Positions 1-64,000 of a stretch of 64,000 nt of DNA are shown here, one piece after another. The DNA is taken from positions 231,671 through 295,670 of the forward strand of contig CAZDWN010000002.1 of NCBI GenBank assembly GCA_964509365.1. Direction: 5' to 3'. This DNA is from an uncultured Pseudomonadales bacterium (GTDB taxonomy: Bacteria > Patescibacteriota > Microgenomatia > UBA1400 > UBA12028). Below the pieces are notes generated by a model. That model saw nothing but the letters and a program-made list of their open reading frames with translations. It made no database searches and had not been told where the DNA came from. Numbering within the stretch: the stretch's first letter is position 1; every line of letters begins with the position of its first letter. The position numbers and the translations under genes were made by a program.

Positions 1-99
1 TGGAAGCTCGAATTACTTCACTTCCAATATTCCCCATCTGCTCCAAAAAAGAAAGTTCATTCCATCTCCCATTCGCTAGTTGTTCATGTTGAGGTTTCA

Positions 100-465
100 T
101 TAGCTTACAAGCAATGTAACGATTTTTCTAATTTTGCTCTGAATTTCGGGGTCATCAACGCCTCTGCTCATATTATCTTGAGAAGGACGAAGGTTAATCA
201 TTGAATCAAACTCAACAAAGTCTTGATCCTCCATGTCAGGGTACAAGTTAATCCCCCACAAATTCGCCTGATTAGAATCATTTTGCATAAGGTAAGCCTC
301 TTCGTCTGAATGTAACTCTGCTTGCACGACCATAACACCTTTGTTAACGTCCACAACTGCTTTTACAAGATTTCCAAACATTTCGGAAGCAAGTTGCTTT
401 AATTCAGTGCGAGAAATTGGCGATTGAGAAGTGATTAATTTCATAGTCTTTGTATGGCATATCAT
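100..465 (-). CDS. hypothetical protein (121 aa; possible start at Met8, nt 444)
   Basis: Intact ORF with no motif I can recognise. It lies downstream of the tRNA pair on the same strand. Confidence 0.4.
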   Translation of the reverse strand: MICHTKTMKLITSQSPISRTELKQLASEMFGNLVKAVVDVNKGVMVVQAELHSDEEAYLMQNDSNQANLWGINLYPDMEDQDFVEFDSMINLRPSQDNMSRGVDDPEIQSKIRKIVTLLVS

Positions 466-512
466 ACAAAATACTAGTTAATTAATATAGAGTAACTAAA
501 AGCTCATTTTTG

Positions 513-585
513 TGACCCCACCGAGATTCGAACTCGGGTTGCCTGGATGAAAACCAGATTGCCTAGGCCACTAGCAGATGGGGCC
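513..585 (-). tRNA. tRNA-Glu (anticodon UUC)
   Basis: Cloverleaf read by hand. Acceptor GGCCCCA/UGGGGUC, T-loop UUCGAAU, anticodon stem UCUGG/CCAGG with loop UUUUCAU. CCA is not encoded. Confidence 0.85.
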
Positions 586-619
586 AGTCACAAATCTTAA
601 CTTGTTCTTCGATAAAATG

Positions 620-691
620 TGAGACCGGTGAGGATCGAACTCACGACACAGAGCTTAAAAGGCTCCTGCTCTACCACTGAGCTACGGTCCC
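620..691 (-). tRNA. tRNA-Lys (anticodon UUU)
   Basis: 5' end GGGACCGUAGCUCAGUGGUAGAGC. Anticodon stem GGAGC/GCUCU with loop CUUUUAA. T-arm GUGAG-UUCGAUC-CUCAC. Acceptor 3' strand CGGUCUC followed by A. Confidence 0.85.
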
Positions 692-858
692 AAACAAACT
701 CATTTCTTTGCCAATCTCTTCGTCTCGACCCTGACCTGCCTGCAAAGCTTGCAGCATAGCTGCTGCAGGCGGGGCTACCTGTCCGCCAAAACTTTTCGCC
801 ATAGCGGGACGTCGGTGGACGGTCCCAAGACACAGAAAAAACTGCGCCACAGTAGGAT

Positions 859-889
859 ATTGTACCATCTGGTGGGCCAGCGATTCAAT
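859..889 (-). promoter_or_regulatory. Putative sigma70 promoter with extended -10 (TTGAAT, 19-nt spacer, TG-n-TACAAT) driving the tRNA-Lys/tRNA-Glu transcript
   Basis: On the minus strand, TTGAAT is at 884-889 and TGGTACAAT has its -10 hexamer at 859-864. The inferred transcription start is about 160 nt upstream of tRNA-Lys, across a GC-rich palindromic leader. Confidence 0.4.
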
Positions 890-897
890 GAAGTCTT

Positions 898-1167
898 TTA
901 GCGTCGTTTATTGTTTCTCAGGACTAAGGCCGAGTTGTCTTTTGGCTTGAGTAAGTCAATCGCTCCAAAGTACGTAATCTCAAGCTTGTCTTCCCCATAC
1001 GCCGCTTCCATTTGAGGCCATAATCTTCGAATGAGATCGGTTTTATCAGAGTCCGACTTATCTGAGTTATATACAGCCAAGATATGAGATTTCACGAGAT
1101 CGCCCAGTTTCTGTTTTTCCTCTGGGGTTTCAGGTTTTTGTAAAAAATCTCCGTCGATGACATTCAT
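898..1167 (-). CDS. hypothetical small protein (89 aa), immediately downstream of the M16 peptidase gene
   Basis: The ORF starts 5 nt after the stop of the upstream gene on the same strand. I recognise no motif in it. Confidence 0.4.
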   Translation of the reverse strand: MNVIDGDFLQKPETPEEKQKLGDLVKSHILAVYNSDKSDSDKTDLIRRLWPQMEAAYGEDKLEITYFGAIDLLKPKDNSALVLRNNKRR

Positions 1168-1172
1168 AGAAA

Positions 1173-4076
1173 TTATATTACAGTAATGACTTCGGGTTTC
1201 AAATCCTTGATTGCGGCTTTTTGACTGGTGAGGACGACCGTCGGCCCAGACTTGATTGCCTCGAGTACTTTACCGAAAATGTGGAAATCTTTTTCGTTGG
1301 TCGAAAGGATCTGATCCCGAATCTTCTGGCGTCGCTGCTCAGTCATGCCGACGAGATGCCTCGTCAGGGCGATGAACCCCTCAGCATCCGGCAAGACGTA
1401 GTGATCGTAGTCGCTAATGGCGCCAATGACCGCTTTGGTAAGCTCCCCTTCGGTCACCTTGAGCTCCTGCAGATAGGCAGTACTCTCATCAAACGCAGAA
1501 AGAGTCTCATCGATATGAGGATCTCGGTACGAGAGAAACGTAAACGTGCCCGTGATTGTGTCAAATGCCGCAAATGCCCCGTAGGCCCCACCTTTCATCC
1601 GGACACGCTCCCAGAGCCATGAAGTGCGCAAGTATCTGGCAATGAGGATGGCGGATCCATCGAGCGTGTAGCCGGCGTCAAACAAATTGACACCGCGACC
1701 GACATAGTTGACCGTTGTGGGCGCCACCAAGACTTCGTTTGTGGGGACTACTTCCCATTTCCAGACTTGCTCCTCGGGACTGGCAGGGTTAAATTTTGAA
1801 GTTACATTGGACGCCACATCGGCGCCAAGATAGGTGAGTTCCGGATCACTTGTCACATTGACGATGAGATTCTTTTGAGTGATGATCAGCCGTCGAAGCG
1901 TCTCCAGATCACTTTTCACCGATTTCCAATCAGTTTTGACTCGATCGACGAGCTCACGGAGGAAAAAGAGTTGATTGATCCCAGAAAGCTCCTCATCGAG
2001 TTGATCAGATGCACGGAATTGTCGACGAAGTCTTGAATCAGTGAATTGATGTCCACTTTCTAGTACTTCTGCATCAAAGTCAGACTTCTCTTCCAGTACG
2101 AGTTGGAGGAAGCGATCTTTATTCCCGAGGTTTGCATGCAGGAGCGCGTTCGTAAGTAATGCGATCACATCTTTTGCTTGTCCTTCAAGCCATTTGGATC
2201 TCACGATGAGCTTCGCAATGACACTCGTATTGCCTATGTGGTTATTGGTGAAGATTTGCGTCCAAATGCCACCGCTTTGCTTGTTGATGCGATGCACAAA
2301 CTTGTCATAGGACTCATTCGCAGTCCCCATCTCGATGAGTGTTCGCGAGAAAAGCGGAATATAGCGAAGCAAATCCTGTGGGACAGTTTTGAGTTCGAAG
2401 ACGAGGTCCAAGTACACGATGCCGTTGGTAGGAGTCGCGTGCGTGAGGAGTTCATAACCTGACTGCTTGGTGATCTCACTAGGGAACACATGATTTTCTT
2501 TGGCGAGGTCCTCGATCGTGAGTTTTGGCAAGAGCGCGAGTTTCTCTTCACTGTCAGCCGCAGTCTGCAAAGTGATCAACTCTTTGGTGAGAGGCACGAG
2601 TTTCTTTTGTTCCGGGCTCGAAAGCTTTTTGACGCGAGCGGCGACATTTGCAATTTCCAATGCATCGCGTCGCTTTTGCTCATCCTTATCTGGATGCAAG
2701 ATGACGACACTGCGATGCGTATTGTCCAAGAAGTATTTTTGGATCAGTGTCTCAAAGATTTTTGTCCCCGCAGCCAACTCGCCTTTGAGCTGCTTCATAG
2801 CATTTTCAAATGAAAGTGCTTCAAATGGATCGCCTCCATAGAGCCATGATGGCAAGATGCCGTACACCATTGAGAGACCGCGAGGAAATGATCCAGTATT
2901 TTGTTCCCGCAAGGCAAACTCCGTCGTATTCATCGCAGCATCAATCGCATCTTGAGAGATGCCAGTGGCTACCAATGATCGCAACGTCTCAAAAATGATT
3001 GTCTCGACTCGCTTTGCTTGCCGCTCGTCCATGCCTTTTAAGCCCACTGAGTAGATCATTTGCTGCAAATCGCTTTCGATCCCACCTCCAGCGACATCTT
3101 CACCCAAGCCCGATTCGATGAGTTTCTTTCGAAGTGGTGAGGCAGGTGTGCCACTCAAAATAAAGGAGAGGATCTTCAGCCGAAGTGAGAGATCCCGCTG
3201 TGTCGACGAAGGGAGAACCCAGTTGACCGTCGTCATTGCTTTTTTGAGTGGATCTTCATTCTCAGCGATTGGAAGTGGTTCGATCCTCTCAATCGGCGTC
3301 GAGAATGCTGCTTGCATGGGAATGCTTGAGTCGACCGACTTGTATTCAAATTGTGAGAGATACTCGTCAGCGAGCGCGAGCCGAGACAGTTCAGGATCAT
3401 TTCCTGAAAAGTAGATCAGACTATTGCTAGGGTGATAGTAGGTCTCGTGGAATTCTTTGAAGTTCTCGTAGCTTAAATTTGGGATCTGCAGTGGATCTCC
3501 ACCAGAGTCATATTTGTATGGAGTGTCAGGGAGCAAAGAGAGGCGGATCGCATCCCACAATACATTGTCTGGTGATCCGTAAGCACCTTTCATCTCGTTG
3601 TACACGATGCCTCGGTACTCAGGCGTTTTGTCTGAGGATTCCTGATGAATATGCCACCCTTCTTGCATCAGCGTTTCTTTTGAGAGCAATGGGAAAAAGA
3701 CCGCATCCAAATAGACTCGAGTCAGATTGTAGAAATCTTTCTCATTCGTACTGGCGACTGGATACGAGGTCTTGTCAGGAAATGTAAATGCATTGAGGAA
3801 TGTATTGAGCGAGCCTTTGACGAGCTCGATAAACGGTTCTTTTAGTGGGTAGTTTTTCGAGCCGCACAAGACTGAGTGCTCGATGATGTGGGCGATACCA
3901 GTGGAGTCAGTCGGTGGGGTGCGAAACGTGATCGAGAATGACTTATTGATGTCACTATTCACAAGCGAGAGCAGCTGCGCTTTCGTCTTCGTGTGGATAT
4001 ACAGATTTGCGGTCGTCTTTAATTCTGGGATTTCTTGTGATTTTTGCAGGGTAAACCCGTGTGTGTGTTTTGCCAT
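1173..4076 (-). CDS. M16 family metallopeptidase (insulinase/pitrilysin-like, M16C PreP-type long form, 967 aa)
   Basis: Inverted zinc-binding motif HxxEH (HIIEHSVLCGS) near the N-terminus. The long form of about 970 aa is typical of the presequence-protease-like subfamily. Confidence 0.85.
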   Translation of the reverse strand: MAKHTHGFTLQKSQEIPELKTTANLYIHTKTKAQLLSLVNSDINKSFSITFRTPPTDSTGIAHIIEHSVLCGSKNYPLKEPFIELVKGSLNTFLNAFTFPDKTSYPVASTNEKDFYNLTRVYLDAVFFPLLSKETLMQEGWHIHQESSDKTPEYRGIVYNEMKGAYGSPDNVLWDAIRLSLLPDTPYKYDSGGDPLQIPNLSYENFKEFHETYYHPSNSLIYFSGNDPELSRLALADEYLSQFEYKSVDSSIPMQAAFSTPIERIEPLPIAENEDPLKKAMTTVNWVLPSSTQRDLSLRLKILSFILSGTPASPLRKKLIESGLGEDVAGGGIESDLQQMIYSVGLKGMDERQAKRVETIIFETLRSLVATGISQDAIDAAMNTTEFALREQNTGSFPRGLSMVYGILPSWLYGGDPFEALSFENAMKQLKGELAAGTKIFETLIQKYFLDNTHRSVVILHPDKDEQKRRDALEIANVAARVKKLSSPEQKKLVPLTKELITLQTAADSEEKLALLPKLTIEDLAKENHVFPSEITKQSGYELLTHATPTNGIVYLDLVFELKTVPQDLLRYIPLFSRTLIEMGTANESYDKFVHRINKQSGGIWTQIFTNNHIGNTSVIAKLIVRSKWLEGQAKDVIALLTNALLHANLGNKDRFLQLVLEEKSDFDAEVLESGHQFTDSRLRRQFRASDQLDEELSGINQLFFLRELVDRVKTDWKSVKSDLETLRRLIITQKNLIVNVTSDPELTYLGADVASNVTSKFNPASPEEQVWKWEVVPTNEVLVAPTTVNYVGRGVNLFDAGYTLDGSAILIARYLRTSWLWERVRMKGGAYGAFAAFDTITGTFTFLSYRDPHIDETLSAFDESTAYLQELKVTEGELTKAVIGAISDYDHYVLPDAEGFIALTRHLVGMTEQRRQKIRDQILSTNEKDFHIFGKVLEAIKSGPTVVLTSQKAAIKDLKPEVITVI

Positions 4077-4369
4077 AGGAAGAACATGTAGTATACCGCA
4101 CTTACGTCACCCACATGAGAGCGATTTGCAACCCATATCTTGATATAGGCGAGTTATGGGATATAATCGACAATCACAGATTTTCTGTGAACGTAAGTCT
4201 CTTTCTCTGCTTTTTCAATACGAATTTGTTTGAGAGGCGACCTTACAGATCTTTAACATGTGAAGACTGAGTACATCTAGGTGGAAGATTGGAGGCGCAC
4301 TTGCCTCTATTCCTCCACCTAGATAGCCAATTACGGCAAAAGATTTGAGGTGGTTAAGGACGGATCATT

Positions 4370-6040
4370 TTGTTACGTCGGCTCGTGGTTCTGGTCGCTC
4401 TATTGGTGCTGGGAATCCAATTCTCAGCTGTTCAAGCCTGGGGGAGTTGTACTAATCTCAACTTCTCCAGCAATCCTCCTCCGGGAAACGTGCAAGTCGG
4501 CACAACCATATCGTTTTCTGGTACTGCCAGTTGCAGTCCCGGACCGGGTAAATTTCAAGTTGTCGTGTTTATGGGTATCATCGGTAGTTCGGATGGTACT
4601 GGTTCCGTGAACGCGACGTGGGTGGCGAACAATCAATATGGTGGAAACGCTACAGTGCGTTTTTCTGCATATGCTTCTGATGATCCAGGATACTCTCCTG
4701 CGAACGCAGAACTGCAGTACACCATAGTAGCGGCTGGACAATCAGCGCCTCCGCCAGCGAACAATCCGCCTCCTGCAAACAACCCTCCTCCAGCGAATAA
4801 TCCACCGACTAGTTCGAATCTCAATTACTGTGGTCGGTCGGATCAACCCTCTGGCAATTGGGTGAAGACGTTGGCAGAGCCAACGTACATTTATTGGGGC
4901 CAAGGCACGAACACTACAGTAGTGGCATTGGCGCATGCAAATAGCTATTTCGGCGTCTTAGGGACTACCGACAGCTGGACCGAGATTGCAGATGGATTTG
5001 GCATTGGCTGGATCCAGAACGGAAATGGCCAGAGTGAACGAAACATAGGCGGTAGCCAACCCGTAAGTAATCCACCTCCCGCTAATAATGCATACACAGA
5101 TGCGCGTCAAGGCGATGGTGGATTAAATATGATTCGATTCTGTGGCGTTAGCGGTCAACAAGAATGGAACGATGGCCAAAATGCATCAAGTTGGGGCTGC
5201 AACGGTCAACCATTGGATAAGTATCAGATTTGCCAAAAAGTTTGGCCCGATCGTCCATATCCTCGCGTAGTAGGCGGTCTTGCAGGTTTCTCATGTCACT
5301 CAACGCCTCAGACTGTCGAATCTGGCTCGGGCAGTTCTCAACAGCCGGCTAATCCAACTAATGGTGCCACAACAACTTTAAATACCTTGCCGGTCATTGC
5401 GAACTGCAGCACATCGTTTCAGCTCCAGCAGAAAATAGTGGCAAATGGAACTCGAAACATTCGTCGTGGTGCTGGGCTTTCGAACAGCGCCTTTGGAACT
5501 ACGAACGCTAGTACGGTGGTCACTATCACGGAAGGACCTATATGCGTTGATGGATACTATTGGTATAAGATCTCGAATGGATCGAATACCGGTTGGGTCG
5601 CTGTGCAGGACGCAAATGGAAATACCTTTTTCCAAGTCACTTCCGGTACCGTTTCTCAGTCGCCGCCAGTTGGACAAGAAACAGTAATTAACTACTTTCC
5701 CAACTTCGACACATCGGGATTGCAAAACTCAGTTACTCAACTGCAATCAAAGTTATCGTATTTAAAACTGACAACACTGCAGTGGTGGAACAGATTCCTT
5801 TATGTAATGGACCCAATCAACAGTTGCAAAGATGCAATACCAGATGCCGTGGCAGCAATTGCAATTTCGGCATATGCATTATATTCGGGGATGTCACCAT
5901 CAGACGCAGCAAACATGGGAGCCGCGACTTTTCTGCAAGGTGCAAACTCAGGTACAGCAAACGATTTTGTCGATTGTTCAATCACAATTGGTGAATACTA
6001 CAATGATTTCCGGTCTCGCATGGCCGAGATTTTGAAGTAA
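4370..6040 (+). CDS. secreted repeat-containing protein with C-terminal SH3b-like module (556 aa, TTG start)
   Basis: N-terminal signal peptide (LVVLVALLVLGIQFSAVQAWG). Tandem PPPANN repeats. Cys-rich, Gly/Asn-rich body. The stretch GYYWYKISNGSNTGWVAVQD resembles a bacterial SH3 domain. AAGGA lies 9 nt upstream of the TTG start. Confidence 0.6.
   Translation: MLRRLVVLVALLVLGIQFSAVQAWGSCTNLNFSSNPPPGNVQVGTTISFSGTASCSPGPGKFQVVVFMGIIGSSDGTGSVNATWVANNQYGGNATVRFSAYASDDPGYSPANAELQYTIVAAGQSAPPPANNPPPANNPPPANNPPTSSNLNYCGRSDQPSGNWVKTLAEPTYIYWGQGTNTTVVALAHANSYFGVLGTTDSWTEIADGFGIGWIQNGNGQSERNIGGSQPVSNPPPANNAYTDARQGDGGLNMIRFCGVSGQQEWNDGQNASSWGCNGQPLDKYQICQKVWPDRPYPRVVGGLAGFSCHSTPQTVESGSGSSQQPANPTNGATTTLNTLPVIANCSTSFQLQQKIVANGTRNIRRGAGLSNSAFGTTNASTVVTITEGPICVDGYYWYKISNGSNTGWVAVQDANGNTFFQVTSGTVSQSPPVGQETVINYFPNFDTSGLQNSVTQLQSKLSYLKLTTLQWWNRFLYVMDPINSCKDAIPDAVAAIAISAYALYSGMSPSDAANMGAATFLQGANSGTANDFVDCSITIGEYYNDFRSRMAEILK
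4745..4810 (+). repeat. 18-nt tandem coding repeat (about 3.5 units) encoding (NNPPPA)n
   Basis: The units cctccgccagcgaacaat, ccgcctcctgcaaacaac and cctcctccagcgaataat can be read directly in the sequence. Confidence 0.8.
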
Positions 6041-6082
6041 TATGTAGAAAGGATATACTGAAACTGTCTTCACACGAATAGC

Positions 6083-6112
6083 AATGGGTGCTCAGGTAAC
6101 TGAGCACCCATT
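6083..6112. other. Perfect 13-bp stem with GUAA tetraloop (AATGGGTGCTCAG-gtaa-CTGAGCACCCATT) between two plus-strand genes
   Basis: The inverted repeat is exact in the sequence. No U-tract follows, so it may be a processing site or a structured RNA rather than a terminator. Confidence 0.5.
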
Positions 6113-6118
6113 CCAAAT

Positions 6119-6715
6119 ATGAAAATGAACTTTAGTAGAACTTATGCCCTAGCTATGGCTACTCATTTAGTTCTAGGCATAGGCTTTCTCATTGGAATGA
6201 TACTAAAAAAAATTGACTTGTTCATATTTTTCTTCTGGTGTATTCCACATTTTTCACTCGCATTTTTTCTGTTTCGGGCGAAAAAAAGCGCCGTACTTGT
6301 GTCTTTATCATTGATGATGACTTACACTTACATTTTCGTACTAGGAAAATCGACAAGCTACGATTTGGTACTCAGTTTTATTGCCGTTGGGGCATATTTA
6401 CTCTTAGTGGTGAATTTTCTGATAAGCGATTCCTCCTTTTCAGTCAATCGGACTAAATCTTTATTATTCACAGCGATGCTATTATTTCTCTCATTCTTTC
6501 TCTCGTTGCCATCAACATTATTTTTCCAATCGTCAAACGCCTTTACTTCATCAAGTGGAGTATTCATTTTCTTATTTTGGGTATTTGTTTGCAAATACTT
6601 ACAACGCAAAAATAAAGTTAGAGCGCCTTCAGATCTTGCTCCAGTTCTACTGACGACTGTGACACAGCTCATTGCTCTATTGATTCTTACTTCGTATTTG
6701 GTTTTATTTCGTTAA
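6119..6715 (+). CDS. hypothetical polytopic membrane protein (198 aa) in an AT-rich island
   Basis: About 5-6 hydrophobic helices. The local GC content is clearly lower than that of the flanking genes. Confidence 0.45.
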   Translation: MKMNFSRTYALAMATHLVLGIGFLIGMILKKIDLFIFFFWCIPHFSLAFFLFRAKKSAVLVSLSLMMTYTYIFVLGKSTSYDLVLSFIAVGAYLLLVVNFLISDSSFSVNRTKSLLFTAMLLFLSFFLSLPSTLFFQSSNAFTSSSGVFIFLFWVFVCKYLQRKNKVRAPSDLAPVLLTTVTQLIALLILTSYLVLFR

Positions 6716-6733
6716 TTGTGAGCAGTTTTACTC

Positions 6734-7270
6734 TCACTTGACAAAAATTGAAGTTACTTGGGTATAGGAAATGGGACCCACGAATCTTGAGTCAACTGAA
6801 TACTCTCTGTTATCACCCAATATAAACAACTCATTATCACTGAGCTTCCACTTAGAAGTTGACGAAATATTTGTCAAATTTTGGGAAAAAAGGTACGGCT
6901 CGTCGAGCTTACTCCCATTTAAATAAATGATCTTATTTATCACTTCAACAGAATCACCACTTGTGGCAATAATTCGCCCTAAGTGATCCGCATCTTTAAA
7001 AAGCTCATACTCTTTGTCGCTGGTGTACGCATTTCGACCGAAGTGATACGTGACAATTTCATCTTTTTTAAGGTTGCGCTTTTCCTCTAGAGTCAAATCC
7101 CGGACAGATATTCTTGAGTCTTTTTTTATCGTCGGTTCCATCCCATTCCCAAGCATGCTAATCTCTCGGACTGGCCGTTCTGTCTCAGAAACTGTGGTTG
7201 CTCTTTGACTTGTGGTGCAAGCAGCAAACAGAAGAGGTGCCATCAAAAATACGGCAAGATATTTTTTCAT
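6734..7270 (-). CDS. lepB: signal peptidase I family (S26) with a lipoprotein-type N-terminus
   Basis: Catalytic Ser box GNGMEPTI and box E GDNREYSVDSRFVGPI. The N-terminus MKKYLAVFLMAPLLFAAC carries a lipobox Cys. Confidence 0.7.
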   Translation of the reverse strand: MKKYLAVFLMAPLLFAACTTSQRATTVSETERPVREISMLGNGMEPTIKKDSRISVRDLTLEEKRNLKKDEIVTYHFGRNAYTSDKEYELFKDADHLGRIIATSGDSVEVINKIIYLNGSKLDEPYLFSQNLTNISSTSKWKLSDNELFILGDNREYSVDSRFVGPISYTQVTSIFVK

Positions 7271-7343
7271 AGAGAATTATTATATCCCATGGGCATGAAA
7301 ACCACTGCTGCACATAGTTTCTGCTTCAAAAGGAACGAGAAAT

Positions 7344-7700
7344 TTAGTTTTTGGTGATGGAAGAGATCACCTTTTGCACTTGCTTCTTGATCTTCATCGA
7401 GCGCTTGCCGATGCGATCACGCATGTAGTAGAGCTTGGCGCGTCGGACATCACCTTTGGTGAGGATGTCGATACTCGCCAATGCTGGGGACGCGATCGGA
7501 ACGATACGCTCGACTCCGATAGCTCCGGCTGCGATCTTACGGACAGTAAATGCTTTTCCTGCTTCACGATTGTCGACAGCGATGATGATCCCTTCGAAAT
7601 ACTGTTGACGGGTCTTGTCACCTTCGACGACATTGAAACCGACTTTGACTGAGTCACCGACGGAAATAGATTGGTTATTATAAGTAAAGTACTTGGCCAT
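7344..7700 (-). CDS. rplS: 50S ribosomal protein L19
   Basis: Typical bL19 sequence in both length and conserved residues (VGDSVKV...GDVRRAKLYY). Confidence 0.9.
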   Translation of the reverse strand: MAKYFTYNNQSISVGDSVKVGFNVVEGDKTRQQYFEGIIIAVDNREAGKAFTVRKIAAGAIGVERIVPIASPALASIDILTKGDVRRAKLYYMRDRIGKRSMKIKKQVQKVISSITKN

Positions 7701-7845
7701 ACGAATTCTTTATTTTTTTCTGCGATAGCAGAATACTCAAGTAACATGATGTCCACCGAAGCTGACCGAATCGCAATATGGCCGAATAGGCCCAATAATT
7801 GCGAACTCGCTGTCGCGAAGGAGGAGCAATCAAGGTGTCATTATA

Positions 7846-8439
7846 TCAAGACTTCGAGTAGGTTTCAATCTGCAGCTTGGTGAAGCCCAGAGAAACCAAG
7901 TTTTCATGGATTTGCTTCAGATTGTCACCTTTTGAGTGCCACAGCCCAAGGAGCGCTTGGATCGTTTCCCTGACTTCCCAGGGGAAAATGACCCAAGCTT
8001 CACTATCGCCGACATAGAAATCAGGCGTTACCTTGGTCCAGGGCTTGCGAAACAGGGTTGCGAGCTTCACATCTTTTGGAGCTTGAGCTGAGAGATACTG
8101 TGAAATGAACAGCAGCGTTTCTCCGCTGTCAGCCAGATCATCGACCACGAGGACACGCTCATCTTTGATCGTCGCCGCCAAAGGCTGAATGACGACAGGT
8201 GTGGCGGTCTTTTCATTGATGCCAGTATACATCTCTGTCTGGATGACGCTAATTTTCTTGACCGCGAGCGCATCACCGAGCGCTTGAGTAATGGAGACGC
8301 CGCCTCGAGCCAAGGCGATCAGGCGGTCGTATTTTTGATTCGTCGCCAAAATTTGCTGGGCCAGTTTAAAGGTCAAATCACCAATATCATCCCAAGAGAT
8401 GACTTCATAGGCCTGATCATGGATTGTCTGTGTGATCAT
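7846..8439 (-). CDS. phosphoribosyltransferase (purine PRTase-like, type I PRT fold)
   Basis: PRPP-binding motif VLVVDDLADSGETL. Confidence 0.7.
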   Translation of the reverse strand: MITQTIHDQAYEVISWDDIGDLTFKLAQQILATNQKYDRLIALARGGVSITQALGDALAVKKISVIQTEMYTGINEKTATPVVIQPLAATIKDERVLVVDDLADSGETLLFISQYLSAQAPKDVKLATLFRKPWTKVTPDFYVGDSEAWVIFPWEVRETIQALLGLWHSKGDNLKQIHENLVSLGFTKLQIETYSKS

Positions 8440-8720
8440 GTTTCCTCAGTAGAAGGAATAAGGATGACTTTTTTTCCCATCTCTAGATAAATAGCTGCTA
8501 TTTCTGGGTTCCTCGTAACAATAGGTCGAGGAGGTGGAAGCGGGCATTCCTCCAATCGTTGAAGCCCCGCTTTGAACTGACGAATTTGTTCTTCCCAGTA
8601 CTCAATCTCCTCTGGAGTACATTTCATTTCTACAAAAACAGGAGTTGCGCCCATTTCGACAAGCGTGTCAAAAACTTCTTTATTATGCACGACTGGGCTG
8701 TATGTTCGCTTTTCTCCCAT
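8436..8720 (-). CDS. hypothetical protein (94 aa), translationally coupled to the PRTase
   Basis: 4-nt ATGA overlap with the downstream gene. No motif I can recognise. Confidence 0.4.
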   Translation of the reverse strand: MGEKRTYSPVVHNKEVFDTLVEMGATPVFVEMKCTPEEIEYWEEQIRQFKAGLQRLEECPLPPPRPIVTRNPEIAAIYLEMGKKVILIPSTEET

Positions 8721-8738
8721 ATTTTCCCTTACTACATA

Positions 8739-10475
8739 CTACTTGCTACTGTCTACTTTTTTGGAAGCAGCTATAAATTCCAAAAACAACGGGTGTGGGT
8801 GCAACGGTGTCGACTTATATTCCGGATGCCCTTGGGTGCCCACAAAGAATGGATGCATCTCTTTTGGCAACTCGATCAGCTCAACCAAGTTTTCTTTGAC
8901 CGAACGACCGGAGACGATCACTCCTCGCTTCTCAAGCTCTGGCATGAACTCATCGTTACACTCGTAGCGATGACGATGGCGCTCGGAGGTGAGACCTTTG
9001 GCTTCATCGATCATTTGGCCATGTTTTTGGTACGCATCGAATGCAATCGTCCCGGGTTTGACGATGCAGTCCCAAGCTCCAAGTCTCATGGTCCCACCGT
9101 ACGCTCGATTTTCGAGCACTCGTTTTTGCTCAGGGATCATATGGACGACTTGATGAGGAGAGTTCGGGTCGACTTCTTGCGTATGCGCATCTTTCCAGCC
9201 GACGACATTGCGAGCAAATTCCACTATCGCGAGCTGCATCCCGTAGCACAAGCCCAAGTACGGCACTTTTTGCTCTCGGGCATATTGGACACTACGGATT
9301 TTCCCCTCCACTCCACGCTCACCCCAACCGATGGGGACGATGAGCCCGTTCAACGGTCCAAAGAACTTTGAAAGCTCTTCATTGGAATCTTTCCCCTCCT
9401 TTTGCATGCGCTCGACCTTGGCTGCATCGACCCAGACGATCTCTGTCTCGACTTCTTCTTCACTACTGGCATGGCGCAACGCGTCAATCAACGCAGCATA
9501 GCTATCTTTGAGCTGATAATCTCCAGTAGCGAGATACTTACCGACGATTGCGACTCGGATCGTCTTTTTCTTGGCGCTGGTGGCTTTTTTTACCATCACT
9601 TCCCAATCTGGCAAAGAGACGAGTGGAGTCAATGAAGTATCTGGATTGATTTTGAGTTCTTCGAGGATGAGATCGTCAAATTGTTGATCCCGAAACGTCA
9701 GTGGGATCTCATAGACGTTGTCGACATCAGGAGCGTCGATAATATGTGAGCTTTCGACATTACAAAAGAGTGCAAATCGGTCACGGCGACGCTGATCCAT
9801 ACTCTTTGCGGCTCGAGCGACGATGAAATCTGGTTGGATGCCGAGTGAGTTGAGTGTATGGACTGAAAGTTGTGTGGGTTTGGTTTTTGGCTCACCAATG
9901 TGCGCTGGAGTGGGTAAGTAACTGACGTGCACATGGATGACTCGTTGCTTATGTGCATAGCGCAGCATGCGTGAAGCTTCGTAATAGAGGATATTGAGAT
10001 ACTCTCCGACTGTACCGCCCAGTTCTACTAAGACGATTTGCGCTTTATCCTTTTCTGCAGCGAGATTGATCCGGCCGATGATCTCGTCACAGACATGCGG
10101 CATCTCGACATCTTCCCCATTGTACCCAAATGCACGCTCTCGATCGATGACAGCCTTGTAGATTTGTCCCATGGTCACGAAGTTTGGTTTCCCAAGCTCT
10201 TGACCTAGGAATTTTTCATACGTCCCCAGATCCATGTCGGACTCGGTCCCGTCATTGCACAAAAATGGATCACCATGTTCTATAGGGTTGATTAGGCCTG
10301 AGTCTATATTGAGATAGTTCTCACATTTTACGACGGTGACACGAAAGCCTTTGGCTTTGAGGAGCAAACCGAGTGAGGCGGTGACGACGCCTTTCCCGAG
10401 CGAGGAGAGGACTCCACCAGAGATAAAAATGTATTTGAGATCTTTATGGGTTTTGGGTTTGTCTGTTTGAGGCAT
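8739..10475 (-). CDS. pyrG: CTP synthase (start at the internal Met, MPQTDK...)
   Basis: N-terminal KYIFISGGVLSSLGKG and the C-terminal glutamine amidotransferase region GLCYGMQ. The chosen start avoids an overlap with dnaE. Confidence 0.9.
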   Translation of the reverse strand: MPQTDKPKTHKDLKYIFISGGVLSSLGKGVVTASLGLLLKAKGFRVTVVKCENYLNIDSGLINPIEHGDPFLCNDGTESDMDLGTYEKFLGQELGKPNFVTMGQIYKAVIDRERAFGYNGEDVEMPHVCDEIIGRINLAAEKDKAQIVLVELGGTVGEYLNILYYEASRMLRYAHKQRVIHVHVSYLPTPAHIGEPKTKPTQLSVHTLNSLGIQPDFIVARAAKSMDQRRRDRFALFCNVESSHIIDAPDVDNVYEIPLTFRDQQFDDLILEELKINPDTSLTPLVSLPDWEVMVKKATSAKKKTIRVAIVGKYLATGDYQLKDSYAALIDALRHASSEEEVETEIVWVDAAKVERMQKEGKDSNEELSKFFGPLNGLIVPIGWGERGVEGKIRSVQYAREQKVPYLGLCYGMQLAIVEFARNVVGWKDAHTQEVDPNSPHQVVHMIPEQKRVLENRAYGGTMRLGAWDCIVKPGTIAFDAYQKHGQMIDEAKGLTSERHRHRYECNDEFMPELEKRGVIVSGRSVKENLVELIELPKEMHPFFVGTQGHPEYKSTPLHPHPLFLEFIAASKKVDSSK

Positions 10476-10486
10476 AGGGTATTGTA

Positions 10487-13400
10487 TCAAGAGGATAAGA
10501 TTTTGTGTACCGTTTCTTGCGTTTCTTGATTCCAAGCGACGGTATACGGCAAACGCATGACCGTTTGCGCATCACCGTTCGGGATGACCACGGACAGCAT
10601 ATCCGGACCTGGCACTGATTTCAAATAGGTACCGATCTCTTGCAGTTTTTCTTTTGGTACTCCTCGTGGGATCGTCAACACCGCTCCTGCCGCCACTTGT
10701 GGGACGATGACTTGAGGCTCCCTCGCTTTTTCCACTTGCAGCGAGAGTTTCTCTTCGCGCAACGACAATTTGCCTTTGAATATGACAATCCCATCTTTTT
10801 TGAAAAATTCTTTGCACTGGGCATACGTTCGAGGGAATGCGACAAATTCTAGACTCCCGGTTCCATCTTCCAGTGTCCCAAAACACATTTCTTCCTGCTT
10901 CACTTTCGTCAGCACGGTGCGGACAGAGGAGATATAGCCTCCGAGTGTGACGACTTTCTCTGCATCGATACTCGGGTCGAGTGCGCCGATCTTATGTGAC
11001 GTCATCTTTCCCACTTCTTCGAGAGCATCGGCCATCGGATGTCTCGTGAGATAAAATCCCAAGAGCTCTTTTTCAAACGAAAGAAGTTCACCTTGCGGAT
11101 ACTCAGGAAGCTTCTCAAATGTATCTTGCGCACTTTGCTTTTCTTCGATCCCTGTGAAGAGTCCATCTTGCCCTTCCACTTCGCCGGTCAGCCCTCCGAC
11201 ATTTGCGCGGATTGATTCCAAATTCTCAAGCATCGACGAGCGAGTCGAAAATGAATCAAATGCGCCCACTCGGATCAAACTCTCAAGTACTTTTTTATTG
11301 ATCTTCCGACTGTCACTCCGCTGCAGGAAATCAGTAAACGAGACAAATGGTCCAGCTTTGCGGGCCTCCACCATACTTTCGATAGCTGCCTCACCGACGT
11401 TTTTGATGGCTGACAAACCAAATCGAATTGCACCGTCATCGATCGAAAATCGAACCGCTGATTTGTTTATTTCAGGCGGGAGGACATTGATTCCCATGCG
11501 ACGACAATCCGCTACTGCTTGAGCGGTTTTCTCTTCTTTCCCTGCGCCCAAAGAGTTACTTTCTACCGAGAGCACGGCGCACATATACTCGATGGGGTAA
11601 TTCGCTTTCATCCAGCCTGTGTAATACGAGATCATGGCATAACTCGCACTATGAGCCTTGTTGAATCCATAGCCTGCAAATTTCTCAATAAATCCCCAAA
11701 CGGTATCTATAGTCTTTTGATCGTACCCTTTGGCCTTGGCACCCTTTCCGAACTTTTCCTTTTCTTTGACCATGATCTCGATCTTTTTCTTTCCGATGGC
11801 TCTTCGCAATTCATCCGCTTGCCCGAGACTAAAACCCGCCATGACGCTCGCAGCTTGCATACACTGCTCTTGGTACAGCAAGATGCCGTAGGTGTCTTTG
11901 AGCACCGGTTCGAGATCTGGATGCGGATACTTGATGGACTTGGGATCTTGTTTACCAGCGATAAAGTCATCGATCAGCGCCATTGGACCAGGTCGATAGA
12001 GCGCGACCATAGCGGTAAGGTCAGAGAAGACGCTCGGTTTGAGGCCTCGTGCCAGCTTACGCATGCCGCCCGACTCCATTTGAAAGATACCGGTAGTCTC
12101 TCCCGACGCGATCATTTCGAAGACTTTTTTGTCGTCGAGTGGCACAGTTGCCAGCTCTACGGTTTTTCCTTGCGTTTCTTTGATGACGCGGATCGCTTCT
12201 TCGAGAATCGACAAGTTACGAAGACCCAAGAAATCCATCTTCAAGACACCGATCGCTTGATTACTGATATTGAGATCCAAGACTCGCATGTCATATTGCG
12301 TGACGATTTTTCCCGTCTTGTTATCTTTTTGGATCGGGGTGTACTCGATCAGCGGCTTATCAGAGATCAAGACGCCAGCGGCGTGCACACTCGTGTGTCT
12401 TGCGTTGCTTTCGACACGCATTGCAAGATCGAGCAATTGTTTGTACTTTGGCTGTTCGTAAAATGCTTGAAGTTCTGGGACACTTTGGAGGGCGTCGATA
12501 ATATGGACGACGTGGCCTTGAATTGGATCTGGAATCAGCTTGGCGATACGATCTGTCTCAGTGAAACTTAATCCCATCACGCGCCCGATATCACGGAGCG
12601 CTGCTCGACTTTCCATGCGTCCAAACGTGATGATTTGCGCGACTTTGTCGGCTCCATATTTTTGAGTGACGTAGGCGATCACTTCATCGCGTCGGTTATC
12701 TGCAAAATCGATATCGATATCTGGAGTACTGGATCGCTCTGGATTCATGAACCGTTCAAACGGCAGATCATGCACAAATGGATCCAGCGTTGTGATATTG
12801 AGAGAGTACGCAAGCATTGATCCTGCTGCACTTCCGCGACCAGGGCCAACGAAGATTCCATTATCTTTGGACCAGTTGACGAAATCTTGCACGATCAAAA
12901 AGTACGTTAGATAGCCTTTTTCCCCAATGACATCGATCTCATAATTGAGACGAGCGGCGACTGATGGGAGACTTCGCCCGTCAGGATGGATACGGAGGTC
13001 GTCACTTCGAAAATTGATATGCTCACTGATTCCAGGGTATCTATTTTCCAGTCTGCTAAATGCCAGTTTCTGAGTGAAGGTTTGCGGCGTGTCACCTTCT
13101 GGGATCTCAAAGATCGGGAAATGCGCTTTGCCAAGTGGGATTTCGAGATTACATTTGTCTGCAATTGCCATTGTATTCGCAACTGCGTCAGGAACTGCTG
13201 CAAAATCTATCGCCATCTCTTCTTGTGATTTGAGGTAAAAATCTGTTCCCGTCATCTTCATGCGATCGGTATCGCTGAGGAGTTTACGAGTCCCAATACA
13301 CAGGAGTGCATCTTGCGCAGGTGCGTCAGATTGACTGACATAGTGAGCATCATTCGTGGCGACGAGTGGGATCCCAAGTTCTCGTGAGAGCTTGATCATC

Positions 13401-13966
13401 TCCTCACAGTGTTTCTCGACTTCTGGGATCTCGGGATGATGTTGGATCTCTATGTAGAAGTCTTCACCAAAAAGATCTCGGTATTTTTTGAGTTCCTCAA
13501 CACACTCATCGCGCAGTCCGCTCATGAGGAGTTTACTAAATCGACTCGCAAGACAGCCAGACGTGACAATGAGGCCTTCGTGATATTTTGAAAGCGTTTC
13601 AAAATCAAACCGTGGTTTATACGAAAACCCCCGAAGATGAGCCTCACTGGTCAGCTTGAGGAGGTTTTGATACCCGACGTAGTTTTTGGCGAGCAGCAAG
13701 ATATGAAACTGATCTGCGCCTGGTTTTGCCTGTTTCTCTTCCATCGACCTGGCAGACATGTAGCCTTCGATCCCAATGATTGGTTTGAGTCCCTTATCTT
13801 TCGCTTTATTGTAAAAATGCACCGCACCATACATGACCCCGTGGTCAGTGATCGCGACAGCAGTTTGACCGTCGTCAGCTACTCGATCGAGAATATCAGG
13901 GATTTTCGAGAGCCCGTCGAGCAATGAGTACTCGGTGTGGACATGCAGATGGGTAAATGTCGCCAT
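10487..13966 (-). CDS. dnaE: DNA polymerase III alpha subunit
   Basis: PHP domain at the N-terminus (HLHVHTEYSLLDG). The 1159-aa length and polymerase core motifs fit DnaE. Confidence 0.9.
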   Translation of the reverse strand: MATFTHLHVHTEYSLLDGLSKIPDILDRVADDGQTAVAITDHGVMYGAVHFYNKAKDKGLKPIIGIEGYMSARSMEEKQAKPGADQFHILLLAKNYVGYQNLLKLTSEAHLRGFSYKPRFDFETLSKYHEGLIVTSGCLASRFSKLLMSGLRDECVEELKKYRDLFGEDFYIEIQHHPEIPEVEKHCEEMIKLSRELGIPLVATNDAHYVSQSDAPAQDALLCIGTRKLLSDTDRMKMTGTDFYLKSQEEMAIDFAAVPDAVANTMAIADKCNLEIPLGKAHFPIFEIPEGDTPQTFTQKLAFSRLENRYPGISEHINFRSDDLRIHPDGRSLPSVAARLNYEIDVIGEKGYLTYFLIVQDFVNWSKDNGIFVGPGRGSAAGSMLAYSLNITTLDPFVHDLPFERFMNPERSSTPDIDIDFADNRRDEVIAYVTQKYGADKVAQIITFGRMESRAALRDIGRVMGLSFTETDRIAKLIPDPIQGHVVHIIDALQSVPELQAFYEQPKYKQLLDLAMRVESNARHTSVHAAGVLISDKPLIEYTPIQKDNKTGKIVTQYDMRVLDLNISNQAIGVLKMDFLGLRNLSILEEAIRVIKETQGKTVELATVPLDDKKVFEMIASGETTGIFQMESGGMRKLARGLKPSVFSDLTAMVALYRPGPMALIDDFIAGKQDPKSIKYPHPDLEPVLKDTYGILLYQEQCMQAASVMAGFSLGQADELRRAIGKKKIEIMVKEKEKFGKGAKAKGYDQKTIDTVWGFIEKFAGYGFNKAHSASYAMISYYTGWMKANYPIEYMCAVLSVESNSLGAGKEEKTAQAVADCRRMGINVLPPEINKSAVRFSIDDGAIRFGLSAIKNVGEAAIESMVEARKAGPFVSFTDFLQRSDSRKINKKVLESLIRVGAFDSFSTRSSMLENLESIRANVGGLTGEVEGQDGLFTGIEEKQSAQDTFEKLPEYPQGELLSFEKELLGFYLTRHPMADALEEVGKMTSHKIGALDPSIDAEKVVTLGGYISSVRTVLTKVKQEEMCFGTLEDGTGSLEFVAFPRTYAQCKEFFKKDGIVIFKGKLSLREEKLSLQVEKAREPQVIVPQVAAGAVLTIPRGVPKEKLQEIGTYLKSVPGPDMLSVVIPNGDAQTVMRLPYTVAWNQETQETVHKILSS

Positions 13967-13970
13967 TCGC

Positions 13971-15617
13971 CTATCCTACGAAAAAATCAGGGAAAAGAGA
14001 AGTGGTTATCTCTGACACATCGGTTCTCAGTTCTTCGACATCGTCAGTGAGCCGACCAAGGTACACTTTCGACAACGACTGAGCCAAGGCAGCTATGAGG
14101 CTCGTGTCCTTTGTATAGGTCTCGATGTCGTGTGCAGAGACTTGGTGACTGGCTCCAAAGTCTTGTAAAGACTTACGAATCATATCTGCAACAAGAGCTT
14201 GAATTGTTGTAGAGAATTCTTTTGCTCTAGTATCTTTCAGATCATCAAGAGTGAAAAATTCGACTTTCTCGGCCAATGTTACGTGGGAGGTCTCAAATGT
14301 ACTCAATAATTCTTTGTATCGACTCTTTTCGGCTGAAGTGAAGAGTCCGGTACCTATTTTCGATGGATCTGCGAAATCGCGAATTTCTTTGAGTCGTTGT
14401 ATCTCAGCCGGAAGTGAAGTAAGTATCTTAGTTGCATACGCATGTATCGACGCACCGACGCCTCTCTCCGGTACGGCCTGCAAAGATCGTATGAAATCAG
14501 CAAATTCCTCAGTACTTGGATTTGACAAGAAATCTATGCAGTCGCTCATGCCAAAAGGTAGTGCCGGACTCTCTCCACGTCGGACAGTCTGGAATTCAGT
14601 GATGATGGAGCTAAACTCATTTCGAATGGCTTTCAGCTTAGAATTCTTTTCCATGGATTTCGCTAGAAGCGACACCGCATCGCACTGCCATGAAGCTCGA
14701 TCGACCAGAAGATTTGGATTGTCACTGACCAAGGTTTCAATCACTTTTGGAAATAGCTCGCCGATAAATTCTTGACTCATTGAATCTGATACGACATGAT
14801 TCTCGCGAGTGATGAGTTTACCTAACGACTCTGTCAACGTAGATTTATGCTGAAGTTGCAAACGGCAATCACCGGAACGCACTTCTTGCAGAACCTCTTC
14901 ACATGTAGCAGGAGTCAAGGCCGTCGTAAGTATTGATGCCCGCTCGTTTTTATACAACATAGAAAGCTTTTCTTGGATTGCTTTGTCGAGTGCTTGCACG
15001 ATATCGTCTCTTTTTTCATCAATCGATGAAGCGAGCTGCGCTATCTGCGTTTCATTCCAATCTTCAGTTACATCGCCAAATCCAAAATACTCAACAAAGT
15101 CGTTTGCATTATCGCTATCCAAGTCATCCAATTCATCGTGAACTGTATTGAGCGTTTGCATGAGCACTTTCATCAATTCTACGTTCGTGACCTCAAGTTC
15201 AGGATGAAGCTCACTCTTAATTTCCCGAAAAAATTCAAGCTTCGATTCATACGCAGCATTGAAATGTTCAAGAAGATGATCACTGCATGTGGCTGAGGGA
15301 TTTTCGCAAACTGAAATCACCTCCAATGCCACTGTTTCCTTTGCGATTTGCTCATCGGAAATCAGTTGTAGCCAAACAAATGTATTATTTTCACCCATAC
15401 ACAGAAGCAATTTGCGAGATTCCTCGAAAACGTAAGTAAATTGAAGGCCTTCCCCAAACGCCTCCCGCAATAGCGCATAAATCTGGTCGAGGGTGTATCG
15501 AACGTTGCCAACTTCGAAAGTATGACAATCCACCCACAAATTATCGGCAAATAGCTTATAGAGTGGTTGCTCTTCCCAATCTTCAGTTGAACGATTGTTT
15601 TCAGTGGAATTAGGCAT
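13971..15617 (-). CDS. hypothetical acidic protein (about 548 aa from Met41) between dnaE and gatB
   Basis: Long intact ORF with no recognisable motif, in operon context with housekeeping genes. Confidence 0.5.
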   Translation of the reverse strand: MPNSTENNRSTEDWEEQPLYKLFADNLWVDCHTFEVGNVRYTLDQIYALLREAFGEGLQFTYVFEESRKLLLCMGENNTFVWLQLISDEQIAKETVALEVISVCENPSATCSDHLLEHFNAAYESKLEFFREIKSELHPELEVTNVELMKVLMQTLNTVHDELDDLDSDNANDFVEYFGFGDVTEDWNETQIAQLASSIDEKRDDIVQALDKAIQEKLSMLYKNERASILTTALTPATCEEVLQEVRSGDCRLQLQHKSTLTESLGKLITRENHVVSDSMSQEFIGELFPKVIETLVSDNPNLLVDRASWQCDAVSLLAKSMEKNSKLKAIRNEFSSIITEFQTVRRGESPALPFGMSDCIDFLSNPSTEEFADFIRSLQAVPERGVGASIHAYATKILTSLPAEIQRLKEIRDFADPSKIGTGLFTSAEKSRYKELLSTFETSHVTLAEKVEFFTLDDLKDTRAKEFSTTIQALVADMIRKSLQDFGASHQVSAHDIETYTKDTSLIAALAQSLSKVYLGRLTDDVEELRTDVSEITTSLFPDFFVG

Positions 15618-15667
15618 AACAAGTCCTAGAAGTAAAATGTGATTATACTCCAAAGATTTGACGAAGC

Positions 15668-16978
15668 TTACCTGAGTGAATCGCGAAGCGCATTCATGAG
15701 AACCGTGGTATCGACATTGCCGAGTTTCTTTTTGCACATGCCTACGAGGAAGCCAATAACTTGTTGCTTCCCGGCTTTGTAGTCAGCGACTGCTTTTGGA
15801 TTTTGTGAGATTACTTCTTGGATGGCCGCACCTAGCGTAGAGTCATCTATGGAGCTCGTTTGCGATAAATCCTTTGACGCAGCGATGAGTGAAGCGGCAT
15901 CATTCGACATCAGAATCTTTTTGTTGACGAGTTGCGTGACGAGTTTAAGCGCATCAGGATAAGATGCGAGCACTTCATCAATGATTGCTACATTGGCAGG
16001 ATCTTCCGATAGGATAGCTGCTTCGGTAGGTTTCATTCCCTTTTGGATCCACTCGGCGATCACTTGGTCAGGAAGTTTCGGCAAAGAAAGCTTCAGTTCA
16101 TCGATGTATCCTTGCGTGAAATGCACCGGTGGAAGATCGGGATCAGGGAAATATCGGTAATCTTCAGCTGATTCTTTGGACCGCTGGGCGAAGGTTTGAT
16201 TTTTGTTTTCATTCCATCCGCGTGTCTCTTGCGTCGGCAACTTAGTCATTTCACGTATTTCACTCTGACGAATCATTTCGTACGCAATTGCCTTTTCTAT
16301 GTATCGAAATGAGTTCAGGTTTTTGACCTCAACCTTGTAATCAGGAAGCTTTCCCTTTTGCCTTTCACCTTCAGTTTGTACACTGATGTTCGCTTCCAGC
16401 CGCATCGATCCTTTTTCCATGTCCGCCAGACTCACATCCAAATACTTGATGAGTTGATGGATTTTCTTGGCATATGCTTTTGCTTGCTCAGGTGAATGAA
16501 TGTCAGGTTCGGTCACAATCTCGACCAAAGGGACTGAGGATCGGTTGAAGTCAATCAAGCTTACTTTTTTTCCATCAATTTCTTGATGTGATAACTTTGC
16601 GGTATCCTCTTCCAAGTGCACACGGGTGATACGTACGTCGCCAAATTCAGTTTTCACTAAGCCTTTGACACACAGCGGCTGATCATACTGAGAAATCTGA
16701 TACCCCTTCGGCAAATCAGGATAAAAATAGTGCTTGCGATCAAATTTTGAAAACAGCGCAATTTCACATCCGAGTGCTTGACCGATCTTGATCGTCCATT
16801 CGATCGCCTGCTTGTTCGCGACTGGTAGCGCACCAGGCATACCAAGGCAAACTGAGCAGGTGTAAATGTTCGGTTCTTTGGCACCAAATGGGTCATTCAC
16901 ACATCCACAAAACATTTTACTTTTTGTCTTGAGCTCTACGTGTATTTCGATGCCGACGATGAGAGAGTACTTTGAATC
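15668..16978 (-). CDS. gatB: aspartyl/glutamyl-tRNA amidotransferase subunit B
   Basis: GIEIHVEL...MFCGC...CSVCLGMPGALP, typical of GatB. Confidence 0.9.
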   Translation of the reverse strand, partial: DSKYSLIVGIEIHVELKTKSKMFCGCVNDPFGAKEPNIYTCSVCLGMPGALPVANKQAIEWTIKIGQALGCEIALFSKFDRKHYFYPDLPKGYQISQYDQPLCVKGLVKTEFGDVRITRVHLEEDTAKLSHQEIDGKKVSLIDFNRSSVPLVEIVTEPDIHSPEQAKAYAKKIHQLIKYLDVSLADMEKGSMRLEANISVQTEGERQKGKLPDYKVEVKNLNSFRYIEKAIAYEMIRQSEIREMTKLPTQETRGWNENKNQTFAQRSKESAEDYRYFPDPDLPPVHFTQGYIDELKLSLPKLPDQVIAEWIQKGMKPTEAAILSEDPANVAIIDEVLASYPDALKLVTQLVNKKILMSNDAASLIAASKDLSQTSSIDDSTLGAAIQEVISQNPKAVADYKAGKQQVIGFLVGMCKKKLGNVDTTVLMNALRDSLR

Positions 16979-16982
16979 CATA

Positions 16983-18392
16983 CTATTTTGTCCACGAATT
17001 AAAATGTGAATTTTCTTCAAATACTTGTCCGACGCGTATCACTCGTTCTTCTTGCCACATTGGAGCGACGATATTGAGTCCAAGATACAAGTTCGTCTGC
17101 TCATCGTGTGCCATGGGGACATTGAGCCCAGTCAGTCCACTGATGGAGCTGGGTTCCATCAGCATATCTTCGAGTTCACCAAACATAGGATTGTCTCCGC
17201 TTGCACCGAGCTTTTGAGCGTATCCTGGTGACGATGGCGAGATCAAGACATCGTAGGACTTGAACAATTCTTCAAAGTTCTTGCGGTACATCGTGCGCAC
17301 TTGCTGTGCTTTCACATAATATTTATCTGCGTACCCTTTCGAGAGCGTGAAGGTCCCAAGCATCAGTCGACGACGCGCTTCTGTCCCGAAATTTGAGCGG
17401 TCTTGCCCATAGCGAACTCCATCATATCTTCCTAGATTACTGCTGACTTCAGAGCGCTGTACGACTGTATACACTGCGATCGACAGATCTGGAGACAAGA
17501 TTTTTCCCGACTCGAGCGTCTCAGACAATGCAATATGATCCACAATTGCACCGTTGGCTTCCAATATTTTGCCAGCTGCCTCGACGGCAATGGCCGCAGG
17601 AGTCCCAACGAGTTGCGAGTGATCAATATAGACGATTCCGATACGGAGTCCTTTGACTCCTTGCGTGAGTGCGTTCGTGAAATCTGGGACTGCTTGGGTA
17701 GAAGTCGTCCCATCATACGGGTCATGACCAGCGATATGATTGAGCAAGATCGCACAATCTCCGACCGTTTTTCCCATCGGACCAGGACTATCGAGTGATG
17801 AGCCCATCGCCACTACTCCGTATCGACTACAGCGACCATACGTGGGCTTGAGGCCGACAATGCCGCACCACGAGGATGGTTGCCTGATAGAGCCAGCAGT
17901 TTCTGACCCTATACCAGCGATACACAGATCGTCCGCCACGGCAGCAGCGGTCCCTCCTGAAGATCCTCCAGGAAGATATTCCGGATTACGAGGGTTTTTG
18001 GTGACGCCAAAATCTGAGGTCTCGGTACTACTTCCATGCGCAAACGCATCCATATTTGTCTTGCCAAGGATCGTCGCTCCCGCAGACGTCACTTCCTTCG
18101 TCACTGTCGATTCATACGGTGGGATAAATCCACGGAGGATATTTGAACTTGCTGTCGTCTCGATGCCGGTTGTCAAGAAATTGTCTTTGACCGCGATTGG
18201 AGCACCAGCGAGTGGTAAAGCTTTCCGTTCTTCCGCTTGAGTTTTTGCATCCGGGTTTTGTGCCAAATATACGTTGTATTTTGGATTATCAGCTGCAATC
18301 GCCGCTTGGATTTCAGTCACGACTTCACTTGGTGAAATTTCCTTGGCTTTTACTTTTTCGAGATATTTTTTTAGTGTTAATTCTCTGTACAT
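16983..18392 (-). CDS. gatA: aspartyl/glutamyl-tRNA amidotransferase subunit A (amidase signature)
   Basis: Gly/Ser-rich amidase-signature sequence GGSSGGTAAAVA. Confidence 0.9.
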   Translation of the reverse strand: MYRELTLKKYLEKVKAKEISPSEVVTEIQAAIAADNPKYNVYLAQNPDAKTQAEERKALPLAGAPIAVKDNFLTTGIETTASSNILRGFIPPYESTVTKEVTSAGATILGKTNMDAFAHGSSTETSDFGVTKNPRNPEYLPGGSSGGTAAAVADDLCIAGIGSETAGSIRQPSSWCGIVGLKPTYGRCSRYGVVAMGSSLDSPGPMGKTVGDCAILLNHIAGHDPYDGTTSTQAVPDFTNALTQGVKGLRIGIVYIDHSQLVGTPAAIAVEAAGKILEANGAIVDHIALSETLESGKILSPDLSIAVYTVVQRSEVSSNLGRYDGVRYGQDRSNFGTEARRRLMLGTFTLSKGYADKYYVKAQQVRTMYRKNFEELFKSYDVLISPSSPGYAQKLGASGDNPMFGELEDMLMEPSSISGLTGLNVPMAHDEQTNLYLGLNIVAPMWQEERVIRVGQVFEENSHFNSWTK

Positions 18393-18416
18393 ATTTGTAA
18401 CCGAATTTCTTTTCTT

Positions 18417-18716
18417 TTACTCTCCTATCAGTTGATCGACGACAATATATCCTGCATGCGTTCGTTTTGCGTTCGAAAGTGCTTGCGCTTGGGTAAACAT
18501 TCGCTCGGGAGCCACGACATCTTCACGAAAAACATTTTCAAGACCGGTCACTTGATTGGTTGGAGCGATACCCGTCGTATCGACTCGGTTGAGATTCTCG
18601 ACGACACCAAGCGTGGTCGTAAATCCAGCTGCAAGTTTGATACTTTCTTCTGAAGTGATTGGGATATTTGCAAGTTGTGAGATGTGATCGACCAATTTTG
18701 GATCAATGACGGACAT
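18417..18716 (-). CDS. gatC: aspartyl/glutamyl-tRNA amidotransferase subunit C
   Basis: About 99 aa and located directly upstream of gatA. The C-terminal region is GatC-like. Confidence 0.7.
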   Translation of the reverse strand: MSVIDPKLVDHISQLANIPITSEESIKLAAGFTTTLGVVENLNRVDTTGIAPTNQVTGLENVFREDVVAPERMFTQAQALSNAKRTHAGYIVVDQLIGE

Positions 18717-18763
18717 ATCATCGTATTGTAAGACACAACTCATCTCAAGCCAAGTGAGAAACC

Positions 18764-19135
18764 CTAGGATTGCAAGACACCTTTGTAATAGTTTTTCAGA
18801 AGTGCCGTTGCACGCGGTGAATGATCACGTCCTCGCCCACCCATGCTATGAAAGGCGCTGGTCGCATCGTGGCCGCACTGATTTGCAATTGCCGAGACAC
18901 CACCAGGATGCACAGTGAGATATGCACTTAGATCGTAGACATTTCCGTCCAGGCTGACCCAACAATCGGATGTCGACGTATGAGAGGCGATATCACTTGC
19001 AGTAAACCCAGCAAGTTTCCCGCTCGTAGTTTGGCCAGCCGTGGCCAAAGGACTAGTTGACGCTTGGGTGGTTGCATTGGTGCATCCAGATAACATCAAT
19101 GAGGCGATGAGAAGGATTGAAAGTGATTTCTTCAT
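18764..19135 (-). CDS. cytochrome b5-like heme-binding domain lipoprotein (about 124 aa)
   Basis: Lipobox LMLSGC. The stretch VYDLSAYLTVHPGG...GHDATSAF matches the cytochrome b5 heme-ligand motifs (HPGG plus a second His). Confidence 0.6.
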   Translation of the reverse strand: MKKSLSILLIASLMLSGCTNATTQASTSPLATAGQTTSGKLAGFTASDIASHTSTSDCWVSLDGNVYDLSAYLTVHPGGVSAIANQCGHDATSAFHSMGGRGRDHSPRATALLKNYYKGVLQS

Positions 19136-19163
19136 TCCCAGATCATAGCTGTGCAGTTTGAGA

Positions 19164-20090
19164 TCAAGCTGAGCGGAGTCGTTTGATCCGGTCTTCGATC
19201 GGAGGATGCGTGCTGAAGAGTCCTGCAAACCAGCCGACGCTTCCTCCTGAGAAATTCGATTTCGGAGTATCTGTATGAAATGGGCTATGGATATAAAGAT
19301 GGGCCGTGGCATTGTTTGCCGCTTCCAATGGCTCTTGATCTTTCTCGAGCTTCTCAAGCGCTCTTGCCAAGCTTTCAGGATATTTCGTGAGTCCGGCACC
19401 AGATGCATCCGCGAGATATTCTCGATTGCGAGACACCGCCAGTTGGATGAGTTGCGCAATGAGAGGAGAGAGCAAAGCAAACAACATCCCGAGCACGAAA
19501 AAGATCATTCCGATTTGACCGCTTTCATTGTCTCGACTTCGACGACGACCTCCAAACGAGGACATTCGCAAGAACCAGTTGGCGAGTAATGCAATGAGTC
19601 CGACGAGGATCGTGACGATGGACATGAGGCGCGTATCGTAATTTCGGACATGTGAGAGTTCATGAGCGATGACACCTTCGAGCTCAGTTCGATCGAGGCG
19701 AGACAAGATTCCTGTTGTCGCGCAGACGACCGCATGTTGAGGATCTCTGCCCGTTGCAAATGCATTCATGGCGGAGTCTTCAATCACGTACAGTTTGGGC
19801 ATTGGCATGCCGGCCGCGAGGGTAAGATTTTCCGTCACCGTATACAGTATGAAATCCGTTTTCCGATTAGCCGGCCTGGCACCGGACATAGTCAAGATGA
19901 CTTTGTCGGAGAAATAGTAGCTTCCCAAGCTCATGATCCCTGAAAAGATAAGAGCCAACGGGACAAAACTTGGATCGAGTCCAAATCCTTGCACCATGAA
20001 ATACACTGCCGTCACAATAAATGCGACGAACAAGATCATGATGAGCCATGATTTTCGCTTATTGGCATCGATTTGCTGGTAAAAGTTCAT
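19164..20090 (-). CDS. htpX: HtpX-like M48 zinc metalloprotease
   Basis: HELSH motif (HExxH) and N-terminal transmembrane helices. Confidence 0.8.
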   Translation of the reverse strand: MNFYQQIDANKRKSWLIMILFVAFIVTAVYFMVQGFGLDPSFVPLALIFSGIMSLGSYYFSDKVILTMSGARPANRKTDFILYTVTENLTLAAGMPMPKLYVIEDSAMNAFATGRDPQHAVVCATTGILSRLDRTELEGVIAHELSHVRNYDTRLMSIVTILVGLIALLANWFLRMSSFGGRRRSRDNESGQIGMIFFVLGMLFALLSPLIAQLIQLAVSRNREYLADASGAGLTKYPESLARALEKLEKDQEPLEAANNATAHLYIHSPFHTDTPKSNFSGGSVGWFAGLFSTHPPIEDRIKRLRSA

Positions 20091-20536
20091 ACATCCTCTA
20101 GTTTGTCGACCAACATACTGACGTCTGTTGCTGCAAGTGCGTTTTGTTTCAGTTCCGCATGGACTCTTCTCGCGAGGTCGACATGTGTATCCCAGACTCC
20201 TTGTTCGAAAGGAAAAGTGGATCGACTGAGTTTATTCACATAGAGTTCGAGCGCGACCCAAGCTGCCCGATATAGCTTCGATGGATCGACATCGCTGTAC
20301 TTTGCCACATACTCAGTCCCACTCATATGAGTATCGAGTAGATCCAAGCGGATCTTCTTCAAATTCACTTCGTCCAACCCTAAACCAACCAACGTGTTCG
20401 CAATATGAAAGTGGTCCTCGAGAAGTTCTCGGTTTCTCGCGTCGATTCTTGGATTTTCTGCATCCACTGACCACGAAGTCAATGCTTGTACGAGTTTGCG
20501 AAATCTAGGGAACTTTTCTGAGTCATTTCGTTCCAT
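20087..20536 (-). CDS. hypothetical soluble protein (149 aa) between lemA and htpX
   Basis: 4-nt overlap with htpX. No motif I can recognise. Confidence 0.45.
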   Translation of the reverse strand: MERNDSEKFPRFRKLVQALTSWSVDAENPRIDARNRELLEDHFHIANTLVGLGLDEVNLKKIRLDLLDTHMSGTEYVAKYSDVDPSKLYRAAWVALELYVNKLSRSTFPFEQGVWDTHVDLARRVHAELKQNALAATDVSMLVDKLEDV

Positions 20537-20540
20537 AGAA

Positions 20541-21125
20541 TTATAAGTTCACTTTGACATCATGAGTCTCAGCTTCACTGACTTCCATGTGAGCCCCGGT
20601 CATTGGAGTCGCGACGCCAGCTTTCTTTTGAAAATTGAACGCATTGGCGATCAAGTTACTCGGGAAGGTGACACGCATTTGGTTGTATTGCTGCGACAAA
20701 TCGATGACCGATCGTCGTGCATACATGAGCTTATCGGCAGTGTCGCGAAGTTCAGCCATGAGGTCAGTGACGACGGTGTTCCCTTTGATCTCAGGATTAC
20801 TTTCCACCATGATTGAAAGTTTGCCAGTCATCCCATTGACAGCTTCTTCGACCTTATCGAGAGACTTCCCTGATTTGTCACTGACTGCAGAGTCGACGGC
20901 TTTGCGAGCACTGGTGATCGACGCATAGATGTCTTTTTCATGCGTGAGATATCCTTTGACGCTTGCCTCGAGATTTGGGATCAAGTTCGCTTGGCGCTTC
21001 AGCTGGTTCCCGATTTCCTGCACCGCGGCTTCGATCCGCGTATCTGTAGTCTGAAATGTGTTATACACACTTCCGACATAGAGCAGAATTGCGATGACGA
21101 CCACACCTGGTAATAGTAAACCCAT
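20541..21125 (-). CDS. lemA: LemA family protein
   Basis: N-terminal TM helix followed by the LemA-type conserved region (YNTFQT...RQANLIPNL...VTFPSNLIANAF). Confidence 0.75.
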   Translation of the reverse strand: MGLLLPGVVVIAILLYVGSVYNTFQTTDTRIEAAVQEIGNQLKRQANLIPNLEASVKGYLTHEKDIYASITSARKAVDSAVSDKSGKSLDKVEEAVNGMTGKLSIMVESNPEIKGNTVVTDLMAELRDTADKLMYARRSVIDLSQQYNQMRVTFPSNLIANAFNFQKKAGVATPMTGAHMEVSEAETHDVKVNL

Positions 21126-21218
21126 ATGGACCTCCTTTGGTTCGCCAGAGCTAATTGCGACGGCGACCTTCGACTATACAAGCTCATTGTATCAAGTTTT
21201 GTCCAATGATACAGTCTA

Positions 21219-21473
21219 GTGATCATGGCCTACTCTTCACAATCAGGGATTGAAGTCCCAATCGCAAATGTCATGGATGATAGCCAAGTAGACAAGCTTA
21301 TCAGCGGTACCTTAACCAAAGCTGAGCAAGAAGCCATTTCTCATGCGATCTTACAATACCTCGTAGGCGAAGGTTTTGGTCCCGAAAATGGAGTCGAAGG
21401 TATCGAAGGTTGGAATATCGATACTCTCAATCCACTTTCGCTGATTGTGCATCTTGCCCAAAAGCAGCAATAA
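21219..21473 (+). CDS. hypothetical small protein (84 aa)
   Basis: ORF only. Confidence 0.3.
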   Translation: MIMAYSSQSGIEVPIANVMDDSQVDKLISGTLTKAEQEAISHAILQYLVGEGFGPENGVEGIEGWNIDTLNPLSLIVHLAQKQQ

Positions 21474-21518
21474 GCCCACTTTCCTATCCGCCCATTTTCA
21501 TGTTAAAATACGACTCTG

Positions 21519-21592
21519 GCTCCCGTGGTCTAGCGGTCTATGACGACTCCCTGTCACGGAGTAAACCACCGGTTCGAATCCGGTCGGGAGCG
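21519..21592 (+). tRNA. tRNA-Asp (anticodon GUC)
   Basis: Anticodon stem ACUCC/GGAGU with loop CUGUCAC. T-arm ACCGG-UUCGAAU-CCGGU. Acceptor GCUCCCG/CGGGAGC. Confidence 0.8.
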
Positions 21593-21708
21593 CAGCGTAA
21601 TAATCCTGCCAAGCAGGATTAAACGCTGCTGGTACGTTTAAATTCGAAGAATTTATTACGTACCGCCTCTCTCTTCCCCAACCCTTGTTTGCTAGAATAT
21701 ATTTTGGT

Positions 21709-21969
21709 ATGTACTATACCTACGTTTTGCAGAGTCAAAAAAACAAAAGCCTCTACATTGGATACACCTCCAATCTTCAAAAAAGATTTCAACAACACAA
21801 TAATGGAGAAAGTCAGTCAACAAGGCCATTTCGACCATATGTTCTTATCTTCTATGAAGCTTTTCTCAAACAAAAAGATGCAAAGAATCGAGAAATATAT
21901 TTAAAAGGCGGATACGGCAGAAGGAGTCTAGCTGCTTTGCTCAAAGATTTTTTATCCTCTCCCTCTTGA
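21709..21969 (+). CDS. GIY-YIG nuclease domain protein (about 86 aa)
   Basis: YTYVLQS...LYIGYTSNLQKRFQQHN, the GIY-YIG core. Confidence 0.65.
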   Translation: MYYTYVLQSQKNKSLYIGYTSNLQKRFQQHNNGESQSTRPFRPYVLIFYEAFLKQKDAKNREIYLKGGYGRRSLAALLKDFLSSPS

Positions 21970-22057
21970 CAACTTCTGTGAAGTTTCGTACGTTGTTTCC
22001 TAACATACCTCTGCTGCCCTCAGGGGAAAATATTCACCTCACTACAAAGGAGATTGT

Positions 22058-22732
22058 ATGGCAGCAGCAAAAAATCAAGCGACTTCAGTAGATACTCTGA
22101 AGACGTATGAGTCCCAGATCAGCACCGTATTTGGGTTCATCATCGTGGTGGCGATCGGTATCGGGCTGCTTTTCTTGCTTCGTCGCACGACCTCAAAGTC
22201 AAATCCTCAGATTTCAGACAGTGGAAAGCAAACGACCGCAGAAAACCTCATGAAAGATGAGACGTCGGCTGCTGGCAAATACATTGTGAAAAAAGGAGAC
22301 CATCTCTGGAAGATTGCTGAAAGTGAGATGAAGGATGGCTATCAGTGGGTCACCATCGCAAATGCGAATGGCATCAAAGCTCCATACGTCGTCAAAGAAG
22401 GCCAATCACTGACGATTCCAAGCCCGGATCCAAAACTTGAAAACTTGATGGTCAAAGCGACGTCTGCTCCTGCAGTAGCCAAGCCAGTCGCGACGGTCGC
22501 CCCGACTCCAAAAAGTGAAGCTCCAGTAGCTCAAGCACCAACGACCTCTGTGACTCCATCTGGATCAGTTCATACAGTCGCGGTTGGTGAAAATCTCTGG
22601 AAGATAGCGGTCGCTGAATACAAAGATGGCTACAAATGGGTCGAGATTTATAGAGCAAATAAGAAGTTAATCGGGAGTAATCCAGGAATTATTCGAGTCG
22701 GACAACAGTTGACACTTCCAAGTGGCAAATAG
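22058..22732 (+). CDS. membrane-anchored protein with two LysM peptidoglycan-binding domains
   Basis: TM helix, then two LysM-like repeats (YIVKKGDHLWKIA... and HTVAVGENLWKIA...). AAGGAG ribosome-binding site. Confidence 0.75.
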   Translation: MAAAKNQATSVDTLKTYESQISTVFGFIIVVAIGIGLLFLLRRTTSKSNPQISDSGKQTTAENLMKDETSAAGKYIVKKGDHLWKIAESEMKDGYQWVTIANANGIKAPYVVKEGQSLTIPSPDPKLENLMVKATSAPAVAKPVATVAPTPKSEAPVAQAPTTSVTPSGSVHTVAVGENLWKIAVAEYKDGYKWVEIYRANKKLIGSNPGIIRVGQQLTLPSGK

Positions 22733-22744
22733 GACAAGAAACTA

Positions 22745-22778
22745 TGGGCCCCTTGGAACTCTCCAGGGGGCCTTTTTT
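22745..22778 (+). terminator. Rho-independent terminator after the LysM gene
   Basis: GGCCCCCTTGGA-ACTC-TCCAGGGGGCC followed by TTTTTT. Confidence 0.75.
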
Positions 22779-22939
22779 ATGAAAGAAAATGACGAGAACG
22801 ATACTAGCGAATCAAGAGTACACCGCATGATCCAATCCATCATACGACAACTCCAAGCAGAGCGTGACGGCGGAGAATTAGATCCCGAGTCTGATGCTGA
22901 ATAATTTTCAAAAAATTGATACAATCGGATGATAAAAGT

Positions 22940-23010
22940 GCGGGATTAGTATAGTGGTAATATATATCCTTCCCAAGGATAAGCGAGGGGTTCGATTCCC
23001 CTATCCCGCT
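22940..23010 (+). tRNA. tRNA-Gly (anticodon CCC)
   Basis: Acceptor GCGGGAU/AUCCCGC. Anticodon stem UAUCC/GGAUA with loop UUCCCAA. T-arm AGGGG-UUCGAUU-CCCCU. Confidence 0.85.
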
Positions 23011-23026
23011 CCCGTAGCATGAAAGT

Positions 23027-23097
23027 GCCTCCTTAGTTCAGTGGCAGAACAGCGGTATCGTAAACCGCGGACGTCAGTTCGATTCTGACAAGAGGCT
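23027..23097 (+). tRNA. tRNA-Thr (anticodon CGU)
   Basis: Anticodon stem GCGGU/ACCGC with loop AUCGUAA. T-arm GUCAG-UUCGAUU-CUGAC. Confidence 0.8.
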
Positions 23098-23153
23098 CTA
23101 TGTACTCAAGACTTGCACATCACGAAGAAAACCACTTGGTCCGACAAATTCTC

Positions 23154-23804
23154 ATGTTGTTTGGAGCAAGCATCGGCTTGATCGTGTTGTTCTTGCTCGT
23201 CATTCTTCCTGCGTTCATCAAGTTCTTGGCCTTTCGAAATTTCTCATCGAAGATTACGTATTCGCAAGACAGCGTCATCACCTCCAAACCGTTTTTGACC
23301 CAGCCGTTTGAAGCGACCAACAGTGCAACTCTCAAATTAACAGGGAGCGCACAGGCAGGTCAAAAGATTGTCTTACTACAAAATGGGTCGCCAGGGCCAG
23401 AGACAAAAGCCGCTGACGATGGCTCCTTTGCATTCACAGGTGTGACACTCGAATCAGGACAGAATACATTTACGACCGTCGCACAAAATGACAACGGCGA
23501 TCGCAGTAACCCATCCAATGCGGTGGTGATCTCCTTCGTGAAAGATGCTCCCAAACTCACGGTCGACACTCCAACCAATGACAGTACGATTTCTCAGCGA
23601 AAACAAAACCCGATCACGGTCAAAGGAAAAGCTGACGTCGGTGACAAAGTGTATATTGCTGACCGACTGATCTTCGTCTCAGCGGATGGGAGTTTTACTA
23701 GTCAAGTCCAACTCAATGAAGGCGATAACACGATTACCGTCAAAGCCGTCAACGCTGCTGCAGTCGAGACTTCTCTCGATATCCTTGTGCACTTCTCGCC
23801 ATAA
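23154..23804 (+). CDS. membrane-anchored extracellular protein with Ig-like/Big-type beta domains (ORF could begin at 23100)
   Basis: N-terminal TM helix. Repeated beta-rich modules (GKADVGDKVYIADRLIFVSADGSFTSQVQLNEGDNTITVKAVN). Confidence 0.5.
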   Translation: MLFGASIGLIVLFLLVILPAFIKFLAFRNFSSKITYSQDSVITSKPFLTQPFEATNSATLKLTGSAQAGQKIVLLQNGSPGPETKAADDGSFAFTGVTLESGQNTFTTVAQNDNGDRSNPSNAVVISFVKDAPKLTVDTPTNDSTISQRKQNPITVKGKADVGDKVYIADRLIFVSADGSFTSQVQLNEGDNTITVKAVNAAAVETSLDILVHFSP

Positions 23805-24936
23805 TGACGGCGAGTATGATCAGTACAAATGGATAAAAAAACGTATTCGTAAACAATGCGTGCACCCCAACTGCCAGGAGCACCGCCTGGACCTCAACAC
23901 TTCCCTGACTTACTTTCAAAAGCTGCCATACAATGCTCAACGATATTCCCACGCCAATAACTCCTAGAGAAGTAAAGAGAAACACATACGAGTTCTCAGC
24001 TGCGCTCGAATGATTGGGGACGACCGCATTGTAAAGGAGCGTGGTAGGGTTCTGTTCCTTTTTCCAATACCACCCCTTCCCGATGACTCCATCACTTAGT
24101 GAAAACTGTGAAAAGGATCCCGTAACGCTATCAATACGTGAAACTACGCTCGCTGTACGCTCCAGTTTTACTCCTTCTCCTCCTGGTCGTGGTAAGAGCA
24201 CCATTCCGAGTAGAAAGAGCGGAAGTAAGAAGAGCACGATTTTGTTCTTGAGCTTCCATGCAAGAAGAAGTGTCATGACGAGATACGCCAGATATGAAGC
24301 TCGAGAGTACGTTAGTAAAAGTGCCACAGTCATTGTAAGCAGAAGTGTGGAGTTGACCCAGTTGCGTCTGCGAATCCACTCCACGAGTACTACCGCAATG
24401 CCAATCACCAGCATGATCCCCGTAAATCCTGGGTCAAAGAGTGTGGATATCAATCGAAAGTAGTGATCATCCCATCCCAGTAACTGCAGACCTCTGGTAT
24501 CTGGGATCGCCACATATTGGAAAAAGCCAAGTATGGCTATGAGACTTACCACAGAGACCAGCCATGTCTGGATCTCACGAGCTGTAAGTGTCTTTTCCCG
24601 AATCAGTAGATAGATGACGAGTCCAAGCGCAATAATGTTGTCTAGTCGAAGCAGATATAAACTGACGACAAGCAGTTGATGAAAGTCCGGCCAAAAATGC
24701 ATCAAACTAGTCGCGAAGATCCATGCGTTGAGTGCGACAAAGAGTTGAGCGAGTCGAGATGAGGAAAGTTGTCTCCAATTCACCTTACGATACAGCAAGT
24801 ACGTCACCCACATCATGGGTATCAGGATATCTTGAAAATAAATGGCAGTCGCACCTAACAGCTCAAATCGTCCAAATTGTCCGAGGACGAGACATCCTCC
24901 GAGTGTGAGAAACAAGATTCGAAAGTAGGATCTCAT
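23749..24936 (-). CDS. O-antigen ligase/Wzy_C family polytopic membrane protein (possible polymerase, ligase or O-oligosaccharyltransferase)
   Basis: Ten or more TM helices, with an LLTYSRASYLAYLV motif resembling the Wzy_C/RfaL signature. Confidence 0.65.
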   Translation of the reverse strand: MRSYFRILFLTLGGCLVLGQFGRFELLGATAIYFQDILIPMMWVTYLLYRKVNWRQLSSSRLAQLFVALNAWIFATSLMHFWPDFHQLLVVSLYLLRLDNIIALGLVIYLLIREKTLTAREIQTWLVSVVSLIAILGFFQYVAIPDTRGLQLLGWDDHYFRLISTLFDPGFTGIMLVIGIAVVLVEWIRRRNWVNSTLLLTMTVALLLTYSRASYLAYLVMTLLLAWKLKNKIVLFLLPLFLLGMVLLPRPGGEGVKLERTASVVSRIDSVTGSFSQFSLSDGVIGKGWYWKKEQNPTTLLYNAVVPNHSSAAENSYVFLFTSLGVIGVGISLSIVWQLLKVSQGSVEVQAVLLAVGVHALFTNTFFYPFVLIILAVIMARSAQGYREKSRLQQR

Positions 24937-25700
24937 GAGCGTGTCCTCAGTCTTTCAAGCAGTTTGATGCGAACACACAAGGAATGGAAACTCATCATCC
25001 AGGCCATGATGAGGCCAGGATATCCATCAAGCATTCCAAACCTGACAATATAGTTTTGCACAAACTTCGCTAGTGGGAATACAAAGAGCTGGAAGTACGC
25101 CGTACTTCGTCTGGCTTTACTACTTCTCTCTATGACCTCGAGCTGGGTGTAGCGATTAATCTTCTCAAAGAAGCTCTCAAGTGTCGGGTGAGGGAAATGA
25201 AGGATCTCTCCGACTAATGTGTCAGTGTGCCCGCTTATGTTCCATGTCTCATGCACTGATCGCACCCATTTGCCAGTATCTTTCCTTGCGAATCGCAACA
25301 GTTTCGTATGCGATGTTTCCCCGTAATACAGTCGCTTGCCCATAAAAAAGTCACGCCGATTGATGAAAAACCCATTCACCAGTTTGGACTCCCAGTGACC
25401 ATCAAGCAGCTCCTGACTCAACTCTTTCGTGACGACCTCATCGACGTCGACAAAAAGGATCCATTCTGTCCTGACATACTCCAGTAAGAAATTTCGCTTG
25501 TGAGAAAAGTTGATATCGGCAGGAAGTTTGATTACATCCGCGTGGTAGTGTTTTGCGATGACAATGGAGTCATCTGTTGAGTTGTCATCGCCGACAATGA
25601 TATTTTCACAAAAGTCGAGAGACTCAAGACAATGAGTGAGCGTCAATGCTCCGTTCTTACACAAGACGATCGCAGTGATATTAGTAGGCTTTGGCATAAA
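24933..25700 (-). CDS. glycosyltransferase family 2
   Basis: ITAIVLCKNGALTL...IIVGDDNSTDDS, the GT2 DxD region. Confidence 0.75.
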   Translation of the reverse strand, partial: FMPKPTNITAIVLCKNGALTLTHCLESLDFCENIIVGDDNSTDDSIVIAKHYHADVIKLPADINFSHKRNFLLEYVRTEWILFVDVDEVVTKELSQELLDGHWESKLVNGFFINRRDFFMGKRLYYGETSHTKLLRFARKDTGKWVRSVHETWNISGHTDTLVGEILHFPHPTLESFFEKINRYTQLEVIERSSKARRSTAYFQLFVFPLAKFVQNYIVRFGMLDGYPGLIMAWMMSFHSLCVRIKLLERLRTRS

Positions 25701-27168
25701 CTTTTTGACTATCAAGTTCTCGGACCCAGTACGCCCCAAGATCGATCACGTTTCCTTGGTCGATCCATCGTCGCTTGGCTTCCTCTGGTCGATCGATACG
25801 AAATCGAGCACAATCGGGACCTTGAGTCCGGGAGTCGATGGCGATGAGGTATTCCAAATGATTATAGAGTGTCGGAAAGGTCGCGTCTCGTTCAAGTGAT
25901 TCGAGTATGATGCAGCGATTGCCGGCTAATGTAAAAAGTGAGTCGACAATGTGCTGTTGCGTCCCTATGCTTGGCCCAAATCGTTTGTCACCCCAATTTG
26001 ATTCGTTTGTCTGCAGAAGAAAGAATGTATTCATTTCAAGATGCTTCGCTGAGAGTGCCAGTGAAGTGAAGAGTACCAATGTAAGAAACACTCCGACGTT
26101 TCGATTGATTTTGCGAAGCCCACTAGCGATCATCATCGTCACACTCGGTGCCAATAGCGGTATATATGCTTCCGATGGGACCCTGTGGATCACGAGTCCG
26201 ACTGCCAAGATACAGCTACTCGCACCGACGATTCGCGACAGTAGATTACTTTTTCTCCACGTCCACACACAGATGCCAGCGCAGAGGACTATGATGCTCA
26301 GCCACAGCCACTGATCCATCGCAATTCCATTTTGAGTGAAGAGCGATACAAACAGCTTGATCAAATCTTGGATTTTTGCTCCAGATCCGCCATCGGTCAA
26401 ACTATTTTTTGTAAATGGCAGCAGCGCAGTTACGATCTTATACCCCACCCAAACCGCAAATCCTCCAAGCTGAGCAAATTGATGAGTAAGGTCAAACACG
26501 ATTTGAGGAAGTAAACCGATAGCGAGTCCAAGCCCAATCGGAAGTGTCCTGACCAGTTGGGAGCGACTCGGCCACGTTTGCTTCATTTTCACGAGAGGGA
26601 TCAACAGAATGAGTGGAAAAGCCGCAAGCTCAAACTGAAACACCAGTGCAAAGGCGAGTCCTGCCCCAAAAGCCGCCCACTTCTCACCTCGTGCAAATCT
26701 GACAATTTGCCACAGGAAGATGCAGACAAACAATGGAATCGGGACGATGTGATATGGCATCCGACTGTGGAGAATCAACATGGGAAGCAGAGAAAACAGC
26801 AGTGCTGCGAGTGTAGCTGTTCTGACGGAATCATAGGTAGCGACCAGGAGATAGAGTGCGACAATTGCCGCCAGTCCAAACGCGCTTGCCAGTAGTCCCA
26901 TCGCGAGGATTGATCCGTGGCTCAGCCAATAGGTGATCGCCAAAAAGTAAATAAACAATGGACCTTGCTTGAATCTCGGGATACTTGAAGGGATGCCCAG
27001 TAACGGGACGTGACCAAGTTCGACCATCTCTTTCGCGACCAGCGCATCTCGTCCTTGGTCTCCGACAAAGATCATTTGCGACGAAATTGAGTGGACGCGA
27101 AGAACCGTCGCAAGTGCGAGGATGAGGAAGAATATCCAATGAGTCCGAATCGCAAACCAAATTCTCAT
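25681..27168 (-). CDS. GT39/GT83-like (PMT/ArnT-type) membrane glycosyltransferase
   Basis: Polytopic protein with an N-terminal loop motif FVGDQGRD, followed by a C-terminal soluble domain. Confidence 0.6.
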   Translation of the reverse strand: MRIWFAIRTHWIFFLILALATVLRVHSISSQMIFVGDQGRDALVAKEMVELGHVPLLGIPSSIPRFKQGPLFIYFLAITYWLSHGSILAMGLLASAFGLAAIVALYLLVATYDSVRTATLAALLFSLLPMLILHSRMPYHIVPIPLFVCIFLWQIVRFARGEKWAAFGAGLAFALVFQFELAAFPLILLIPLVKMKQTWPSRSQLVRTLPIGLGLAIGLLPQIVFDLTHQFAQLGGFAVWVGYKIVTALLPFTKNSLTDGGSGAKIQDLIKLFVSLFTQNGIAMDQWLWLSIIVLCAGICVWTWRKSNLLSRIVGASSCILAVGLVIHRVPSEAYIPLLAPSVTMMIASGLRKINRNVGVFLTLVLFTSLALSAKHLEMNTFFLLQTNESNWGDKRFGPSIGTQQHIVDSLFTLAGNRCIILESLERDATFPTLYNHLEYLIAIDSRTQGPDCARFRIDRPEEAKRRWIDQGNVIDLGAYWVRELDSQKVYAKAY

Positions 27169-28439
27169 ACTGATTGCTCTGCAGCTACTTGCACGAGAGC
27201 AGGATTTGGGACGGATTTACTTTTGGCTACTTTCATTGCCTGCCAGATGAAAAGCGGTTGGATCAGAAGTCTCGAGGCGACGACTGCATAGGCGGCACCA
27301 TGGAGACCAAACTGATGAGTGAACCACCACATGAGGATGAGCATCGCAGTGAGACCAATCGCATACAGCGCGACGAGCGATCGGATCCAGTTACGGGCAA
27401 GAAACAATGGATTGATAAGCGTGTCCATCCCAGTGATAAAGGCACAGATCGATAGTGGCAAAAACAACTCAAGCGACGGTCTCCACTTTTCTTTGAGTAA
27501 ATAGATCAGTGCACCCTGCACAATCGTGGTATTGAGAGCGATCGTGGGGATGAGCATCAGTACGGCTGCAGGGAGAATGAGCTTGATGACGGCCCGCTTC
27601 ATTCGATCAGGTTCGTCGACCAGTCTTCCATAGATCGGCAACAGGACTTGTGAAAATGCCGTCCCGACCTCTGCGATCAGACTGCGAGTGAGATTAAAGG
27701 CAGTTTGATAAAAGCCTAGAGCGGTTGCCCCGAGGACTCTGCCAACTATGATGTTGTCAAAATTTTGCTCTGCATACGTGATGATCCCAACTGCATTGAT
27801 CCACTTCCCTGGCGTGATGATCGCTTCATACACTTTTTTATCAAAATGAAGTTTTGGTCGTTGTTTGATGAACACAAACGAGTAGACCACTTCGGCAAAA
27901 GCCGCCAAGATCATCGCATAGATCAGACTGTCTGCATTGTGAAAGACGCGTACAAAAAGTATTGCGGAGACTGCATCGACAATGGTCAATCCAATACGCA
28001 AATATGCTTCTTTATTAAACTCAAGATTTTTGACATACATCGCCTCGGCTGGATTGATGAAACCTTTGATTACTGGGATCACAGCAGCCAGTAGCATGAG
28101 GGGAAACAACCCCTGATCATGGAAAAACACTGGAGCTAAAAATGCGAACGCAAGGAGCACAGCTCCTATCAAGAAGCCTCTCACCATGGAGACAATATAT
28201 GCAGTATCGAGGTAGTAGCTTAAGGGCTTGCTATCTTTGATCAGGACGACATTGATCCCCGTCTCTGTGAGCATCTCCAGGAGTCCGAGAGCGATGGCTG
28301 CCAGTCCAAACAATCCGACTTCACGAGGTGAGAGGTACCGATATGCAAAGAGGACTTTGGCAAAGACAATTGCTTTTGCCCCATACCGGAATGCACCGAT
28401 CCAGCCTAATCCCTTCAAGAAATCTTTTGTATACCCCAT
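27165..28439 (-). CDS. Wzx-like polysaccharide flippase (MOP superfamily)
   Basis: About 12 TM helices with a polysaccharide biosynthesis protein-like N-terminus. 4-nt overlap with the downstream GT39 gene. Confidence 0.65.
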   Translation of the reverse strand: MGYTKDFLKGLGWIGAFRYGAKAIVFAKVLFAYRYLSPREVGLFGLAAIALGLLEMLTETGINVVLIKDSKPLSYYLDTAYIVSMVRGFLIGAVLLAFAFLAPVFFHDQGLFPLMLLAAVIPVIKGFINPAEAMYVKNLEFNKEAYLRIGLTIVDAVSAILFVRVFHNADSLIYAMILAAFAEVVYSFVFIKQRPKLHFDKKVYEAIITPGKWINAVGIITYAEQNFDNIIVGRVLGATALGFYQTAFNLTRSLIAEVGTAFSQVLLPIYGRLVDEPDRMKRAVIKLILPAAVLMLIPTIALNTTIVQGALIYLLKEKWRPSLELFLPLSICAFITGMDTLINPLFLARNWIRSLVALYAIGLTAMLILMWWFTHQFGLHGAAYAVVASRLLIQPLFIWQAMKVAKSKSVPNPALVQVAAEQSV

Positions 28440-28482
28440 AGCATTGATTGTACGACAAAATAGGCTAAACTGATAAAACAAT

Positions 28483-28875
28483 ATGAAGGAACTCGACGAA
28501 AGTGCTCGGGTACGCGAGACACCACAGCACGGATGGAGATTTGGCGGTTTATCACCTGATGATCGAGCCAAACATCTTCAAGGACTACGCGAGCTGTACC
28601 GCGCTGAGTTACACAATCGCACAAATGCACTTTCTCCAGTCTCACTGCTTCTCGATACCATTTTCGAGATTTTACTCAGTACACTACGAGGTGAAGAGCA
28701 TACAAAGACATCTTCTCGGCTTTTAAGCGAGTGTGGCTTGGGAGATATTGTAATGGAGTTTCGACAGCAACTTCGTACAGAACAAATCCCAAAAAAGTTG
28801 ACCGACGAACATATGGTGCTGTTACGTGAACTTATGGAAAGTAAAGTATTTTTTATTCTTGAGGCTTTTAAGTAA
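28483..28875 (+). CDS. hypothetical protein (130 aa), the only plus-strand gene inside the glycosylation island
   Basis: Intact ORF that overlaps the 3' end of the next minus-strand gene by 8 nt. No motif I can recognise. Confidence 0.4.
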   Translation: MKELDESARVRETPQHGWRFGGLSPDDRAKHLQGLRELYRAELHNRTNALSPVSLLLDTIFEILLSTLRGEEHTKTSSRLLSECGLGDIVMEFRQQLRTEQIPKKLTDEHMVLLRELMESKVFFILEAFK

Positions 28876-29782
28876 AGCGTGCGCTTACACTCCCTAGCAC
28901 TGTCCCCCACATGACTGCGAAATCACTAACCACTTGGAGGAGAGGAAGCCAACCAAGCGCTTGCGGATCATTGACGTACCGGTAGTTTTTCTGGATAGCA
29001 TAGGCAAAGTACACAAGTAGAGCACCGATACCGAATGCCCAGTACCAGACTCCTACTGCTATTAGCAGCAGATATCGAAGATATATGGTGAGCACTTTCG
29101 GTCGAAAAGTCCGAGAATACGCATCTCCAAATGCATGCTCAAAGATCATGCGGGCAAATGCCCAGAGGTTTTTCCTCGGTCTCCACGTGACGATGGCCGC
29201 GGGCACGACGGTGATGGGTATGTGCTTCGCTTGAAGTCGCCTGGCGAACTCATAGTCTTCGGCATAGCGATAGTGTTCATTAAACGTTCCTACCTTCTCC
29301 CAAGCGGTCTTGGTGATCCCCATGCTTCGTGTTGCAGGTAAAAATGACTCGGTGTTGATCTTGTCAGGCATGACCAACACATATGGGATCTCGCACTTCT
29401 CAAATACGGATGAGTACTCCCCTTCGTAATACCCCGCGACGACATCAGATTTTTCAAAGCCTTTGATCATGTGCGCCACCCAATCAGGATGGAGGACGCA
29501 ACCCGCGTCGGTGATGAGGATATGCTCGTACGTCGCGGCCTCGATCGCTCGATTCCTTCCGACAGCTCGATTGGCACTTTGATGGAGCGTTATGATTTTG
29601 ACATCTGTACCCGATTTCTTGATCTCACTCACATCCCATGAGGCCGTGGGGAATGCCGAGTTCTCGCCAGCAACGGTGATGATGAGCTCGTCCACTTTTC
29701 GGGTTTGATTAGCAATTGAATCCAAAAGCCTGCTAATTGTTTTCGTTTCGTTTTTAGTCGTTATGATCAAGCTAATTCTCAT
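28868..29782 (-). CDS. glycosyltransferase family 2 with C-terminal TM helices
   Basis: ISLIITTKNE...ITDAGCVLHPDW, GT2 motifs. Confidence 0.7.
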   Translation of the reverse strand: MRISLIITTKNETKTISRLLDSIANQTRKVDELIITVAGENSAFPTASWDVSEIKKSGTDVKIITLHQSANRAVGRNRAIEAATYEHILITDAGCVLHPDWVAHMIKGFEKSDVVAGYYEGEYSSVFEKCEIPYVLVMPDKINTESFLPATRSMGITKTAWEKVGTFNEHYRYAEDYEFARRLQAKHIPITVVPAAIVTWRPRKNLWAFARMIFEHAFGDAYSRTFRPKVLTIYLRYLLLIAVGVWYWAFGIGALLVYFAYAIQKNYRYVNDPQALGWLPLLQVVSDFAVMWGTVLGSVSARFT

Positions 29783-29783
29783 A

Positions 29784-30797
29784 CTAATTCCATTTCCACA
29801 ATTTCTTGTACTTGAGATACACTCGATTCCACGTTTGCTGACGTGCCCATTGGTATGCATCATCAATTTGTTTTGTGTAGTCTTCGCTTTTGATCAAAGT
29901 CAGCGCTTGTTTGAGCTCAAGCTCCGAACGGACGATGACCATGTCTTGGGAGCGAGGATGTGCCATCAGGTAATCTACTTTTAGTTCGTCAGCAGCGTAT
30001 GCGACGACGAGAGTCCTGCATTGCATTGCCTCCACAATAGCCAGATAGGATGAGACACACGCGATGTCGTACTGTGGGAAAACGGCACAGCTATCGTCGA
30101 TAGTGCCAAGTTTTGACCCTGGTCCGAACATGTCCAACTGGCAATTGTCCAGTGACCTGATTACGTTCTCATAGATCCTTGCTCCCGTGTCTTGACTGAT
30201 TCTCCCGACGAAGACTCCTCTGATTTTTTTGGATTTTGGTAATTGGATTTTGAAATTTGGTAGACATTCTCCTCCTCCATACGTCACTTCGTCAGGTTTG
30301 GTGCCGTACCATTTCTCGATCCAGTATCCGACTGCCATGCTACCACTCGTCCAACGTTGGATCATCTGTCTAGTCCGCTTCGCTTTCGGATCAATGTAAA
30401 GCTCACGGCCTTCGCCCGCCGAAGTCTTGACGGAGGAGGGCTCAAAGCCATGGTACGTGATATAGACTTTTTTCCACGGAAACAGGATTCGGATTGGCCA
30501 ATACCAGAAGAAGACGTCGTGGATCTGGATGACGTCAGCTTGGATAAACGTCAATATGTGGGCCAGCATCCAGCTCCAGATCTCGATCCGTGCTTGGATT
30601 TTGCCTCCATTCGCAGTCACTCGGTGGACATTCACTCCATCGATTACTTCCTCGCTCTTAAGCTGCGAGTCGTGTTTGAGCGTGAATACGTCAACATGAT
30701 GACCGTCCTTGATCGCTTCCCTCGATATGCCAGACACATGTTTTTCTACTCCTCCGATGTGAGGGGCATACAGCCTGCATATCATTACAATCTTCAT
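29784..30797 (-). CDS. glycosyltransferase family 4 (GT-B fold)
   Basis: MKIVMICRLYAPHIGGVEKHV, the GT4 N-terminal signature. Confidence 0.7.
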   Translation of the reverse strand: MKIVMICRLYAPHIGGVEKHVSGISREAIKDGHHVDVFTLKHDSQLKSEEVIDGVNVHRVTANGGKIQARIEIWSWMLAHILTFIQADVIQIHDVFFWYWPIRILFPWKKVYITYHGFEPSSVKTSAGEGRELYIDPKAKRTRQMIQRWTSGSMAVGYWIEKWYGTKPDEVTYGGGECLPNFKIQLPKSKKIRGVFVGRISQDTGARIYENVIRSLDNCQLDMFGPGSKLGTIDDSCAVFPQYDIACVSSYLAIVEAMQCRTLVVAYAADELKVDYLMAHPRSQDMVIVRSELELKQALTLIKSEDYTKQIDDAYQWARQQTWNRVYLKYKKLWKWN

Positions 30798-30798
30798 A

Positions 30799-31602
30799 TT
30801 AGGTTTTCCGACAGAGTATTAGAATGTTATTGGGTTGCCATTTTGTTTGAAGAATGTACTTCGCAATAAATTTCTTCAAAAAGTATAACTTTGAAAACGC
30901 GTAGAAGACTTCAAAGCGCAAAATTTTAAACCCTGCAATTGTTAACTCAGCAAAAATCAATTCAGGTAGGTAGCATCGTAAATGTTCATTCGGATTATTT
31001 GGAAACATATTCTCAAGGCCTTCGTTCATTGGTACAGAAACTAGAAGATATCCGTCTTTTTTTAGCATATTGCTTAGATTCCCAAGTGCTTGGAATGTGT
31101 GTATTGGAGAAATATGTTCAAGAACCTCAAAAATACTAACAATTTCGTACGCATTTTTGTCATTTGAATGTAATCTTGCCAGAATATCTCGTTTGTCAAA
31201 TCTGAATCTAGGGAATTTCTTTGTCAATTTATCTAATGATTTTTGAGCCAAATCTACGCCCGTATGAGAGAAGTTCACATTTAATTTAGAAATCAAACTC
31301 TCAAAATTTCCATCGCCACAGCCGACATTGAGAGTAGATGCTTCTTCCGTTACAATGTCCGAAAACCACTTTGCAGCAGTATTATTTCTATCAATTTCCA
31401 TGAAGTTCTTTAGCTTTTTCTCGTGTGTGGACGAGAATTTATTGTCCCAAAAATCACCCGTATTTTTATTTTCTAGAAGTATCTTAGTCGAGTAAGTCAC
31501 TTTTAGTTCATCCAGCTTTCTATCACGAGCGAGAATGTTGCGCTTAGATTCCATTTCAAAATATCTTCGTGCATTATTTGTTATTGACATTGTTTTAATC
31601 AT
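30799..31602 (-). CDS. class I SAM-dependent methyltransferase (AT-rich gene)
   Basis: Motif [13 protein letters not shown]. The gene has a distinctly low GC content. Confidence 0.65.
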
Positions 31603-31624
31603 AGATTTAGGATCAAGCTTACTG

Positions 31625-33538
31625 ATGAGCTATATTGCGCATAGACTAAGCGTTGCAATATTATTCTTTTCACTTTTAATTTACACAACAACAAAAATTG
31701 CTTTTGCTTCAACTATTATCTTTCAAGATGATTTTAGTGCTGGCCTGACTAAATGGGAACAGACAGAATCAGATGGGACAGTTTGGTCAGTCGCTAATGG
31801 ACGAGCTTATATCTCAACGTTCGGAAGTTCGAAAATTCATCAGCTATTACCGAAAATTTCAGAATGGAACGACCATTACACCAATCTTGATATCAATTTT
31901 GATCTTCTATCCACAAGTGGCTCAGATAAGAATTTCATTCTGAGATACAGATTTCCGGATGATTTTTACGAATTACATTTCAATGATAGTGTAGTTGCGC
32001 TTGACAGAACGCTTCCTTCGAACTCATACACGGCGCCCTTCACATTTGGCAACAATCTTGAGAGACATGTGGAGGTAAAGTACCGTATTGAGTCAATTGA
32101 AGTTTTTGTTGATGGCACACTTATAGCAACAAATTTAGATGCTTCCAATCCATACAACACAGGTCGAATCGGGTTGAGAGTGGCAAATTACAATAATGTT
32201 TACTTTGACAATATTGTGGTGACGGGGGAGGATCCGGTCCCCACCCCTACTCCTAGCCCAACTCCTACCGCAGTGCCAACTACGACGCCGACAGCGACAC
32301 CAGCTCCCACCACGACACCGACTCCTACTCCAATCGTGACTGCCAGCCCGTCGCCAACACTAAGTCCGACGCCGACTCCATTGCCAACTCCGTACGTCTT
32401 TCCTGCCTTTTACCAAACAGATCCACTATGGAAGTCCGAGACTTATGACAATGCGTCGACTTGGAATCTGCTCGATCCTTCCTTCGGTCGCTGGGGGTGC
32501 GCTGTGACGTCTGCCGCGATGATCCTCAAATACTACGGCATCGCTACTTTGCCAAATGGACTTGGTACGACACCAGGGAATTTGAATGTGTGGCTGAAAT
32601 CGTATCCTGGTGGATACGTGAATGAAGGCTTGCTCAACTGGCAAGCGGTCTCAAAAGTGACTGCGCTCATGCATATTACGAATCCGTTTTGGACCAAACT
32701 CGAATATAGTTGGGGTAATGGCTCCCTCTCGGCACTTTCGACTGAACTCACCAGTGGCCGCCCCACTATCTTGCAAGTCCTCCCAGGGCATTTTGTAACC
32801 GCGTATCAGCTGGGCAGCGCAAACAAAATCGATATCGTCGACCCATACTTTGCAAAGACGACACTAGCGCAATACGGAAGTACTTTTGTCTCCATGCGAA
32901 AGTTTCAACCATCATTTACAGACTTAAGTCACTTGACGTTGTATCTGAGCGAAGATAACCAGATATCTCTGGAGCGACAAAAAGGCAACAGATTTGAACT
33001 CACGTCCGCCAATAGCTTCACGGAACAACTCTGGGGGCAGCCAGGCAATGTCCCATCGGGTCCGATCAGTCGAGTGCTCGATCTTGCCAGGCCAGAGGAC
33101 GGAAAATATCGCTACAAGTTTTCTAAAAAAACAGCAGGCATGACTCGCTTCACATATTTTTCGACGAATAGAGACGGTGAGCAAAGCAGCCAAAGTGGCA
33201 AATTACTCGTTGGCAAAGATCCAAGATACGCCACACTGACCTATGTGAAGTCAGCTACCAGCTCTGCAGAGCTATCATTCCTTGTCGACTTTGACACGCT
33301 GGACCAAGATTATGAGATCGCCAAAGTGAGCGGGGGAGTCAGACAAAAATATGACTGCAAAGATATTACGGTACTTCTCCATTTGGCAGATGCGTTCTAT
33401 CCACGCAATCGTCTAGCTTCACGGGCGGGCTTCGAGCTCTTCGTACGAGCGTATGAAGCGCAACGTTCACGGTTCGAAACTGAAGTGTACGCTCTTATCC
33501 AGCAAGATATCCTTCGAGCCAGATCTCAGCTATTCTAA
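31625..33538 (+). CDS. secreted multidomain protein: LamG/concanavalin-like domain, Pro/Thr linker, peptidase C39-like (papain-fold) domain, and a C-terminal domain (ORF could begin at 31535)
   Basis: Signal peptide [31 protein letters not shown]-rich linker ([21 protein letters not shown]...). The stretch [18 protein letters not shown] matches the catalytic-Cys region of C39 peptidases. Confidence 0.6.
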
Positions 33539-33642
33539 AGGCACCCCCTTGCTTCTATTTACCAGAGGATCCATTCTATTGACTTGGCATTCTCTCGAAT
33601 TCTTCTGATATACTCTGGCCGTACTGTCGACAGGAGATCACT

Positions 33643-34389
33643 ATGCCCGAATATGGAAAAAAGACACCCGACGAAATCAAAAAAGAAATTCTCAAGCATT
33701 CACTTGAAAAGAATCCTAATATTCCGAATGTGATTGCGTCTGCCATCTTCAATGGAAGCGATCAAAAAATATACGAGTTGAACGATACAGAACTCGCTCA
33801 GCTACTGCGCACATCCCCAAAACAGAAAATAAATGAATTCTATGATGAACTTCTGCTACATCCAGAACGCTATAATGACGAGTATATCAACCTCGTTTTG
33901 GCACCGTATGGGTATTCCTCAGAAGAATTACATATTTTTTTACAAATCATTCGAAAATCAATTTCCATTCAGACTTCAGCAAGGATTCAAACGATAGATT
34001 ATGCTCACAAAAGTGCAGAAGAACTCATGCACATCGCCACTTCACCGCGCGAGCCTGCCATAGTTGAATTTACATTTTTTCATAAGGAGTTTTTACATAC
34101 AATTGGCGAACTCGCTTATATTCTGGAGCTTTGCGATGACCCAAGGACCTTTAATCGCTTAGGAATACTCCCAACAGGGATGATCAACAAACTGCTTCTC
34201 ATCGAGAGTAATGACTGGCTTCATGATCGAATCATCGCTATCCAAAAGAATATGATCACACGAGCAGAGAATGACAATATACGCAAAATTCCGAGAACAA
34301 TTACTGATCGTGAAGTCCAGTCATACCGGACGTATTTAGTAAAGGAAGCCGAAAGACTCAGCGTACTTCAGGCTCCAAAATCACCATAA
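33643..34389 (+). CDS. hypothetical protein (248 aa), AT-rich
   Basis: ORF only. Confidence 0.4.
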   Translation: MPEYGKKTPDEIKKEILKHSLEKNPNIPNVIASAIFNGSDQKIYELNDTELAQLLRTSPKQKINEFYDELLLHPERYNDEYINLVLAPYGYSSEELHIFLQIIRKSISIQTSARIQTIDYAHKSAEELMHIATSPREPAIVEFTFFHKEFLHTIGELAYILELCDDPRTFNRLGILPTGMINKLLLIESNDWLHDRIIAIQKNMITRAENDNIRKIPRTITDREVQSYRTYLVKEAERLSVLQAPKSP

Positions 34390-34403
34390 GTTATACTATA
34401 CGA

Positions 34404-35522
34404 ATGGCTTTTGATTGGTTTTCGCTCCCACGTCCGATTGTAGGACTCTCCGCGATGGATGGGGTGACTGATGCAGCGATGCGTCAGATCACCAAAGAAG
34501 TCTCTGACCCCACCTTCATGGTGACGGAGTTTACCTCTGCAGATGGCCTGGCCTATGGCGTGAGCAAGTTGCTTCGCGATTTCTACTTCACTCCGGCGCA
34601 GCGTCCGCTGATCGCGCAAATTTTTGGTGCAGATCCAGAGAAATTTTATATAGCTTCGGTTATTTGTTGCTACTTGGGATTTGATGGCATTGACATCAAT
34701 ATGGGGTGTCCCGCCGATTCCATCGCCAAAAAAGGTGGGGGAGCATCACTCATTCTAAACCCTCCACTTGCCAAAGAGATTGTGCGACATGTACAGCGAG
34801 CAGTAGAGGATTGGACAAATGGGATTCAAATTGAAGATGTTCATTTGAAACCTGAATTTGAGAAGCTCCTCAAAGATCGAATTTCACTCTCCCCTGACGA
34901 CTCATCACTCTCCACTCGTTCCAGGTCTCCCCTGCCGATCTCGATTAAGACTCGCATTGGGTATGACCATCCCGTGACGGTCGAATGGGTGAAGCATCTG
35001 CTCGAAGTCTCCCCTGCTGTTATCACGCTGCACGGTCGTACACTCGAGCAGCATTATGGTGGTGAGGCGAATTGGGATGAGATCACCAAGGCATCGGAGT
35101 ATGTACACTCGCAAACAAAGCAGACGCTCTTATTTGGAAATGGTGATTTGACGACGCCAGAGCAAATAGTTGAAAAGACAAAAGCATCAAGAGTCGATGG
35201 AGTTTGGATTGGTCGTGCGGCGATGGGCAATCCCTGGATCTTCAAGCAATACAGACAATTTTTGGCCGCAGGATCATATGACTCACCATCGCTTGATGAG
35301 CGATTTGAGGTTGCGATCCGACATGCCGAGATCTTTGAACAGTACAATCGGACAGCCTTTGCAGATGATCCGTATCCGTTCCTCAATATGCGAAAGCACT
35401 TGGGATGGTACGTCAAAGGATTTCCCAATGCGACTGAAGCGCGAGCGAAGTTGTTCCAATCAAACTCCCCTGATGACGTCAGGACAATCCTACAATCGAT
35501 TCGGACTTCTTCCGCTGTGTGA
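34404..35522 (+). CDS. tRNA-dihydrouridine synthase (Dus family) carrying an internal Ser-rich insertion
   Basis: GLSAMDGVTDAAMRQI...IDINMGCPA motifs of the Dus family. Confidence 0.8.
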   Translation: MAFDWFSLPRPIVGLSAMDGVTDAAMRQITKEVSDPTFMVTEFTSADGLAYGVSKLLRDFYFTPAQRPLIAQIFGADPEKFYIASVICCYLGFDGIDINMGCPADSIAKKGGGASLILNPPLAKEIVRHVQRAVEDWTNGIQIEDVHLKPEFEKLLKDRISLSPDDSSLSTRSRSPLPISIKTRIGYDHPVTVEWVKHLLEVSPAVITLHGRTLEQHYGGEANWDEITKASEYVHSQTKQTLLFGNGDLTTPEQIVEKTKASRVDGVWIGRAAMGNPWIFKQYRQFLAAGSYDSPSLDERFEVAIRHAEIFEQYNRTAFADDPYPFLNMRKHLGWYVKGFPNATEARAKLFQSNSPDDVRTILQSIRTSSAV

Positions 35523-35594
35523 TTTGGCTCACCGCCACTCCGTCTTTTCTGTGGTATTCTTCCTCTTTCGCCTTACCGGCAGATTGGAGTTTGT

Positions 35595-35924
35595 ATGGGA
35601 AGTAGAATTGAAAGTCTGATCCGAAAACATCATCAAGAGCAAGCGGATTCAAGATTCCGCATTGTCAGAGTGACACATGAAGTCATTCAAAAAGCCACAT
35701 ATGGAGTTTTAACTGAAAAAGAAGTGCAATTGCTTCGTAAGGAAGTACTCTTTCTCGTAAATAATGAAGCCGAAAATGTGGATCTTCCGATTAGTTCACC
35801 TAGAGCTGTACACAACGCTAGTGACGAGGTGATCGATGCAAAAAATGTATTAAAGACCAGGCCGGAAAAACAATTCGGTCCAATCATTTTCAATGCTATT
35901 GATCGAGGCATGAATAGAGAGTAG
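35595..35924 (+). CDS. hypothetical small protein (109 aa)
   Basis: ORF only. Confidence 0.3.
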   Translation: MGSRIESLIRKHHQEQADSRFRIVRVTHEVIQKATYGVLTEKEVQLLRKEVLFLVNNEAENVDLPISSPRAVHNASDEVIDAKNVLKTRPEKQFGPIIFNAIDRGMNRE

Positions 35925-35934
35925 TAACTCCGAT

Positions 35935-36957
35935 TTATCGGGATGCCAAAGTGAGATTTGGATCGCGGTCAAAGTCCAGAGAATTGGGTTCATGGTGAGC
36001 AGCGGCAATACCGATCATGGCAGCATTGTCGGTGCACAACCGAGAAGTGTAAGGGAAATAGACAGGTAGATCATGACTTTTCCCAAAGGCCCGTAGTGCC
36101 TTCCGCACTTCAAGATTTTTGATCACTCCACCTCCCACGATGATCGAGGTGAGCTCTCTATTTGCGATCGCATACTCGAGTTTCTCAGTAAGATGTTTGA
36201 TCGCGGCGGTTTGAAATGCCAGTGCGATATCAGCGATGTTTTGCCGTGTGAGGTTGGGATACGATGCGACGATCCGTGACGCTGCCGTCTTGAGTCCCGA
36301 AAAACTCATATCACTACTATGGATTTGGCGCATCGGGACCGGAAACTTCACAGCTCCCGGAGTCCCTTCCCTGGCAATCTTCTCAAGGAAAGGTCCAGCC
36401 GGATATCCGAGCCCTAGCATTCTTCCGATCTTGTCATAGGCTTCCCCCATCGCATCATCCAATGTCTTCCCCACGATCTCATACTCTCCAACCGCTTTTG
36501 CATAGACAAATTGCGTATTTCCTCCTGAAAGTATCACACCCATGATCGGAAATTGAGAATTGAAAATTGAAAATTGAGAATTCTTTCGTTTTGGCTGCGC
36601 CAAAAACGAAAGCAAGTGTCCTTCTAGATGATTGACCGCGATGATTGGCTTTTTATACTTCAGTGCCAGTTCTTTTGCTTTGGCGATGCCCACCTCCAGA
36701 CAAATCGAAAGACCTGGTCCTCGGGTGACCGCGATGCGATCGATGTCGTCCCAAGTTTTGTGAGCCCGTTTGAGCGCGAGCGCTATCACCGCATCGATAT
36801 GATCTTCATGAGATTTTCGAGCCAGTCGAGGCACGATGCCTCCATATTCCAGATGGAGTGAGAGGTCGGTTGTCAGGACATTCGAGAGGATGGTCGTGTC
36901 TTGCGTGACTGCGACGGCAGTGTCATCAAAGGAGGTGTCGATAGCGAGCATGGTCAT
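35935..36957 (-). CDS. tsaD: tRNA N6-adenosine threonylcarbamoyltransferase
   Basis: MLAIDTSFDDTAVAV...HLEGH...VILSGG, as in TsaD. The gene contains a heptanucleotide-repeat-encoded insertion KNSQFSIFNSQF. Confidence 0.85.
   Translation of the reverse strand: MTMLAIDTSFDDTAVAVTQDTTILSNVLTTDLSLHLEYGGIVPRLARKSHEDHIDAVIALALKRAHKTWDDIDRIAVTRGPGLSICLEVGIAKAKELALKYKKPIIAVNHLEGHLLSFLAQPKRKNSQFSIFNSQFPIMGVILSGGNTQFVYAKAVGEYEIVGKTLDDAMGEAYDKIGRMLGLGYPAGPFLEKIAREGTPGAVKFPVPMRQIHSSDMSFSGLKTAASRIVASYPNLTRQNIADIALAFQTAAIKHLTEKLEYAIANRELTSIIVGGGVIKNLEVRKALRAFGKSHDLPVYFPYTSRLCTDNAAMIGIAAAHHEPNSLDFDRDPNLTLASR
36549..36583. repeat. 5 x 7-nt tandem array (GAAATTG AGAATTG AAAATTG AAAATTG AGAATTC) inside tsaD
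   Basis: Direct reading of the sequence. It encodes KNSQFSIFNSQF in-frame. Confidence 0.75.
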
Positions 36958-38030
36958 ACAGTGTAGGAAATGAGGCGATCATTCTCGGCCTCACCGAGTT
37001 TGATATGCACACGGATGATTTTTGCTTGGGCCTCATATTTTTTGAAGTCATCATGGAATCGATCCGCCCACTCGAGCGCAATGACTGCATTTGTAGTGAT
37101 TGCATCATCAAGTCCGATATCAGTGAGTTCATGAAAGTGCTGAAGTTTCCAGCAGTCGATATGGACAAATGTCCCCGGCATGCTTTCATTTTCAAATTCA
37201 AATTCATTCGCGATCGCATACGTCGGCGAGCTCACCGACTCCGTGATACCCAGGCCTTTAGCAATTCCTTGGATGGCGTGCGTCTTCCCGGCCCCCATCT
37301 CACCAGAAAACAAAAAGAAGACTGGAGTGTAGGTGTAGTACGAGCGAAATCGCTTCACAAATTGGGTAAACCAGTTCACTGTCTCTTCTTCACTGTGGCT
37401 GACATACGTCTCCGATGAGACAAAGTTTGCCGCTCCTTGCCGCAGTACTTGGATATCGTCCACCGTTGTGTCGATGACCGTGCTCGGTTCATTGTGTGGC
37501 AGTTCGCCGATATCGATCACCAAATCAATGAGCGCCTGCTGCGACTGCGAAGTATTGTCGAGGATGTCTTGGATCGTGTAGGGTCGCTTTTTGTTTGAAG
37601 CATTGGCGCCAGTCGCGCTGATACCGTGTCCAAACGCAGCGATCAGAGCAAGTGCCAGATCGTGTTTTGGGATACGGATACCTATTTTCCCATCTGTAGA
37701 CGCGATGCCAGGGGCGACCACGCCGTTTCCAGTGGAGATCACTGTGACTGGCCCTGGCAAGAATCGCTCATACACACCCTCAGCAGTATGATTGAGCGAT
37801 ACATATCGCTGCGCCATTGTCTTGTCAGTGACGGCGACAGAGATTGGCTTGCCGTCTCGTTTGCCTTTGTAGTCGAGGAGTTTTTGGACCGCTTCAGAGT
37901 TTTCCACATCGACCGCGACTCCATACGTCGTCTCCGTCGGATAGATGACGATTCCTCCAGACCGCAAGACACGTACCGCTTCACTGAGAATGTCTGCTTC
38001 CTTGGTGGTTTTCGATTGGATGATCGTCAC
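36954..38030 (-). CDS. fusion protein: TsaC/Sua5/YrdC threonylcarbamoyl-AMP synthase (N-terminal) plus TsaE/YjeE P-loop ATPase (C-terminal)
   Basis: N-terminus IVIYPTETTYGVAVD, the YrdC motif. C-terminus FSGEMGAGKT...SPTYAIANEF...HIDCWKL, the TsaE Walker A and conserved motifs. Confidence 0.75.
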   Translation of the reverse strand: MTIIQSKTTKEADILSEAVRVLRSGGIVIYPTETTYGVAVDVENSEAVQKLLDYKGKRDGKPISVAVTDKTMAQRYVSLNHTAEGVYERFLPGPVTVISTGNGVVAPGIASTDGKIGIRIPKHDLALALIAAFGHGISATGANASNKKRPYTIQDILDNTSQSQQALIDLVIDIGELPHNEPSTVIDTTVDDIQVLRQGAANFVSSETYVSHSEEETVNWFTQFVKRFRSYYTYTPVFFLFSGEMGAGKTHAIQGIAKGLGITESVSSPTYAIANEFEFENESMPGTFVHIDCWKLQHFHELTDIGLDDAITTNAVIALEWADRFHDDFKKYEAQAKIIRVHIKLGEAENDRLISYTV

Positions 38031-38056
38031 TTGGGTATTATACTATCTTCTTACCT

Positions 38057-38410
38057 ATGGCAGTCATCGAAGCGAAATTTTCTAGCCCGCTCCTCATTCC
38101 TCAAGGCAAAGATGTACTCAAATTTGGAGCTCAATATGTGGATGATGCTAGGTTGACTCAATACATTCCTCCGGAGGGAGCAGTCATCAAGACCCCGAGT
38201 CTGTACAAACCAGATCATCTCTTTGATCTTCGGACAATCGATGACTTCAAAGCTCTTCTTCGAGTTTCGAGTCCATATGACAAACTTATCGAAGAAATCT
38301 TGCTGACAGAAGATAATCCCATTTATGCCGTCTCTGGACGGGATTTTCTTGATCAGCAGTTGCTCTTTTCTTTGATATTCATTTGGGACCTGGAAGATCC
38401 GACTAAATAG
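38057..38410 (+). CDS. hypothetical protein (117 aa)
   Basis: ORF only, with no obvious ribosome-binding site. Confidence 0.3.
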   Translation: MAVIEAKFSSPLLIPQGKDVLKFGAQYVDDARLTQYIPPEGAVIKTPSLYKPDHLFDLRTIDDFKALLRVSSPYDKLIEEILLTEDNPIYAVSGRDFLDQQLLFSLIFIWDLEDPTK

Positions 38411-38451
38411 TTCAATCACTTCGAAGTCCTGGTATAATTAAGAGTAGGAAA

Positions 38452-38528
38452 TGGACTTGTAGCTCAGCTGGTTAGAGCGCACGATTCACATTCGTGAGGT
38501 CAGAGGTTCGATCCCTCTCAGGTCCACC
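38452..38528 (+). tRNA. tRNA-Val (anticodon CAC), CCA encoded
   Basis: GGACUUGUAGCUCAGCUGGUUAGAGC. Anticodon stem CACGA/UCGUG with loop UUCACAU. Ends in ACCA. Confidence 0.85.
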
Positions 38529-38586
38529 AAAAAAAATCGCTGTTTGGAAAATAAGACTCCAACGTCACTGTAGTATACTGACTCGT

Positions 38587-39252
38587 ATGTGCGGTGCATT
38601 TGGACTGGAATATATTTTTGATATCGGACTCGCTGAGCGATACTCCTTTACATCTTCAGAAAAAATGCTCGCCGACATCGAAGCATTTCGTTTTAATCCT
38701 CATAGTGAGATCCCCACGGTCTCCCGAAATAGCCCAAATAAGCTGGTGATGCGGTACTGGTCGATCATCCCTCCATGGATCCAGGACCCAAAGGATCTCA
38801 AATATCCTACGTTCAATGCGCGATCTGAAACCCTTCGCGAGAAACCCACCTACAAGCCAGCTTGGGACAAAGGTCAGCGATGCCTCATTATCGCCACACA
38901 ATTTTACGAGTGGCATCGAGTGTACGACAAAACCGGGAAAAAAGTGCTCCAGCGTACTCCCTACACATTTCGGGTACGCGGTGAAAAAACATTTGCGATG
39001 GCTGGACTTTGGTCGACGTGGAAAGACTTTGAATGTACGACCGTGATCACGACCGAAGCCAACAAAGAAATGGCACCAATTCACGATCGATCACCGGTGA
39101 TCTTGACGAAAGAGCAAGAAGAGGTGTGGCTTTCGCACGAGACTTTGCTTGATGATGCATATGCGCTTCTTAAACCTCCAAAAGATGGGACGCTTGAGCT
39201 ATGTGAAGGATTGCAGTCCTCCCCTTGCAACCCGTCTACGACACAGGGATAA
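38587..39252 (+). CDS. SOS-response-associated peptidase (SRAP/YedK/HMCES family, abasic-site processing)
   Basis: Begins MCGAF, so the catalytic Cys is at position 2. The SRAP fold length fits. Confidence 0.7.
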   Translation: MCGAFGLEYIFDIGLAERYSFTSSEKMLADIEAFRFNPHSEIPTVSRNSPNKLVMRYWSIIPPWIQDPKDLKYPTFNARSETLREKPTYKPAWDKGQRCLIIATQFYEWHRVYDKTGKKVLQRTPYTFRVRGEKTFAMAGLWSTWKDFECTTVITTEANKEMAPIHDRSPVILTKEQEEVWLSHETLLDDAYALLKPPKDGTLELCEGLQSSPCNPSTTQG

Positions 39253-39261
39253 TCAATCTCT

Positions 39262-39840
39262 ATGGAACCTACCTTGACTCGCCGCATTGGTGCATTCTTC
39301 CTTGACATGATTGAGACTATCGTCATTGCGCTTTCGATTTTCTTAGTCATCTACTTGTTTTTGATGCAGCCGCACCAAGTCTCCGGACTTTCCATGTTCC
39401 CAAACTTTCACGATAAAGAATATATTTTGACCGATAAAGTGAGTTACAAATTGGGAGATCCCAAGCGAGGAGATGTCGTGGTCTTTCATGCACCTGCTGC
39501 CGCAAACTGTCCGCAAGGGACTGGCTGCGACTTCATCAAGCGAGTGATCGCCGTGCCTGGAGAAACGATCGAACTTCGTGATCATGTCTACTATGTAAAT
39601 GGTCAGCCGCTTGCAGAGCCGTACATCCCACCAGAAAATGTCACCAACCCGGGACCATACATCGAAGGACGCGTGGTGACACTTGGTCCTGACGAATACT
39701 TTGTCTCAGGCGACAATCGACCTCACAGTAGTGACAGCCGCGTGTGGGGACCGATCGGCAAAGAGGAGATTGTGGGTCGCGGATTCTTCCGCTACTGGCC
39801 AGCAGATCGCATCGGCTTCCTGCCAAAAGTCTCGTATTAA
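39262..39840 (+). CDS. lepB: signal peptidase I (S26)
   Basis: SGLSMFPN Ser box, GDNRPHSSDSR box E, N-terminal TM anchor. Confidence 0.85.
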   Translation: MEPTLTRRIGAFFLDMIETIVIALSIFLVIYLFLMQPHQVSGLSMFPNFHDKEYILTDKVSYKLGDPKRGDVVVFHAPAAANCPQGTGCDFIKRVIAVPGETIELRDHVYYVNGQPLAEPYIPPENVTNPGPYIEGRVVTLGPDEYFVSGDNRPHSSDSRVWGPIGKEEIVGRGFFRYWPADRIGFLPKVSY

Positions 39841-39927
39841 TCAAAAATTTCTCACTTTGCATTGTCATCCTGGTTTATCCAGGATCGATCTCTGTTTGGA
39901 ATGATTCCGGACGTGCCGGAATGACGG

Positions 39928-40839
39928 CTATGACTCACCAATGACGATTTCCGTGGTTTGGAATGAGTCCAATGTATAGGTTGGACGATTTGGATCTTCC
40001 GGTGGCAAAGGACCTTCAGTCATTTGCAAGATCTTATTCACGTATCGCTTCGTCTCGTGAGGACTTCCTTTGAAAATAAACTCAAGTTTCGTCAATTGTC
40101 GTGATTGATGCACTTTGATCTTCGAAGAATCTCCAAAATACTTTTGTAGTTTGTCCTGCCATTCATCAAGTTCTTCCGAGACCATGTATGGTGAAAAGCC
40201 TATCATTTTTGGAAGTGGTTGATCGGTTTTGGCTTTGACACGACGAGCAATTTCCTCCGTTCGACGGACCGATGCATCTTCTTTTAATACTTGCTTGTAC
40301 GCTTCCACCAATGCTTTGGGATCTTCGATCGAACTTAACGCTCTGGCGTGCCCTTCGGTAATTGCGCCGGAGAGCAATCCATCTTTGAGCGCATCCGGCA
40401 TCGCCAGTAGTCTCATCGTATTTGAGACATACGACTGCGATTTACTCAGTCGATCTGCTATCTGCCCTACGGTGAGATGAAAGTCGTCCATGAGTCGTTT
40501 GAAGGCGTTGGCACGGTCGAGAGGGGGAAGATCGACGCGTTGTACGTTTTCAATGATTGCCATTTCGAGCATTCCTTTTGGTGAAGTCTCTTTGACGATA
40601 CATGGCACTTCTGCAAGGCCAGCCATTTTTGCAGCTCGCCAACGACGCTCGCCCGCGACGATTTGATATCCCGCTGGAGTATGAGCCACGACAAGCGGCT
40701 CCAAGACACCATGAGCTCGGATCGAGTCTGAGAGTTCCTGGACTTCGAGCTCGTCAAATGCGCCACGTGGCTGCAGTGGGTTTGGTTGTAAGAAATCAAG
40801 CGCAATGTAGGTAATTTTTGAATTTTGTGAGTCAGGCAT
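39928..40839 (-). CDS. parB: ParB/Spo0J family partition protein (start at the Met preceded by AAAGGAG)
   Basis: ParB box GERRWRAA and a helix-turn-helix region. Confidence 0.8.
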   Translation of the reverse strand: MPDSQNSKITYIALDFLQPNPLQPRGAFDELEVQELSDSIRAHGVLEPLVVAHTPAGYQIVAGERRWRAAKMAGLAEVPCIVKETSPKGMLEMAIIENVQRVDLPPLDRANAFKRLMDDFHLTVGQIADRLSKSQSYVSNTMRLLAMPDALKDGLLSGAITEGHARALSSIEDPKALVEAYKQVLKEDASVRRTEEIARRVKAKTDQPLPKMIGFSPYMVSEELDEWQDKLQKYFGDSSKIKVHQSRQLTKLEFIFKGSPHETKRYVNKILQMTEGPLPPEDPNRPTYTLDSFQTTEIVIGES

Positions 40840-40934
40840 ACGGCTCCTTTCATGTCGCTTCAGATCCTTACTGTAATCCGAAGGCATTCCCGTGTAAAGA
40901 GTGAAATAAACAAGCCTGCCCCGTAAATACATTC

Positions 40935-41645
40935 GTGTTGTACGGGGGTACAATAGAACCTATGCACACTGCCGATATCCAAGGGCTTCATTTCACCTAT
41001 CCAGACCAACTCGAGTTTGAGACGTTGGTGGAAGAGGCGTTCAAAAAACATAGTTACTATGTGGATCTCGATACGCAGACGCCGACGATCATCGATGCAG
41101 GCGCAAATATTGGCACCAGTGCGTTGTACTTTCACAAGCTCTATCCAAAAGCCAAGATCATCAGTATCGAGCCCAACCCCCGAAACTTAGAGTACTTAAA
41201 GCAAAATCTCAATGACAATGACATCACCAATGTGACGATCGTACCGAAGGCACTGGTGGGAAAAGATGGTGAGCCGACAGTAACCTTGTATGTGCATCCT
41301 CGATGGGGAGTATTTTCAAGTCTCAAAGCCAAAGGCTGGTCACAGGATCAAGAAATGACTCCAGTCGAAGTCGAAACAGTCAAACTTTCGCAACTCATTA
41401 CTGGACCAGTGGATATTCTCAAAGTCGATATCGAAGGAGCGGAAGAAGAAGTTTTAAGAGAAGCCAAAGATAGTCTTCGCTTTGTCTCGCATCTCTTGCT
41501 TGAGTATCATGAGACGCGAAAAGGCCAAGTCGAGCACATGCAGCGCTTCCTGGCAGACCAGTTCAAAGAGATTACGGTGACGAAAGATGAGCGAAAAGAA
41601 AAGAATCGTGAGCACCAGCTCTACCTAATCGAAGCGAACAAATAA
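40935..41645 (+). CDS. FkbM family methyltransferase (start possibly at 40962)
   Basis: IIDAGANIGTSALYF motif. Confidence 0.6.
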   Translation: MLYGGTIEPMHTADIQGLHFTYPDQLEFETLVEEAFKKHSYYVDLDTQTPTIIDAGANIGTSALYFHKLYPKAKIISIEPNPRNLEYLKQNLNDNDITNVTIVPKALVGKDGEPTVTLYVHPRWGVFSSLKAKGWSQDQEMTPVEVETVKLSQLITGPVDILKVDIEGAEEEVLREAKDSLRFVSHLLLEYHETRKGQVEHMQRFLADQFKEITVTKDERKEKNREHQLYLIEANK

Positions 41646-41652
41646 TTTTCGA

Positions 41653-41841
41653 TCACTTCGTCGCCCAATATATTTTAGGTAGCCAGTAGAAGATGAATAT
41701 GCCCATAAATGCACAGAACAGGAGTACTGCCACTAAAATAGCGAGTAGCCATTTTCTGTTGCGTGAATAAAAAGTGCTCTTTTGAAGTTCCTCTGTCAGT
41801 TTTTGTTGATCAGCCAAAAGCTCATCGAGGGGATCAGACAT
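41653..41841 (-). CDS. small membrane protein (62 aa)
   Basis: Single C-terminal TM helix. Sits downstream of rpmA. Confidence 0.3.
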   Translation of the reverse strand: MSDPLDELLADQQKLTEELQKSTFYSRNRKWLLAILVAVLLFCAFMGIFIFYWLPKIYWATK

Positions 41842-41850
41842 AAAGAAATA

Positions 41851-42096
41851 TTATTTGACGTTGATGACGGTGCGGCCGAACTTTTTAGAAAAAGTGACGA
41901 CGCCTTTGATCATGGCGAAGATCGTATGATCTCGTCCGACGCCGACGCCAGTACCTGGTTTGTAAGTCGTCCCACGTTGGCGGACGATCAATTGACCGAC
42001 ATCGATGACTTGTCCACCTGACTTCTTCAAGCCCAAGCGCTTGCCTCGACGTTGATGATGTTGTCTGGTAGATCCACCGGCTTTGACGTGTGACAT
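41851..42096 (-). CDS. rpmA: 50S ribosomal protein L27
   Basis: MSHVKAGGSTRQ...GRDHT, typical of bL27. Confidence 0.9.
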   Translation of the reverse strand: MSHVKAGGSTRQHHQRRGKRLGLKKSGGQVIDVGQLIVRQRGTTYKPGTGVGVGRDHTIFAMIKGVVTFSKKFGRTVINVK

Positions 42097-42122
42097 ACAA
42101 AATAGCTGTTAGTTATTAGCTG

Positions 42123-43280
42123 TTAGCTTTTAGTTTTAAGTTGAAAGACAAAAACTTCGCGTTTTGTCGTCGCATCTGGTCTATCATAGATGAGGCCAGA
42201 GAATACACTATTGTATCCGTAGGCCTCGAGTCTGTCAACCAGAGGTGCGAGGGTATACACGGTCTTTTTGATCTCGATTCGTGGAAGTGCAATAGCGATT
42301 CTACTTCCCGGCTCCATGACGGTCGCCAATTGTTTGAACGCTCCGAGGTACAGCTTTTCTAGTCCTTTAAAGATATTTGGGACTGCACCTGGCTTTGGCT
42401 TCAATGCTCCCAAGTATCCTTCCGCGGCGACGCCGTGTACTTTTCCACCGATCATTTCTGGTTTTAGATGGGCGACGTCACTCGTGGCGACTGCAAATTG
42501 ACTCGTCAACTTGTATTGCCCGATGAGCCACTCAGCATTTTTCTGTGTTTGGCCGACCGCTTCGACACGTAGATCGGTACCTACTCCAGTATACCCAAGC
42601 ATCATGGCTTCCATGACCACGGTACCCGTTCCGCAAAATGGATCCAAAAGTCGTTTCCCTTCACCACCTTGTGGCAAAGCGAGGTTGACGAGGATTCTGG
42701 CAATTTTTGGAGGGAGCATGCCGTGTTGGCGATCTGCGGCTGGCTTCATGCGATCGCGGACTGTCCAGTCATCGATATTTTGGATGGCTATGGTGTATCC
42801 GATGTAGGTGACTGCTTTTTCGCGGACGATGACGCATTCCTCGACATTTTGATGGAGGAGGACACTCGCTCCGAGTCCGGCGCGTGTCCCTTCGACAAAT
42901 CGCACGGTATATCCGGTATCTTTGAGAGCTTCTTTGATACGGTAGTGGTCCACGGCTTTGAGAGTATCTCTCCCGATCTCAGCCAGTCCAAACCAGATTT
43001 TCTGTTTTTCTTTGCCAAGTTTCTCAAGAATTGTGACACATTTGGTTTCCAATTCTTCAGTCGATGGCTCACTTAAGGTCTCTTCGATCACTGAAATCTT
43101 TAAAGTACCCCCGAGGATTGCCTGCAACTGCGTCGCTTCTACTAGCGAGAGGTTGGCGACTTTGATGATGGTCGGCGTGATGGTCTCGATGGTCGCTTCA
43201 TTGTAGCGAGCATGCAAGACCGTCTCGAGCTCTGCAAAAGCAAGCTCGTGAGTACGGCCAATGAAGAATAAAAATTCCAT
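42123..43280 (-). CDS. THUMP-domain SAM-dependent RNA (m2G-type) methyltransferase (RlmL/Trm14-like)
   Basis: LLDPFCGTGT motif I and an N-terminal THUMP-like region. Located between rplU and rpmA. Confidence 0.65.
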   Translation of the reverse strand: MEFLFFIGRTHELAFAELETVLHARYNEATIETITPTIIKVANLSLVEATQLQAILGGTLKISVIEETLSEPSTEELETKCVTILEKLGKEKQKIWFGLAEIGRDTLKAVDHYRIKEALKDTGYTVRFVEGTRAGLGASVLLHQNVEECVIVREKAVTYIGYTIAIQNIDDWTVRDRMKPAADRQHGMLPPKIARILVNLALPQGGEGKRLLDPFCGTGTVVMEAMMLGYTGVGTDLRVEAVGQTQKNAEWLIGQYKLTSQFAVATSDVAHLKPEMIGGKVHGVAAEGYLGALKPKPGAVPNIFKGLEKLYLGAFKQLATVMEPGSRIAIALPRIEIKKTVYTLAPLVDRLEAYGYNSVFSGLIYDRPDATTKREVFVFQLKTKS

Positions 43281-43334
43281 ATATCTAAGGGTAAAAGGGA
43301 AAGGACAAAGGGTAAAGTAGGAACCCTGCTCGCT

Positions 43335-43649
43335 TTAGGCTTTTATCGAAACAATTTCCACGGTCGTTAATGGCTGTCGGTGTCCTCGCACTTTGTGCTG
43401 GCGTGACTTGGCCTTAAATGTCGCGACGCGGATCTTCTCTCCTTTGTTGTGGGTGATCACTTTCGCCTGGACAGTCGCACCGGTGACGAGTGGAGCACCG
43501 ATACTTCGGGTCTCTCCATCGACGACGAGTAAGACGTCTGGGATAGTAATAACATCATTTTCAGCGGCTTCGAGACGGTTCACCTCGAGTGTTTCACCGA
43601 CGGTGACGACGTGTTGCTTGCCACCAAGGGAAATAACTGCGTAGTTCAT
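43335..43649 (-). CDS. rplU: 50S ribosomal protein L21
   Basis: MNYAVISLGGKQHVV..., typical of bL21. The start was chosen at the internal Met. Confidence 0.85.
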   Translation of the reverse strand: MNYAVISLGGKQHVVTVGETLEVNRLEAAENDVITIPDVLLVVDGETRSIGAPLVTGATVQAKVITHNKGEKIRVATFKAKSRQHKVRGHRQPLTTVEIVSIKA

Positions 43650-43711
43650 ACTGCTTCCTTTCAAAATCTTTCGAGTGTGTAGTATATCAGGAGATCCCCA
43701 AGAGTGCAAAG

Positions 43712-44785
43712 CTAGGTAAGAAAGCCTATATTGAGGTCCGGATAGATGTGTCGGACGCCTCGATGGAATCGGATTGCCATCGCCAAAAAGATGGCTAAGG
43801 AGACAAAAGAGCTCCCTCCCGAAGACAAAAATGGCAATGGGATGCCAGTCACCGGAGCAAGTCCGATATTCATAAATACATGGACAAATGTCTGGAACGC
43901 GAGCGCGCTGATGAGCGAGAATCGTAAGACTTGGTCAAATGCTCCCAAAAGTTGAATGTTCCAGAGGAGGACTGAAAATAGCGTCGCATAAATTGCGAGC
44001 AGCAAAAGGACTCCGACGAAGCCTGTCTCTTCGGCATAGGAAGCAAAGAAAAAGTCAGTATGATGCTCCGGAAGAAATCGCAGGTTTGTCTGCACGCCAT
44101 GCCCGATGCCACGTCCCCAAAACTTCCCAGATCCGACAGTGATGATCGCTTGATCGGCATTGTATCCGCTTCCCTGCTGGTCACTTGTGCCCACAAATGA
44201 GAAGAGTCGCTGTTTTTGATACGGATAGAGGACAAAATTCCATGCGACGACTGAGAGCAAGACGCCGAGCACGACCCAGGGGATGAGCAAGGTCAGTTTC
44301 GAGATTGAATACAGACAGACACCTGCCGCGATGGCTGCGAGCACGAGACTACTGCCAAGATCGGGCTGCAAGAGGACCATGCCGGCATACAGCCCTGCGA
44401 GCGCAAAGTATCCCAGCAACTGCCTGTGTGATTTGAGTCCATAGCGAGTGACATAGGTACATAGCGTGAGGGCGAGCACTGGTTTGGCGATCTCTGAGAC
44501 TTGGATGCGGACTGGACCGATCGAAAACCATCTCGATGCGCCTTTCGCTGTATACCCGATCACCAGCGTGAAGAGCAGCATGATCGCAACGATGAGATAC
44601 ATGGGGATCACCGAGAGCCGGAACAATCGTCGCGGGACATACTGGATGGCGACATACACGATCAGTCCCATGGCGGCAAAGAGCAATTGACCGTTGGCTT
44701 CCTTTGGAGAGACGCTCCAGAGCATGAGAGACGAGATTCCACCCAAGAGGGCGAGCAAAAAACCGATGAATATGCGTCTATCCAT
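43712..44785 (-). CDS. SEDS family protein (RodA/FtsW-like peptidoglycan glycosyltransferase)
   Basis: Polytopic, with SEDS conserved motifs (…GSGKFWGRGIGHGVQ…). Confidence 0.8.
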   Translation of the reverse strand: MDRRIFIGFLLALLGGISSLMLWSVSPKEANGQLLFAAMGLIVYVAIQYVPRRLFRLSVIPMYLIVAIMLLFTLVIGYTAKGASRWFSIGPVRIQVSEIAKPVLALTLCTYVTRYGLKSHRQLLGYFALAGLYAGMVLLQPDLGSSLVLAAIAAGVCLYSISKLTLLIPWVVLGVLLSVVAWNFVLYPYQKQRLFSFVGTSDQQGSGYNADQAIITVGSGKFWGRGIGHGVQTNLRFLPEHHTDFFFASYAEETGFVGVLLLLAIYATLFSVLLWNIQLLGAFDQVLRFSLISALAFQTFVHVFMNIGLAPVTGIPLPFLSSGGSSFVSLAIFLAMAIRFHRGVRHIYPDLNIGFLT

Positions 44786-44807
44786 AGGCTACTGATAGTA
44801 GCAGCCT

Positions 44808-45179
44808 TTACTTCTGGATTATAGAGAGAAAGTTACCGTCTGGATCTTTAAACCAAGCGATGACTGGCTTGCCGCGAGCGATTCCTTTTTCATCAGTCTT
44901 CATCCATTCAGTATCATACTGCTCAAAGGTGACGCCTTTTGAGATGAGTTCATCGACTGTCTCATCGATATTATCGACTGGAAAGTTGAGGACAGTATAG
45001 GTCGCTGGTTCATGATTTGGTTTTGGATAGATGAAGACGTGGGCTCCAGTGGAAAAATGAAGTTCAAGCCCTTCTGGTTGCTCTTTGACATCGAGGCCGA
45101 GTGTATCCTTGTAAAAGGTTTTCGCCTTGGCGATATCTTTGACAGAGAAGCCGGAGAAAGCAGGAGAATTTTGTAGCAT
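44808..45179 (-). CDS. VOC/glyoxalase family protein
   Basis: Small beta-alpha-beta-beta-beta protein with a glyoxalase-like sequence. AAGGAGG ribosome-binding site. Confidence 0.6.
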
Positions 45180-45212
45180 ATCTATTTAGTATACCTCCTT
45201 AACTAATTTAAT

Positions 45213-45284
45213 GTCATCCTGAGCAGCCAAGCCTGCCTACCGGCAGGCAGGTGTATTCACTTGGCGGTCGAATGGATAGTTTTC
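45213..45284. repeat. Structured repeat element copy A: GTCATCCTGAGC, a hairpin with a TACC loop, then GGTCGAATGGATAGTTTTC
   Basis: Shares both termini with copies B and C. The nested inverted repeat is AGCCAAG-GCCTGCC-tacc-GGCAGGC-...-CTTGGC. Confidence 0.7.
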
Positions 45285-45847
45285 TCTGTAATTTCTGAAG
45301 CTTTCATATTTTCATGATCATTTTTGTGATCACGAATGTAAAACTCTTTGGTCATCAAACGTTTGAAGTCTGATACGCGCGATACAAACTCAGTTTGATT
45401 GAGATGATCGAGTTCGTGTTGGATGACCCGAGCAAGGATCCCATCGCAGGTCAATTGAAATTTGCCTCCATTCTCATCGCATGCTTCGACTGTAATTTTC
45501 TGTGACCGCTTCACTGGACCAAATATTTGAGCATTGCTGACACTCCCACAACCTTCGAAGATGACGTTTTTCTTCGTTGACGATTGTACAATTTTTGGAT
45601 TGATATACACCCTGAAGATATCACTTTGGTTTTTGGGTCGGGATTCAGTCTCCCTTGGTTCAGTCACAAAGATCTGGTAGTTTTCGCCGATTTGTGGAGC
45701 TGCCATGCCGACAAGCTCTTCTTTGATCATCGTATCGCGAAGATCAGCGATCACATGCTGGATTTTCGGATCATGAAAATCAGTCACCTGTTTATTTTCT
45801 GCGTGTAACTTTGGATCCCCGATTTGGACAGTTTGACGAATGGACAT
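45257..45847 (-). CDS. def: peptide deformylase (the C-terminal 10 codons are encoded by repeat copy A)
   Basis: GMAAPQIG, EGCGS and HELDH motifs. Confidence 0.85.
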   Translation of the reverse strand: MSIRQTVQIGDPKLHAENKQVTDFHDPKIQHVIADLRDTMIKEELVGMAAPQIGENYQIFVTEPRETESRPKNQSDIFRVYINPKIVQSSTKKNVIFEGCGSVSNAQIFGPVKRSQKITVEACDENGGKFQLTCDGILARVIQHELDHLNQTEFVSRVSDFKRLMTKEFYIRDHKNDHENMKASEITEKTIHSTAK

Positions 45848-45848
45848 A

Positions 45849-46490
45849 TTATTTAAATCCGTGCTCAAATATTGCTTCGGCTAATTTCTGGTGCCCAGCA
45901 CTATTCCAGTGCACACCATCTACATCACTTGATTCGACTAGGATTGCAGCGTCAATAAAGCTGCAGTTCTCTACTCTTTGCGACATCGGTTCGTACAGTT
46001 GAGCCAATTTTTCGGACTTCTCTTTCGCACCCGCATAGAGTTCAGGCCGTACCTCTTTTACAATTGGAGGAGAAATGAGAATAATTTTTGGCTTTGGTAG
46101 AGCGACATTTGCACAAAACGCATCGACTTTCTGAATCAACTGTTCCATGCCTTTTCCAATTTGCTCTGCAGAGCGGTTGTACTTAGTCTTCATATCATTC
46201 GTTCCAAGCATGATGATGAGCACATCGATGGGATTATGTGTCTCAAGAATTGGCATAAACAGCTTAAGTCCATTTCGCATTGGTTTTGATTGGTCGGGAT
46301 CATCGAGGTCAATCGTTCGGCTATTGAGTCCTTCCTCGATAATCTCATAGGCGGTACCTAGCTGTTCTTGAAGGATGCCAGTCCAGCGCACTGAAAGTGG
46401 ATACCGTTCGGTCTTTGAACCAGGAATTTTTCCCCATGTGTTTGAGTCGCCAAAACAAAGTACTCGCTTCGCGTTCACATTTGTATTCAT
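45849..46490 (-). CDS. SGNH/GDSL hydrolase
   Basis: FGDSNT block I and GTND block. Confidence 0.7.
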   Translation of the reverse strand: MNTNVNAKRVLCFGDSNTWGKIPGSKTERYPLSVRWTGILQEQLGTAYEIIEEGLNSRTIDLDDPDQSKPMRNGLKLFMPILETHNPIDVLIIMLGTNDMKTKYNRSAEQIGKGMEQLIQKVDAFCANVALPKPKIILISPPIVKEVRPELYAGAKEKSEKLAQLYEPMSQRVENCSFIDAAILVESSDVDGVHWNSAGHQKLAEAIFEHGFK

Positions 46491-46525
46491 GGCAGAAGTA
46501 TAGCAAAGCGAATATACTTATTTTT

Positions 46526-46900
46526 ATGAGAAAAATACTCAGACAAATTACTTCGCATTTGCATTTTCATATCACAGGTGTCCATCCGCCTGACGGATTT
46601 ATACCTGCTTTGGAGACGCTACTGTTACTTCTCGCATCTGGCACGATGTTTTACTCACATTTTGAAGGCTGGTCGTACTTTGATTCGTTTTACTTTACGG
46701 TCGTCACGATCACGACAGTCGGGTATGGTGACTTGCATCCTACGTCGACTCTTTCCAAGAGCTTTACCATGCTACTGATCTTCATGGGAGTGGGGTTGGG
46801 CTTGTACGTGATCACTACCTTCGCTGAGAGTGTCCGTAATGGACGTGAGCGAAGACTCGAACGATTGGAATCACTTCTCAAAAAAACCACTGCTATTTAG
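46526..46900 (+). CDS. minimal two-TM K+ channel (pore signature TVGYGD)
   Basis: TTVGYGD selectivity filter flanked by two hydrophobic helices. Confidence 0.65.
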   Translation: MRKILRQITSHLHFHITGVHPPDGFIPALETLLLLLASGTMFYSHFEGWSYFDSFYFTVVTITTVGYGDLHPTSTLSKSFTMLLIFMGVGLGLYVITTFAESVRNGRERRLERLESLLKKTTAI

Positions 46901-49836
46901 ATTTTCGTAATACTTGCTTCGCCGACGGTGAGATTGCGGACCAGAGTCTTCGCTTTGAGCTCGGATTCAAATTGTGAGGGCCAAGACGGCAAGGTCGCAT
47001 CGACGAGATCACCGACATCGACACCAGGGGTCGCTTTGCGCAGGTCTTGGATCGTGCGGACGGCTTCTCGCATCTCCCCTTCCGCGATCAATTCTGGCGT
47101 CAGTGTCTTATCGAGTGAGACAACCAGCTTTTCTTTGTCGACTTTCTGCTCATATTTTTTGATGTTGGTTTCCGCGAGAATGACTTTCCACACATCATCA
47201 CCTAGTTCCATTGGGACAAAGCCGACGATCTTCGCGAGCGGTTGACGTAGTTTGATACTGTGAGTCTTGCGGATTCGATGTGCATCTTCGACGACACTTT
47301 GAGCGACTTTCATCTCAGATTCGAGTTTGTCATTCATGAAGACTTCCAAATCCACGAGATTTGGCCAGTCAGTCAAGTGAATAGATTCGCCGGATTCACT
47401 GATCCCTTGATAGATGAGCTCTGTGGTGAACGGGATAAATGGTGCAAACAGCTTGCAGAGCGTGACCAAGGCGCGAGCCAAGATGTCTTTGCTCTCTGGA
47501 TACTTGTCTTCTTTGAGCCGTTCTCTCGAGAGTCTGACATACCATGTGGAAAACTCAGCGGTGAAATCCATCAAGAGTCTCGTCGCTAAGACTACATCAT
47601 ATTCATCCATTGCAATCGTGACATCGCGGACGACATGCGCCAGTCGTGAGAGCAACCAACGATCAAGTACATGCAGAGTTGAGAGTTGATAGTTTACGGT
47701 CCTTGCTTTCACTTTCCCCTTTGCGCTTTCCCCTTTGCTCTTCCCGTAGAGCGCATAGAACCCATACACATTCCAGAGAATATTCATCACTTTGTTTTGG
47801 ATCTCATGCACTGACTTCTCAGCAAAATTGAGATTTTCTCCACGCATGATTGGACTGCTCATCAAATACAAACGGAGAGAATCCACTCCATATTTGTTGA
47901 TGACGTCCATCGGATCAGGATAATTTTTCTTACTCTTGCTCATCTTCGTCCCATCTTCAGCGAGGATTGTCCCTGTCGTGAGACTATTCTCAAATGCATT
48001 TGACCCGAAGATCCCGACAGAGAGGACGTGCATGCAGTAAAACCAAGCTCTTGTCTGTGCGATATATTCAGTGATGAACTGCGCCGGATAGGCACCTTCA
48101 AACTTCTCTTTATTTTCAAACGGATAATGGATCTGCGCAAATGGCATCGATCCTGACTCGACCCAACAATCAAACACTTCAAAGATACGTTTTCCTTTGA
48201 TCGTTTTTTCGTCATCGATCCATAGTTCGATATCATCGATGAATTCACGATGAAGATCAGTGACTTGTGAAGCTCTGTTTGGATCCACGGCCCATTTTTT
48301 GAGCTCCTCGACTGATCCAACTACTCTCCAAAGCGGTTTCTTCCCTTGACCCGCCGAAGTCCCGTCCTGCGGGACGGAGGAGGTCCAGATGGGCATTGGT
48401 GTCCCCCAGTATCGACTTCGTGATACATTCCAATCTGGCGCTGTCTCGATCCCTTTGCCAAATCTGCCGTACTTGAGATGTTCAGGGAACCAATTGATAT
48501 TTTCATTGGCAGCGCTCATTGCTGGTTTGAGTGATTGCACATCGATAAACCAAGCAGGCATGGCATTGAAGTAGAGAGGAGTGCCACAGCGATAGCAAAA
48601 TGGATATGAGTGAGTGAAGTGATTGGCATTGAGGACTAGTCCTCGCTGTGTTAAGTCTTCGACGACCCAATTTTCTGATTTTTTATAAAATTGCCCAGCG
48701 AGCGGTGTGACGAAGTCGAAGAATTTTCCCTGATCATCGAGTGTCGGGACGCATGGCAAGTCTCGCTCCAGTGCGAGCTTGTAGTCATCTTCTCCGAAGA
48801 TCGCTGCCGTGTGTACGATACCGGATCCATCCTCAAGACTCACAAAGTCAGCAGTGGTCATGTAGAAGGCTTTTTTTCCTTCCAGTGGCATGTATGGATA
48901 CAGCCGCTCATATTCCATGCCTGCGAGTTCTGATCCTTTTACTGTTTTGATCACTTCGGCTTTCTTGGATCCCAACAGGTGTTCGATGTGTCCAAGTCGC
49001 TCTTTCGCTACCCAGTAGTATTCTTTTTCGTTGGTTTGTTCATTGAGATGCTCGATCATCGAGTACTCAGCATTTGGAAGTACCGCCAATGCGACGTTTC
49101 CCGGCAAGGTCCATGGCGTCGTCGTCCAAGCCACGAAATATGAGTTGAGAGTTGAGAGTTCAGAGTGGAGAGAGTTTTTTTTCACTTTGAACTTTACGTA
49201 GACGCTCCAATCCTCGACATCTTTGTAGGAGTTGTCCATGGCTATTTCAAAGTTTGAGAGTGGCGTACTGCAGCGAGGACAATACAAGATCACTTTTCTT
49301 CCCTGGTAGACGAGACCTTTGTCATAGAGCTGCTTAAATCCCCACCATACGCTCTCCATGAATGTGGAGTCCATGGTTTTGTAGTTATTGTCAAAATCGA
49401 CCCATCGACCAAGACGTTCGATCGTTTTCTTCCATTCCTTATCGTATTTCATGATGGAAGCACGACAAGCAGCGTTGAAGGTATCGATCCCTAGCTCTTC
49501 GATCCCTTTCTTTCCCCCTTTGAGGCCAAGTTCTTTTTCGATGGCGTTCTCGATAGGTACTCCATGACAGTCCCATCCCCATACGCGCTCGACGCGCTTG
49601 CCTTTCATCGTCTGGTAGCGAGGGATGACATCTTTGCTCGTGGAGCTCAACAAATGCCCATAATGTGGTAATCCATTTGCAAATGGAGGCCCATCGTAGA
49701 AAATGTACGGATCATCCGCAGGACGATTCTCAACAGATTTTTTGAATGCATCAGAGTCGTTCCAAAATTGGAGCACTTCTTCTTCAAGTTTCGCAAAATC
49801 CGGTCGCCCTGGTGTATATGAAGGTAGTTTTTTCAT
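46897..49836 (-). CDS. ileS: isoleucyl-tRNA synthetase
   Basis: HIGH (PHYGHLL) and KMSKS motifs. 979 aa. Contains two heptanucleotide-array insertions. Confidence 0.9.
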   Translation of the reverse strand: MKKLPSYTPGRPDFAKLEEEVLQFWNDSDAFKKSVENRPADDPYIFYDGPPFANGLPHYGHLLSSTSKDVIPRYQTMKGKRVERVWGWDCHGVPIENAIEKELGLKGGKKGIEELGIDTFNAACRASIMKYDKEWKKTIERLGRWVDFDNNYKTMDSTFMESVWWGFKQLYDKGLVYQGRKVILYCPRCSTPLSNFEIAMDNSYKDVEDWSVYVKFKVKKNSLHSELSTLNSYFVAWTTTPWTLPGNVALAVLPNAEYSMIEHLNEQTNEKEYYWVAKERLGHIEHLLGSKKAEVIKTVKGSELAGMEYERLYPYMPLEGKKAFYMTTADFVSLEDGSGIVHTAAIFGEDDYKLALERDLPCVPTLDDQGKFFDFVTPLAGQFYKKSENWVVEDLTQRGLVLNANHFTHSYPFCYRCGTPLYFNAMPAWFIDVQSLKPAMSAANENINWFPEHLKYGRFGKGIETAPDWNVSRSRYWGTPMPIWTSSVPQDGTSAGQGKKPLWRVVGSVEELKKWAVDPNRASQVTDLHREFIDDIELWIDDEKTIKGKRIFEVFDCWVESGSMPFAQIHYPFENKEKFEGAYPAQFITEYIAQTRAWFYCMHVLSVGIFGSNAFENSLTTGTILAEDGTKMSKSKKNYPDPMDVINKYGVDSLRLYLMSSPIMRGENLNFAEKSVHEIQNKVMNILWNVYGFYALYGKSKGESAKGKVKARTVNYQLSTLHVLDRWLLSRLAHVVRDVTIAMDEYDVVLATRLLMDFTAEFSTWYVRLSRERLKEDKYPESKDILARALVTLCKLFAPFIPFTTELIYQGISESGESIHLTDWPNLVDLEVFMNDKLESEMKVAQSVVEDAHRIRKTHSIKLRQPLAKIVGFVPMELGDDVWKVILAETNIKKYEQKVDKEKLVVSLDKTLTPELIAEGEMREAVRTIQDLRKATPGVDVGDLVDATLPSWPSQFESELKAKTLVRNLTVGEASITKI
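47706..47747. repeat. About 5-6 x 7-nt tandem array (TTTCCCC TTTGCGC TTTCCCC TTTGCTC TTCCCGT) inside ileS
   Basis: Direct reading of the sequence. It encodes YGKSKGESAKGKVKA in-frame. Confidence 0.7.
49142..49176. repeat. 5 x 7-nt tandem array (GAGTTGA GAGTTGA GAGTTCA GAGTGGA GAGAGTT) inside ileS
   Basis: Direct reading of the sequence. It encodes KKNSLHSELSTLNSY in-frame. Confidence 0.75.
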
Positions 49837-49861
49837 ACGTATGTCTAGCCTATTTTAGGTA

Positions 49862-49892
49862 TAAAAAAAGCACTCCACAATAGAGTGCTTAA
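49862..49892 (-). terminator. Terminator-like hairpin plus U-run in the ileS 5' leader (AAGCACUC-UAUUGUG-GAGUGCUU UUUUUU)
   Basis: Read on the minus strand. It lies only about 25 nt upstream of the ileS start codon. Confidence 0.55.
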
Positions 49893-50038
49893 GGATCCGA
49901 CTCTCGCCAGATGTACCGTCCTAAAAATCTTTTCCAGCGATTACGGGCATACCCGAGGGGTTTTACTTGTTTTCTTCCCCCAGCTTGATTGGTGATAGCC
50001 AATCTCAAACGCTTTTGAAACTGTAGTATAGCAGAAAA

Positions 50039-50299
50039 CTAGTCCTCACTCAAAAAAACCTTGATTTTCTCGATTCCTGGATGCGGGTCTCGAATGTGGC
50101 TCACAAGCTTTCCTTTGTGCGCAGGCGATTGAGTTACCTGGTCCATATACGATTGCGCCATTGCAAAAAGAAAAAAGACATCTGATTGATTGATTTCACC
50201 AGCAAGCAGTCTTTCAGAAAATCCTTCAGGTTCACTTCCGCTGCTTGTATGCTTCAAAAGACTGTCTACAGGAATAGAAAAAGGTTTTCCTTCAGGCAT
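50039..50299 (-). CDS. hypothetical small protein (86 aa) translationally linked downstream of ftsZ
   Basis: GGGAGA/AAGGAAA ribosome-binding site 12 nt after the ftsZ stop. Confidence 0.45.
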   Translation of the reverse strand: MPEGKPFSIPVDSLLKHTSSGSEPEGFSERLLAGEINQSDVFFLFAMAQSYMDQVTQSPAHKGKLVSHIRDPHPGIEKIKVFLSED

Positions 50300-50311
50300 A
50301 AATTTCCTTTC

Positions 50312-51589
50312 TTATCTCCCTTGTCTTAGGAATGCAGGGATATCAAACTCATCATCCAGATCATCAGGCTTGCGCTTGGCAGGCTCTGGCGCAGCCACCG
50401 GCTCTGGAGCTCGCTGGGTCGGTTGCGAGCTAAATTGACTTGGCATTGAGTTTTGAGGTTGAGACGAAAAGATTGATACGGGTTGCGGCGCTGGCTGCAC
50501 CGGTAGACCTTGGCTGTATTGTGTCGGCGAATTGGCTTGTGGAGGAGCGGAAAATGTCGGAGCTGGATTTGCATTTGGTTGCCCAAAGTTGCCAAATGAT
50601 CGACGCATGAATCCAGCTCCATACTTAAATCGATTTTCATCAAATCCAGTGGCGATCACCGAGATCTTGAGATTGTTTCCCATTTTTTCGTCGACCGTCG
50701 CCCCAAAAATGATATTGGCGTCAGGATCACTTGCTTGCGTGATGACTTGTGATGCCTCGGCAATTTCTTGCAGTCCCATGTCGGCGCCGCCAGTGATGAT
50801 GTACAGGACGCCCTTGGCTCCTTCGATCGAGACTTCTAAAAGTGGCGATGAGATTGCAGCTCGCGCTGCCGTCGTGGCTCGGTTTTCTCCACTCGCTTGA
50901 CCGATACCCATGAGTGCAGTGCCCGAGTCACTCATGATCGTCTTCACATCCGCAAAGTCGACGTTGACCAATCCTGGGACGGTGATGAGATCAGAGATAC
51001 CTTGGACGCCTTGCCCCAAGATATTGTCAGCAAGCCTAAAAGCATCCATGAGCGTCATCTTCCGATCGACGACATCAAGCAATCGTTGATTTGGGATGAC
51101 GATCAGCGTATCGACTTTGTCTTTGAGCAACTCGATTCCCTCTTCCGCCACCGTTCCTCGACGCACTCCCTCAAATCCAAATGGTTTGGTGACGACAGCG
51201 ACAGTGAGCGCTCCTGACTCTTTTGCTACTTCAGCGATGATAGGTGACGCTCCAGTACCAGTGCCTCCGCCCATGCCAGAGGTGATGAACACCATGTCAG
51301 TGTCGTAGAGGAGTTCTTTGATCTTCTCGCGTGACTCTTCGGCTGCTTGCCTACCGACTTCTGGATCAGCTCCAGACCCCAGTCCGCGAGTAAAATTGTT
51401 CCCAATTTGAAGTTTTGTCTCTGCTTTATTGTTCAATAGCGCTTGTACATCCGTATTGATCGCTACAAATTCGACGCCACCAATTTGGCTCGATTGAATC
51501 ATGGAGTTGATTGCGTTGCCTCCACCACCGCCGACGCCAAGTACTTTAATTTTTGCAAACTGATTATTGGTTGGTTTTACGAGTGCCAT
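50312..51589 (-). CDS. ftsZ: cell division GTPase FtsZ
   Basis: GGGTGTG tubulin signature and a Q/P/S-rich C-terminal linker. Confidence 0.95.
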
Positions 51590-51784
51590 AGAATTATTTC
51601 TAGTGTACCAGCTTTGCGCGTCTTTACTAAGAGATGTTTATGTTTTTATAGATCAATGCTTTTTATATATTCGAACAGTATTTGAGTTCGAAAAAGAGAA
51701 AAGCACAAATCATTCCCAAATTTGGCCCATCATAATCACTAAGGAAATCTTTTGCAAGAGAGAAAAAAATCTTGAATTGGCAAT

Positions 51785-51890
51785 GTCATCCTGAGCACTC
51801 AAGTGTACTCACATGAGGGTCGAATGGATAGTTTTCGAAAACTATCTTTCGGCTACCATGCTCGTGCCTCGCTTAGTCGCTCAAGATGAC
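51785..51890. repeat. Structured repeat element copy B plus an inverted partial second copy (head-to-head), intergenic between ftsA and ftsZ
   Basis: GTCATCCTGAGC, then CTCAAGTG-tact-CACATGAG, then GGTCGAATGGATAGTTTTC. This is followed by GAAAACTATC...GCTCAAGATGAC, the inverted termini. Confidence 0.7.
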
Positions 51891-51908
51891 AAACAATAAT
51901 GGAGGACG

Positions 51909-53237
51909 TTAGGGTAATAGTGATTTAAGAAGACTGACGATCTTGCCGCCAGCTCCCCCAGCTTTTGAAGAAAAGACTGAAGCCAAGCTGCCAGTATTGA
52001 ATTTCGATCCGCCACCACTTCCTCGTTTGATCTCTTCACCGCCTTTTTGTCTGCCATACAGTACCAGCCCGACCGATGCAGCGTACTGTGGATTCTCTAT
52101 GTCTTCAAGTAATCCCGTTACTCCACTTGGAGCACCGACGCGAGTCGATAGAGATAGCGTTCGTTTGCAGACTTCCACGATACCAGCAGTTTGTGCACCA
52201 CCACCAGTGAGCACGACTCCAGCGGGGACGAGTGAAAACAATTTTTCTTTTTCGAGTTCTTTTCCGACCATCTCAAAGATCTCTCGCATGCGAGGAAGCA
52301 TGATATTATCGATGACGACTTTTCGTGACAAGCGTTCGACTTCCGGGATACCGACTGCGCGCGAATCGATTTCATCTTCTCTGCGAAGTCGCTCTCGCTT
52401 TTGATCTCTCGTCTCTCCTTCTGGCCCAGGCGATGACTCGCCGACCATAGTCGACATAAAGAGTTTGAGTTTTTCGGCGGAGGCAAGACTGACGTGGGTA
52501 CCAAGGGCGATATCTTGAGTGATATGTCGAGCTCCGATCGGGAGCACACTTGAATACGTGAGCGCTCCTTCGACAAACACCGCCATTGAAGTAGATCCTG
52601 CACCGATGTCGAGTAAGACTACTCCCAACTCTTTTTCGGTCTCAGTGAGCGTAGAGAGGGACGCCGCGAGCCCACTAAACACAAATCCACTGACGCTGAC
52701 TCCCACTTCAGAGAGACATTTCGTGACATTGCGTAGCGCGATCGATGAGACCGTGATGATATGAGCCTCAGCCTCCAGACGGATTCCACTCATACCGACG
52801 GGGTCTTTGATCCCTTCCTGGCCATCGACCTGAAACTCACGAGGGATGACATGGACGATTTCACGTGAGGATGGTAAGGAGATCGCGCGTGCAGCTTCGA
52901 TCACTCGATCGACATCCGATGGTGAGATCTCCCCATCTGGATTCGCAACCGCGACGACACCCTTGGAATTTTGACTGCTGACTTGACTGCCTGAGATGGA
53001 GACGTATGCGCTTGAGACGCCAAAGCCTGCCATCCGCTCCGCGCTATCGAGCGACTGCGTGATGCATTCGATGGCATCATCAAGATCGATAATTTGACTT
53101 TTTTTTATGCCACGACTGGGAATACTCGAGATGCCTAAGACTTGGAGATTATCGTTTTCAGCCGACGTCCCGACGATGAGTGTGCACACTTTTTCGGTTC
53201 CGATGTCGATAGCGGTGAGGACGGTTTGTTTAGGCAT
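51909..53237 (-). CDS. ftsA: cell division protein FtsA
   Basis: Actin-fold motifs LTAIDIGT and VLTGGGA. Confidence 0.9.
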   Translation of the reverse strand: MPKQTVLTAIDIGTEKVCTLIVGTSAENDNLQVLGISSIPSRGIKKSQIIDLDDAIECITQSLDSAERMAGFGVSSAYVSISGSQVSSQNSKGVVAVANPDGEISPSDVDRVIEAARAISLPSSREIVHVIPREFQVDGQEGIKDPVGMSGIRLEAEAHIITVSSIALRNVTKCLSEVGVSVSGFVFSGLAASLSTLTETEKELGVVLLDIGAGSTSMAVFVEGALTYSSVLPIGARHITQDIALGTHVSLASAEKLKLFMSTMVGESSPGPEGETRDQKRERLRREDEIDSRAVGIPEVERLSRKVVIDNIMLPRMREIFEMVGKELEKEKLFSLVPAGVVLTGGGAQTAGIVEVCKRTLSLSTRVGAPSGVTGLLEDIENPQYAASVGLVLYGRQKGGEEIKRGSGGGSKFNTGSLASVFSSKAGGAGGKIVSLLKSLLP

Positions 53238-53241
53238 GTAA

Positions 53242-53964
53242 CTAATTGCTATACTGCAGGACTGGTCGATCAAATCGTAAATCTACTCGAGCAGGTTTCT
53301 GTTCTATTGTAGGGCTCACGAGAAGTAATTGTAAAGAGTGAAGCTGCTCATCCAATGATGATTGAGAGACGATGGCTGTGAGCTTTCGCTCGGTATCGAT
53401 CTCGATCTCATCACTCTTGCGGATCACAATTTGACTCACCGATGTGGTTTTACAAAACTCCAGAAGTTTAGTATACACGGCATACTTGTCTTGCGACAGC
53501 ACCGTGGCGTCATCAAGGGCAGAGAGAGTAAGATCAGTAATAGCAAGAGTTGCTGAGGGACTGCTGAGGGCGTCAGCTGGCGTCCGCTTCATGGTGAGGT
53601 CAGTGTAGACGACGGCAGCTGATTGTCGTGCTTCGTCAGTAAATATAGTCGTGAGGGTCTCTTGATTTTGAATGTGCACTTGTATCGTTTGAGGATACTT
53701 CTTACGGATAAACACTTTTTTCCCAAGTATTTTCGGAGTCATCGTCTCAAATAAAGACCTCCCTTTGTACATCGAAAGCGTATCCATAAACGACATATCA
53801 CATTGTTGGCCATCCTGCGTGCATTCGATGTTCACTACCCGAAAATAGCGATACACACTAAAAGTGCCAAGCAGAAGACAGACAAGTACCAGCCCAATGG
53901 TCGCAAGAAGCAGTGGAGAGAAATGGAACTTGCGAGATGAATGTTGGTACACACGGGAAGCCAT
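53242..53964 (-). CDS. ftsQ: FtsQ/DivIB-like cell division protein
   Basis: N-terminal TM helix, POTRA-like region, and a position between murG and ftsA. Confidence 0.6.
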   Translation of the reverse strand: MASRVYQHSSRKFHFSPLLLATIGLVLVCLLLGTFSVYRYFRVVNIECTQDGQQCDMSFMDTLSMYKGRSLFETMTPKILGKKVFIRKKYPQTIQVHIQNQETLTTIFTDEARQSAAVVYTDLTMKRTPADALSSPSATLAITDLTLSALDDATVLSQDKYAVYTKLLEFCKTTSVSQIVIRKSDEIEIDTERKLTAIVSQSSLDEQLHSLQLLLVSPTIEQKPARVDLRFDRPVLQYSN

Positions 53965-53968
53965 CCCA

Positions 53969-55078
53969 TCATTCTAGCAGTTTTATCAGACGATTCGTCC
54001 CGTTCTTGATAAGAAGATTTGATTCTTCTCCCATGTGTTTTTTATACTCGTCGTAGCTGCGATCCATCTCCACGATACTGCTCCACAACGTTTCAGGCAA
54101 CAAATCTTTTTGATGAATGAGTTTTGCAGCGCCGACATGCACGAGATGCGAGGCATTCTTGTATTGCTCGTCTTTGTATGCGAATGCGAGAGGGATAAAG
54201 ATGGCGGGCGTGGCCGCAAGTATGAGCTCTTGGACCGTATTGGCTCCAGCTCGGCTGACGACGATTCGTGCATTACGAAGCAAGTAACTCACCTCACGCT
54301 CTTCGATCCATTCTCTGACCGTATAATTATCTTGTACTTCGGAAGGAAGTTTCAAGCGCTCTGTCTCCAAGTCTTTCATTACTTGAAAATCGACGGAGAC
54401 TCCACATTGATGGACGACGTAATACTCTCTGACGAGTTTTGGCAAAATCGACACAATTGTTTGATTGATGACATGGGAGCCTTGCGATCCTCCGGTGACA
54501 TACAAAATTGGTTTGGTTTTTTGAGCTCCCGTAAACCATGATGGAGCAGTCTTGTACTCACGAAACAACACTTCTCGGATCGGATTACCGGTGACGATTG
54601 TTTTCCCAGGCAAGAAATATTGGATTGAATCTTCATGAGCCACTGCCACTTTGTCTGCGATCCAGCCGATCACTTGATTTGCCAATCCAGCGACTCGCGT
54701 CTGCTCATGAGTGATCACTTTCGCACCAAAGAGTTTACCGATGAGACATGCAGGAAATGCGAGGTATCCTCCAAATGAAAGCACCACATCAGGTTTTACT
54801 TTCTTGTATTCACTCGCAACTTGCCACAAAGATTGGGGAAACTTTAGTATTTCAAAGAGATTCTCAAATACATGTGTTCTGTGAAATTTCGAAGCTTGAA
54901 TTGGAACAAAGCGAATGTGTCGATCCTCGATCTCCTGACGTTCTCGTGAAATTTGCCCCGTTTTTGTTTGAGAGAATTCTCGACCGAAAAAAATGATCGT
55001 GGATTCATTGCGTTTTTGCAATTCATCGATGACCGCGAGCGCGGGAGTGAGATGACCACCGGTTATATAAATAGTCAT
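53969..55078 (-). CDS. murG: undecaprenyldiphospho-muramoylpentapeptide beta-N-acetylglucosaminyltransferase
   Basis: MTIYITGGHLTPALAV N-terminus and dcw-cluster context. Confidence 0.85.
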   Translation of the reverse strand: MTIYITGGHLTPALAVIDELQKRNESTIIFFGREFSQTKTGQISRERQEIEDRHIRFVPIQASKFHRTHVFENLFEILKFPQSLWQVASEYKKVKPDVVLSFGGYLAFPACLIGKLFGAKVITHEQTRVAGLANQVIGWIADKVAVAHEDSIQYFLPGKTIVTGNPIREVLFREYKTAPSWFTGAQKTKPILYVTGGSQGSHVINQTIVSILPKLVREYYVVHQCGVSVDFQVMKDLETERLKLPSEVQDNYTVREWIEEREVSYLLRNARIVVSRAGANTVQELILAATPAIFIPLAFAYKDEQYKNASHLVHVGAAKLIHQKDLLPETLWSSIVEMDRSYDEYKKHMGEESNLLIKNGTNRLIKLLE

Positions 55079-55080
55079 AG

Positions 55081-56220
55081 TTATGTACGGTTATTTGTGT
55101 AGCGACGCCCTTTTGAGAGGTGAGATCGCGACGACGCTTCCGATTCGACTGGGATACCGATCAAGATCCCCACTGCACTACACAGTGACAACAGCGCGGT
55201 GCCCCCATACGAGATAAATGGGAGGGGTACACCGGTCAGCGGAATCAGCGCGACGACAGAGCTTAAATTGACGAGGACTTGGGCAGCGATCCACGTCATG
55301 ATGCCAGTACCAAGGAGGTACGATTGCTCATCGTCATGCACTGCCCTGACTTTTTCCCCCACCTTCGAGCAGAGTGCGATGTATCCGATAATAATGATAC
55401 CACATCCCACAAACCCAAACTCTTCCGCCAAGATCGCAAAGATCGAGTCCGTACTGGCTTCGGGGATGTAGCGATACTTTTGCTTGGATTTCCCGAGACC
55501 TTGGCCAAAAAGCCCGCCATTTCCAAGTGCGATGGTGATTTGATGGATGTGATATGACTTTCCCTGGGGATCACTGTCAGGATCAAGAAAAGTCGTGACC
55601 CGTTGCATGCGATACGGAGAGATAGCGATCAAAATGAGGATGCCAAGTCCCCCGCCGACTGCCAACCACGCCAAATGCTTCAGCGGCTTGCCCGCGACGA
55701 CATACATGCCGGTCGCGATCGAGAGAATGATCAGCCCACTTCCGAGATCCGGCTGCAGCATAATGAGTCCAAACATCCCGCCGACTAGAAGCGCGAAGCT
55801 CAAAAACCTGCGAGGTTTGGTCAGCCAAGTAGAGAGATAGAGCACCAGTCCCATCTTCATGAGTTCGGATGGTTGGAATGAAAATCCAGCGAGCGAGATC
55901 CATCGCCTGGCTCCTCCTATCCGTACCCCAAGCCCTGGGATCAAGACTCCAATGAGCAGCAACAGTGCCACACCAAATATCAGCGGACCGACCTTGAGCC
56001 AAAATGAAGTTGGAATTTTTGAGACGATAAAGAGAGCGATGATCGATATCGCAGCCCAGAGTGCTTGCGACCGTACGTAGTAAAACGAATCATGAAATGT
56101 CACAAAACTCTCGACGACCGAGACGTTGTACACCATGAGCACTCCGAAGAGAATGAAGCCGAGGACAAATGCCAGTATGGTCCAGTTCCATGACCGTACG
56201 ATGCGGAGGGCAGCTGTCAT
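55081..56220 (-). CDS. ftsW: SEDS protein FtsW (lipid II polymerase)
   Basis: SEDS motifs and a position between murD and murG. Confidence 0.8.
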   Translation of the reverse strand: MTAALRIVRSWNWTILAFVLGFILFGVLMVYNVSVVESFVTFHDSFYYVRSQALWAAISIIALFIVSKIPTSFWLKVGPLIFGVALLLLIGVLIPGLGVRIGGARRWISLAGFSFQPSELMKMGLVLYLSTWLTKPRRFLSFALLVGGMFGLIMLQPDLGSGLIILSIATGMYVVAGKPLKHLAWLAVGGGLGILILIAISPYRMQRVTTFLDPDSDPQGKSYHIHQITIALGNGGLFGQGLGKSKQKYRYIPEASTDSIFAILAEEFGFVGCGIIIIGYIALCSKVGEKVRAVHDDEQSYLLGTGIMTWIAAQVLVNLSSVVALIPLTGVPLPFISYGGTALLSLCSAVGILIGIPVESEASSRSHLSKGRRYTNNRT

Positions 56221-56230
56221 AGTTCCCTCC

Positions 56231-57436
56231 TTATGGCGCGTTCACACTTTCTATCCATTTTTTATATTGTCGACTCCGATCGGCATAATCTTCAAACAAT
56301 CCAAACGACGGTGATGCAGTCGACATGAGTACACTTGACCCGCTTGGAGTCAGTGCATACGCCTGAGTGATTGCCTCTTCCATGGACTGCACTGGTACGC
56401 ACTTGATCGAAGGAGCCAGCGCAGAGACGAGATCTGCGATGATTGCTCCTGTGGTCGGAAAGTGTATCAATGTGTGGACGGTTGATGTCGCGATTTTTGT
56501 GGCGAGCGCATCATATGATTGATGTCGATCAAATCCTCCGACGATGAGAGTCGCGAGGTGTGGCGTCGAATCGATCGCTAAGATCGTCGCTTCAGGGATC
56601 GTCGCCACAGCGTCATCGTAAAACGAAATGCCACGTTGTTCAGCCACTTTCTCCATGCGACCAGGAAGAGTCTTCAGCGTGGACAGAGCCTCTTTAATTT
56701 GTTTTTCAGATGCCTTGCGTTCGCGAGCGATCAGCACTGCTGGAATGTAATTGGTTGGCACGTCCAGAAGCTTCGCATTATATGGAATTCGTTTGGAGCG
56801 AACTTCGCTCAAGAGCGCGACGAGGTTTGGATACTCATCTCGATACAAACACAAATCAGTTTCCGTCTGTAACAGAAACAGATGTTGCTTGGCTCTGGTG
56901 TATTCTTCCATGGTGTCGTAATAGTCCAAATGATCCTGATACAGTGATGTGAAGACGGCGATATGCGTCCCGCGATGCAGTGACTCAGTTTGAAATGCGC
57001 TCATCTCAAACACTGCGGTCGTCTCGTCATCCATTTGATCGACAAAATCAAGGGCTGGTCTGCCGATATTTCCGATGAGCACTGCATGATGGCCAAGCGC
57101 GTTGAGGACGTGGGCGATCGCATGAGCCGTCGTGCTCTTGCCTTTGGTCCCAGTCACTGCGATGGTTTGCTCGCCAAACAGTTGCGTAAAGAGATCAGCT
57201 TGACTGGTCAAATAGGATTTTGACGATAGCGTGAGAAATTTTTTGGGGATGCCCGGTGATTTGAAAACGACATCTACACTTGGGACATCAAAGTGGTCTT
57301 GGTGATTCTCAAAAATGAAGACTTTGGTATGCGGGAAGTACTTTCGCAAAAACTGGGTCGTGCTTTTTCCCTCGCGACCGTTCCCGACGATTGCGATGCT
57401 TTGAGCGCTAGTGAGCCAGTCAGGAAAATCAGGCAT
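56231..57436 (-). CDS. murD: UDP-N-acetylmuramoylalanine--D-glutamate ligase
   Basis: Mur ligase P-loop VTGTKGKSTT. Position between mraY and ftsW. Confidence 0.8.
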   Translation of the reverse strand: MPDFPDWLTSAQSIAIVGNGREGKSTTQFLRKYFPHTKVFIFENHQDHFDVPSVDVVFKSPGIPKKFLTLSSKSYLTSQADLFTQLFGEQTIAVTGTKGKSTTAHAIAHVLNALGHHAVLIGNIGRPALDFVDQMDDETTAVFEMSAFQTESLHRGTHIAVFTSLYQDHLDYYDTMEEYTRAKQHLFLLQTETDLCLYRDEYPNLVALLSEVRSKRIPYNAKLLDVPTNYIPAVLIARERKASEKQIKEALSTLKTLPGRMEKVAEQRGISFYDDAVATIPEATILAIDSTPHLATLIVGGFDRHQSYDALATKIATSTVHTLIHFPTTGAIIADLVSALAPSIKCVPVQSMEEAITQAYALTPSGSSVLMSTASPSFGLFEDYADRSRQYKKWIESVNAP

Positions 57437-58709
57437 AGTGTTGTAAGAGCAATGGTAACTCTTTTCCTTCTCGTCTGTGTAGTGCCATCTTGAGTGCTTC
57501 GATTGATTCCGATCGAGTACCGACACATTCAAACGGTTTGAACTCAACTTTCCCTAGGAGTGCATCGAAATGTGGTATCAAATGATCTTGATTCATCACA
57601 TCAGATCGAAAGATGCGGGCGATTGTCTCATCATCGAGATATGCTGAGAGCAGCAACGCGACAAAGGCACATTTTCCACATTTTCCGCACCACACGTTGT
57701 CTTTTTGGCCGACATTGCAGCTATGGAACACTTCAAAATATTCTGGAAAAGTGACAAATTTTTCCATGATCGCCAGTTCATTCATCGAACGCAAATAACT
57801 AAAATATCGTGGTGAGCTCGATCCAAACAGTGAAGTGACATACGACTGAAAGTCGCGTTCAAATTCTACTGATTTGGAGTACTGGTGATTAATATCGATT
57901 CCTTCCCAAGTTCCTGTCGGCTCGTTACTGCTCGATTCATTCGAGATCGCGATCTGGGGTATCTCATACAGTCGTGCAGTCAGTATCGTAAAAAATGCGA
58001 GCACTGATGAGAATGGAGTATGCCCATTGGGATGACCTTCACTATTCAGTTCACTGAGACGAGAGTCTAGCGTTCGTGAAAAGACGATATCACCAAGTCT
58101 CGGATGTCTGGATCCAAACAGATCGATGACGTCTGCAGATGATCCCTTGAGTCCTGACCAGGTGTAGATGGCTCGACCCTCAACGGCCAGCAACTCTAGT
58201 GTCACGATCGAATCTTTGCCTCCACCTACTGGGACCAGCACAGCTGATAGCTTAGAGCTTGTAGCTTCTAGCTTGTCATCCTGAGCGACCTGGTACTCCA
58301 GGCGGTCGAAGGATAGTTTTCTTTCCGTGCTTTTGAATTCCGGCTTGAACGGCTTAATCTTATTTTGATAGAAAAATTCTCCGAGTCCAAAGTAAAACAG
58401 CTTTTGCCAAAATTGGATTTGAGTTGCATCTAAGTTCCCGCACTGGATCTCTATCGTCGGAGATAAAAATGCTTTCCAGTAGCTGGGGATCTCGGCGATT
58501 CCAAGTTGGAAGATATACTCATCGAGTTCAGGTTTTGAGATCTTTTTAACCATCTCTTCAGTCACACCTGAGATCGTATCGACAGTCGTCAGTTTCTCAT
58601 CGCCACAAGAGAACTGAAATGAGAGCTCGATTAGACCCGGCTTTAATTCGTATGAGTATGAGTCATACGAAAACAGAGGATACGTTTTTTGTAATTCTTC
58701 GAATGTCAT
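57429..58709 (-). CDS. hypothetical PP-loop (SGGxDS-type) ATP pyrophosphatase-like protein with CxxCGKC motif, inserted in the dcw cluster
   Basis: LVPVGGGKDS matches the PP-loop. A C-terminal WCGKCGKC cysteine cluster is present. The gene contains repeat copy C and a heptamer array in-frame. Confidence 0.5.
   Translation of the reverse strand: MTFEELQKTYPLFSYDSYSYELKPGLIELSFQFSCGDEKLTTVDTISGVTEEMVKKISKPELDEYIFQLGIAEIPSYWKAFLSPTIEIQCGNLDATQIQFWQKLFYFGLGEFFYQNKIKPFKPEFKSTERKLSFDRLEYQVAQDDKLEATSSKLSAVLVPVGGGKDSIVTLELLAVEGRAIYTWSGLKGSSADVIDLFGSRHPRLGDIVFSRTLDSRLSELNSEGHPNGHTPFSSVLAFFTILTARLYEIPQIAISNESSSNEPTGTWEGIDINHQYSKSVEFERDFQSYVTSLFGSSSPRYFSYLRSMNELAIMEKFVTFPEYFEVFHSCNVGQKDNVWCGKCGKCAFVALLLSAYLDDETIARIFRSDVMNQDHLIPHFDALLGKVEFKPFECVGTRSESIEALKMALHRREGKELPLLLQHYA
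58242..58276. repeat. 5 x 7-nt tandem array (AGCTGAT AGCTTAG AGCTTGT AGCTTCT AGCTTGT) abutting repeat copy C inside the PP-loop gene
   Basis: Direct reading of the sequence. It encodes KLEATSSKLSAV in-frame. Confidence 0.7.
58275..58321. repeat. Structured repeat element copy C, in-frame inside the PP-loop gene
   Basis: GTCATCCTGAGC, then CCTGG-tact-CCAGG, then GGTCGAAGGATAGTTTTC. Compensatory stem changes relative to copies A and B. Confidence 0.7.
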
Positions 58710-58761
58710 ATTCTGTCTTTGTAGGGGTTTGATTTATCAAACCCAAAGAACATTTCAATTT

Positions 58762-59805
58762 TTATAGTAGCGATATCCACAGTCCGATAAGCGTGAGGAT
58801 GAGGCCAGCGAGCCAGGCACGAGCGACGATCTTCGGTTCTTCCCAGCCGATATATTGAAGATAGAGATGAAATGGAGCGACCGGAAATATTTTCTTTTTC
58901 ATGATCGCTTTGGACAACAGCTGCATCCCACTCGTCAGTACCTCCACAAAGAAAAGTCCACCGATGACGACGAGTCCGACGGTCTTGCCGAGCAGAAGCC
59001 CGACGACCGCTAGAGTCGCACCAAAAGCGAGTGCTCCCACATCACCCATCCAGATACGTGCAGGATTCACATTGAAATACAAAAATGCGATCAATGATCC
59101 GATCCACAGTGAAATAAAAACTGAGAGCGGAGTATCTAAGATCGATGCCGACAAGATCCAGAATCCAAACAAACAGATCATCAAGATGCCAGCGGCGAGG
59201 CCGTCAAGTCCATCTGTAATATTGACTGCGTTCGCAAACGAGACGATGGTAAATGCAGCAAATGGCACATAGACCCATCCAAGATTGAGGGTTCCTAGGA
59301 ATGGAATATGCAGAAACGAGATCCCTAACCAGTTGTAGAGCATGAGTGCGATCGCAAATCCCAGTATCCACTGTAAGGTAAATTTATGGATCAAACGCAT
59401 CCCAAAGAACTTCGCTTTTTCAAATCCAAAAAACTTCTTTGCATCGTCGTAGAGACCAAGTGCACCAAACGACAGCAAAGTAAAAAACAAGATGACGACT
59501 TCAGGCTTCAAGGGATACACCGGTAAGATGGGGAAGCCAGACATCTGCATGAGCCAAAGGACGATCGGTGACAATAGCGCGACGACAGCGATGATCAGTG
59601 CTCCGCCACCGACAGGTGTCCCTGCTTTGTGTTGGTGAAAGCGATCAAAGATCGGACTTCGTTTCCCTAATGCGTCGATGGTAGTTTGCTTTTGCCTCTG
59701 AAATTTGATGCGATACAGCATGTTGATAAACGGCACAATGAGCAAACTCGTGGCAACAAACGAGATGATCACATTCCCAAGGTAGAAAGAAAGTGCGCTA
59801 TTCAT
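58762..59805 (-). CDS. mraY: phospho-N-acetylmuramoyl-pentapeptide transferase
   Basis: Polytopic, with conserved MraY Asp-rich loops. Confidence 0.85.
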   Translation of the reverse strand: MNSALSFYLGNVIISFVATSLLIVPFINMLYRIKFQRQKQTTIDALGKRSPIFDRFHQHKAGTPVGGGALIIAVVALLSPIVLWLMQMSGFPILPVYPLKPEVVILFFTLLSFGALGLYDDAKKFFGFEKAKFFGMRLIHKFTLQWILGFAIALMLYNWLGISFLHIPFLGTLNLGWVYVPFAAFTIVSFANAVNITDGLDGLAAGILMICLFGFWILSASILDTPLSVFISLWIGSLIAFLYFNVNPARIWMGDVGALAFGATLAVVGLLLGKTVGLVVIGGLFFVEVLTSGMQLLSKAIMKKKIFPVAPFHLYLQYIGWEEPKIVARAWLAGLILTLIGLWISLL

Positions 59806-59827
59806 ACGGCTCGACTGATCTCCTGGT

Positions 59828-61156
59828 CTACTGGTCTACTTGTCTAACTATCTTTGCTCCCATACTATTAAATTGTTCATCCAGATGCTCGTATCCTCGA
59901 TCGATTTGGCTTTTCGGATCACGGAGGATCGTCTCCCCAGTTGCACTCATCCCTGCGATCATGAGCGTAGCTCCGTGACGAAGATCCTTCACATCAAATG
60001 CTCCGCCGACGAGCGAGGCCGGACCGGTGATCCTTGCAGCATGAAGATCTGTTGCCGATCGATCCTTCCAATTAAAGTTATAGACTGATTCTGGGTCAGT
60101 GACAATCGGATTGTAGAGCTCGATATCTGCACCCATTGAGACGAGCGCAGGCACGTACTGGAATCGACTTTGAGAGATCGTCTCATGCACGGTGCTGACT
60201 CCATATGCCTGTGTCATGAGGATGACCCACAGTGGTTGCCAATCAGTCATAAAGCCCGGGAATATGGCAGTCTCGACATCGATCGCTTGCAGTGGCCCTT
60301 TATAAAAAAAGCGTATTCCGAAATCACCGACTTGCACTCCTGCACCGATCAGTTCAAGTTTTTCCAAGAAGCTCTCTAAGTCTTTGGCTTTGGCGTTTTC
60401 GACGACGATATCGCCTTTTGTGGCAAGCGCTGCGACTGCAAACGAGACGATTTGATTGCGGTCTGGCAAGATCTTATGGGTGGCCCCATGTAAGACGTCG
60501 ACACCCTCGATCTCGATGATTCGATTTGGAAGTCGTTTGATTTTCCCGCCCATGGCATTTAAGAATACGATGAGGTCATCTATTTCTGGTTCTTCAGCAG
60601 CATTTTCAAGAATTGTTTTGCCTTTGGCACGCACAGCAGCAAGAAGAAGTGTCTCAGTCCCCGTGTGAGTATTTTTCTCAAAACGATAGGTAGTACCCAC
60701 GAGCTCATTTGCAGTACAGATGATCAGTCCATCCTTTTGTTCGACGGTCACTCCAAGCGCTCGCAACCCATCAAAGTGGCGTTCGAGTGGACGCTTGCCG
60801 ATCTTGTCTCCACCTGGTTCGGGGACGACTGCTTTGCCGAATTTATGAAGGAATGCAGGGATAAACATGGTCGAGGCACGAGATGCTTCTCCATGCGTCG
60901 AGTCTACTTCAAAGTGCGTCAACCCCTCAGGGTCGACCACGTAGCATCGCTCACCGACTTCTTCGGCTCTGGCTCCAAGACTATTGATCAGTTTGGCGAC
61001 GAGCGCGACATCACTGATATGAGAAAAATTTAAAATCCTTGAGGGCGAGTCTGCCATCAGTGCCGCGATCATCAGTTTATAGGAAGCATTTTTGGCACCG
61101 CCGACGCGCACAGATCCGAAAAGTGGAGTGTTTCCCTGGACGCGAAAAGTCGGCAT
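59828..61156 (-). CDS. murA: UDP-N-acetylglucosamine 1-carboxyvinyltransferase with Asp at the fosfomycin-target Cys position
   Basis: The EPT fold. The motif reads PEPGGDKIGKRP, aligned to E. coli LPGGCTIGARP. Confidence 0.85.
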   Translation of the reverse strand: MPTFRVQGNTPLFGSVRVGGAKNASYKLMIAALMADSPSRILNFSHISDVALVAKLINSLGARAEEVGERCYVVDPEGLTHFEVDSTHGEASRASTMFIPAFLHKFGKAVVPEPGGDKIGKRPLERHFDGLRALGVTVEQKDGLIICTANELVGTTYRFEKNTHTGTETLLLAAVRAKGKTILENAAEEPEIDDLIVFLNAMGGKIKRLPNRIIEIEGVDVLHGATHKILPDRNQIVSFAVAALATKGDIVVENAKAKDLESFLEKLELIGAGVQVGDFGIRFFYKGPLQAIDVETAIFPGFMTDWQPLWVILMTQAYGVSTVHETISQSRFQYVPALVSMGADIELYNPIVTDPESVYNFNWKDRSATDLHAARITGPASLVGGAFDVKDLRHGATLMIAGMSATGETILRDPKSQIDRGYEHLDEQFNSMGAKIVRQVDQ

Positions 61157-61236
61157 AGAGTCCTATTGTACCCTTTTGAGGTAGATTTGTACTAGTCTCT
61201 CAGGATCCACTCGAGGTAGGCGTGTGCCCAATTTGC

Positions 61237-61265
61237 TTGCATTCGGTTTCCATTCGGCCTATAAT
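61237..61265 (+). promoter_or_regulatory. Consensus-like sigma70 promoter: TTGCAT, 17-nt spacer, TATAAT
   Basis: Hexamers at 61237-61242 and 61260-61265. An AGGAAAGGAGG ribosome-binding site follows. Confidence 0.55.
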
Positions 61266-61293
61266 CCACTTTTTAGTAGGAAAGGAGGCCTAT

Positions 61294-61482
61294 ATGGCAA
61301 ATCCTAGAGAAGGTGGAATGAGAGTTCCTGAGGAATTTGTGGAGTTGATCGAACAACGTCCACAAGAAAACCCTGAGCTCACAGTCAGTAAGGTCCAGCA
61401 AGAAGTTGCTAAAGACCCACGAAGTACCGTTCATCAAGCTGAGCGTACCGCATATGTAATTGATCGTGAGATTCAGGACTAA
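61294..61482 (+). CDS. hypothetical small protein (62 aa), a monocistronic unit antisense to the mur cluster
   Basis: Strong promoter, a strong SD 6 nt upstream of the ATG, and a strong terminator immediately downstream. Confidence 0.5.
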   Translation: MANPREGGMRVPEEFVELIEQRPQENPELTVSKVQQEVAKDPRSTVHQAERTAYVIDREIQD

Positions 61483-61498
61483 TTCAGTGAATTTTACT

Positions 61499-61530
61499 GC
61501 CCCTCGGTTTCGACCGGGGGGCTTTTTTTA
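61499..61530 (+). terminator. Rho-independent terminator (GCCCCTCGG-TTTCGA-CCGGGGGGC followed by TTTTTTTT)
   Basis: GC-rich 9-bp stem followed by a U8 run. Confidence 0.8.
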
Positions 61531-61533
61531 TGC

Positions 61534-62643
61534 CTACAAATTTTGGGCGATGAGTCGCTTGAGCTCATCAAGCCCCTCTCCCGTCTTTGCCGACACGAGC
61601 ACATGCCGTGTCCCCAGGAATTTTTCACGCAGGAGTTTTTTTTCTTCACTGCCCAAGTTGTCTATTTTATTGAGCACGAGCACTGGCTCTTGATACGCCG
61701 GCAACTCTTTGAGGATTTCTTTGACTGTCTCTATCTTCGAATCGATCCTCGCATCACTCGCATCGATGACATGGAGGAGGACATCTGCCTGAATACTCTC
61801 TTGGAGCGTCGAGCGGAATGCATTGATGAGCAATGGAGGCAATTCATCGATAAAGCCAATGGTGTCAGAGATGAGGACATCACCGTCGACTTTTGGGATG
61901 TGTACTTTCCCCAACACGCTATCAAGCGTCGTGAACAACTGTGAATTTTCCTGCTTTTCTTTCCCTGTCAGCAAATTAAATAGCGTTGTCTTCCCGGCAC
62001 TCGTATAGCCGACCAGCGCAGCAGTTCGGACACCGCTTCGTCGACGATCATTTATGCGACTTTGCGCCATCTTCGAACGATGAGCAAGCTCTGTCTCTAT
62101 TTGTTGCACCCGTCGTTTGATATGTCTGCGCTCTATCTCACTATTTGTCTCACCAGCTCCTCGCGTCCCGATCCCTCCGCCTTGTTTGGAGAGCACCGTG
62201 CCACCGAGACCATAGATACGCGGTCCAATATGCTTGATTCTGGCAAGTTCGATCTGTAGTTTTGCTTCGGTCGTTTTTGCGTGCATTTCAAAAATAGCGA
62301 GGATGAGACCGACGCGGTCCCAGACTTTGATCAGTCGATTGACCGGCCAGAGTGCCTGTTCGAGACGAAACAGTTGTCCTGGTTTCACGATGTCATTGAG
62401 GACGACGACATCTATTTTTTCATCCTCGACGAGATGTGTGAGCCATTCGACTTTGCCTCCACCGATATAGGTCCCTGCATGCGGCGTCGGGCGGTGTTGT
62501 GTGGATTTGGCCACCACGAGACCACCGGCAGTGTCGACAAGGGCTTCGAGCTCTTCCATGTCTTTGAGAGCTTTTTCCTCGTACTCATGTCGGGTGATCA
62601 CTTGCAGTAATACAAATCGAAGTTGTTGGTGTTGTGTGGTCAT
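61534..62643 (-). CDS. hflX: GTPase HflX
   Basis: HflX N-terminal domain plus the G-domain motifs GYTSAGKTTL and DTIG. Confidence 0.85.
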   Translation of the reverse strand: MTTQHQQLRFVLLQVITRHEYEEKALKDMEELEALVDTAGGLVVAKSTQHRPTPHAGTYIGGGKVEWLTHLVEDEKIDVVVLNDIVKPGQLFRLEQALWPVNRLIKVWDRVGLILAIFEMHAKTTEAKLQIELARIKHIGPRIYGLGGTVLSKQGGGIGTRGAGETNSEIERRHIKRRVQQIETELAHRSKMAQSRINDRRRSGVRTAALVGYTSAGKTTLFNLLTGKEKQENSQLFTTLDSVLGKVHIPKVDGDVLISDTIGFIDELPPLLINAFRSTLQESIQADVLLHVIDASDARIDSKIETVKEILKELPAYQEPVLVLNKIDNLGSEEKKLLREKFLGTRHVLVSAKTGEGLDELKRLIAQNL

Positions 62644-63641
62644 TGGATGAAAAACACTTCGCGCTCGAGTTTGATCCCGAACTTGTCTTGCACTTTTTGC
62701 TCTACTTTAGTTGCGAGTGCATCAATATCTTCACTTGTAGCAGCTCCAAGATTGATGATATATGTCGCGTGCTTGTCACTGACTTGCGCTCCACCGACAG
62801 TCGTCCCTTTCAATCCCGCTTGATCGATCAAAAATCCCGCTGCAATTTGCGTGACGTTGTGTTCGGTTTTCACTGCCTCCTTCGGAACTGTAATCTGTGC
62901 GCTGATCGCTGTGAGCTGTTCGCTGGATATCGCAGGGTTTCGAAACATGCACCCAGTACTCGGGACCCCGATCGGTTGCGTTGCGACGCGCTTCTTTGCC
63001 GCCTCTAGCATTTTTTCTTGGATATGCACTTGGTCACCCTTATAGAGTTCAAACGTCGCTCGCAGGACTATCGCTGGCACTTCATGAAAGATGGAGTAGT
63101 CATACCCAAACTTCAGCTGCTCTTTTGGCCAAACTTCCCGCTTCCCTTCCGGAGTGCAGACTTCGACATGGAGAATACTGTTTCCGATGAGTTCATGAAG
63201 CGTAAAATGCGAGTTGTTGACGATCGCCCCTCCGATCGTCCCTGGCACGCCCACAAAATATTCCAAGCCCGTGAGTCCAGCAGACATGGTGTCATTTGCA
63301 AACATGGCTGTGATGACGCCACTGTCCGCTGTCGCACGCACTTTCTCTGTGCCTTCCACTGGATTGAACTCCAGTGATTTCGTTTTGTTGATGATCACAA
63401 GTTTCTGGATGCCAGCATCTGAGATGACAGTATTACTCGCGCCGCCAAGCACGACAAACGGCACCGCATGGATAAAACAAAACGAACACAAGTCATAGAG
63501 CTCGTCTACGTTGTGAAGCTCTACGAAGAGCTGCGCCGGTCCTCCGACTTTCATATACGTGAAGGAAGCGAGTGGCACATCTTGCATGAGCGGCAGATGA
63601 GGAAATGAGGTAATGATGGTATCAATTTCTTTTTGTTGCAT
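62640..63641 (-). CDS. murB: UDP-N-acetylenolpyruvoylglucosamine reductase
   Basis: FAD-binding GGASN region and a MurB C-terminal domain. Confidence 0.8.
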   Translation of the reverse strand: MQQKEIDTIITSFPHLPLMQDVPLASFTYMKVGGPAQLFVELHNVDELYDLCSFCFIHAVPFVVLGGASNTVISDAGIQKLVIINKTKSLEFNPVEGTEKVRATADSGVITAMFANDTMSAGLTGLEYFVGVPGTIGGAIVNNSHFTLHELIGNSILHVEVCTPEGKREVWPKEQLKFGYDYSIFHEVPAIVLRATFELYKGDQVHIQEKMLEAAKKRVATQPIGVPSTGCMFRNPAISSEQLTAISAQITVPKEAVKTEHNVTQIAAGFLIDQAGLKGTTVGGAQVSDKHATYIINLGAATSEDIDALATKVEQKVQDKFGIKLEREVFFIQ

Positions 63642-63665
63642 AGTGAGTTTTTACTGATCTCCTGA

Positions 63666-64000
63666 TCACCTGGTCTCCTGGTCCACTGATATCTTCTCAT
63701 ATACTTTATAAATATCCCCAGCTCCCATAGTGATAAAAACATCGGTTGACTTTAGAATTTCTGGAATTCGCCCTGCGAGTTCATTATAATTTGACACTTG
63801 GCATTGGACATTCGTCATTCGCGAAGCGAGCAGGCTTGAACTCACACTCGGATCCTCCTGTTCTCTTGCACTAGCAAAAATGTCGAGCAAGATGACCTCA
63901 TCTGCCAGTGATAATGAGCTCACAAATCCATCAAATAATGCCTTGGTGCGAGAGTACGTATGAGGCTGAAATGCCACGACGACGCGTTTCCCTGGTCGCC
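63666..64000 (-). CDS. murC: C-terminal part of a Mur ligase (probably UDP-N-acetylmuramate--L-alanine ligase). The gene continues beyond the window.
   Basis: Mur ligase C-terminal domain sequence. Lies upstream of murB. Confidence 0.5.
   Translation of the reverse strand, partial: RPGKRVVVAFQPHTYSRTKALFDGFVSSLSLADEVILLDIFASAREQEDPSVSSSLLASRMTNVQCQVSNYNELAGRIPEILKSTDVFITMGAGDIYKVYEKISVDQETR

Follow-up and report, generated by a model that had tools for sequence, protein, structure and literature searches.

A conserved surface-glycan assembly locus encoding a Wzx-type flippase and a Wzy_C-family protein in Microgenomates bacteria

The 64-kb stretch of DNA analysed here (the window) carries a cluster of minus-strand genes for a methyltransferase, three cytoplasmic glycosyltransferases, a Wzx-type flippase, a putative GT-C enzyme and a Wzy_C-family protein, flanked by two plus-strand genes for extracytoplasmic proteins (Table 1). 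As a preliminary description of this DNA had recognized, the cluster is a surface-glycan assembly locus. It would build its sugar chain on a lipid carrier. An ORF list and a Pfam scan recovered all of the genes named in that description at its coordinates and with the families it gave, except that the label GT39 is not supported: the protein concerned matches PMT_2 and no other Pfam family, including PMT (PF02366), even at E≤10, and its gene is present in 32 of 63 relatives, being absent from about half. The longest ORFs of GT2a (24933-25739, starting at TTG 25739), Wzx (27165-28571) and GT2b (28868-29866) extend beyond the genes as tabulated, with the ATG codons in Table 1 being the likely starts of the latter two.

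Table 1. Features of the glycan locus and its neighbours, numbered from the first nucleotide of the window
Feature	Position	Strand	Length	Basis
Membrane-anchored Ig-like protein (Big)	23100-23804	+	234 aa	Pfam Glucodextran_B, Big_6, Big_13
Wzy_C-family membrane protein, ~12 TM helices	23749-24936	-	395 aa	Pfam Wzy_C 34.1 bits (cut-off 31.7)
GT2a, GT2 glycosyltransferase	24933-25697	-	254 aa from ATG 25697	Pfam Glycos_transf_2 46.8 bits
PMT_2-family membrane protein	25681-27168	-	495 aa	PMT_2 27.7 bits (cut-off 26.1)
Wzx-type MOP flippase	27165-28439	-	424 aa from ATG 28439	Polysacc_synt_3 156 bits
Orphan ORF	28483-28875	+	130 aa	ORF call; source assembly gene P0230
GT2b, GT2 glycosyltransferase	28868-29782	-	304 aa from ATG 29782	Glycos_transf_2 57 bits
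GT4 (GT-B) glycosyltransferase	29784-30797	-	337 aa	Glyco_transf_4 56.6 bits
SAM-dependent methyltransferase	30799-31602	-	267 aa	Methyltransf_23 47 bits
AT-rich exchangeable cassette (methyltransferase gene, 22-nt divergent spacer, lectin-domain coding part)	30799-32224	.		GC/GC3, identity discordance
Secreted multidomain protein	31625-33538	+	637 aa	Pfam Peptidase_C39_2; alignment A2; AF2; Foldseek

The minus-strand genes had been described as one co-directional operon with overlapping stops and starts. Their tight coupling is evident from the junctions, which are +1 nt for methyltransferase-GT4 and GT4-GT2b, -4 for Wzx-PMT_2, -17 for PMT_2-GT2a and -4 for GT2a-Wzy_C. However, a gap of 428 nt lies between GT2b and Wzx, and the genes thus fall into two sub-operons, each tightly coupled, and not into one continuous operon. 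Neither the window nor the recurrent gene content of 80 related loci includes an initiating phosphoglycosyl transferase other than MraY (of the dcw cluster), a Wzz/PCP co-polymerase or an LCP ligase, so the pathway is incomplete in cis.

No gene of the cluster is more conserved than that of the flippase (84% identity to the nearest relative, L008), and 55 of 63 relatives carry a Wzx gene within this operon. The NCBIfam matches of the flippase to MOP flippase (99.7 bits) and TuaB (69 bits) both fall far under the equivalog cut-offs. Upstream of the Wzy_C gene, GT2a is a near-universal partner, directly adjacent to it in 59 of 71 relatives. It has no NCBIfam equivalog, and its closest solved relatives, both weak matches, are SunS (7e-9) and GmaR (1.5e-8). 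The PMT_2 protein exceeds its Pfam cut-off by a small margin, shows the motif GDQGRD in its first loop and has no meaningful sequence match in the PDB; a GT-C fold is predicted from its Pfam family. It is an accessory component, and at least nine relatives carry it as a fusion with a third GT2 domain.

We propose that extracytoplasmic catalysis at this locus centres on the Wzy_C-family protein. Its Pfam score is likewise just over the cut-off, and both motifs of the domain are present, GN1 as R267-x18-G286-x-G288 and GN2 ([D/E]-N-x9-G-xx-G) as [D/E]314-N315-x9-G325-xx-G328. Residues invariant among 48 homologues (alignment A1) include R97, D146, W155, D156, H158, R161, D168, TYSR (209-212), R260, G286, G288, G325 and G328, and these would lie on the outer face, according to a manual placement based on the model helices and the positive-inside rule. 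The family profile found no solved structure by sequence. With the AF2 model (pLDDT 92.3), Foldseek returned WaaL (7tpg, TM 0.55, E 9e-4) and FtsW (8bh1, TM 0.43) as the sole significant solved folds.

R212, invariant in all 48 members, corresponds to E. coli WaaL R215 in a local hhalign alignment that is itself non-significant. In a manual motif comparison with E. coli WaaL, the GN2 position aligned with WaaL H338 is Asp in 27 members, Glu in 20, Ser in one and never His. In WaaL and PglS the corresponding His has been put forward as the catalytic base, a role proposed for it in ligases and O-oligosaccharyltransferases, and PglS H324A served as an inactive control (PMC12800693). The GN motifs occur in ligases and beta-linking Wzy polymerases alike, and the GN2 deletion made in a proven polymerase, Wzy23F, spans 'E311 to G325' (PMC12502699), which implies a Glu at the His position, as here. 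Judged by this single motif position and a single published example of a polymerase, the Wzy_C protein is more likely to be a polymerase than a ligase. The preliminary description had also pointed to the PglL/PilO O-oligosaccharyltransferases of the Wzy_C family. A PglL-like assignment is not supported for a protein that has Asp or Glu in place of the motif His in 47 of 48 family members and lacks both a PglL-specific Pfam domain, even at E≤10, and an extra periplasmic domain.

GT4 and GT2b belong to a variable module and are present in 20 and 24 of 53 relatives, respectively. GT2b shows weaker Pfam and NCBIfam matches to Glyco_transf_21, HpnI and CruG, which we take to be lipid-directed GT2 families, and hydrophobic segments are apparent by eye at its C terminus. 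The orphan plus-strand ORF noted in the preliminary description lies in the GT2b-Wzx gap and has no match in Pfam, NCBIfam or PHROG. This ORF (GC3 0.37) has no homologue in 87 related loci, and a search of 1.84 billion representative proteins returned itself and two weak repeat-type matches but no real homologue. The 428-nt gap is missing in relatives (~80 nt in L008), and the ORF is best considered a putative protein-coding gene.

The invariant neighbour of the cluster is the Ig-like membrane protein, not the Pro/Thr-linker protein. In the former, the cytoplasmic N-terminus is conserved (SRLxxxEQKK-like) and is followed by one TM helix and a pair of Ig-like domains. The gene of this protein converges on the Wzy_C gene with a 56-nt overlap in the window. 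Of 74 relatives whose downstream sequence is available, 72 have this gene and 67 have it convergent and adjacent, mostly with overlaps of 4-16 nt. All 70 homologues have 208-271 aa, none is fused to Wzy_C, and the few that are named are all from CPR. We propose that this single-pass protein is a partner of the Wzy_C enzyme.

At the other end of the cluster, the secreted protein, whose start at 31625 is shared with the source assembly gene call P0121, begins with a signal-like helix and carries the long Pro/Thr linker that had been reported, a run of ~60 residues. The helix is followed by a ConA-like lectin domain (DUF1080/CBM66-like, aa 28-205), the disordered linker (aa 206-257), a C39-like cysteine peptidase, a beta-sandwich and a C-terminal helical bundle. 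The AF2 model has a pLDDT of 87.7 (linker <50). By Foldseek the lectin domain matches CBM66 (4b1m, TMt 0.75), and by profile it matches 4jqt (1e-11) and a CBM66 levanase (6e-5). Among the 53 relatives with enough upstream sequence, 15 encode this protein. All 15 also carry the GT4/GT2b module, which occurs in 25 loci. The linker spans ~60 residues in the window and L003 and 10 in L007, and L006 lacks it with its glycan genes intact. Because a Cys-His-Asp triad (C292, H389, D406) is invariant in alignment A2 and accompanies a lectin fold, the protein resembles a glycan-binding enzyme. We propose that it docks on the glycan of the locus as an enzyme and is not its substrate. This docking role and the partner role of the Ig-like protein are suggested by adjacency and co-variation. 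Physical linkage alone could yield both patterns.

The methyltransferase gene (GC 0.34, GC3 0.33) and the first 600 nt of the secreted-protein gene (GC 0.375, GC3 0.335) are AT-rich, as had been observed, relative to the remaining cluster genes (GC 0.455-0.495, GC3 0.49-0.57); ORF 33643-34389 is also low (GC3 0.38). Identity to L008, which is AT-rich at the same position, is 29-33% inside the patch versus 56-84% outside. Along the secreted protein, sliding identity lies at 20-44% ahead of residue 200 and rises to 68-92% over the five 40-residue windows that follow, which places the right-hand breakpoint at the Pro/Thr linker (about nt 32225). The methyltransferase shares 52% identity with that of L009, 48% with that of L007 and 29% with that of L008, which carries another type; at least two non-orthologous types occupy this slot in relatives, where the counterparts are likewise AT-rich. 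The history of the cassette is therefore discordant with its flanks. The different history suggested earlier holds for this patch but does not extend to the whole block. We propose that the lectin domain and the methyltransferase were exchanged together as one AT-rich cassette.

Our best explanation, in which we have roughly even confidence, is that the locus encodes a Wzx/Wzy-type pathway in its Microgenomates (CPR/Patescibacteria) form, with polyprenyl diphosphate as the carrier on which an envelope glycan is assembled. Alternatively, it is conceivable, though unlikely, that the Wzy_C protein is a TacL/WaaL-like ligase that transfers a finished Und-PP-linked chain or unit to a membrane glycolipid without polymerising it. 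The product would then be a lipoteichoic-acid-like or lipoglycan anchor, with GT4 and a membrane-bound GT2b making the glycolipid acceptor. The size and domain of the protein match those of TacL from the monoderm S. pneumoniae, a Wzy_C protein of 397 aa by which teichoic-acid chains are ligated to a glycolipid (PMC5727136). The ligase WaaL is also the best solved fold match, the Arg equated with its R215 is invariant, and no Wzz-type regulator of chain length was found in the window or recurrently in the 80 loci. The weak similarity of GT2b to presumably lipid-directed families fits as well. However, no family member has the His that aligns with WaaL H338, and GT4 and GT2b occur in less than half of the relatives while Wzy_C is constant, and thus a locus-encoded acceptor pathway is not conserved. 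Moreover, none of the 80 loci has a second polymerase-type gene, which would limit the product of a ligase to single units unless a polymerase is encoded elsewhere.

A less probable reading again is protein O-glycosylation, in which a PglL/PglS/TfpO-like O-oligosaccharyltransferase would move the flipped oligosaccharide to Ser/Thr of envelope proteins. The target could be the Pro/Thr linker, as proposed earlier, the Ig-like protein, or S-layer or pilin proteins encoded elsewhere. We retain this reading because, to our knowledge, the function of Wzy_C proteins is not assignable from sequence. The minimal conserved set of flippase, one glycosyltransferase and Wzy_C resembles the logic of Neisseria pgl, and dedicated O-oligosaccharyltransferases are often encoded beside their acceptor; here the neighbour in 67 of 74 relatives is the extracytoplasmic Ig-like protein. 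Pro/Thr linkers are O-glycosylated in some bacteria, and the window protein has such a linker. SunS and GmaR are protein glycosyltransferases, albeit weakly matched and cytoplasmic. Nevertheless, the motif His and the PglL-specific and extra periplasmic domains are lacking, and the Ig-like family has no conserved Ser/Thr-rich segment or C-terminal Ser in its alignment and is convergent to Wzy_C, not co-transcribed. The suggestion that the target is encoded next door is likewise not supported, since the linker protein is confined to a minority of relatives, its linker shrinks or vanishes beside intact clusters, and its triad is conserved as in an enzyme. None of our tests supports protein O-glycosylation, and none ties the locus to glycosylation of the Pro/Thr-linker protein specifically.

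The view that the entire eight-gene block is a horizontally acquired island is highly improbable and already contradicted: the block is bordered by tRNA genes (Gly, Thr) at 22940-23098 and GC3 is low in four segments (methyltransferase, lectin domain, ORF 28483-28875, ORF 33643-34389), but gene order and housekeeping flanks recur in 80 species-level genomes down to ~30% Wzy_C identity, seven cluster genes have window-typical GC and GC3 and identities that track the flanking Dus gene, Pfam scans of window ORFs found no integrase or transposase, and an exchanged or inserted look is limited to the 1.4-kb cassette and two orphan ORFs.

In the favored Wzx/Wzy-type pathway, an initiating phosphoglycosyl transferase encoded elsewhere would prime the lipid carrier and GT2a would extend a short oligosaccharide in the cytoplasm, with GT4 and GT2b also contributing in this genome and the methyltransferase methylating the unit. 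Wzx would then move the unit outward, where the Wzy_C protein would join or, less probably, transfer units and the PMT_2 enzyme may contribute an optional outer-face decoration. The block Wzx-(PMT_2)-GT2-Wzy_C is syntenic in 80 species-level relatives (Microgenomates/Woesebacteria-type CPR), between LysM, LemA, M48 and GatCAB on one side and signal peptidase, ParB, RodA and IleRS on the other. The locus belongs to the conserved core of the chromosome, where it adjoins cell-wall and division genes, and in one group of ultra-small CPR/Patescibacteria it represents an ancient and conserved chromosomal feature, not an acquired island.

The cluster of glycan genes bounded by an Ig-like membrane protein gene and the lectin-C39 gene is very probably a locus for a lipid-linked envelope glycan. 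All of the open reading frames (ORFs) named in the preliminary description were found at the coordinates claimed for them, and their Pfam families are those that had been guessed (see table). None of the cluster genes reaches an NCBIfam equivalog threshold, and TuaB and TuaG are among their weak NCBIfam matches. With the most plausible ATG starts, the successive junctions are +1 and +1 nt, a 428-nt gap, and -4, -17 and -4 nt. The cluster is made up of two translationally coupled sub-operons, one carrying the methyltransferase, GT4 and GT2b (the second of two GT2 genes), and another carrying Wzx, PMT_2, GT2a and Wzy_C; the Wzx and Wzy_C genes thus share one sub-operon, with 4-nt overlaps within it. 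Scans for promoters and terminators gave no excess over shuffled controls.

Features of the locus and of the remaining window, with family matches and occurrence in relatives (denominators are the relatives with enough flanking sequence)
Feature	Coordinates	Strand	Family match	Relatives
SAM methyltransferase	30799-31602	-	Methyltransf_23, 47 bits	6/53, detectable with the window's methyltransferase
GT4	29784-30797	-	Glyco_transf_4, 57 bits	20/53
GT2b, C-terminal hydrophobic segments	28868-29866	-	GT2, 57 bits	24/53
MOP/Wzx flippase	27165-28571	-	Polysacc_synt_3, 156 bits	55/63
PMT_2 protein	25681-27168	-	PMT_2, 27.7 bits (cut-off 26.1)	32/63
GT2a	24933-25739	-	GT2, 47 bits	59/71, directly upstream of Wzy_C
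Wzy_C protein	23749-24936	-	Wzy_C, 34.1 bits (cut-off 31.7)	
Ig-like membrane protein	23100-23804	+		72/74
tRNA-Thr	23027-23098			
Lectin-C39 protein	31625-33538	+	Peptidase C39-like (PF13529), 27.8 bits (cut-off 24)	15/53
AT-rich cassette	30799-32224			
Methyltransferase/C39 spacer, 22 nt	31603-31624			
Putative coding sequence in the 428-nt gap	28483-28875	+	none in Pfam, NCBIfam or PHROG	no homologue in 87 related loci
ORF between C39 gene and Dus, 248 aa	33643-34389	+	none in Pfam, NCBIfam or PHROG	no homologue in related loci
Second sugar-type methyltransferase	40935-41645	+	FkbM, 71 bits	
Cytochrome b5-like heme/steroid-binding domain	18764-19480	-	70 bits	
Sua5/YrdC + TsaE	36954-38030	-		
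ORF, 588 aa	13971-15737	-	none in Pfam	
ORF, 426 aa	57429-58709	-	none in Pfam	
ORF, 240 aa	53242-53964	-	none in Pfam	
MraY, dcw cluster	58762-59805			

The locus was compared, by BLASTP with the proteins of the window, with the contigs of five homologues and with 80 species-representative loci from GTDB genomes. Synteny of the block extends across the 80 species representatives, and the same genes recur at its flanks, one flank carrying LysM, LemA, M48 and GatCAB and the other signal peptidase, ParB, L27/L21, RodA and IleRS. Given this shared gene order and these recurring flanks, the block is vertically inherited core genome rather than a horizontally acquired island; its composition is typical except in the AT-rich cassette and two orphan ORFs, and Pfam scans of the window ORFs revealed no mobility genes. 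It consists of a constant core (Wzx, GT2a, Wzy_C and the Ig-like protein) and a variable module (methyltransferase, GT4, GT2b, PMT_2 and the C39 protein). Another methyltransferase family fills cluster positions in 18 loci, and the C39 protein is always accompanied by the GT4/GT2b module, being present in 15 of the 25 loci that bear it. Named sources of Wzy_C homologues are Woesebacteria, Pacebacteria, Cerribacteria, Microgenomates and 'Patescibacteria group' MAGs. Housekeeping genes make up the rest of the window, among them DnaE, CTP synthase, GatCAB, the Sua5-TsaE fusion, TsaD, Dus, ParB, two signal peptidases, RodA, IleRS and a dcw cluster with FtsZ, FtsA, MurG, FtsW, MurD-like, MraY, MurA and MurB genes. 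Our searches of the literature turned up no account of the locus in CPR.

Two orphan ORFs resemble lineage-specific insertions. The one in the 428-nt gap, a putative coding sequence, is annotated as a gene in the source assembly and has a GC3 of 0.37, and a search of 1.84 billion representative proteins returned only the protein itself and two weak repeat-type matches. Its N-terminal segment (28510-28580, residues 8-41, around GWRFGGLSPDD) weakly matches a motif that two large proteins, P0231 and P0232 (822 and 1084 aa), repeat 7-8 times. At the position of the orphan ORF downstream of the C39 gene (GC3 0.38), the locus of the nearest relative overall, L008, encodes a 229-aa membrane or secreted protein that is unrelated to it. 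Away from the cluster, Sua5/YrdC and TsaE lie in a single ORF directly upstream of TsaD, a fusion of two t6A-pathway proteins. The upstream part of the cytochrome b5-like ORF overlaps an M48 peptidase ORF by about 300 nt, so that its true start is probably internal. The second sugar-type methyltransferase, 9 kb from the cluster and beside ParB, is weakly similar to the RfbT O-antigen methyltransferase of V. cholerae. The unmatched ORFs of 426 and 240 aa fall within the dcw cluster, where one would expect Mur ligase or FtsQ-type genes, and the contig of a close relative (L001, 1-3577) encodes a 1675-aa alpha-2-macroglobulin-like protein with Hint/intein-type domain matches.

How the pathway is read depends largely on the Wzy_C protein. 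Its match to Pfam Wzy_C (PF04932) spans residues 198-329, and most of the listed homologues have a precomputed match to the same family; no exact copy was found on recorded contigs, and homologues were studied instead. In an alignment of 48 of these (30-55% identity), R97, D146, W155, D156, H158, R161, D168, TYSR209-212, R260, G286, G288, G325 and G328 are invariant. When placed by hand on the helix order of an AlphaFold2 model (pLDDT 92.3, largest outer loop about 65 residues) with the positive-inside rule, these residues are predicted to face outward. Two motifs, RX(11-24)GXG and HNX9GX(2-4)G, are common to ligases and beta-linking Wzy polymerases (PMC12502699). The first, GN1, is present as R267-x18-G286-x-G288, with both glycines invariant. 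The second, GN2, has the exact spacing, with N315 in 45 of the 48 homologues and G325 and G328 invariant; by an equivalence of spacing made by hand, H338-N-x9-G349-xx-G352 of E. coli WaaL corresponds to E314-N315-x9-G325-xx-G328 of the window. The first residue of GN2, however, is acidic instead of His: column 314 holds Asp in 27 homologues, Glu in 20, Ser in one and His in none. The corresponding His is the proposed catalytic base of WaaL and PglS, and PglS H324A has been used as an inactive control (PMC12800693). In the proven polymerase Wzy23F, the deletion of the second motif covers 'E311 to G325' (PMC12502699), a numbering which implies that Wzy23F has Glu at the His position. Because of this acidic residue, the Glu of Wzy23F, the length of 395 aa and the lack of any PglL-specific domain, the motif and domain evidence leans towards a polymerase over a canonical ligase or O-oligosaccharyltransferase, rather than settling the matter. 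The domain search gave Wzy_C as the only match even at E<=10; the periplasmic families typical of PglL are PglL_A and Wzy_C_2.

Alternatively, Wzy_C could be a ligase resembling TacL or WaaL, although we regard this as unlikely. TacL is a 397-aa Wzy_C protein that acts as the lipoteichoic-acid ligase of pneumococcus, a monoderm, downstream of a Wzx-type flippase (PMC5727136). By that description, the window protein is alike in family and in length. TacL works beside a separate polymerase and LCP enzymes, whereas genes for these were not seen in the 64-kb window or in the 80 loci. The O-antigen ligase WaaL (PDB 7TPG) is the best solved fold match of the model (Foldseek TM 0.55, E 9e-4), followed by FtsW at TM 0.43, with nothing else at E<0.1. 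WaaL is of similar length; the WaaL of E. coli K-12 has an identical N-x9-G-xx-G spacing, and its R215 aligns with the invariant R212 in a non-significant local alignment. The position of H338 is never His, a PDB search with the profile of the Wzy_C family gave no chain at E<=10, and hhalign against E. coli WaaL was not significant (probability 0.2%), TYSR212/TQTR215 being the sole aligned segment. There are also no lipid A, core or LPS genes among the scanned ORFs of the 64-kb window, and the host lineage is regarded as having no LPS outer membrane.

Protein O-glycosylation in any form is a slightly weaker candidate again, and the locus does not match the dedicated system with an adjacent target that the preliminary description proposed. 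The oligosaccharyltransferases PglL, PglS and TfpO share the Wzy_C domain and act on flipped Und-PP-glycans, and they are often encoded beside a dedicated acceptor. They differ in being about 460-600 aa long, longer than the window protein, and neither of the two candidate neighbours, the Pro/Thr-linker protein or the Ig-like protein, shows a conserved acceptor feature. The label 'PglL-like' is not borne out, with the proposed catalytic His missing and no PglL-specific Pfam domain detected. The assignment to GT39 is likewise unsupported: PMT (PF02366) was unmatched even at E<=10, as were the PMT_4TMC and MIR domains that can accompany it, and PMT_2 (PF13231) alone matched, just above its cut-off. 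No solved relative of the PMT_2 protein was found by sequence in the PDB, and its gene is missing from about half of the relatives. We treat it as a putative accessory outer-face glycosyltransferase and not as a demonstrated protein O-mannosyltransferase. In at least nine relatives it is fused to a further GT2 domain, the fusions (L006 7105-9261, L013 7088-9238, L021 3308-5467, L027 3485-5734 and others) being about 700-750 aa long with an N-terminal GT2 of a third type, in a layout of cytoplasmic GT-A domain plus membrane domain. This domain has no meaningful similarity to GT2a or GT2b and appears from its sequence to be rhamnosyltransferase-like; a fused or adjacent polyprenyl-phosphate-sugar synthase feeding PMT_2 was considered and dropped, since the fused GT2 is of the third type.

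Of the probability that we give to O-glycosylation, well under half goes to the Pro/Thr linker as the target. The C39 protein belongs to a small family largely limited to CPR. Read from the Met at 31625, a start identical to that in the source assembly (P0121), it carries a signal-like helix, a stretch of about 60 residues rich in Pro and Thr, and a Peptidase_C39_2 domain, in which C292, H389 and D406 (Cys-His-Asp) are invariant in 25 sequences; it has no ABC-transporter domain and is therefore not a bacteriocin-processing C39. An AlphaFold model (pLDDT 87.7) comprises a ConA-like beta-sandwich, a disordered linker (206-257), an alpha/beta peptidase domain, a second beta-sandwich and a helical bundle. 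The lectin domain matches CBM66 in structure (4b1m, TMt 0.75) and in profile searches (6e-5), as well as the DUF1080 structure 4jqt (1e-11), and a Pfam 3keto-disac_hyd match lies below its cut-off (20.1 versus 26.8). Foldseek with the full-length model gave matches dominated by the lectin domain and no fold neighbours for the peptidase and C-terminal domains. In length the linker measures about 60 residues in the window and in the related locus L003 and 10 in L007, and it is absent in L006, where the glycan genes are intact. Since the linker is variable and the enzyme features are conserved, the protein reads as an enzyme predicted from its model to bind glycan, and the Pro/Thr run is a variable hinge. 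The run could be glycosylated opportunistically; it cannot be the reason for the cluster's existence. Hence the idea of a target encoded next door finds no support in a protein that occurs in so few relatives, with an unconserved linker and enzyme-like conserved features.

The AT-rich patch reported previously is real, with a GC content of 0.34 in the methyltransferase gene and 0.375 in the first 600 nt of its neighbour, compared with 0.455-0.495 in the other cluster genes. The different history suggested for it holds for a 1.4-kb cassette and the two orphan ORFs, and does not hold for the remaining cluster. L008 is the nearest relative (56-84% identity) when the comparison is made with Dus, GT4, GT2b, Wzx, Wzy_C, the Ig-like protein or the C-terminal two-thirds of the C39 protein, whereas identity to L008 is only 29% in the methyltransferase and 33% in the lectin domain. 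In the cassette, L008 instead pairs with L003 (57% and 65%, respectively), and the window pairs with L009 and L007 (52% and 48% for the methyltransferase, 43% and 41% for the lectin domain). Identity to L008 varies along the C39 protein: as far as residue 200 it stays at 20-44%, the five 40-residue windows that follow reach 68-92%, and the final four give 38-62%. GC along the gene is 0.31-0.45, then 0.53-0.64 from nt 32225 and 0.40-0.56 further on. The same slot is AT-rich in L008 (0.29-0.34 versus about 0.43), and orthologous methyltransferases are AT-rich in L007, L009, L023 and L082. This discordance is clean in five genomes. Over 12 loci, lectin-domain type and first-gene type correlate with a Spearman coefficient of 0.39, which is confounded by phylogeny and is taken only as consistent with the five-genome pattern. 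The joint exchange of methyltransferase and lectin domain fits a lectin that recognizes the modified glycan, but physical linkage alone could also explain it. The divergent spacer between the two genes is 14-39 nt in all genomes examined (for example, L008 4355-4368 and L007 2326-2355), so their promoters must lie within each other's AT-rich 5' coding regions; consensus-like sites occur at +31584..31613 and -31759..31731, in scans that performed no better than shuffled controls.

The strictest neighbour of Wzy_C is the Ig-like protein, which had gone undiscussed. It is small, single-pass and membrane-anchored, and in 67 of 74 species-level relatives its gene lies next to Wzy_C in convergent orientation, usually with a 3' overlap of 4-16 nt (56 nt in the window). 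No conserved Ser/Thr-rich stretch is present in the family alignment. The N-terminus is a conserved, cytoplasmic SRLxxxEQKK-like segment, and the gene begins 2 nt past tRNA-Thr. A fused Wzy_C-Ig-like protein was looked for and none was found.

We propose that the locus would serve a Wzx/Wzy-type pathway in which a short, methylated repeat is built on a polyprenyl-diphosphate carrier. The cytoplasmic steps would fall to GT2a, alone or together with GT4, GT2b and the methyltransferase; Wzx would export the product, and Wzy_C would join or transfer it at the outer face, with PMT_2 as an optional decorating enzyme, the Ig-like membrane protein as a probable partner of Wzy_C and the lectin-C39 protein as a probable glycan-docking enzyme. 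Taken as a complete statement, including a polymerase role for Wzy_C, this scheme has in our judgement an even chance of being correct. The Wzx gene was also considered as a MurJ-type lipid II flippase, given its high conservation and mur/RodA neighbours, but no MurJ model matched and the best matches were of WzxC and TuaB types.

The components come from known families, and the locus is most closely analogous to the Wzx/Wzy pathways by which monoderm bacteria make teichuronic acid and capsule. Like B. subtilis tuaA-H and the pneumococcal capsule loci, the window combines a MOP/Wzx flippase, GT2 and GT4 enzymes and a Wzy_C-domain enzyme in one operon, and as in beta-type Wzy polymerases both GN motifs are present, with an acidic first GN2 residue as implied for Wzy23F. 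Unlike those loci, it lacks a TuaA/CpsE-type initiator, a Wzz/CpsC-type co-polymerase and an LCP ligase in cis, and has an invariant convergent Ig-like membrane protein instead. Apart from MraY, the 64-kb window contains no initiating transferase (Bac_transf/WecA-type), and it contains no LCP or Wzz/PCP gene; nor do the genes that recur upstream in the 80 loci include an initiating phosphoglycosyl transferase or a Wzz/PCP. Two further differences from known Wzx/Wzy pathways are the family-wide acidic residue in place of the motif His and the cassette that joins a methyltransferase to a peptidase lectin domain. An analogy for the latter is offered by choline-binding proteins and the binding domains of phage endolysins, whose binding modules match the decoration of the host's wall glycopolymer. 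Like such cell-wall hydrolases, the C39 protein combines a C39-like catalytic domain, a flexible linker and a carbohydrate-binding-type module, here one that co-varies with the methyltransferase gene.

The practical outcome is a correction, in that there is no island and the Pro/Thr-linker neighbour is unsupported as a glycosylation target. A more speculative scenario, which we think improbable as a whole, is that Microgenomates possess a lineage-specific envelope-glycan machine in which a His-less Wzy_C is obligately paired with the Ig-like protein, and in which methylation type and peptidase lectin domain switch together as a serotype-like cassette. If this were true, the Ig-like partner could be a co-polymerase or ruler, or a glycan-carrying protein anchor in organisms thought unable to make their own lipids, and the cell's own glycan would guide a secreted cysteine peptidase. 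Hardly anything of the CPR/Patescibacteria cell envelope has been characterized, and the locus is a firm starting point for studying its biology. A block that lies amid cell-wall and division genes and is conserved across a class-level lineage makes a concrete candidate for the principal envelope glycopolymer in these ultra-small episymbionts. Two sets of partners can be put to the test, Wzy_C with the Ig-like protein, and the lectin-peptidase, and the variable cassette could underlie strain-level surface diversity.

Follow-up and report, generated by a model that had tools for sequence, protein, structure and literature searches.

The 64,000-nucleotide window analyzed here (positions 231,671 to 295,670 of contig CAZDWN010000002.1 in assembly GCA_964509365.1, from a member of the Patescibacteriota) encodes a predicted secreted protein that consists of five parts: a ConA/LamG-like module, a linker, a papain-type cysteine peptidase domain, a β-sandwich, and a helix bundle. 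It belongs to a large, uncharacterized family of ultrasmall (CPR) bacteria and is, within a known peptidase superfamily, an unremarkable member whose Pfam family is already catalogued. The reading that we favor, with a probability of slightly less than one-half (about 0.45), is that of a lectin-guided, Sec-exported papain-fold cysteine hydrolase, which would act on cell envelope peptides in a lysin-like manner. The parts of the protein, its candidate catalytic residues, and the neighboring genes are listed in Table 1.

Table 1. Parts of the peptidase gene and adjoining genes, in window coordinates
Feature	Residues	Position	Strand	Evidence
Whole gene with its stop codon; secreted C39_2-type cysteine peptidase of several modules	1-637	31625..33538	+	ORF, Pfam, and AF2
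Predicted signal peptide, cleavage between AFA and ST	1-28	31625..31708	+	Sequence rules
ConA/LamG-like β-sandwich, DUF1080/CBM66-like, putative glycan-binding	29-202	31709..32230	+	Pfam, profile, Foldseek
Pro/Thr-rich linker, disordered	203-257	32231..32395	+	Composition and pLDDT
Papain-fold Peptidase_C39_2 catalytic domain	258-432	32396..32920	+	PF13529
Gln264, candidate oxyanion-hole residue	264	32414..32416	+	Conserved in 78/78
Cys292, candidate nucleophile	292	32498..32500	+	Conserved in 79/79
His389, candidate general base	389	32789..32791	+	Conserved in 81/81
Asp406, candidate third triad residue	406	32840..32842	+	Conserved in 81/81
Conserved junction motif P-S-F-T-D-L-S	429-436	32909..32932	+	P429 in 74/81; D433 as D/N in 81/81; S435 in 80/81
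Conserved β-sandwich domain	433-545	32921..33259	+	Strands within 436-540, pLDDT >90
C-terminal four-helix bundle	546-637	33260..33535	+	Helices 556-568, 579-591, 596-612, 619-636
Orphan ORF of 248 aa at a hypervariable position, outside the system		33643..34389	+	Self-match only
Class I SAM methyltransferase, divergent, conserved neighbor		30799..31602	-	Methyltransf_23/12/25 matches
Remaining genes of the divergent surface-glycan cluster: Wzy_C, GT2, PMT_2 (GT-C), Wzx flippase, GT2, GT4		23749..30797	-	Pfam

The open reading frame on the plus strand extends from 31535 to 33538, and the Met codon at 31625 gives a 637-residue product that is 100% identical to a protein of the same length in the public collection (P0001). 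The longer start at 31535 was rejected because of its overlap with the divergent methyltransferase gene and because the public protein begins at 31625. The AF2 models have pLDDT values of 84.9 (full length) and 93.4 (residues 255 to 637). The only hydrophobic stretch comprises residues 1 to 28, with Kyte-Doolittle values above 1.6 just for windows starting at residues 1 to 10, and ends in a signal-peptidase-type site (AFA followed by S). The alignment of relatives shows matching N-terminal hydrophobic stretches that end with A-x-A-type motifs. By these sequence rules, the protein is predicted to carry a Sec signal peptide, as proposed in the initial annotation. There are only two Cys residues in the entire protein.

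The N-terminal module, as modeled, has a ConA-like jelly-roll fold. Residues 41 to 199 match the Pfam domain 3keto-disac_hyd (PF06439, DUF1080, ConA-like) with an E value of 6.5e-4 and a score of 20.2 bits, under the 26.8-bit cut-off. A search of the PDB with the family profile finds the DUF1080 structure 4jqt (E value, 5e-6), the structure 3imm (1.2e-4), and the CBM66 structure 4azz (2e-4). In Foldseek comparisons of the AF2 model with the PDB, CBM66 (4b1m) is found with a TMt of 0.74 to 0.77, BoNT/NTNH Hcn-type domains with an E value of 5e-9, and many ConA-like structures with E values of 1e-7 to 5e-9. Among the 73 relatives, 12 match PF06439 and 6 match Laminin_G_3 at an E value of ≤1e-3. 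The concanavalin/LamG-like region proposed from the sequence alone is thus borne out by the CBM66 fold match and by the profile match to 4jqt. The module shares with CBM66 and DUF1080 both the fold and a profile-level sequence similarity, although the protein itself scores below the Pfam cut-off and some DUF1080 proteins are enzymes, not binding modules. From these similarities, the module is a putative glycan-binding domain.

The module is followed by a linker of 55 residues, 85% of which are Pro, Thr, Ser, or Ala; its composition agrees with the initial description, and its length is shorter than the 60 residues given there. Residues 205 to 257 have pLDDT values below 50 in the AF2 model. 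This Pro/Thr-rich segment is confined to the 8 closest relatives and, in their alignment, varies in length. Several database matches are located here: phrog_15511 (residues 196 to 267), which is uninformative on function and is the sole PHROG match of the protein; a TonB match, the only one in the NCBIfam search, which is spurious; and the low-complexity matches that were the only result of a single-sequence search of PDB sequences.

The catalytic domain belongs to the Peptidase_C39_2 family (Pfam ID PF13529), which matches residues 288 to 385 with an E value of 3.8e-6 and a score of 28.0 bits, above the threshold of 24, and which is also matched by 63 of the 73 relatives (E value, ≤1e-3). The 18-residue segment that had been likened to the catalytic-Cys helix of peptidase C39 is found at residues 288 to 305. 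Around this helix, the canonical Peptidase_C39 model (PF03412) gives only a weak match (12 bits against a cut-off of 22; E value, 0.19), and it is matched by 10 of the 73 relatives. Within the initial assignment to a bacteriocin-processing C39 peptidase of papain fold, the papain-fold, C39-like part is confirmed by the PF13529 score; the canonical bacteriocin-processing part is not, given the PF03412 score, the lack of an ABC transporter, and the extracytoplasmic location.

Gln264, Cys292, His389, and Asp406 are conserved in every relative that covers the respective position (78 to 81 relatives) and are invariant in two family alignments as well. Cys292 belongs to the motif used for collecting the loci, and His389 and Asp406 lie outside that motif. 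The His and Asp partners of the catalytic Cys, whose absence would have spoken against a peptidase, are therefore present. In the AF2 models (pLDDT >90), Cys292 begins a helix (residues 292 to 303), His389 begins a strand (389 to 396), and Asp406 is located just past another strand (402 to 405). As far as the models go, this placement of Cys, His, and Asp matches the secondary structure elements expected of the papain fold. In the alignment of relatives, the spacing between Gln and Cys is ∼27 residues, as against ∼6 residues in canonical C39 peptidases.

Foldseek searches with the full-length model returned matches to the ConA-like N-terminal domain only, and a second model, of residues 255 to 637, was therefore used. 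For the catalytic part, the best match in the PDB is weak (E value, 9e-3) and is not a wall hydrolase but the papain-like protease toxin 9l5u. The best viral matches of this model are two fragments, one from a phage tape-measure protein and one from a phi29-type “morphogenesis/wall hydrolase,” with E values of 1.2e-4 and 1.8e-4, a probability of 1.0, and 182 to 198 columns; their names are automatic, and the matches are known by column counts only. A tblastn search of 50,697 phage genomes with the catalytic domain gave no match, and neither did a comparison of the protein with the PHROG lysin families. No LysM, SH3, SLH, PG_binding, or CW_binding domain is found by Pfam in the protein, and none appears in the list of families matched by its relatives.

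The ∼200 residues past the catalytic domain, which form a β-sandwich and a helix bundle with pLDDT values above 90, had been missing from the initial annotation. The β-sandwich aligns in all full-length relatives; it has no Pfam match and shows weak fold similarity only, to Ig-like, CopC, and DUF4425 domains. In two relatives (P0023 and P0009), the region aligned with the helix bundle matches the Pfam FIMAH domain (PF22888) with E values of 6e-10 and 0.019, respectively; the protein itself has no FIMAH match, and a literature search for this name returned fimbrial gene names only.

At an E value of ≤1e-30, the family includes at least 1,222 clusters, and every informatively named genome that encodes a member is a CPR/Patescibacteria metagenome-assembled genome. 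The family occurs in this group, mainly in the Microgenomates, and relatives already carry the automatic label “C39 family peptidase.” Its N-terminal module is exchanged, with ConA-like and Ig-like domains and Kelch and GH130-like propellers among the variants, while the core of C39_2 domain, β-sandwich, and helix bundle remains constant. Lysins and autolysins exchange their targeting domains in the same way. A search of the literature found no characterized member of PF13529 and no functional study of Bacillus subtilis YvpB, which we take to be a C39_2 protein. Compared with other PF13529 peptidases, such as the putative C39-like peptidase of Bacillus anthracis (3ERV) and OG1RF_12322 of Enterococcus faecalis, in the papain-like clan CA, the protein has Gln, Cys (at the start of a helix), His, and Asp in the same order. 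It is also, as many of them are, secreted and stand-alone, with no fused transporter. It differs in being much larger, with five modules, an insertion of ∼27 residues between Gln and Cys, and a family-specific β-sandwich and helix bundle. In sequence, it is marginally linked to 3ERV (E value, 0.45), and this structure is absent from the top fold matches. A secreted C39 peptidase has been noted, with no role assigned, in a closed Microgenomates genome (PMC7143001).

On its upstream side, the gene adjoins a divergent methyltransferase gene, likewise missing from the initial annotation, and the rest of a surface-glycan cluster. An opposite-strand methyltransferase is the immediate upstream gene in 28 of 66 relatives (42%), compared with 13 of 836 (1.6%) at other positions. 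A GT4 gene occupies position −2 in 18 of 61 relatives and a GT2 gene position −3 in 10 of 56, so that an ordered MT, GT4, GT2 cassette lies beside the peptidase gene. The methyltransferase pairing is kept across the classes of N-terminal modules and where the downstream side has changed; in the closest relatives, a very different methyltransferase (17 to 18% identity) is found at the same position. A solute-binding protein takes its place in 9 loci, and in 7 neither a GT nor an MT is present within three genes. The other side of the peptidase gene has a conserved neighbor too, the tRNA enzyme Dus (21 of 76), so part of the synteny is plain vertical inheritance. A functional link between the peptidase and the glycan cluster is suggested by these arrangements. 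As initially stated, there is no fusion with an ABC transporter: no such domain is found in the protein, in the scanned neighbors, or in the immediate neighbors of its relatives, and none lies within ∼8 kb on either side of the gene. No conserved candidate substrate gene adjoins the peptidase gene in the relatives' loci.

In the favored reading, removal of the signal peptide would be followed by docking of the enzyme on an envelope glycan through its ConA-like (DUF1080/CBM66-type) module, with the flexible linker supplying reach. The catalytic domain would then cleave a peptide or isopeptide bond, with Cys292 as the nucleophile, His389 as the base, Asp406 orienting His389, and Gln264 providing the oxyanion hole; the constant β-sandwich and helix bundle might serve as a rigid pedestal or as an interaction module. 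The most likely class of substrates is that of envelope peptides, either the stem peptides or cross-links of peptidoglycan or wall-associated proteins, and the wall in question could be the cell's own (autolysin-like remodeling) or that of an attached host cell. Such a mode of action would resemble that of lysins that combine a binding module with a cysteine peptidase. It is consistent with the PF13529 score, the invariant Gln264, Cys292, His389, and Asp406, the export signal, and the presence of only two Cys residues, as well as with the CBM66-type fold, the exchange of N-terminal modules, the viral fold matches, and the adjoining conserved envelope-glycan cluster. On the opposite side are the lack of a recognized wall-binding domain and of phage sequence matches, the weak PDB match to a toxin protease, and the synteny with Dus.

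Phages of Gram-positive hosts have lysins for which Peptidase_C39_2 and the C39-like fold of B. anthracis are listed as catalytic domains. In methanogens and their phages, cell wall isopeptide bonds are cleaved by pseudomurein endoisopeptidases of the C39 type, and in a related methanogen C39-like protein, A0A126R2S0, the N-terminal domain binds the wall and the C-terminal domain is catalytic (PMC13642728). However, for the only stand-alone C39-like protein studied biochemically, no activity on wall peptides was reported (PMC13642728), which argues against a lysin-like role. Phage-lysin cysteine peptidases (the “C39-like” N5 domain of mycobacteriophage LysA, the Peptidase_C39_2 EADs, and PeiR-type pseudomurein endoisopeptidases) resemble the protein in joining a papain-fold, C39-like domain to other modules and acting outside the membrane, and fragments of the phage wall-hydrolase type are its best viral fold matches. 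In contrast to these lysins, with which its peptidase has no detectable sequence similarity, the protein has a ConA-like binding module and not a known wall-binding repeat, and its gene is chromosomal, syntenic, and vertically inherited, not phage-borne.

A possible, though not a probable, alternative is the extracellular processing protease proposed in the initial annotation, which would cleave secreted or surface proteins or peptides after export (pilins, S-layer or adhesin precursors, signaling or bacteriocin-like peptides) while its lectin-like module held it at the surface. The C39_2 membership with the complete Gln/Cys/His/Asp set, the relatives that match the canonical Peptidase_C39 model, the fold match to a protease toxin, and the secreted C39 peptidase of the closed Microgenomates genome all fit this role. 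However, neither a conserved candidate substrate gene nor an ABC exporter is seen nearby, and a target that bears glycans would explain the exchange of carbohydrate-type N-terminal modules better than one protein substrate would. In another reading, the enzyme would be an extracytoplasmic partner of the divergent glycan pathway, its papain-fold domain acting on the methylated glycan or glycoconjugate that the MTase/GT4/GT2/Wzx/Wzy/PMT_2 cluster produces. It might trim this material, transfer or anchor it through an acyl-enzyme (transpeptidase- or transferase-like), or process a glycoprotein with glycosylated P/T-rich segments. The enrichment of the methyltransferase at the adjoining position, the ordered cassette, the retention of this pairing across module classes and after changes downstream, the persistence of a methyltransferase there despite low identity, and the PMT_2 GT-C enzyme and Wzx flippase in the cluster speak for this, as does the weak activity on aryl galactosides reported for an archaeal C39-like protein (PMC13642728). 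The reported rate is, however, very low, and no precedent for such PF13529 chemistry was found in the literature searched. Moreover, the loci are phylogenetically related, so the adjacency may reflect inheritance and not selection; conservation extends to Dus on the opposite flank, for which no functional link is plausible, and the loci with a solute-binding protein or with no GT or MT do not fit. We regard this partnership as quite unlikely.

The remaining two explanations are far less probable. One, that the protein is a canonical C39 bacteriocin-leader peptidase separated from its former ABC transporter, draws on the weak PF03412 similarity around the Cys helix. The PCAT/AMS C39 domains (ComA, LahT, PCAT1) share with the protein the fold superfamily and the type of catalytic residues, but they form the N-terminal, cytoplasmic part of ABC exporters and cleave double-glycine leaders, whereas the peptidase described here, because of its signal peptide, should act outside the membrane. 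With no transporter fused or adjacent, a score below the PF03412 cut-off, and the much longer Gln-to-Cys spacing, this reading is extremely improbable. The orphan ORF downstream had been suggested as a partner or inhibitor of the peptidase. It is encoded on the same strand after a gap of 104 bp, and in the three closest relatives the same slot holds a gene of 216 to 229 codons. However, a search of 5.8 billion proteins for homologues of this ORF found only itself, and it matches no family in Pfam, NCBIfam, or PHROG. In pairwise comparisons, the slot genes of the closest relatives show no relationship with this ORF or among themselves, and the survey of +1 neighbors shows that in many relatives Dus directly follows the peptidase gene. 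The ORF also lacks an export signal, whereas the peptidase is predicted to be exported. The idea of a dedicated partner, inhibitor, or immunity protein was rejected and is very improbable.

A more specific version of the envelope enzyme would be a CPR-specific protein functionally coupled to the divergent methyltransferase/GT4/GT2 (Wzx/Wzy, PMT_2) pathway, in which the exchangeable lectin or propeller module reads the methylated surface glycan of its own lineage and the papain-fold domain cuts or transfers peptide-linked material there. This coupling is speculative and rather unlikely; if true, the enzyme would be a glycopolymer-guided autolysin or a sortase-like glycoprotein processor, a role not described for C39-like domains. 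What the present analysis adds is not a system of a new kind but a better annotation, in which the five modules, the residues of the catalytic site, and the neighbor that is truly conserved are defined and the proposed partner is rejected. Most CPR/Patescibacteria are uncultured episymbionts whose envelope building and host contact are little known. A cysteine peptidase that is widely conserved and exported, has exchangeable targeting modules of the glycan type, and is encoded next to a surface-glycan cluster is a reasonable candidate for wall remodeling or for attack on the host surface.

The gene encodes a protein of several modules that is exported and whose papain-type catalytic residues are all present and strictly conserved. 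With the upstream ATG (31535) as its start, the coding region would extend into the 5' end of the divergent methyltransferase gene, so the Met codon at 31625 is the better start; it gives a 637-aa product identical over its full length to the public protein P0001 (NCBI assembly, 305-kb contig). The only hydrophobic stretch, residues 1 to 28, ends in AFA|ST, as expected of the signal peptide proposed in the initial annotation, and the mature protein contains two cysteines, at 292 and 578. The proposed Pro/Thr linker corresponds to aa 203 to 257 (85% P, T, S, or A), the sole low-confidence stretch of the AlphaFold model; in the alignment, it is limited to the eight closest relatives.

The N-terminal module (aa 41 to 199) matches the ConA-like 3keto-disac_hyd/DUF1080 domain (Pfam ID PF06439) at an E value of 6.5e-4, below the Pfam cut-off, yet it has the ConA-like/CBM66 fold. 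Among known structures, a profile of 29 family members matches 4jqt (E = 5e-6) and 3imm, both DUF1080, as well as CBM66 from Bacillus subtilis levanase (E = 2e-4), and the full-length model (pLDDT 84.9) superposes on CBM66 (TM 0.74 to 0.77) and on many ConA-like lectin domains; the earlier "LamG-like" call is therefore correct at the fold level. Residues 288 to 385 match Peptidase_C39_2 (Pfam ID PF13529; E = 3.8e-6, 28.0 bits versus a curated cut-off of 24), and the 18-residue motif singled out previously lies at aa 288 to 305. Score, catalytic residues, and topology all place the protein in this family. Unlike the canonical bacteriocin-processing C39 peptidases, it scores below the cut-off of the Peptidase_C39 model (12 versus 22 bits), lacks an ABC transporter both within itself and among the scanned neighbours, and is not cytoplasmic but exported. 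Both the full-length model and a second one of aa 255 to 637 (pLDDT 93.4, pTM 0.90) contain a β-sandwich at aa ~433 to 545 and a four-helix bundle at aa ~546 to 637. These two domains are aligned in every full-length relative, and the helix bundle of some relatives matches FIMAH (Pfam ID PF22888).

Residues Q264, C292, H389, and D406 are invariant in 29 relatives from the protein search. In a set of 81 sequences (the window protein and 80 loci from species-representative genomes), Q264 is kept in 78/78 covering sequences, C292 in 79/79, and H389 and D406, the expected partners of the cysteine, in 81/81 each. The motif by which the 80 loci were collected includes the Cys but none of the Gln, His, and Asp, whose conservation therefore counts as independent evidence. 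In both models, Cys opens helix 292-303, His opens strand 389-396, and Asp follows strand 402-405, which is the predicted papain-fold arrangement.

Searched with a profile, a set of 1.84 billion representative proteins yielded 11,168 matches at E ≤ 1e-3, of which 1,222 reach E ≤ 1e-30; nearly all of the best 150 of the 11,168 are ~600 aa long and nearly all align end to end. A genome scan found 217 relatives, and the informatively named records among them are nearly all Patescibacteria/CPR MAGs (Woesebacteria, Levybacteria, Pacebacteria, Gottesmanbacteria, Roizmanbacteria, Microgenomates, and a few Parcubacteria); the stray exceptions are individual short contigs that bear the titles Woesearchaeota and Acidobacteriota. 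Many TPA MAG records with the family (e.g., loci L007, L008, L010, and L011) bear the title "uncultured Pseudomonadales" or else "uncultured Gammaproteobacteria"; these titles look like placeholders or mislabels, because gene content and the closest named relatives are those of Patescibacteria, and were treated as unreliable. Relatives are already named "C39 family peptidase" by NCBI, and a secreted C39 peptidase is listed, without an assigned role, in a closed Microgenomates genome (PMC7143001). Among 73 relatives, 63 match Peptidase_C39_2 and 10 additionally match Peptidase_C39. The C39_2/β-sandwich/helix core is constant and the N-terminal module varies: ConA-like (3keto-disac_hyd in 12, Laminin_G_3 in 6), Kelch propeller (9), GH130-like propeller (4), PQQ propeller, or Ig-like domains. 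The window has a single family copy; a Levybacteria contig, L020, has two, ~1.5 kb apart.

Coordinates of the peptidase gene, its neighbours, and other genes (L, loci of relatives)
Feature	Location	Strand	Remarks
Peptidase ORF	window 31535-33538	+	
Surface-glycan cluster	window 23749-31602	-	seven genes, divergent from peptidase gene
Methyltransferase	window 30799-31602	-	
Methyltransferase	L001:5144-5899		17-18% identical to that of the window
Methyltransferase	L007:6001-6750		17-18% identical to that of the window
Slot ORF (orphan)	window 33643-34389	+	slot ORFs ~216-248 aa, mutually unrelated
Slot ORF	L001:8025-8678		
Slot ORF	L002:7975-8625		
Slot ORF	L007:8745-9434		
Two family copies	L020:4340-6355; 7839-9809	same	
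α2-Macroglobulin family	L001:1-3136	-	at least 1675 aa
TsaD	window 36954-38030	-	
Sua5/YrdC (TsaC)-TsaE fusion	window 35935-36957	-	4-bp overlap with TsaD stop
tRNA	window 38453-38526	+	
SRAP family	window 38494-39252	+	longest ORF, GTG start
588-aa ORF	window 13971-15737	-	beside DNA polymerase III alpha; no Pfam match
109-aa ORF	window 35595-35924	+	after Dus; no Pfam match

The initial annotation, right about the domains and the triad, missed the two C-terminal domains and the conserved neighbour, a divergent cluster on the upstream side, and sought a partner in the downstream orphan ORF. The latter finds only itself among 5.8 billion proteins, has no family match (Pfam, NCBIfam, or PHROG), and lacks an export signal. 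The three closest relatives carry 216- to 229-aa ORFs in the same slot before the tRNA enzyme gene Dus; pairwise comparison shows these to be unrelated to the orphan and essentially unrelated to each other. In many other relatives the slot is empty, with Dus directly after the peptidase gene. The slot is hypervariable, and the orphan was rejected as a partner.

From the peptidase side outward, the cluster encodes a class I SAM-methyltransferase, GT4, GT2, a Wzx-type flippase (Polysacc_synt_3), PMT_2 (GT-C), GT2, and Wzy_C (O-antigen ligase/polymerase-like); the annotated starts of the methyltransferase and peptidase genes are ~22 bp apart. The methyltransferase, on the opposite strand, is the most frequent gene at position -1 (28/66, 42%, versus 13/836, 1.6%, at all other positions), as are GT4 at -2 (18/61), GT2 at -3 (10/56), and Dus at +1 (21/76). 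The pairing persists across N-terminal module classes and in loci with a changed downstream side. The divergent methyltransferases of L001 and L007, the two closest peptidase relatives (63% and 55% identity), have only low identity to that of the window, and those of the more distant L002 and L009 are 52% identical to it; the methyltransferase type looks to have been displaced in place.

Nine loci (L016, L021, L027, L042, L051, L058, L080, L082, and L086) have at -1, in place of the methyltransferase, a 466-aa SBP_bac_5 solute-binding protein, encoded immediately upstream on the same strand, and Dus directly downstream (9/9). Beyond GT2, L001 encodes an α2-macroglobulin-family protein that also matches Hint/intein-type domains (PT-HINT, Vint). 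Elsewhere in the window, the Sua5/YrdC-TsaE fusion is deduced from the Pfam domains of syntenic L001 and L002 genes (PF01300 and PF02367), and the SRAP-family gene probably starts further downstream, because its longest ORF overlaps a tRNA gene.

The protein may be a lectin-guided cysteine peptidase that acts on the cell envelope as lysins and autolysins do (probability about 0.45). This is suggested by the exchange of the targeting module on a fixed catalytic core and by the sole confident viral fold matches of aa 255 to 637, which are fragments of a phage tape-measure protein and of a phi29-type wall hydrolase (E ~1e-4, probability 1.0). C39_2 or C39-like domains are also catalogued as lysin catalytic domains in phages of Gram-positive hosts (PMC3314691; bioRxiv 2021.02.23.432618), and isopeptide bonds of the cell wall are the substrate of the C39-type pseudomurein endoisopeptidases found in methanogens and their phages; in a related C39-like protein of a methanogen, A0A126R2S0, an N-terminal wall-binding domain precedes the catalytic domain (PMC13642728). 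Against it count the lack of known wall-binding domains (Pfam) in the protein or among its relatives' families, the lack of sequence matches to phage proteins (PHROG; phage genomes), and the best PDB match, a weak one (E = 9e-3) to the papain-like protease toxin 9l5u. Processing of proteins or peptides is a less likely role.

Adjacency to the cluster is suggestive of coupling but not proof, because the loci share their ancestry and Dus, equally conserved, has no plausible functional link. Functional coupling of the family to the divergent methylated-glycan pathway has a low probability, and so has direct action of the peptidase on the cluster's glycoconjugate. The lysin-like reading concerns the mode of working, and the protein cannot be classed among the peptidoglycan hydrolases. 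It belongs to a large, uncharacterised CPR subfamily of the known PF13529 kind, vertically inherited beside envelope-glycan genes.

Follow-up and report, generated by a model that had tools for sequence, protein, structure and literature searches.

Tandem arrays of 7-nt units were confirmed to be far too frequent for chance in a 64-kb stretch of DNA (hereafter the window, taken at its full length) from a bacterium that belongs to the Patescibacteria/CPR and is Microgenomates/Woesebacteria-like, and the array-forming trait is spread through the lineage, beyond this bacterium. With a probability that we put at about 0.6, these arrays are heptanucleotide microsatellites that arise from a lineage-specific mutational bias (strand misalignment) and are filtered by selection.

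Ten heptanucleotide arrays, mostly of about 4-5 imperfect copies, were detected in the window by TRF. They consist of head-to-tail 7-nt units (2.9-4.9 copies, 66-92% matches), and the TRF length of six of them is exactly 31 nt. A preliminary description of this DNA had listed four, in tsaD, in ileS (two) and in a supposed PP-loop gene, and their coordinates, units and peptides were all found to be correct; six more were located by TRF at 8728-8758, 30227-30260, 42103-42133, 43287-43317, 47675-47694 and 62895-62925. The arrays, several of the genes that carry them and two octanucleotide arrays are as follows:

8728..8758, minus strand: array across the end of pyrG, covering both the C-terminal tail and the stop codon (TRF 4.4 copies, 75% matches)
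30227..30260, minus strand: array in a GT4 glycosyltransferase gene, 29784..30797 (TRF 4.9 copies, 66%)
35935..36957, minus strand: tsaD gene, 340 aa (NCBIfam TIGR03723, 338 bits, above cut-off)
36545..36587, minus strand: tsaD loop array (TRF 36550-36582, period 7, 4.7 copies, 88% matches)
42103..42133, minus strand: array over the final codons, stop included, of the gene for a UPF0020-type methyltransferase, 42123..43280 (TRF 4.4 copies, 79%; 88% at period 14)
43287..43317, minus strand: intergenic array in the interval between rplU and the methyltransferase gene (TRF 4.4 copies, 70%)
46897..49836, minus strand: ileS gene, 979 aa (NCBIfam TIGR00392, 846 bits)
47675..47694, minus strand: short 7-periodic stretch in ileS (TRF 2.9 copies, 92%)
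47706..47747, minus strand: ileS site 2 array (TRF 47712-47742, 4.4 copies, 75% at period 7, 94% at period 14)
49141..49176, minus strand: ileS site 1 array, 36 nt (TRF 49142-49172, 4.4 copies, 87%)
57429..58709, minus strand: MurL-family gene, 426 aa (NCBIfam NF041275, 222 bits, below cut-off)
58242..58276, minus strand: linker array of the MurL-family gene (TRF 58248-58276, 4.1 copies, 77%; 86% at period 14)
59814..59846, minus strand: octamer array, 9 nt upstream of the mraY start (TRF period 8, 4.1 copies, 84%)
62895..62925, minus strand: murB array (TRF 4.4 copies, 70%; 88% at period 14)
63654..63680, minus strand: octamer array, 13 nt upstream of the murB start (TRF period 8, 3.4 copies, 84%)

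Chance was modelled with 40 order-3 Markov simulations of the window. For period 7, nine arrays with at least 15/21 matches were observed against 0.45 expected (simulation maximum, 2), and five with at least 17/21 matches against 0.02 expected, which bears out the earlier opinion that the arrays are no coincidence. Period 7 is an outlier among the unit sizes in the window, where periods 4, 5, 10 and 11 gave no arrays and period 8 gave 2-3. The preference for period 7 over nearby unit lengths holds in the window and also in related loci.

Seven of the ten arrays lie within ORFs, two run across stop codons and one is intergenic. Six are read through in frame (those of tsaD, the MurL-family gene, murB and the glycosyltransferase gene, plus two in ileS) and occupy variable loops, linkers or lineage-specific insertions; the in-frame translation within housekeeping ORFs had been rightly described. 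Nine different units are found among the ten arrays, and dimer copies of these units do not occur elsewhere in the window, the ileS pair excepted. The differences in unit from site to site, together with the lack of dispersed copies, indicate that the arrays are of local origin and argue against the site-specific insertion process that had been suggested. The window holds no perfect array (the copy maximum by TRF is 4.9) and no inverted array pairs able to form hairpins. Neither target duplications nor terminal repeats were found flanking the arrays, and no Rfam family or tRNA overlaps any of them. The window also encodes DnaE (10487..13966).

The tsaD array reads AATTCTC AATTTTC AATTTTC AATTCTC AATTT on the coding strand and encodes the peptide NSQFSIFNSQF (residues 126-136), between HLEGHLL and VILSGG as claimed before. 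The loop exceeds those of the solved (PDB) TsaD structures by 9-10 aa, and in an otherwise confident AlphaFold model it is a coil with the lowest pLDDT. Compared with close relatives, the segment is 3 aa (9 nt) shorter. At this same site an 89% relative (L085) carries (ACAAATG)x4.7 and a 77% relative a decayed array. In at least four sequenced loci, AATT-core arrays stop at the same conserved TsaD Phe-Pro codons, a shared end point for which the arrays must either have persisted very long or depend on sequence context. The peptide pattern N-x-x-F-x-I-x-N-x-x-F-P was present at the TsaD loop in 5 of 120 homologues, with about 46-50% identity to the protein of the window.

In ileS, the site 1 array (coding strand AACTCTC TCCACTC TGAACTC TCAACTC TCAACTC A) encodes NSLHSELSTLNS, immediately N-terminal to YFVAWTTTPWTL; its position directly before WTTTPWTL had been correctly recognised. 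The 36-nt array stands in place of 12 nt in the 85%-identical relative L087, which represents a net gain of 8 aa (24 nt). Site 2 (AAGAGCA AAGGGGA AAGCGCA AAGGGGA AAG, peptide KSKGESAKGKV) is about unchanged in length with respect to relatives (-1 aa, -3 nt), and in three relatives an equal or near-equal length was found with three different contents. Perfect arrays, (CAAAATT)x3.7 and (AAGAGAC)x3.9, occupy the two ileS sites of L089 (84% IleS), and at site 1 the perfect array is a length-neutral replacement, an outcome that requires a conversion-type event or else an expansion offset by a deletion of equal length. The short stretch at 47675-47694 (AACTATC AACTCTC AACTCT) has the same unit as site 1, with a 13-nt exact string common to both, and encodes NYQLSTL, a peptide conserved in L087 with (ATCAATT)x2.7 as the underlying DNA. 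The ileS arrays fall in gap-rich alignment columns, and in a third ileS loop an array and 12 nt make the difference between IleS proteins that are 98% identical.

The supposed PP-loop gene belongs instead to the MurL epimerase family, according to NCBIfam (with a score below cut-off) and to Pfam, which identifies MurL_N plus MurL_epimerase_C in the L087 orthologue; the gene adjoins a Mur-ligase gene. Its array (coding strand ACAAGCT AGAAGCT ACAAGCT CTAAGCT) encodes DKLEATSSKLSA, right ahead of LVPVGGGKDS (GGGKDS motif), and the linker is 8 aa (24 nt) longer than that of L087. The murB array (CAGCGAA CAGCTCA CAGCGAT CAGCGCA CAG, peptide SSEQLTAISAQ) is located within about 27 residues that are missing from solved MurB, between MFRNP and AGFLID, whereas the array of the glycosyltransferase gene (Pfam Glyco_transf_4) encodes PNFKIQLPKSKK. 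The expectation that comparison with orthologues would reveal insertions was correct in part: the segments are longer than in canonical orthologues, but with respect to close relatives they are not always net insertions. A simple model in which three added units give +21 nt was discarded, the net changes being +24, +24, about 0 (-3) and -9 nt, although the ORF-enriched class of 4.x-copy arrays (see below) partly bears it out.

Other arrays are found at gene ends or upstream of starts. PyrG aligns with solved CTP synthases only to residue ~591-594 of 598, and its tail peptide is KVDSSK, followed by the stop. The array at 43287..43317 (CTTTACC CTTTGTC CTTTCCC TTTTACC CTT) ends 6 nt upstream of the methyltransferase ATG. 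The octamer array upstream of mraY is composed of TAGACAAG TAGACCAG TAGACCAG GAGATCAG and its unit holds the Shine-Dalgarno-like AGGAGA; the one upstream of murB (GAGACCAG GTGATCAG GAGATCAG) has the same unit.

Related loci amounting to 1.37 Mb, from dozens of independent assemblies produced by different projects, were surveyed for such arrays. They contain 103 period-7 arrays versus 14-54 for periods 5, 6, 8, 9 and 10, and the TRF arrays of at least 3 copies number 134 at period 7 versus 40, 29, 20 and 11 at periods 6, 8, 9 and 10. The density of period-7 arrays per 100 kb is 14.1 in the window and 13.5 in non-Saccharibacteria Patescibacteria loci, and drops to 1.6 in Saccharibacteria-labelled and 0.8 in spirochaete-labelled loci; across these lineage groups, periods 6 and 9 are flat and period 8 is mildly raised. 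The occurrence of the period-7 excess in many related genomes agrees with the shared generating process that had been proposed. The nearest relatives of the host are Microgenomates/Woesebacteria MAGs, and the cyanobacterial STRR/HIP1 system was ruled out by this taxonomy.

Relatives that are 84-89% identical carry arrays of different units, some of them perfect, at the same loops, and the 85% relative (L087/L081) is almost array-free across 34 kb of synteny. Arrays were identical, with no length variants, between L083 and L084 and between L081 and L082 (different samples in both cases), and were also identical among the members of 90%-identity clusters. Nor did length variants turn up when metagenomes were scanned with patterns that allowed gaps of variable length around two tsaD arrays, that of the window and that of L083.

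Long ORFs contain 49% of the related-locus arrays with 3 or more copies, a share that is probably below the coding density. Those with 4.x copies are enriched in coding DNA (35/56 versus 31/78 in the other classes; Fisher p=0.014). The length of coding arrays peaks at 31-34 nt, and many coding arrays of relatives are perfect, with 4.1-4.6 copies. Intergenic arrays of relatives reach 6-9 copies, and intergenic inverted array pairs were observed in L021, L036 and L005. The units of L021 resemble one family (CCACGCC-like), and similarity between units is slightly higher within a locus than between loci (p=0.005). Units two apart differ by 1.30, versus 1.64 for neighbours, and the variation between units is concentrated in few unit positions (p=2e-5). 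This 14-nt substructure and clustered variation indicate that the arrays are not the simple random decay of a perfect array. Sense-strand G in coding arrays is 12% versus 24%. A stop-codon filter was rejected as the reason for this depletion (25% G and 16% G-free arrays in simulation; 12% and 15/37 observed), and the hint of a nickase or restriction-enzyme origin was dropped as unconvincing: a 4-nt palindrome core (AATT, AGCT, GATC, TCGA) was counted by hand in 17/37 coding arrays against ~36% expected.

According to Mrazek et al. 2007, as relayed in PMC4679880 and PMC4692102, no class of long SSR is more over-represented than heptamers in many bacteria; the cause proposed for them is slippage of the polymerase, with a footprint of ~7 nt. 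We infer slippage or misalignment as the physical process in the present case. Strand misalignment would make and homogenise tandem copies, with a 7-nt register favoured and an 8-nt register used less often, and this bias would be common to this bacterium and many other Patescibacteria. An array might be born anywhere in the DNA, but in coding regions it would survive purifying selection only if the frame is kept, if it is stop-free in three frames and if the site is unconstrained. Such sites would be loops, linkers and termini, in which arrays would be translated as low-complexity peptides of 10-12 residues. At permissive loops they could then be re-homogenised, swapped for other units, expanded, trimmed and finally decayed. 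The arrays of the window would accordingly be neutral passengers rather than switches. Several points stand against the slippage model. A step of +7 or +14 would frameshift an essential gene, and hence the stepwise path from one to four copies is left without explanation; the net length changes, the length-neutral array of L089, the 14-nt substructure, the low sense-strand G and the shared end point of the TsaD arrays also weigh against it.

In-frame arrays in essential genes, despite +7 and +14 intermediates that would be lethal, are what a one-step templated 'burst' or patch synthesis would give, in which a polymerase engaged in repair or restart would prime again and again at a register of 7-8 nt and so produce a periodic patch of ~20-35 nt, sometimes in place of the resident sequence. 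The narrow size of the arrays, both in the window and in the coding peak, points in the same direction, as do the length-neutral replacement in L089, the nearly constant length of ileS site 2 with three contents in three relatives, and net insertions of 24 nt, which is not a multiple of 7. Moreover, four units are also preferred in the intergenic heptamers of Xanthomonas, beyond the reach of frame selection (PMC4692102). However, no candidate enzyme was found, the 14-nt substructure suggests more than one event per array, the intergenic arrays of 6-9 copies fit ordinary expansion and, by reasoning, expansion followed by an in-frame deletion gives the exact L089 sequence. Hence, we consider single-step synthesis possible but rather unlikely. 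The same tentative standing is given to the proposal that in many Patescibacteria a dedicated or polymerase-intrinsic 7-8-nt ruler writes patches of ~20-35 nt in single events and re-homogenises them. It would be a standing generator of loop insertions and rewriting in essential proteins, and the same TsaD and IleS loops would be hit repeatedly across the radiation. If this is true, some of the lineage-specific insertions that characterise CPR proteins could stem from such a ruler.

Selection on the product (the TsaD motif, a heptad-like peptide or an RNA element), with the DNA periodicity as a secondary effect, would account for the recurrence of the TsaD-loop pattern in such distant homologues. 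It is nevertheless improbable, since the peptide needs no 7-nt period and yet 4/4 sequenced cases are 7-periodic, the loop sequences of the closest relatives are unrelated, AlphaFold gives a low-confidence coil, the other arrays encode unrelated peptides and no Rfam family overlaps an array. An origin from a family of dispersed repeats, multiplied by insertion or mobility in the manner of STRR, Xanthomonas GGGAATC or Beggiatoaceae TAACTGA, is suggested by the CCACGCC-like units of L021, by the slightly higher unit similarity within loci, by inverted pairs in relatives, as in Xanthomonas (PMC4692102), and by the unit common to two ileS sites. The within-locus similarity is confounded by base composition, though, each array of the window apart from the ileS pair has its own unit without dimer copies elsewhere, flanking duplications and terminal repeats are absent, and conserved codons of the site mark the end of the tsaD arrays, all of which makes this origin very unlikely. 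Short, imperfect arrays in A- and K-rich, low-complexity loops might be put down to low-complexity sequence arising by chance, or to an artefact of assembly or amplification, and the stretch at 47675-47694 may be a coincidental periodicity of a conserved peptide; this explanation is hardly credible in view of the specific period-7 excess over Markov controls, the arrays of independent assemblies, the intact reading frames and the identical arrays in independent samples (L083 and L084, L081 and L082).

The architecture of the arrays had been compared with that of phase-variation tracts, which switch or modulate genes by gain or loss of units. A unit that is not a multiple of three, located within ORFs, would fit this, and copy number could tune translation in the two octamer arrays and the heptamer array just upstream of starts. 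The genes ileS, tsaD, murB and pyrG are essential in model bacteria, so that an OFF state would be lethal. The tracts are short and imperfect (4-5 units, 66-92% matches), with no long perfect tract among them; the interior arrays are all in frame; no strain variants were found among the loci and cluster members compared; and the genes that carry the arrays, whether internally or at their ends, are not dispensable surface, restriction-modification or virulence genes. By comparison, neuO of E. coli K1 has 3-53 perfect heptanucleotide units near the 5' end of the CDS, and is a non-essential, phage-borne gene that is often out of frame in natural isolates (PMC13001214). Both systems have an intragenic 7-nt unit that is read in all three frames, with a full-length protein only if the frame is kept, but the arrays described here are made of imperfect units and keep the frame in every case, within interior loops of housekeeping genes. 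The phase-variation reading is thus highly improbable.

Regarding known heptamer systems, STRR, GGGAATC/GGGGAYT of Xanthomonas and Nostoc (PMC4692102) and TAACTGA of Beggiatoaceae (PMC4679880) are also tandem heptamers, typically of ~4 units, whose length and sequence vary among close relatives; they form inverted intergenic pairs, observed here only in relatives. They have one genome-wide consensus unit and are intergenic and depleted from ORFs, with proposed G-quadruplex or regulatory roles, whereas the arrays of the window (64 kb only) have their own, mostly G-poor units and lie mostly within ORFs. The heptanucleotide LSSR of prokaryotes are likewise over-represented with respect to other unit sizes of 5-11 nt, and heptamer-rich lineages are phylogenetically scattered (Mrazek et al. 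2007, as relayed in PMC4679880 and PMC4692102). The arrays of the window share the LSSR features: tandem 7-nt units, an excess over composition and a preference for period 7. The LSSR work, to the extent that it is reported in those papers, dealt with large genomes (Burkholderia, Xanthomonas, cyanobacteria, actinobacteria) and found units that are a multiple of three to be the likeliest to occur within coding sequence. The present host, by contrast, is a CPR bacterium with a small genome, and the arrays of its window are mostly translated, in genes essential in model bacteria. That heptamers are over-represented in bacteria is established knowledge, but neither their excess across CPR genomes nor arrays recurring in frame within loops seem to have been reported before: no description of heptamer arrays in CPR/Patescibacteria was found in the literature searched, the incomplete coverage of which makes this weak evidence of novelty.

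Variable surface loops of conserved proteins tolerate extra residues, and insertions recur at the same permissive sites from lineage to lineage. Unlike lineage-specific loop insertions in general, the loops described here, inserted or rewritten, betray their origin in the DNA by a 7-nt period. For annotation, such tracts should not be taken as evidence of pseudogenes or of phase variation. The arrays constitute a mutational signature that spans a large bacterial radiation and is visible even in essential genes, and they provide a concrete DNA-level origin for some of the lineage-specific loop insertions in conserved CPR proteins. The bacterial preference for heptamers, long unexplained, is now extended to genomes whose machinery for replication and repair is minimal, and array-rich and array-poor sister lineages make the question 'why seven?' more approachable.

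Ten period-7 arrays were found in the window with Tandem Repeats Finder (TRF), nine of them with 4.1-4.9 copies and 66-88% matches, together with two period-8 arrays. The coordinates, units and peptides of the four arrays listed in the preliminary description (one in tsaD, two in ileS and one in a supposed PP-loop gene) were all confirmed in the window sequence.

Period-7 arrays (TRF) and the host genes of arrays
8728-8758, array
30227-30260, array
36550-36582, array
42103-42133, array
43287-43317, array
47675-47694, array
47712-47742, array
49142-49172, array
58248-58276, array
62895-62925, array
8739..10535, minus strand, pyrG
35935..36957, minus strand, tsaD
46897..49836, minus strand, ileS
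57429..58709, minus strand, MurL-family epimerase gene (NCBIfam NF041275, below cut-off)
62640..63641, minus strand, murB

In a separate scan, controlled with 40 order-3 Markov simulations of the window, nine arrays with at least 15/21 matches at period 7 were observed against 0.45 expected (simulation maximum 2), and five with at least 17/21 matches against 0.02; period 7 alone was in excess. This indicates that the arrays are real and not due to chance. Period specificity and recurrence in many independent assemblies exclude an artefact or chance origin.

Protein matches place the source organism in the Patescibacteria/CPR. Among GTDB species representatives, a Candidatus Microgenomates MAG gave the best IleS match (57%), and the nearest named relative in a larger protein collection was Candidatus Woesebacteria (75%), other relatives reaching 84-89%. 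Loci around ileS from 80 species (1.37 Mb in total) contained 103 period-7 arrays versus 14-54 for periods 5, 6, 8, 9 and 10; TRF gave 134 arrays of at least three copies at period 7 versus 40, 29, 20 and 11 at periods 6, 8, 9 and 10. Per 100 kb, period-7 arrays of at least three copies numbered 14.1 in the window, 13.5 in non-Saccharibacteria Patescibacteria loci, 1.6 in Saccharibacteria-labelled loci and 0.8 in spirochaete-labelled loci. Periods 6 and 9 did not differ between groups, and period 8 was mildly higher in the array-rich group. The trait is widespread yet patchy among relatives, some of which have perfect arrays inside ORFs, very often with 4.1-4.6 copies. Intergenic arrays occur in such relatives as adjacent inverted pairs with predicted hairpins whose stems are the tandem heptamers (locus L021, 1864-1928, 2904-2964, 6718-6784 and 9837-9911; L036, 4871-4937; L005, 6978-7063). 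Many units in L021 look like members of one CCACGCC-like family.

Seven window arrays are translated in frame, another two run across the final codons and the stop of a gene (pyrG and a methyltransferase gene), and one (43287-43317) lies 6 nt upstream of the ATG of that methyltransferase gene. Six of the seven interior arrays are in variable segments, that of a glycosyltransferase gene (30227-30260) presumably so; comparison with orthologues or structures covered TsaD, ileS site 1 (49141-49176), ileS site 2 (47706-47747), MurB and MurL. The TsaD array loop exceeds that of solved TsaD structures by 9-10 residues and is the lowest-confidence coil of the AlphaFold model (10-residue blocks at 65 and 78; mean pLDDT 92). 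The ileS arrays occupy alignment columns rich in gaps, in which insertions or arrays are present in other array-rich lineages too, the MurB array belongs to a segment of about 27 residues absent from solved MurB proteins, and the MurL array falls in an unalignable linker between domains. The stretch at 47675-47694 in ileS is not an insertion: it encodes the conserved peptide NYQLSTL, and its DNA is 7-periodic in a relative as well. This stretch and the lineage-specific insertion at 49141-49176, 1.45 kb apart, have in common the unit AACTCTC and are identical over a string of 13 nt, AACTCTCAACTCT; either ectopic templating or chance could explain this (rough p about 0.02-0.04).

At these loops, arrays differ between relatives. 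In the tsaD loop, the array of an 89%-identical relative is another one, (ACAAATG)x4.7, that of a 77% relative is decayed, and a 76% relative lacks any. AATT-core arrays in a common register, all terminating at conserved Phe-Pro codons, were found there in the window (AATTYTC) and in L083 (AATTTAC), L094 (AATTTAG) and L095 (AAATTCY), loci whose TsaD is only about 48-51% identical to that of the window. When 120 TsaD homologues were screened at the protein level, all five 7-residue periodicity runs were in this loop. At the window's two ileS sites, L089 (84% relative) has perfect (CAAAATT)x3.7 and (AAGAGAC)x3.9, with length unchanged versus L087 (85% relative). In a third ileS loop, an array plus 12 nt separates IleS proteins 98% identical; this loop is the sole difference between L092 (about 11430-11470) and L090 (11430-11448), and the longer copy reads AAATTTC AAATTCC AAAAACC AAAAGCC AAAC. 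Since these units are already non-identical, arrays may be imperfect from the start or diverge fast. L087 and L081 share synteny with the window between mraY and tsaD and have almost no arrays. Against them, the insertions proposed earlier held for ileS site 1 and the MurL linker (+8 aa each) and failed for ileS site 2 (-1 aa) and the TsaD loop (-3 aa). The differing arrays and lengths indicate that arrays are made, homogenised and replaced repeatedly in the few places where proteins tolerate them.

The best-supported explanation is a lineage-characteristic, heptamer-biased strand misalignment, a slippage-type mutation that would generate the arrays, which selection would then filter in coding DNA. 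The period-7 excess in the window and related loci favours a shared generating mechanism over coincidence, as first suggested, and slippage-type mechanisms have been proposed where other bacteria show an excess of heptamers (Mrazek et al. 2007, as cited in PMC4679880 and PMC4692102). Signs of the filter are that just 49% of arrays of at least three copies in related loci lie in long ORFs, that the 4.x-copy class (three units added to a resident one) is over-represented in ORFs (35/56 vs 31/78 for other classes, p=0.014), and that every interior window array is in frame without stops. Stepwise slippage in its simple form leaves several facts unaccounted for: intermediates of +7 or +14 in ileS would be lethal, the net insertions measure 24 nt rather than 21 nt, the perfect L089 array shows zero length change, arrays have a 14-nt substructure with variation clustered by position, and the sense-strand G poverty of coding arrays exceeds the stop-avoidance effect. 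For this reason, templated "burst or patch" synthesis in one event is kept as the main rival, albeit an improbable one. On the sense strand, ORF arrays of the window and related loci are A-rich with 12% G vs 24%, and 15 of 37 contain a single G or none; a stop-codon filter failed to reproduce this depletion in simulation (p=4e-4).

The phase-variation architecture suggested earlier was not upheld, as the tracts are short and imperfect, keep the frame and lie in genes that model bacteria cannot do without, unlike those of the E. coli K1 gene neuO, with 3-53 perfect units, often out of frame (PMC13001214). Site-specific insertion and a dispersed insertion family found no support in the window either, as units differ by site and have no further copies in the window, except for AACTCTC at two ileS sites.

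The array in the "PP-loop gene" stands and the label does not: NF041275 and the orthologue's Pfam MurL_N and MurL_epimerase_C domains point to the MurL family. This gene adjoins a Mur-ligase (MurD2-like) gene (56231-58709) in a dcw-type cluster ordered murB, hflX, murA, mraY, murL, mur-ligase gene, ftsW, murG, one further gene, ftsA, ftsZ. The pair, kept in L087, L090 and L092, suggests from sequence that a CPR bacterium obtains the D-Glu of its peptidoglycan by the Xanthomonas-type route, in which L-Glu is ligated and epimerised. Octamer arrays lie 9 nt upstream of the mraY start codon (59814-59846) and 13 nt upstream of that of murB (63654-63680). Their common gene-strand (minus) unit, GAGAYCAG, includes in tandem a Shine-Dalgarno-like AGGAGA, so that the region for ribosome binding is itself present in 3-4 tandem copies; one isolated copy, CAGGAGATCAC (33631-33641), directly precedes the ATG at 33643. 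A fused TsaC(Sua5)-TsaE gene (36954-38030), kept in L081, L083 and L094, directly precedes tsaD, with which it overlaps. An SRAP (SOS-response-associated peptidase) gene (38494-39252) contains no array.

Heptamer over-representation, cyanobacterial STRR and the Xanthomonas and Beggiatoaceae heptamer families are already established; in the literature searched, neither heptamer arrays in CPR bacteria nor recurrent in-frame arrays in essential-gene loops were found described. The phenomenon itself is robust, if somewhat unexpected, and most likely reflects mutational bias and selection, not a new functional system. The dnaE gene (Pol III alpha, 1159 aa; 10487-13966), with no array within it, would be the natural test case for a polymerase-intrinsic 7-nt slippage preference.
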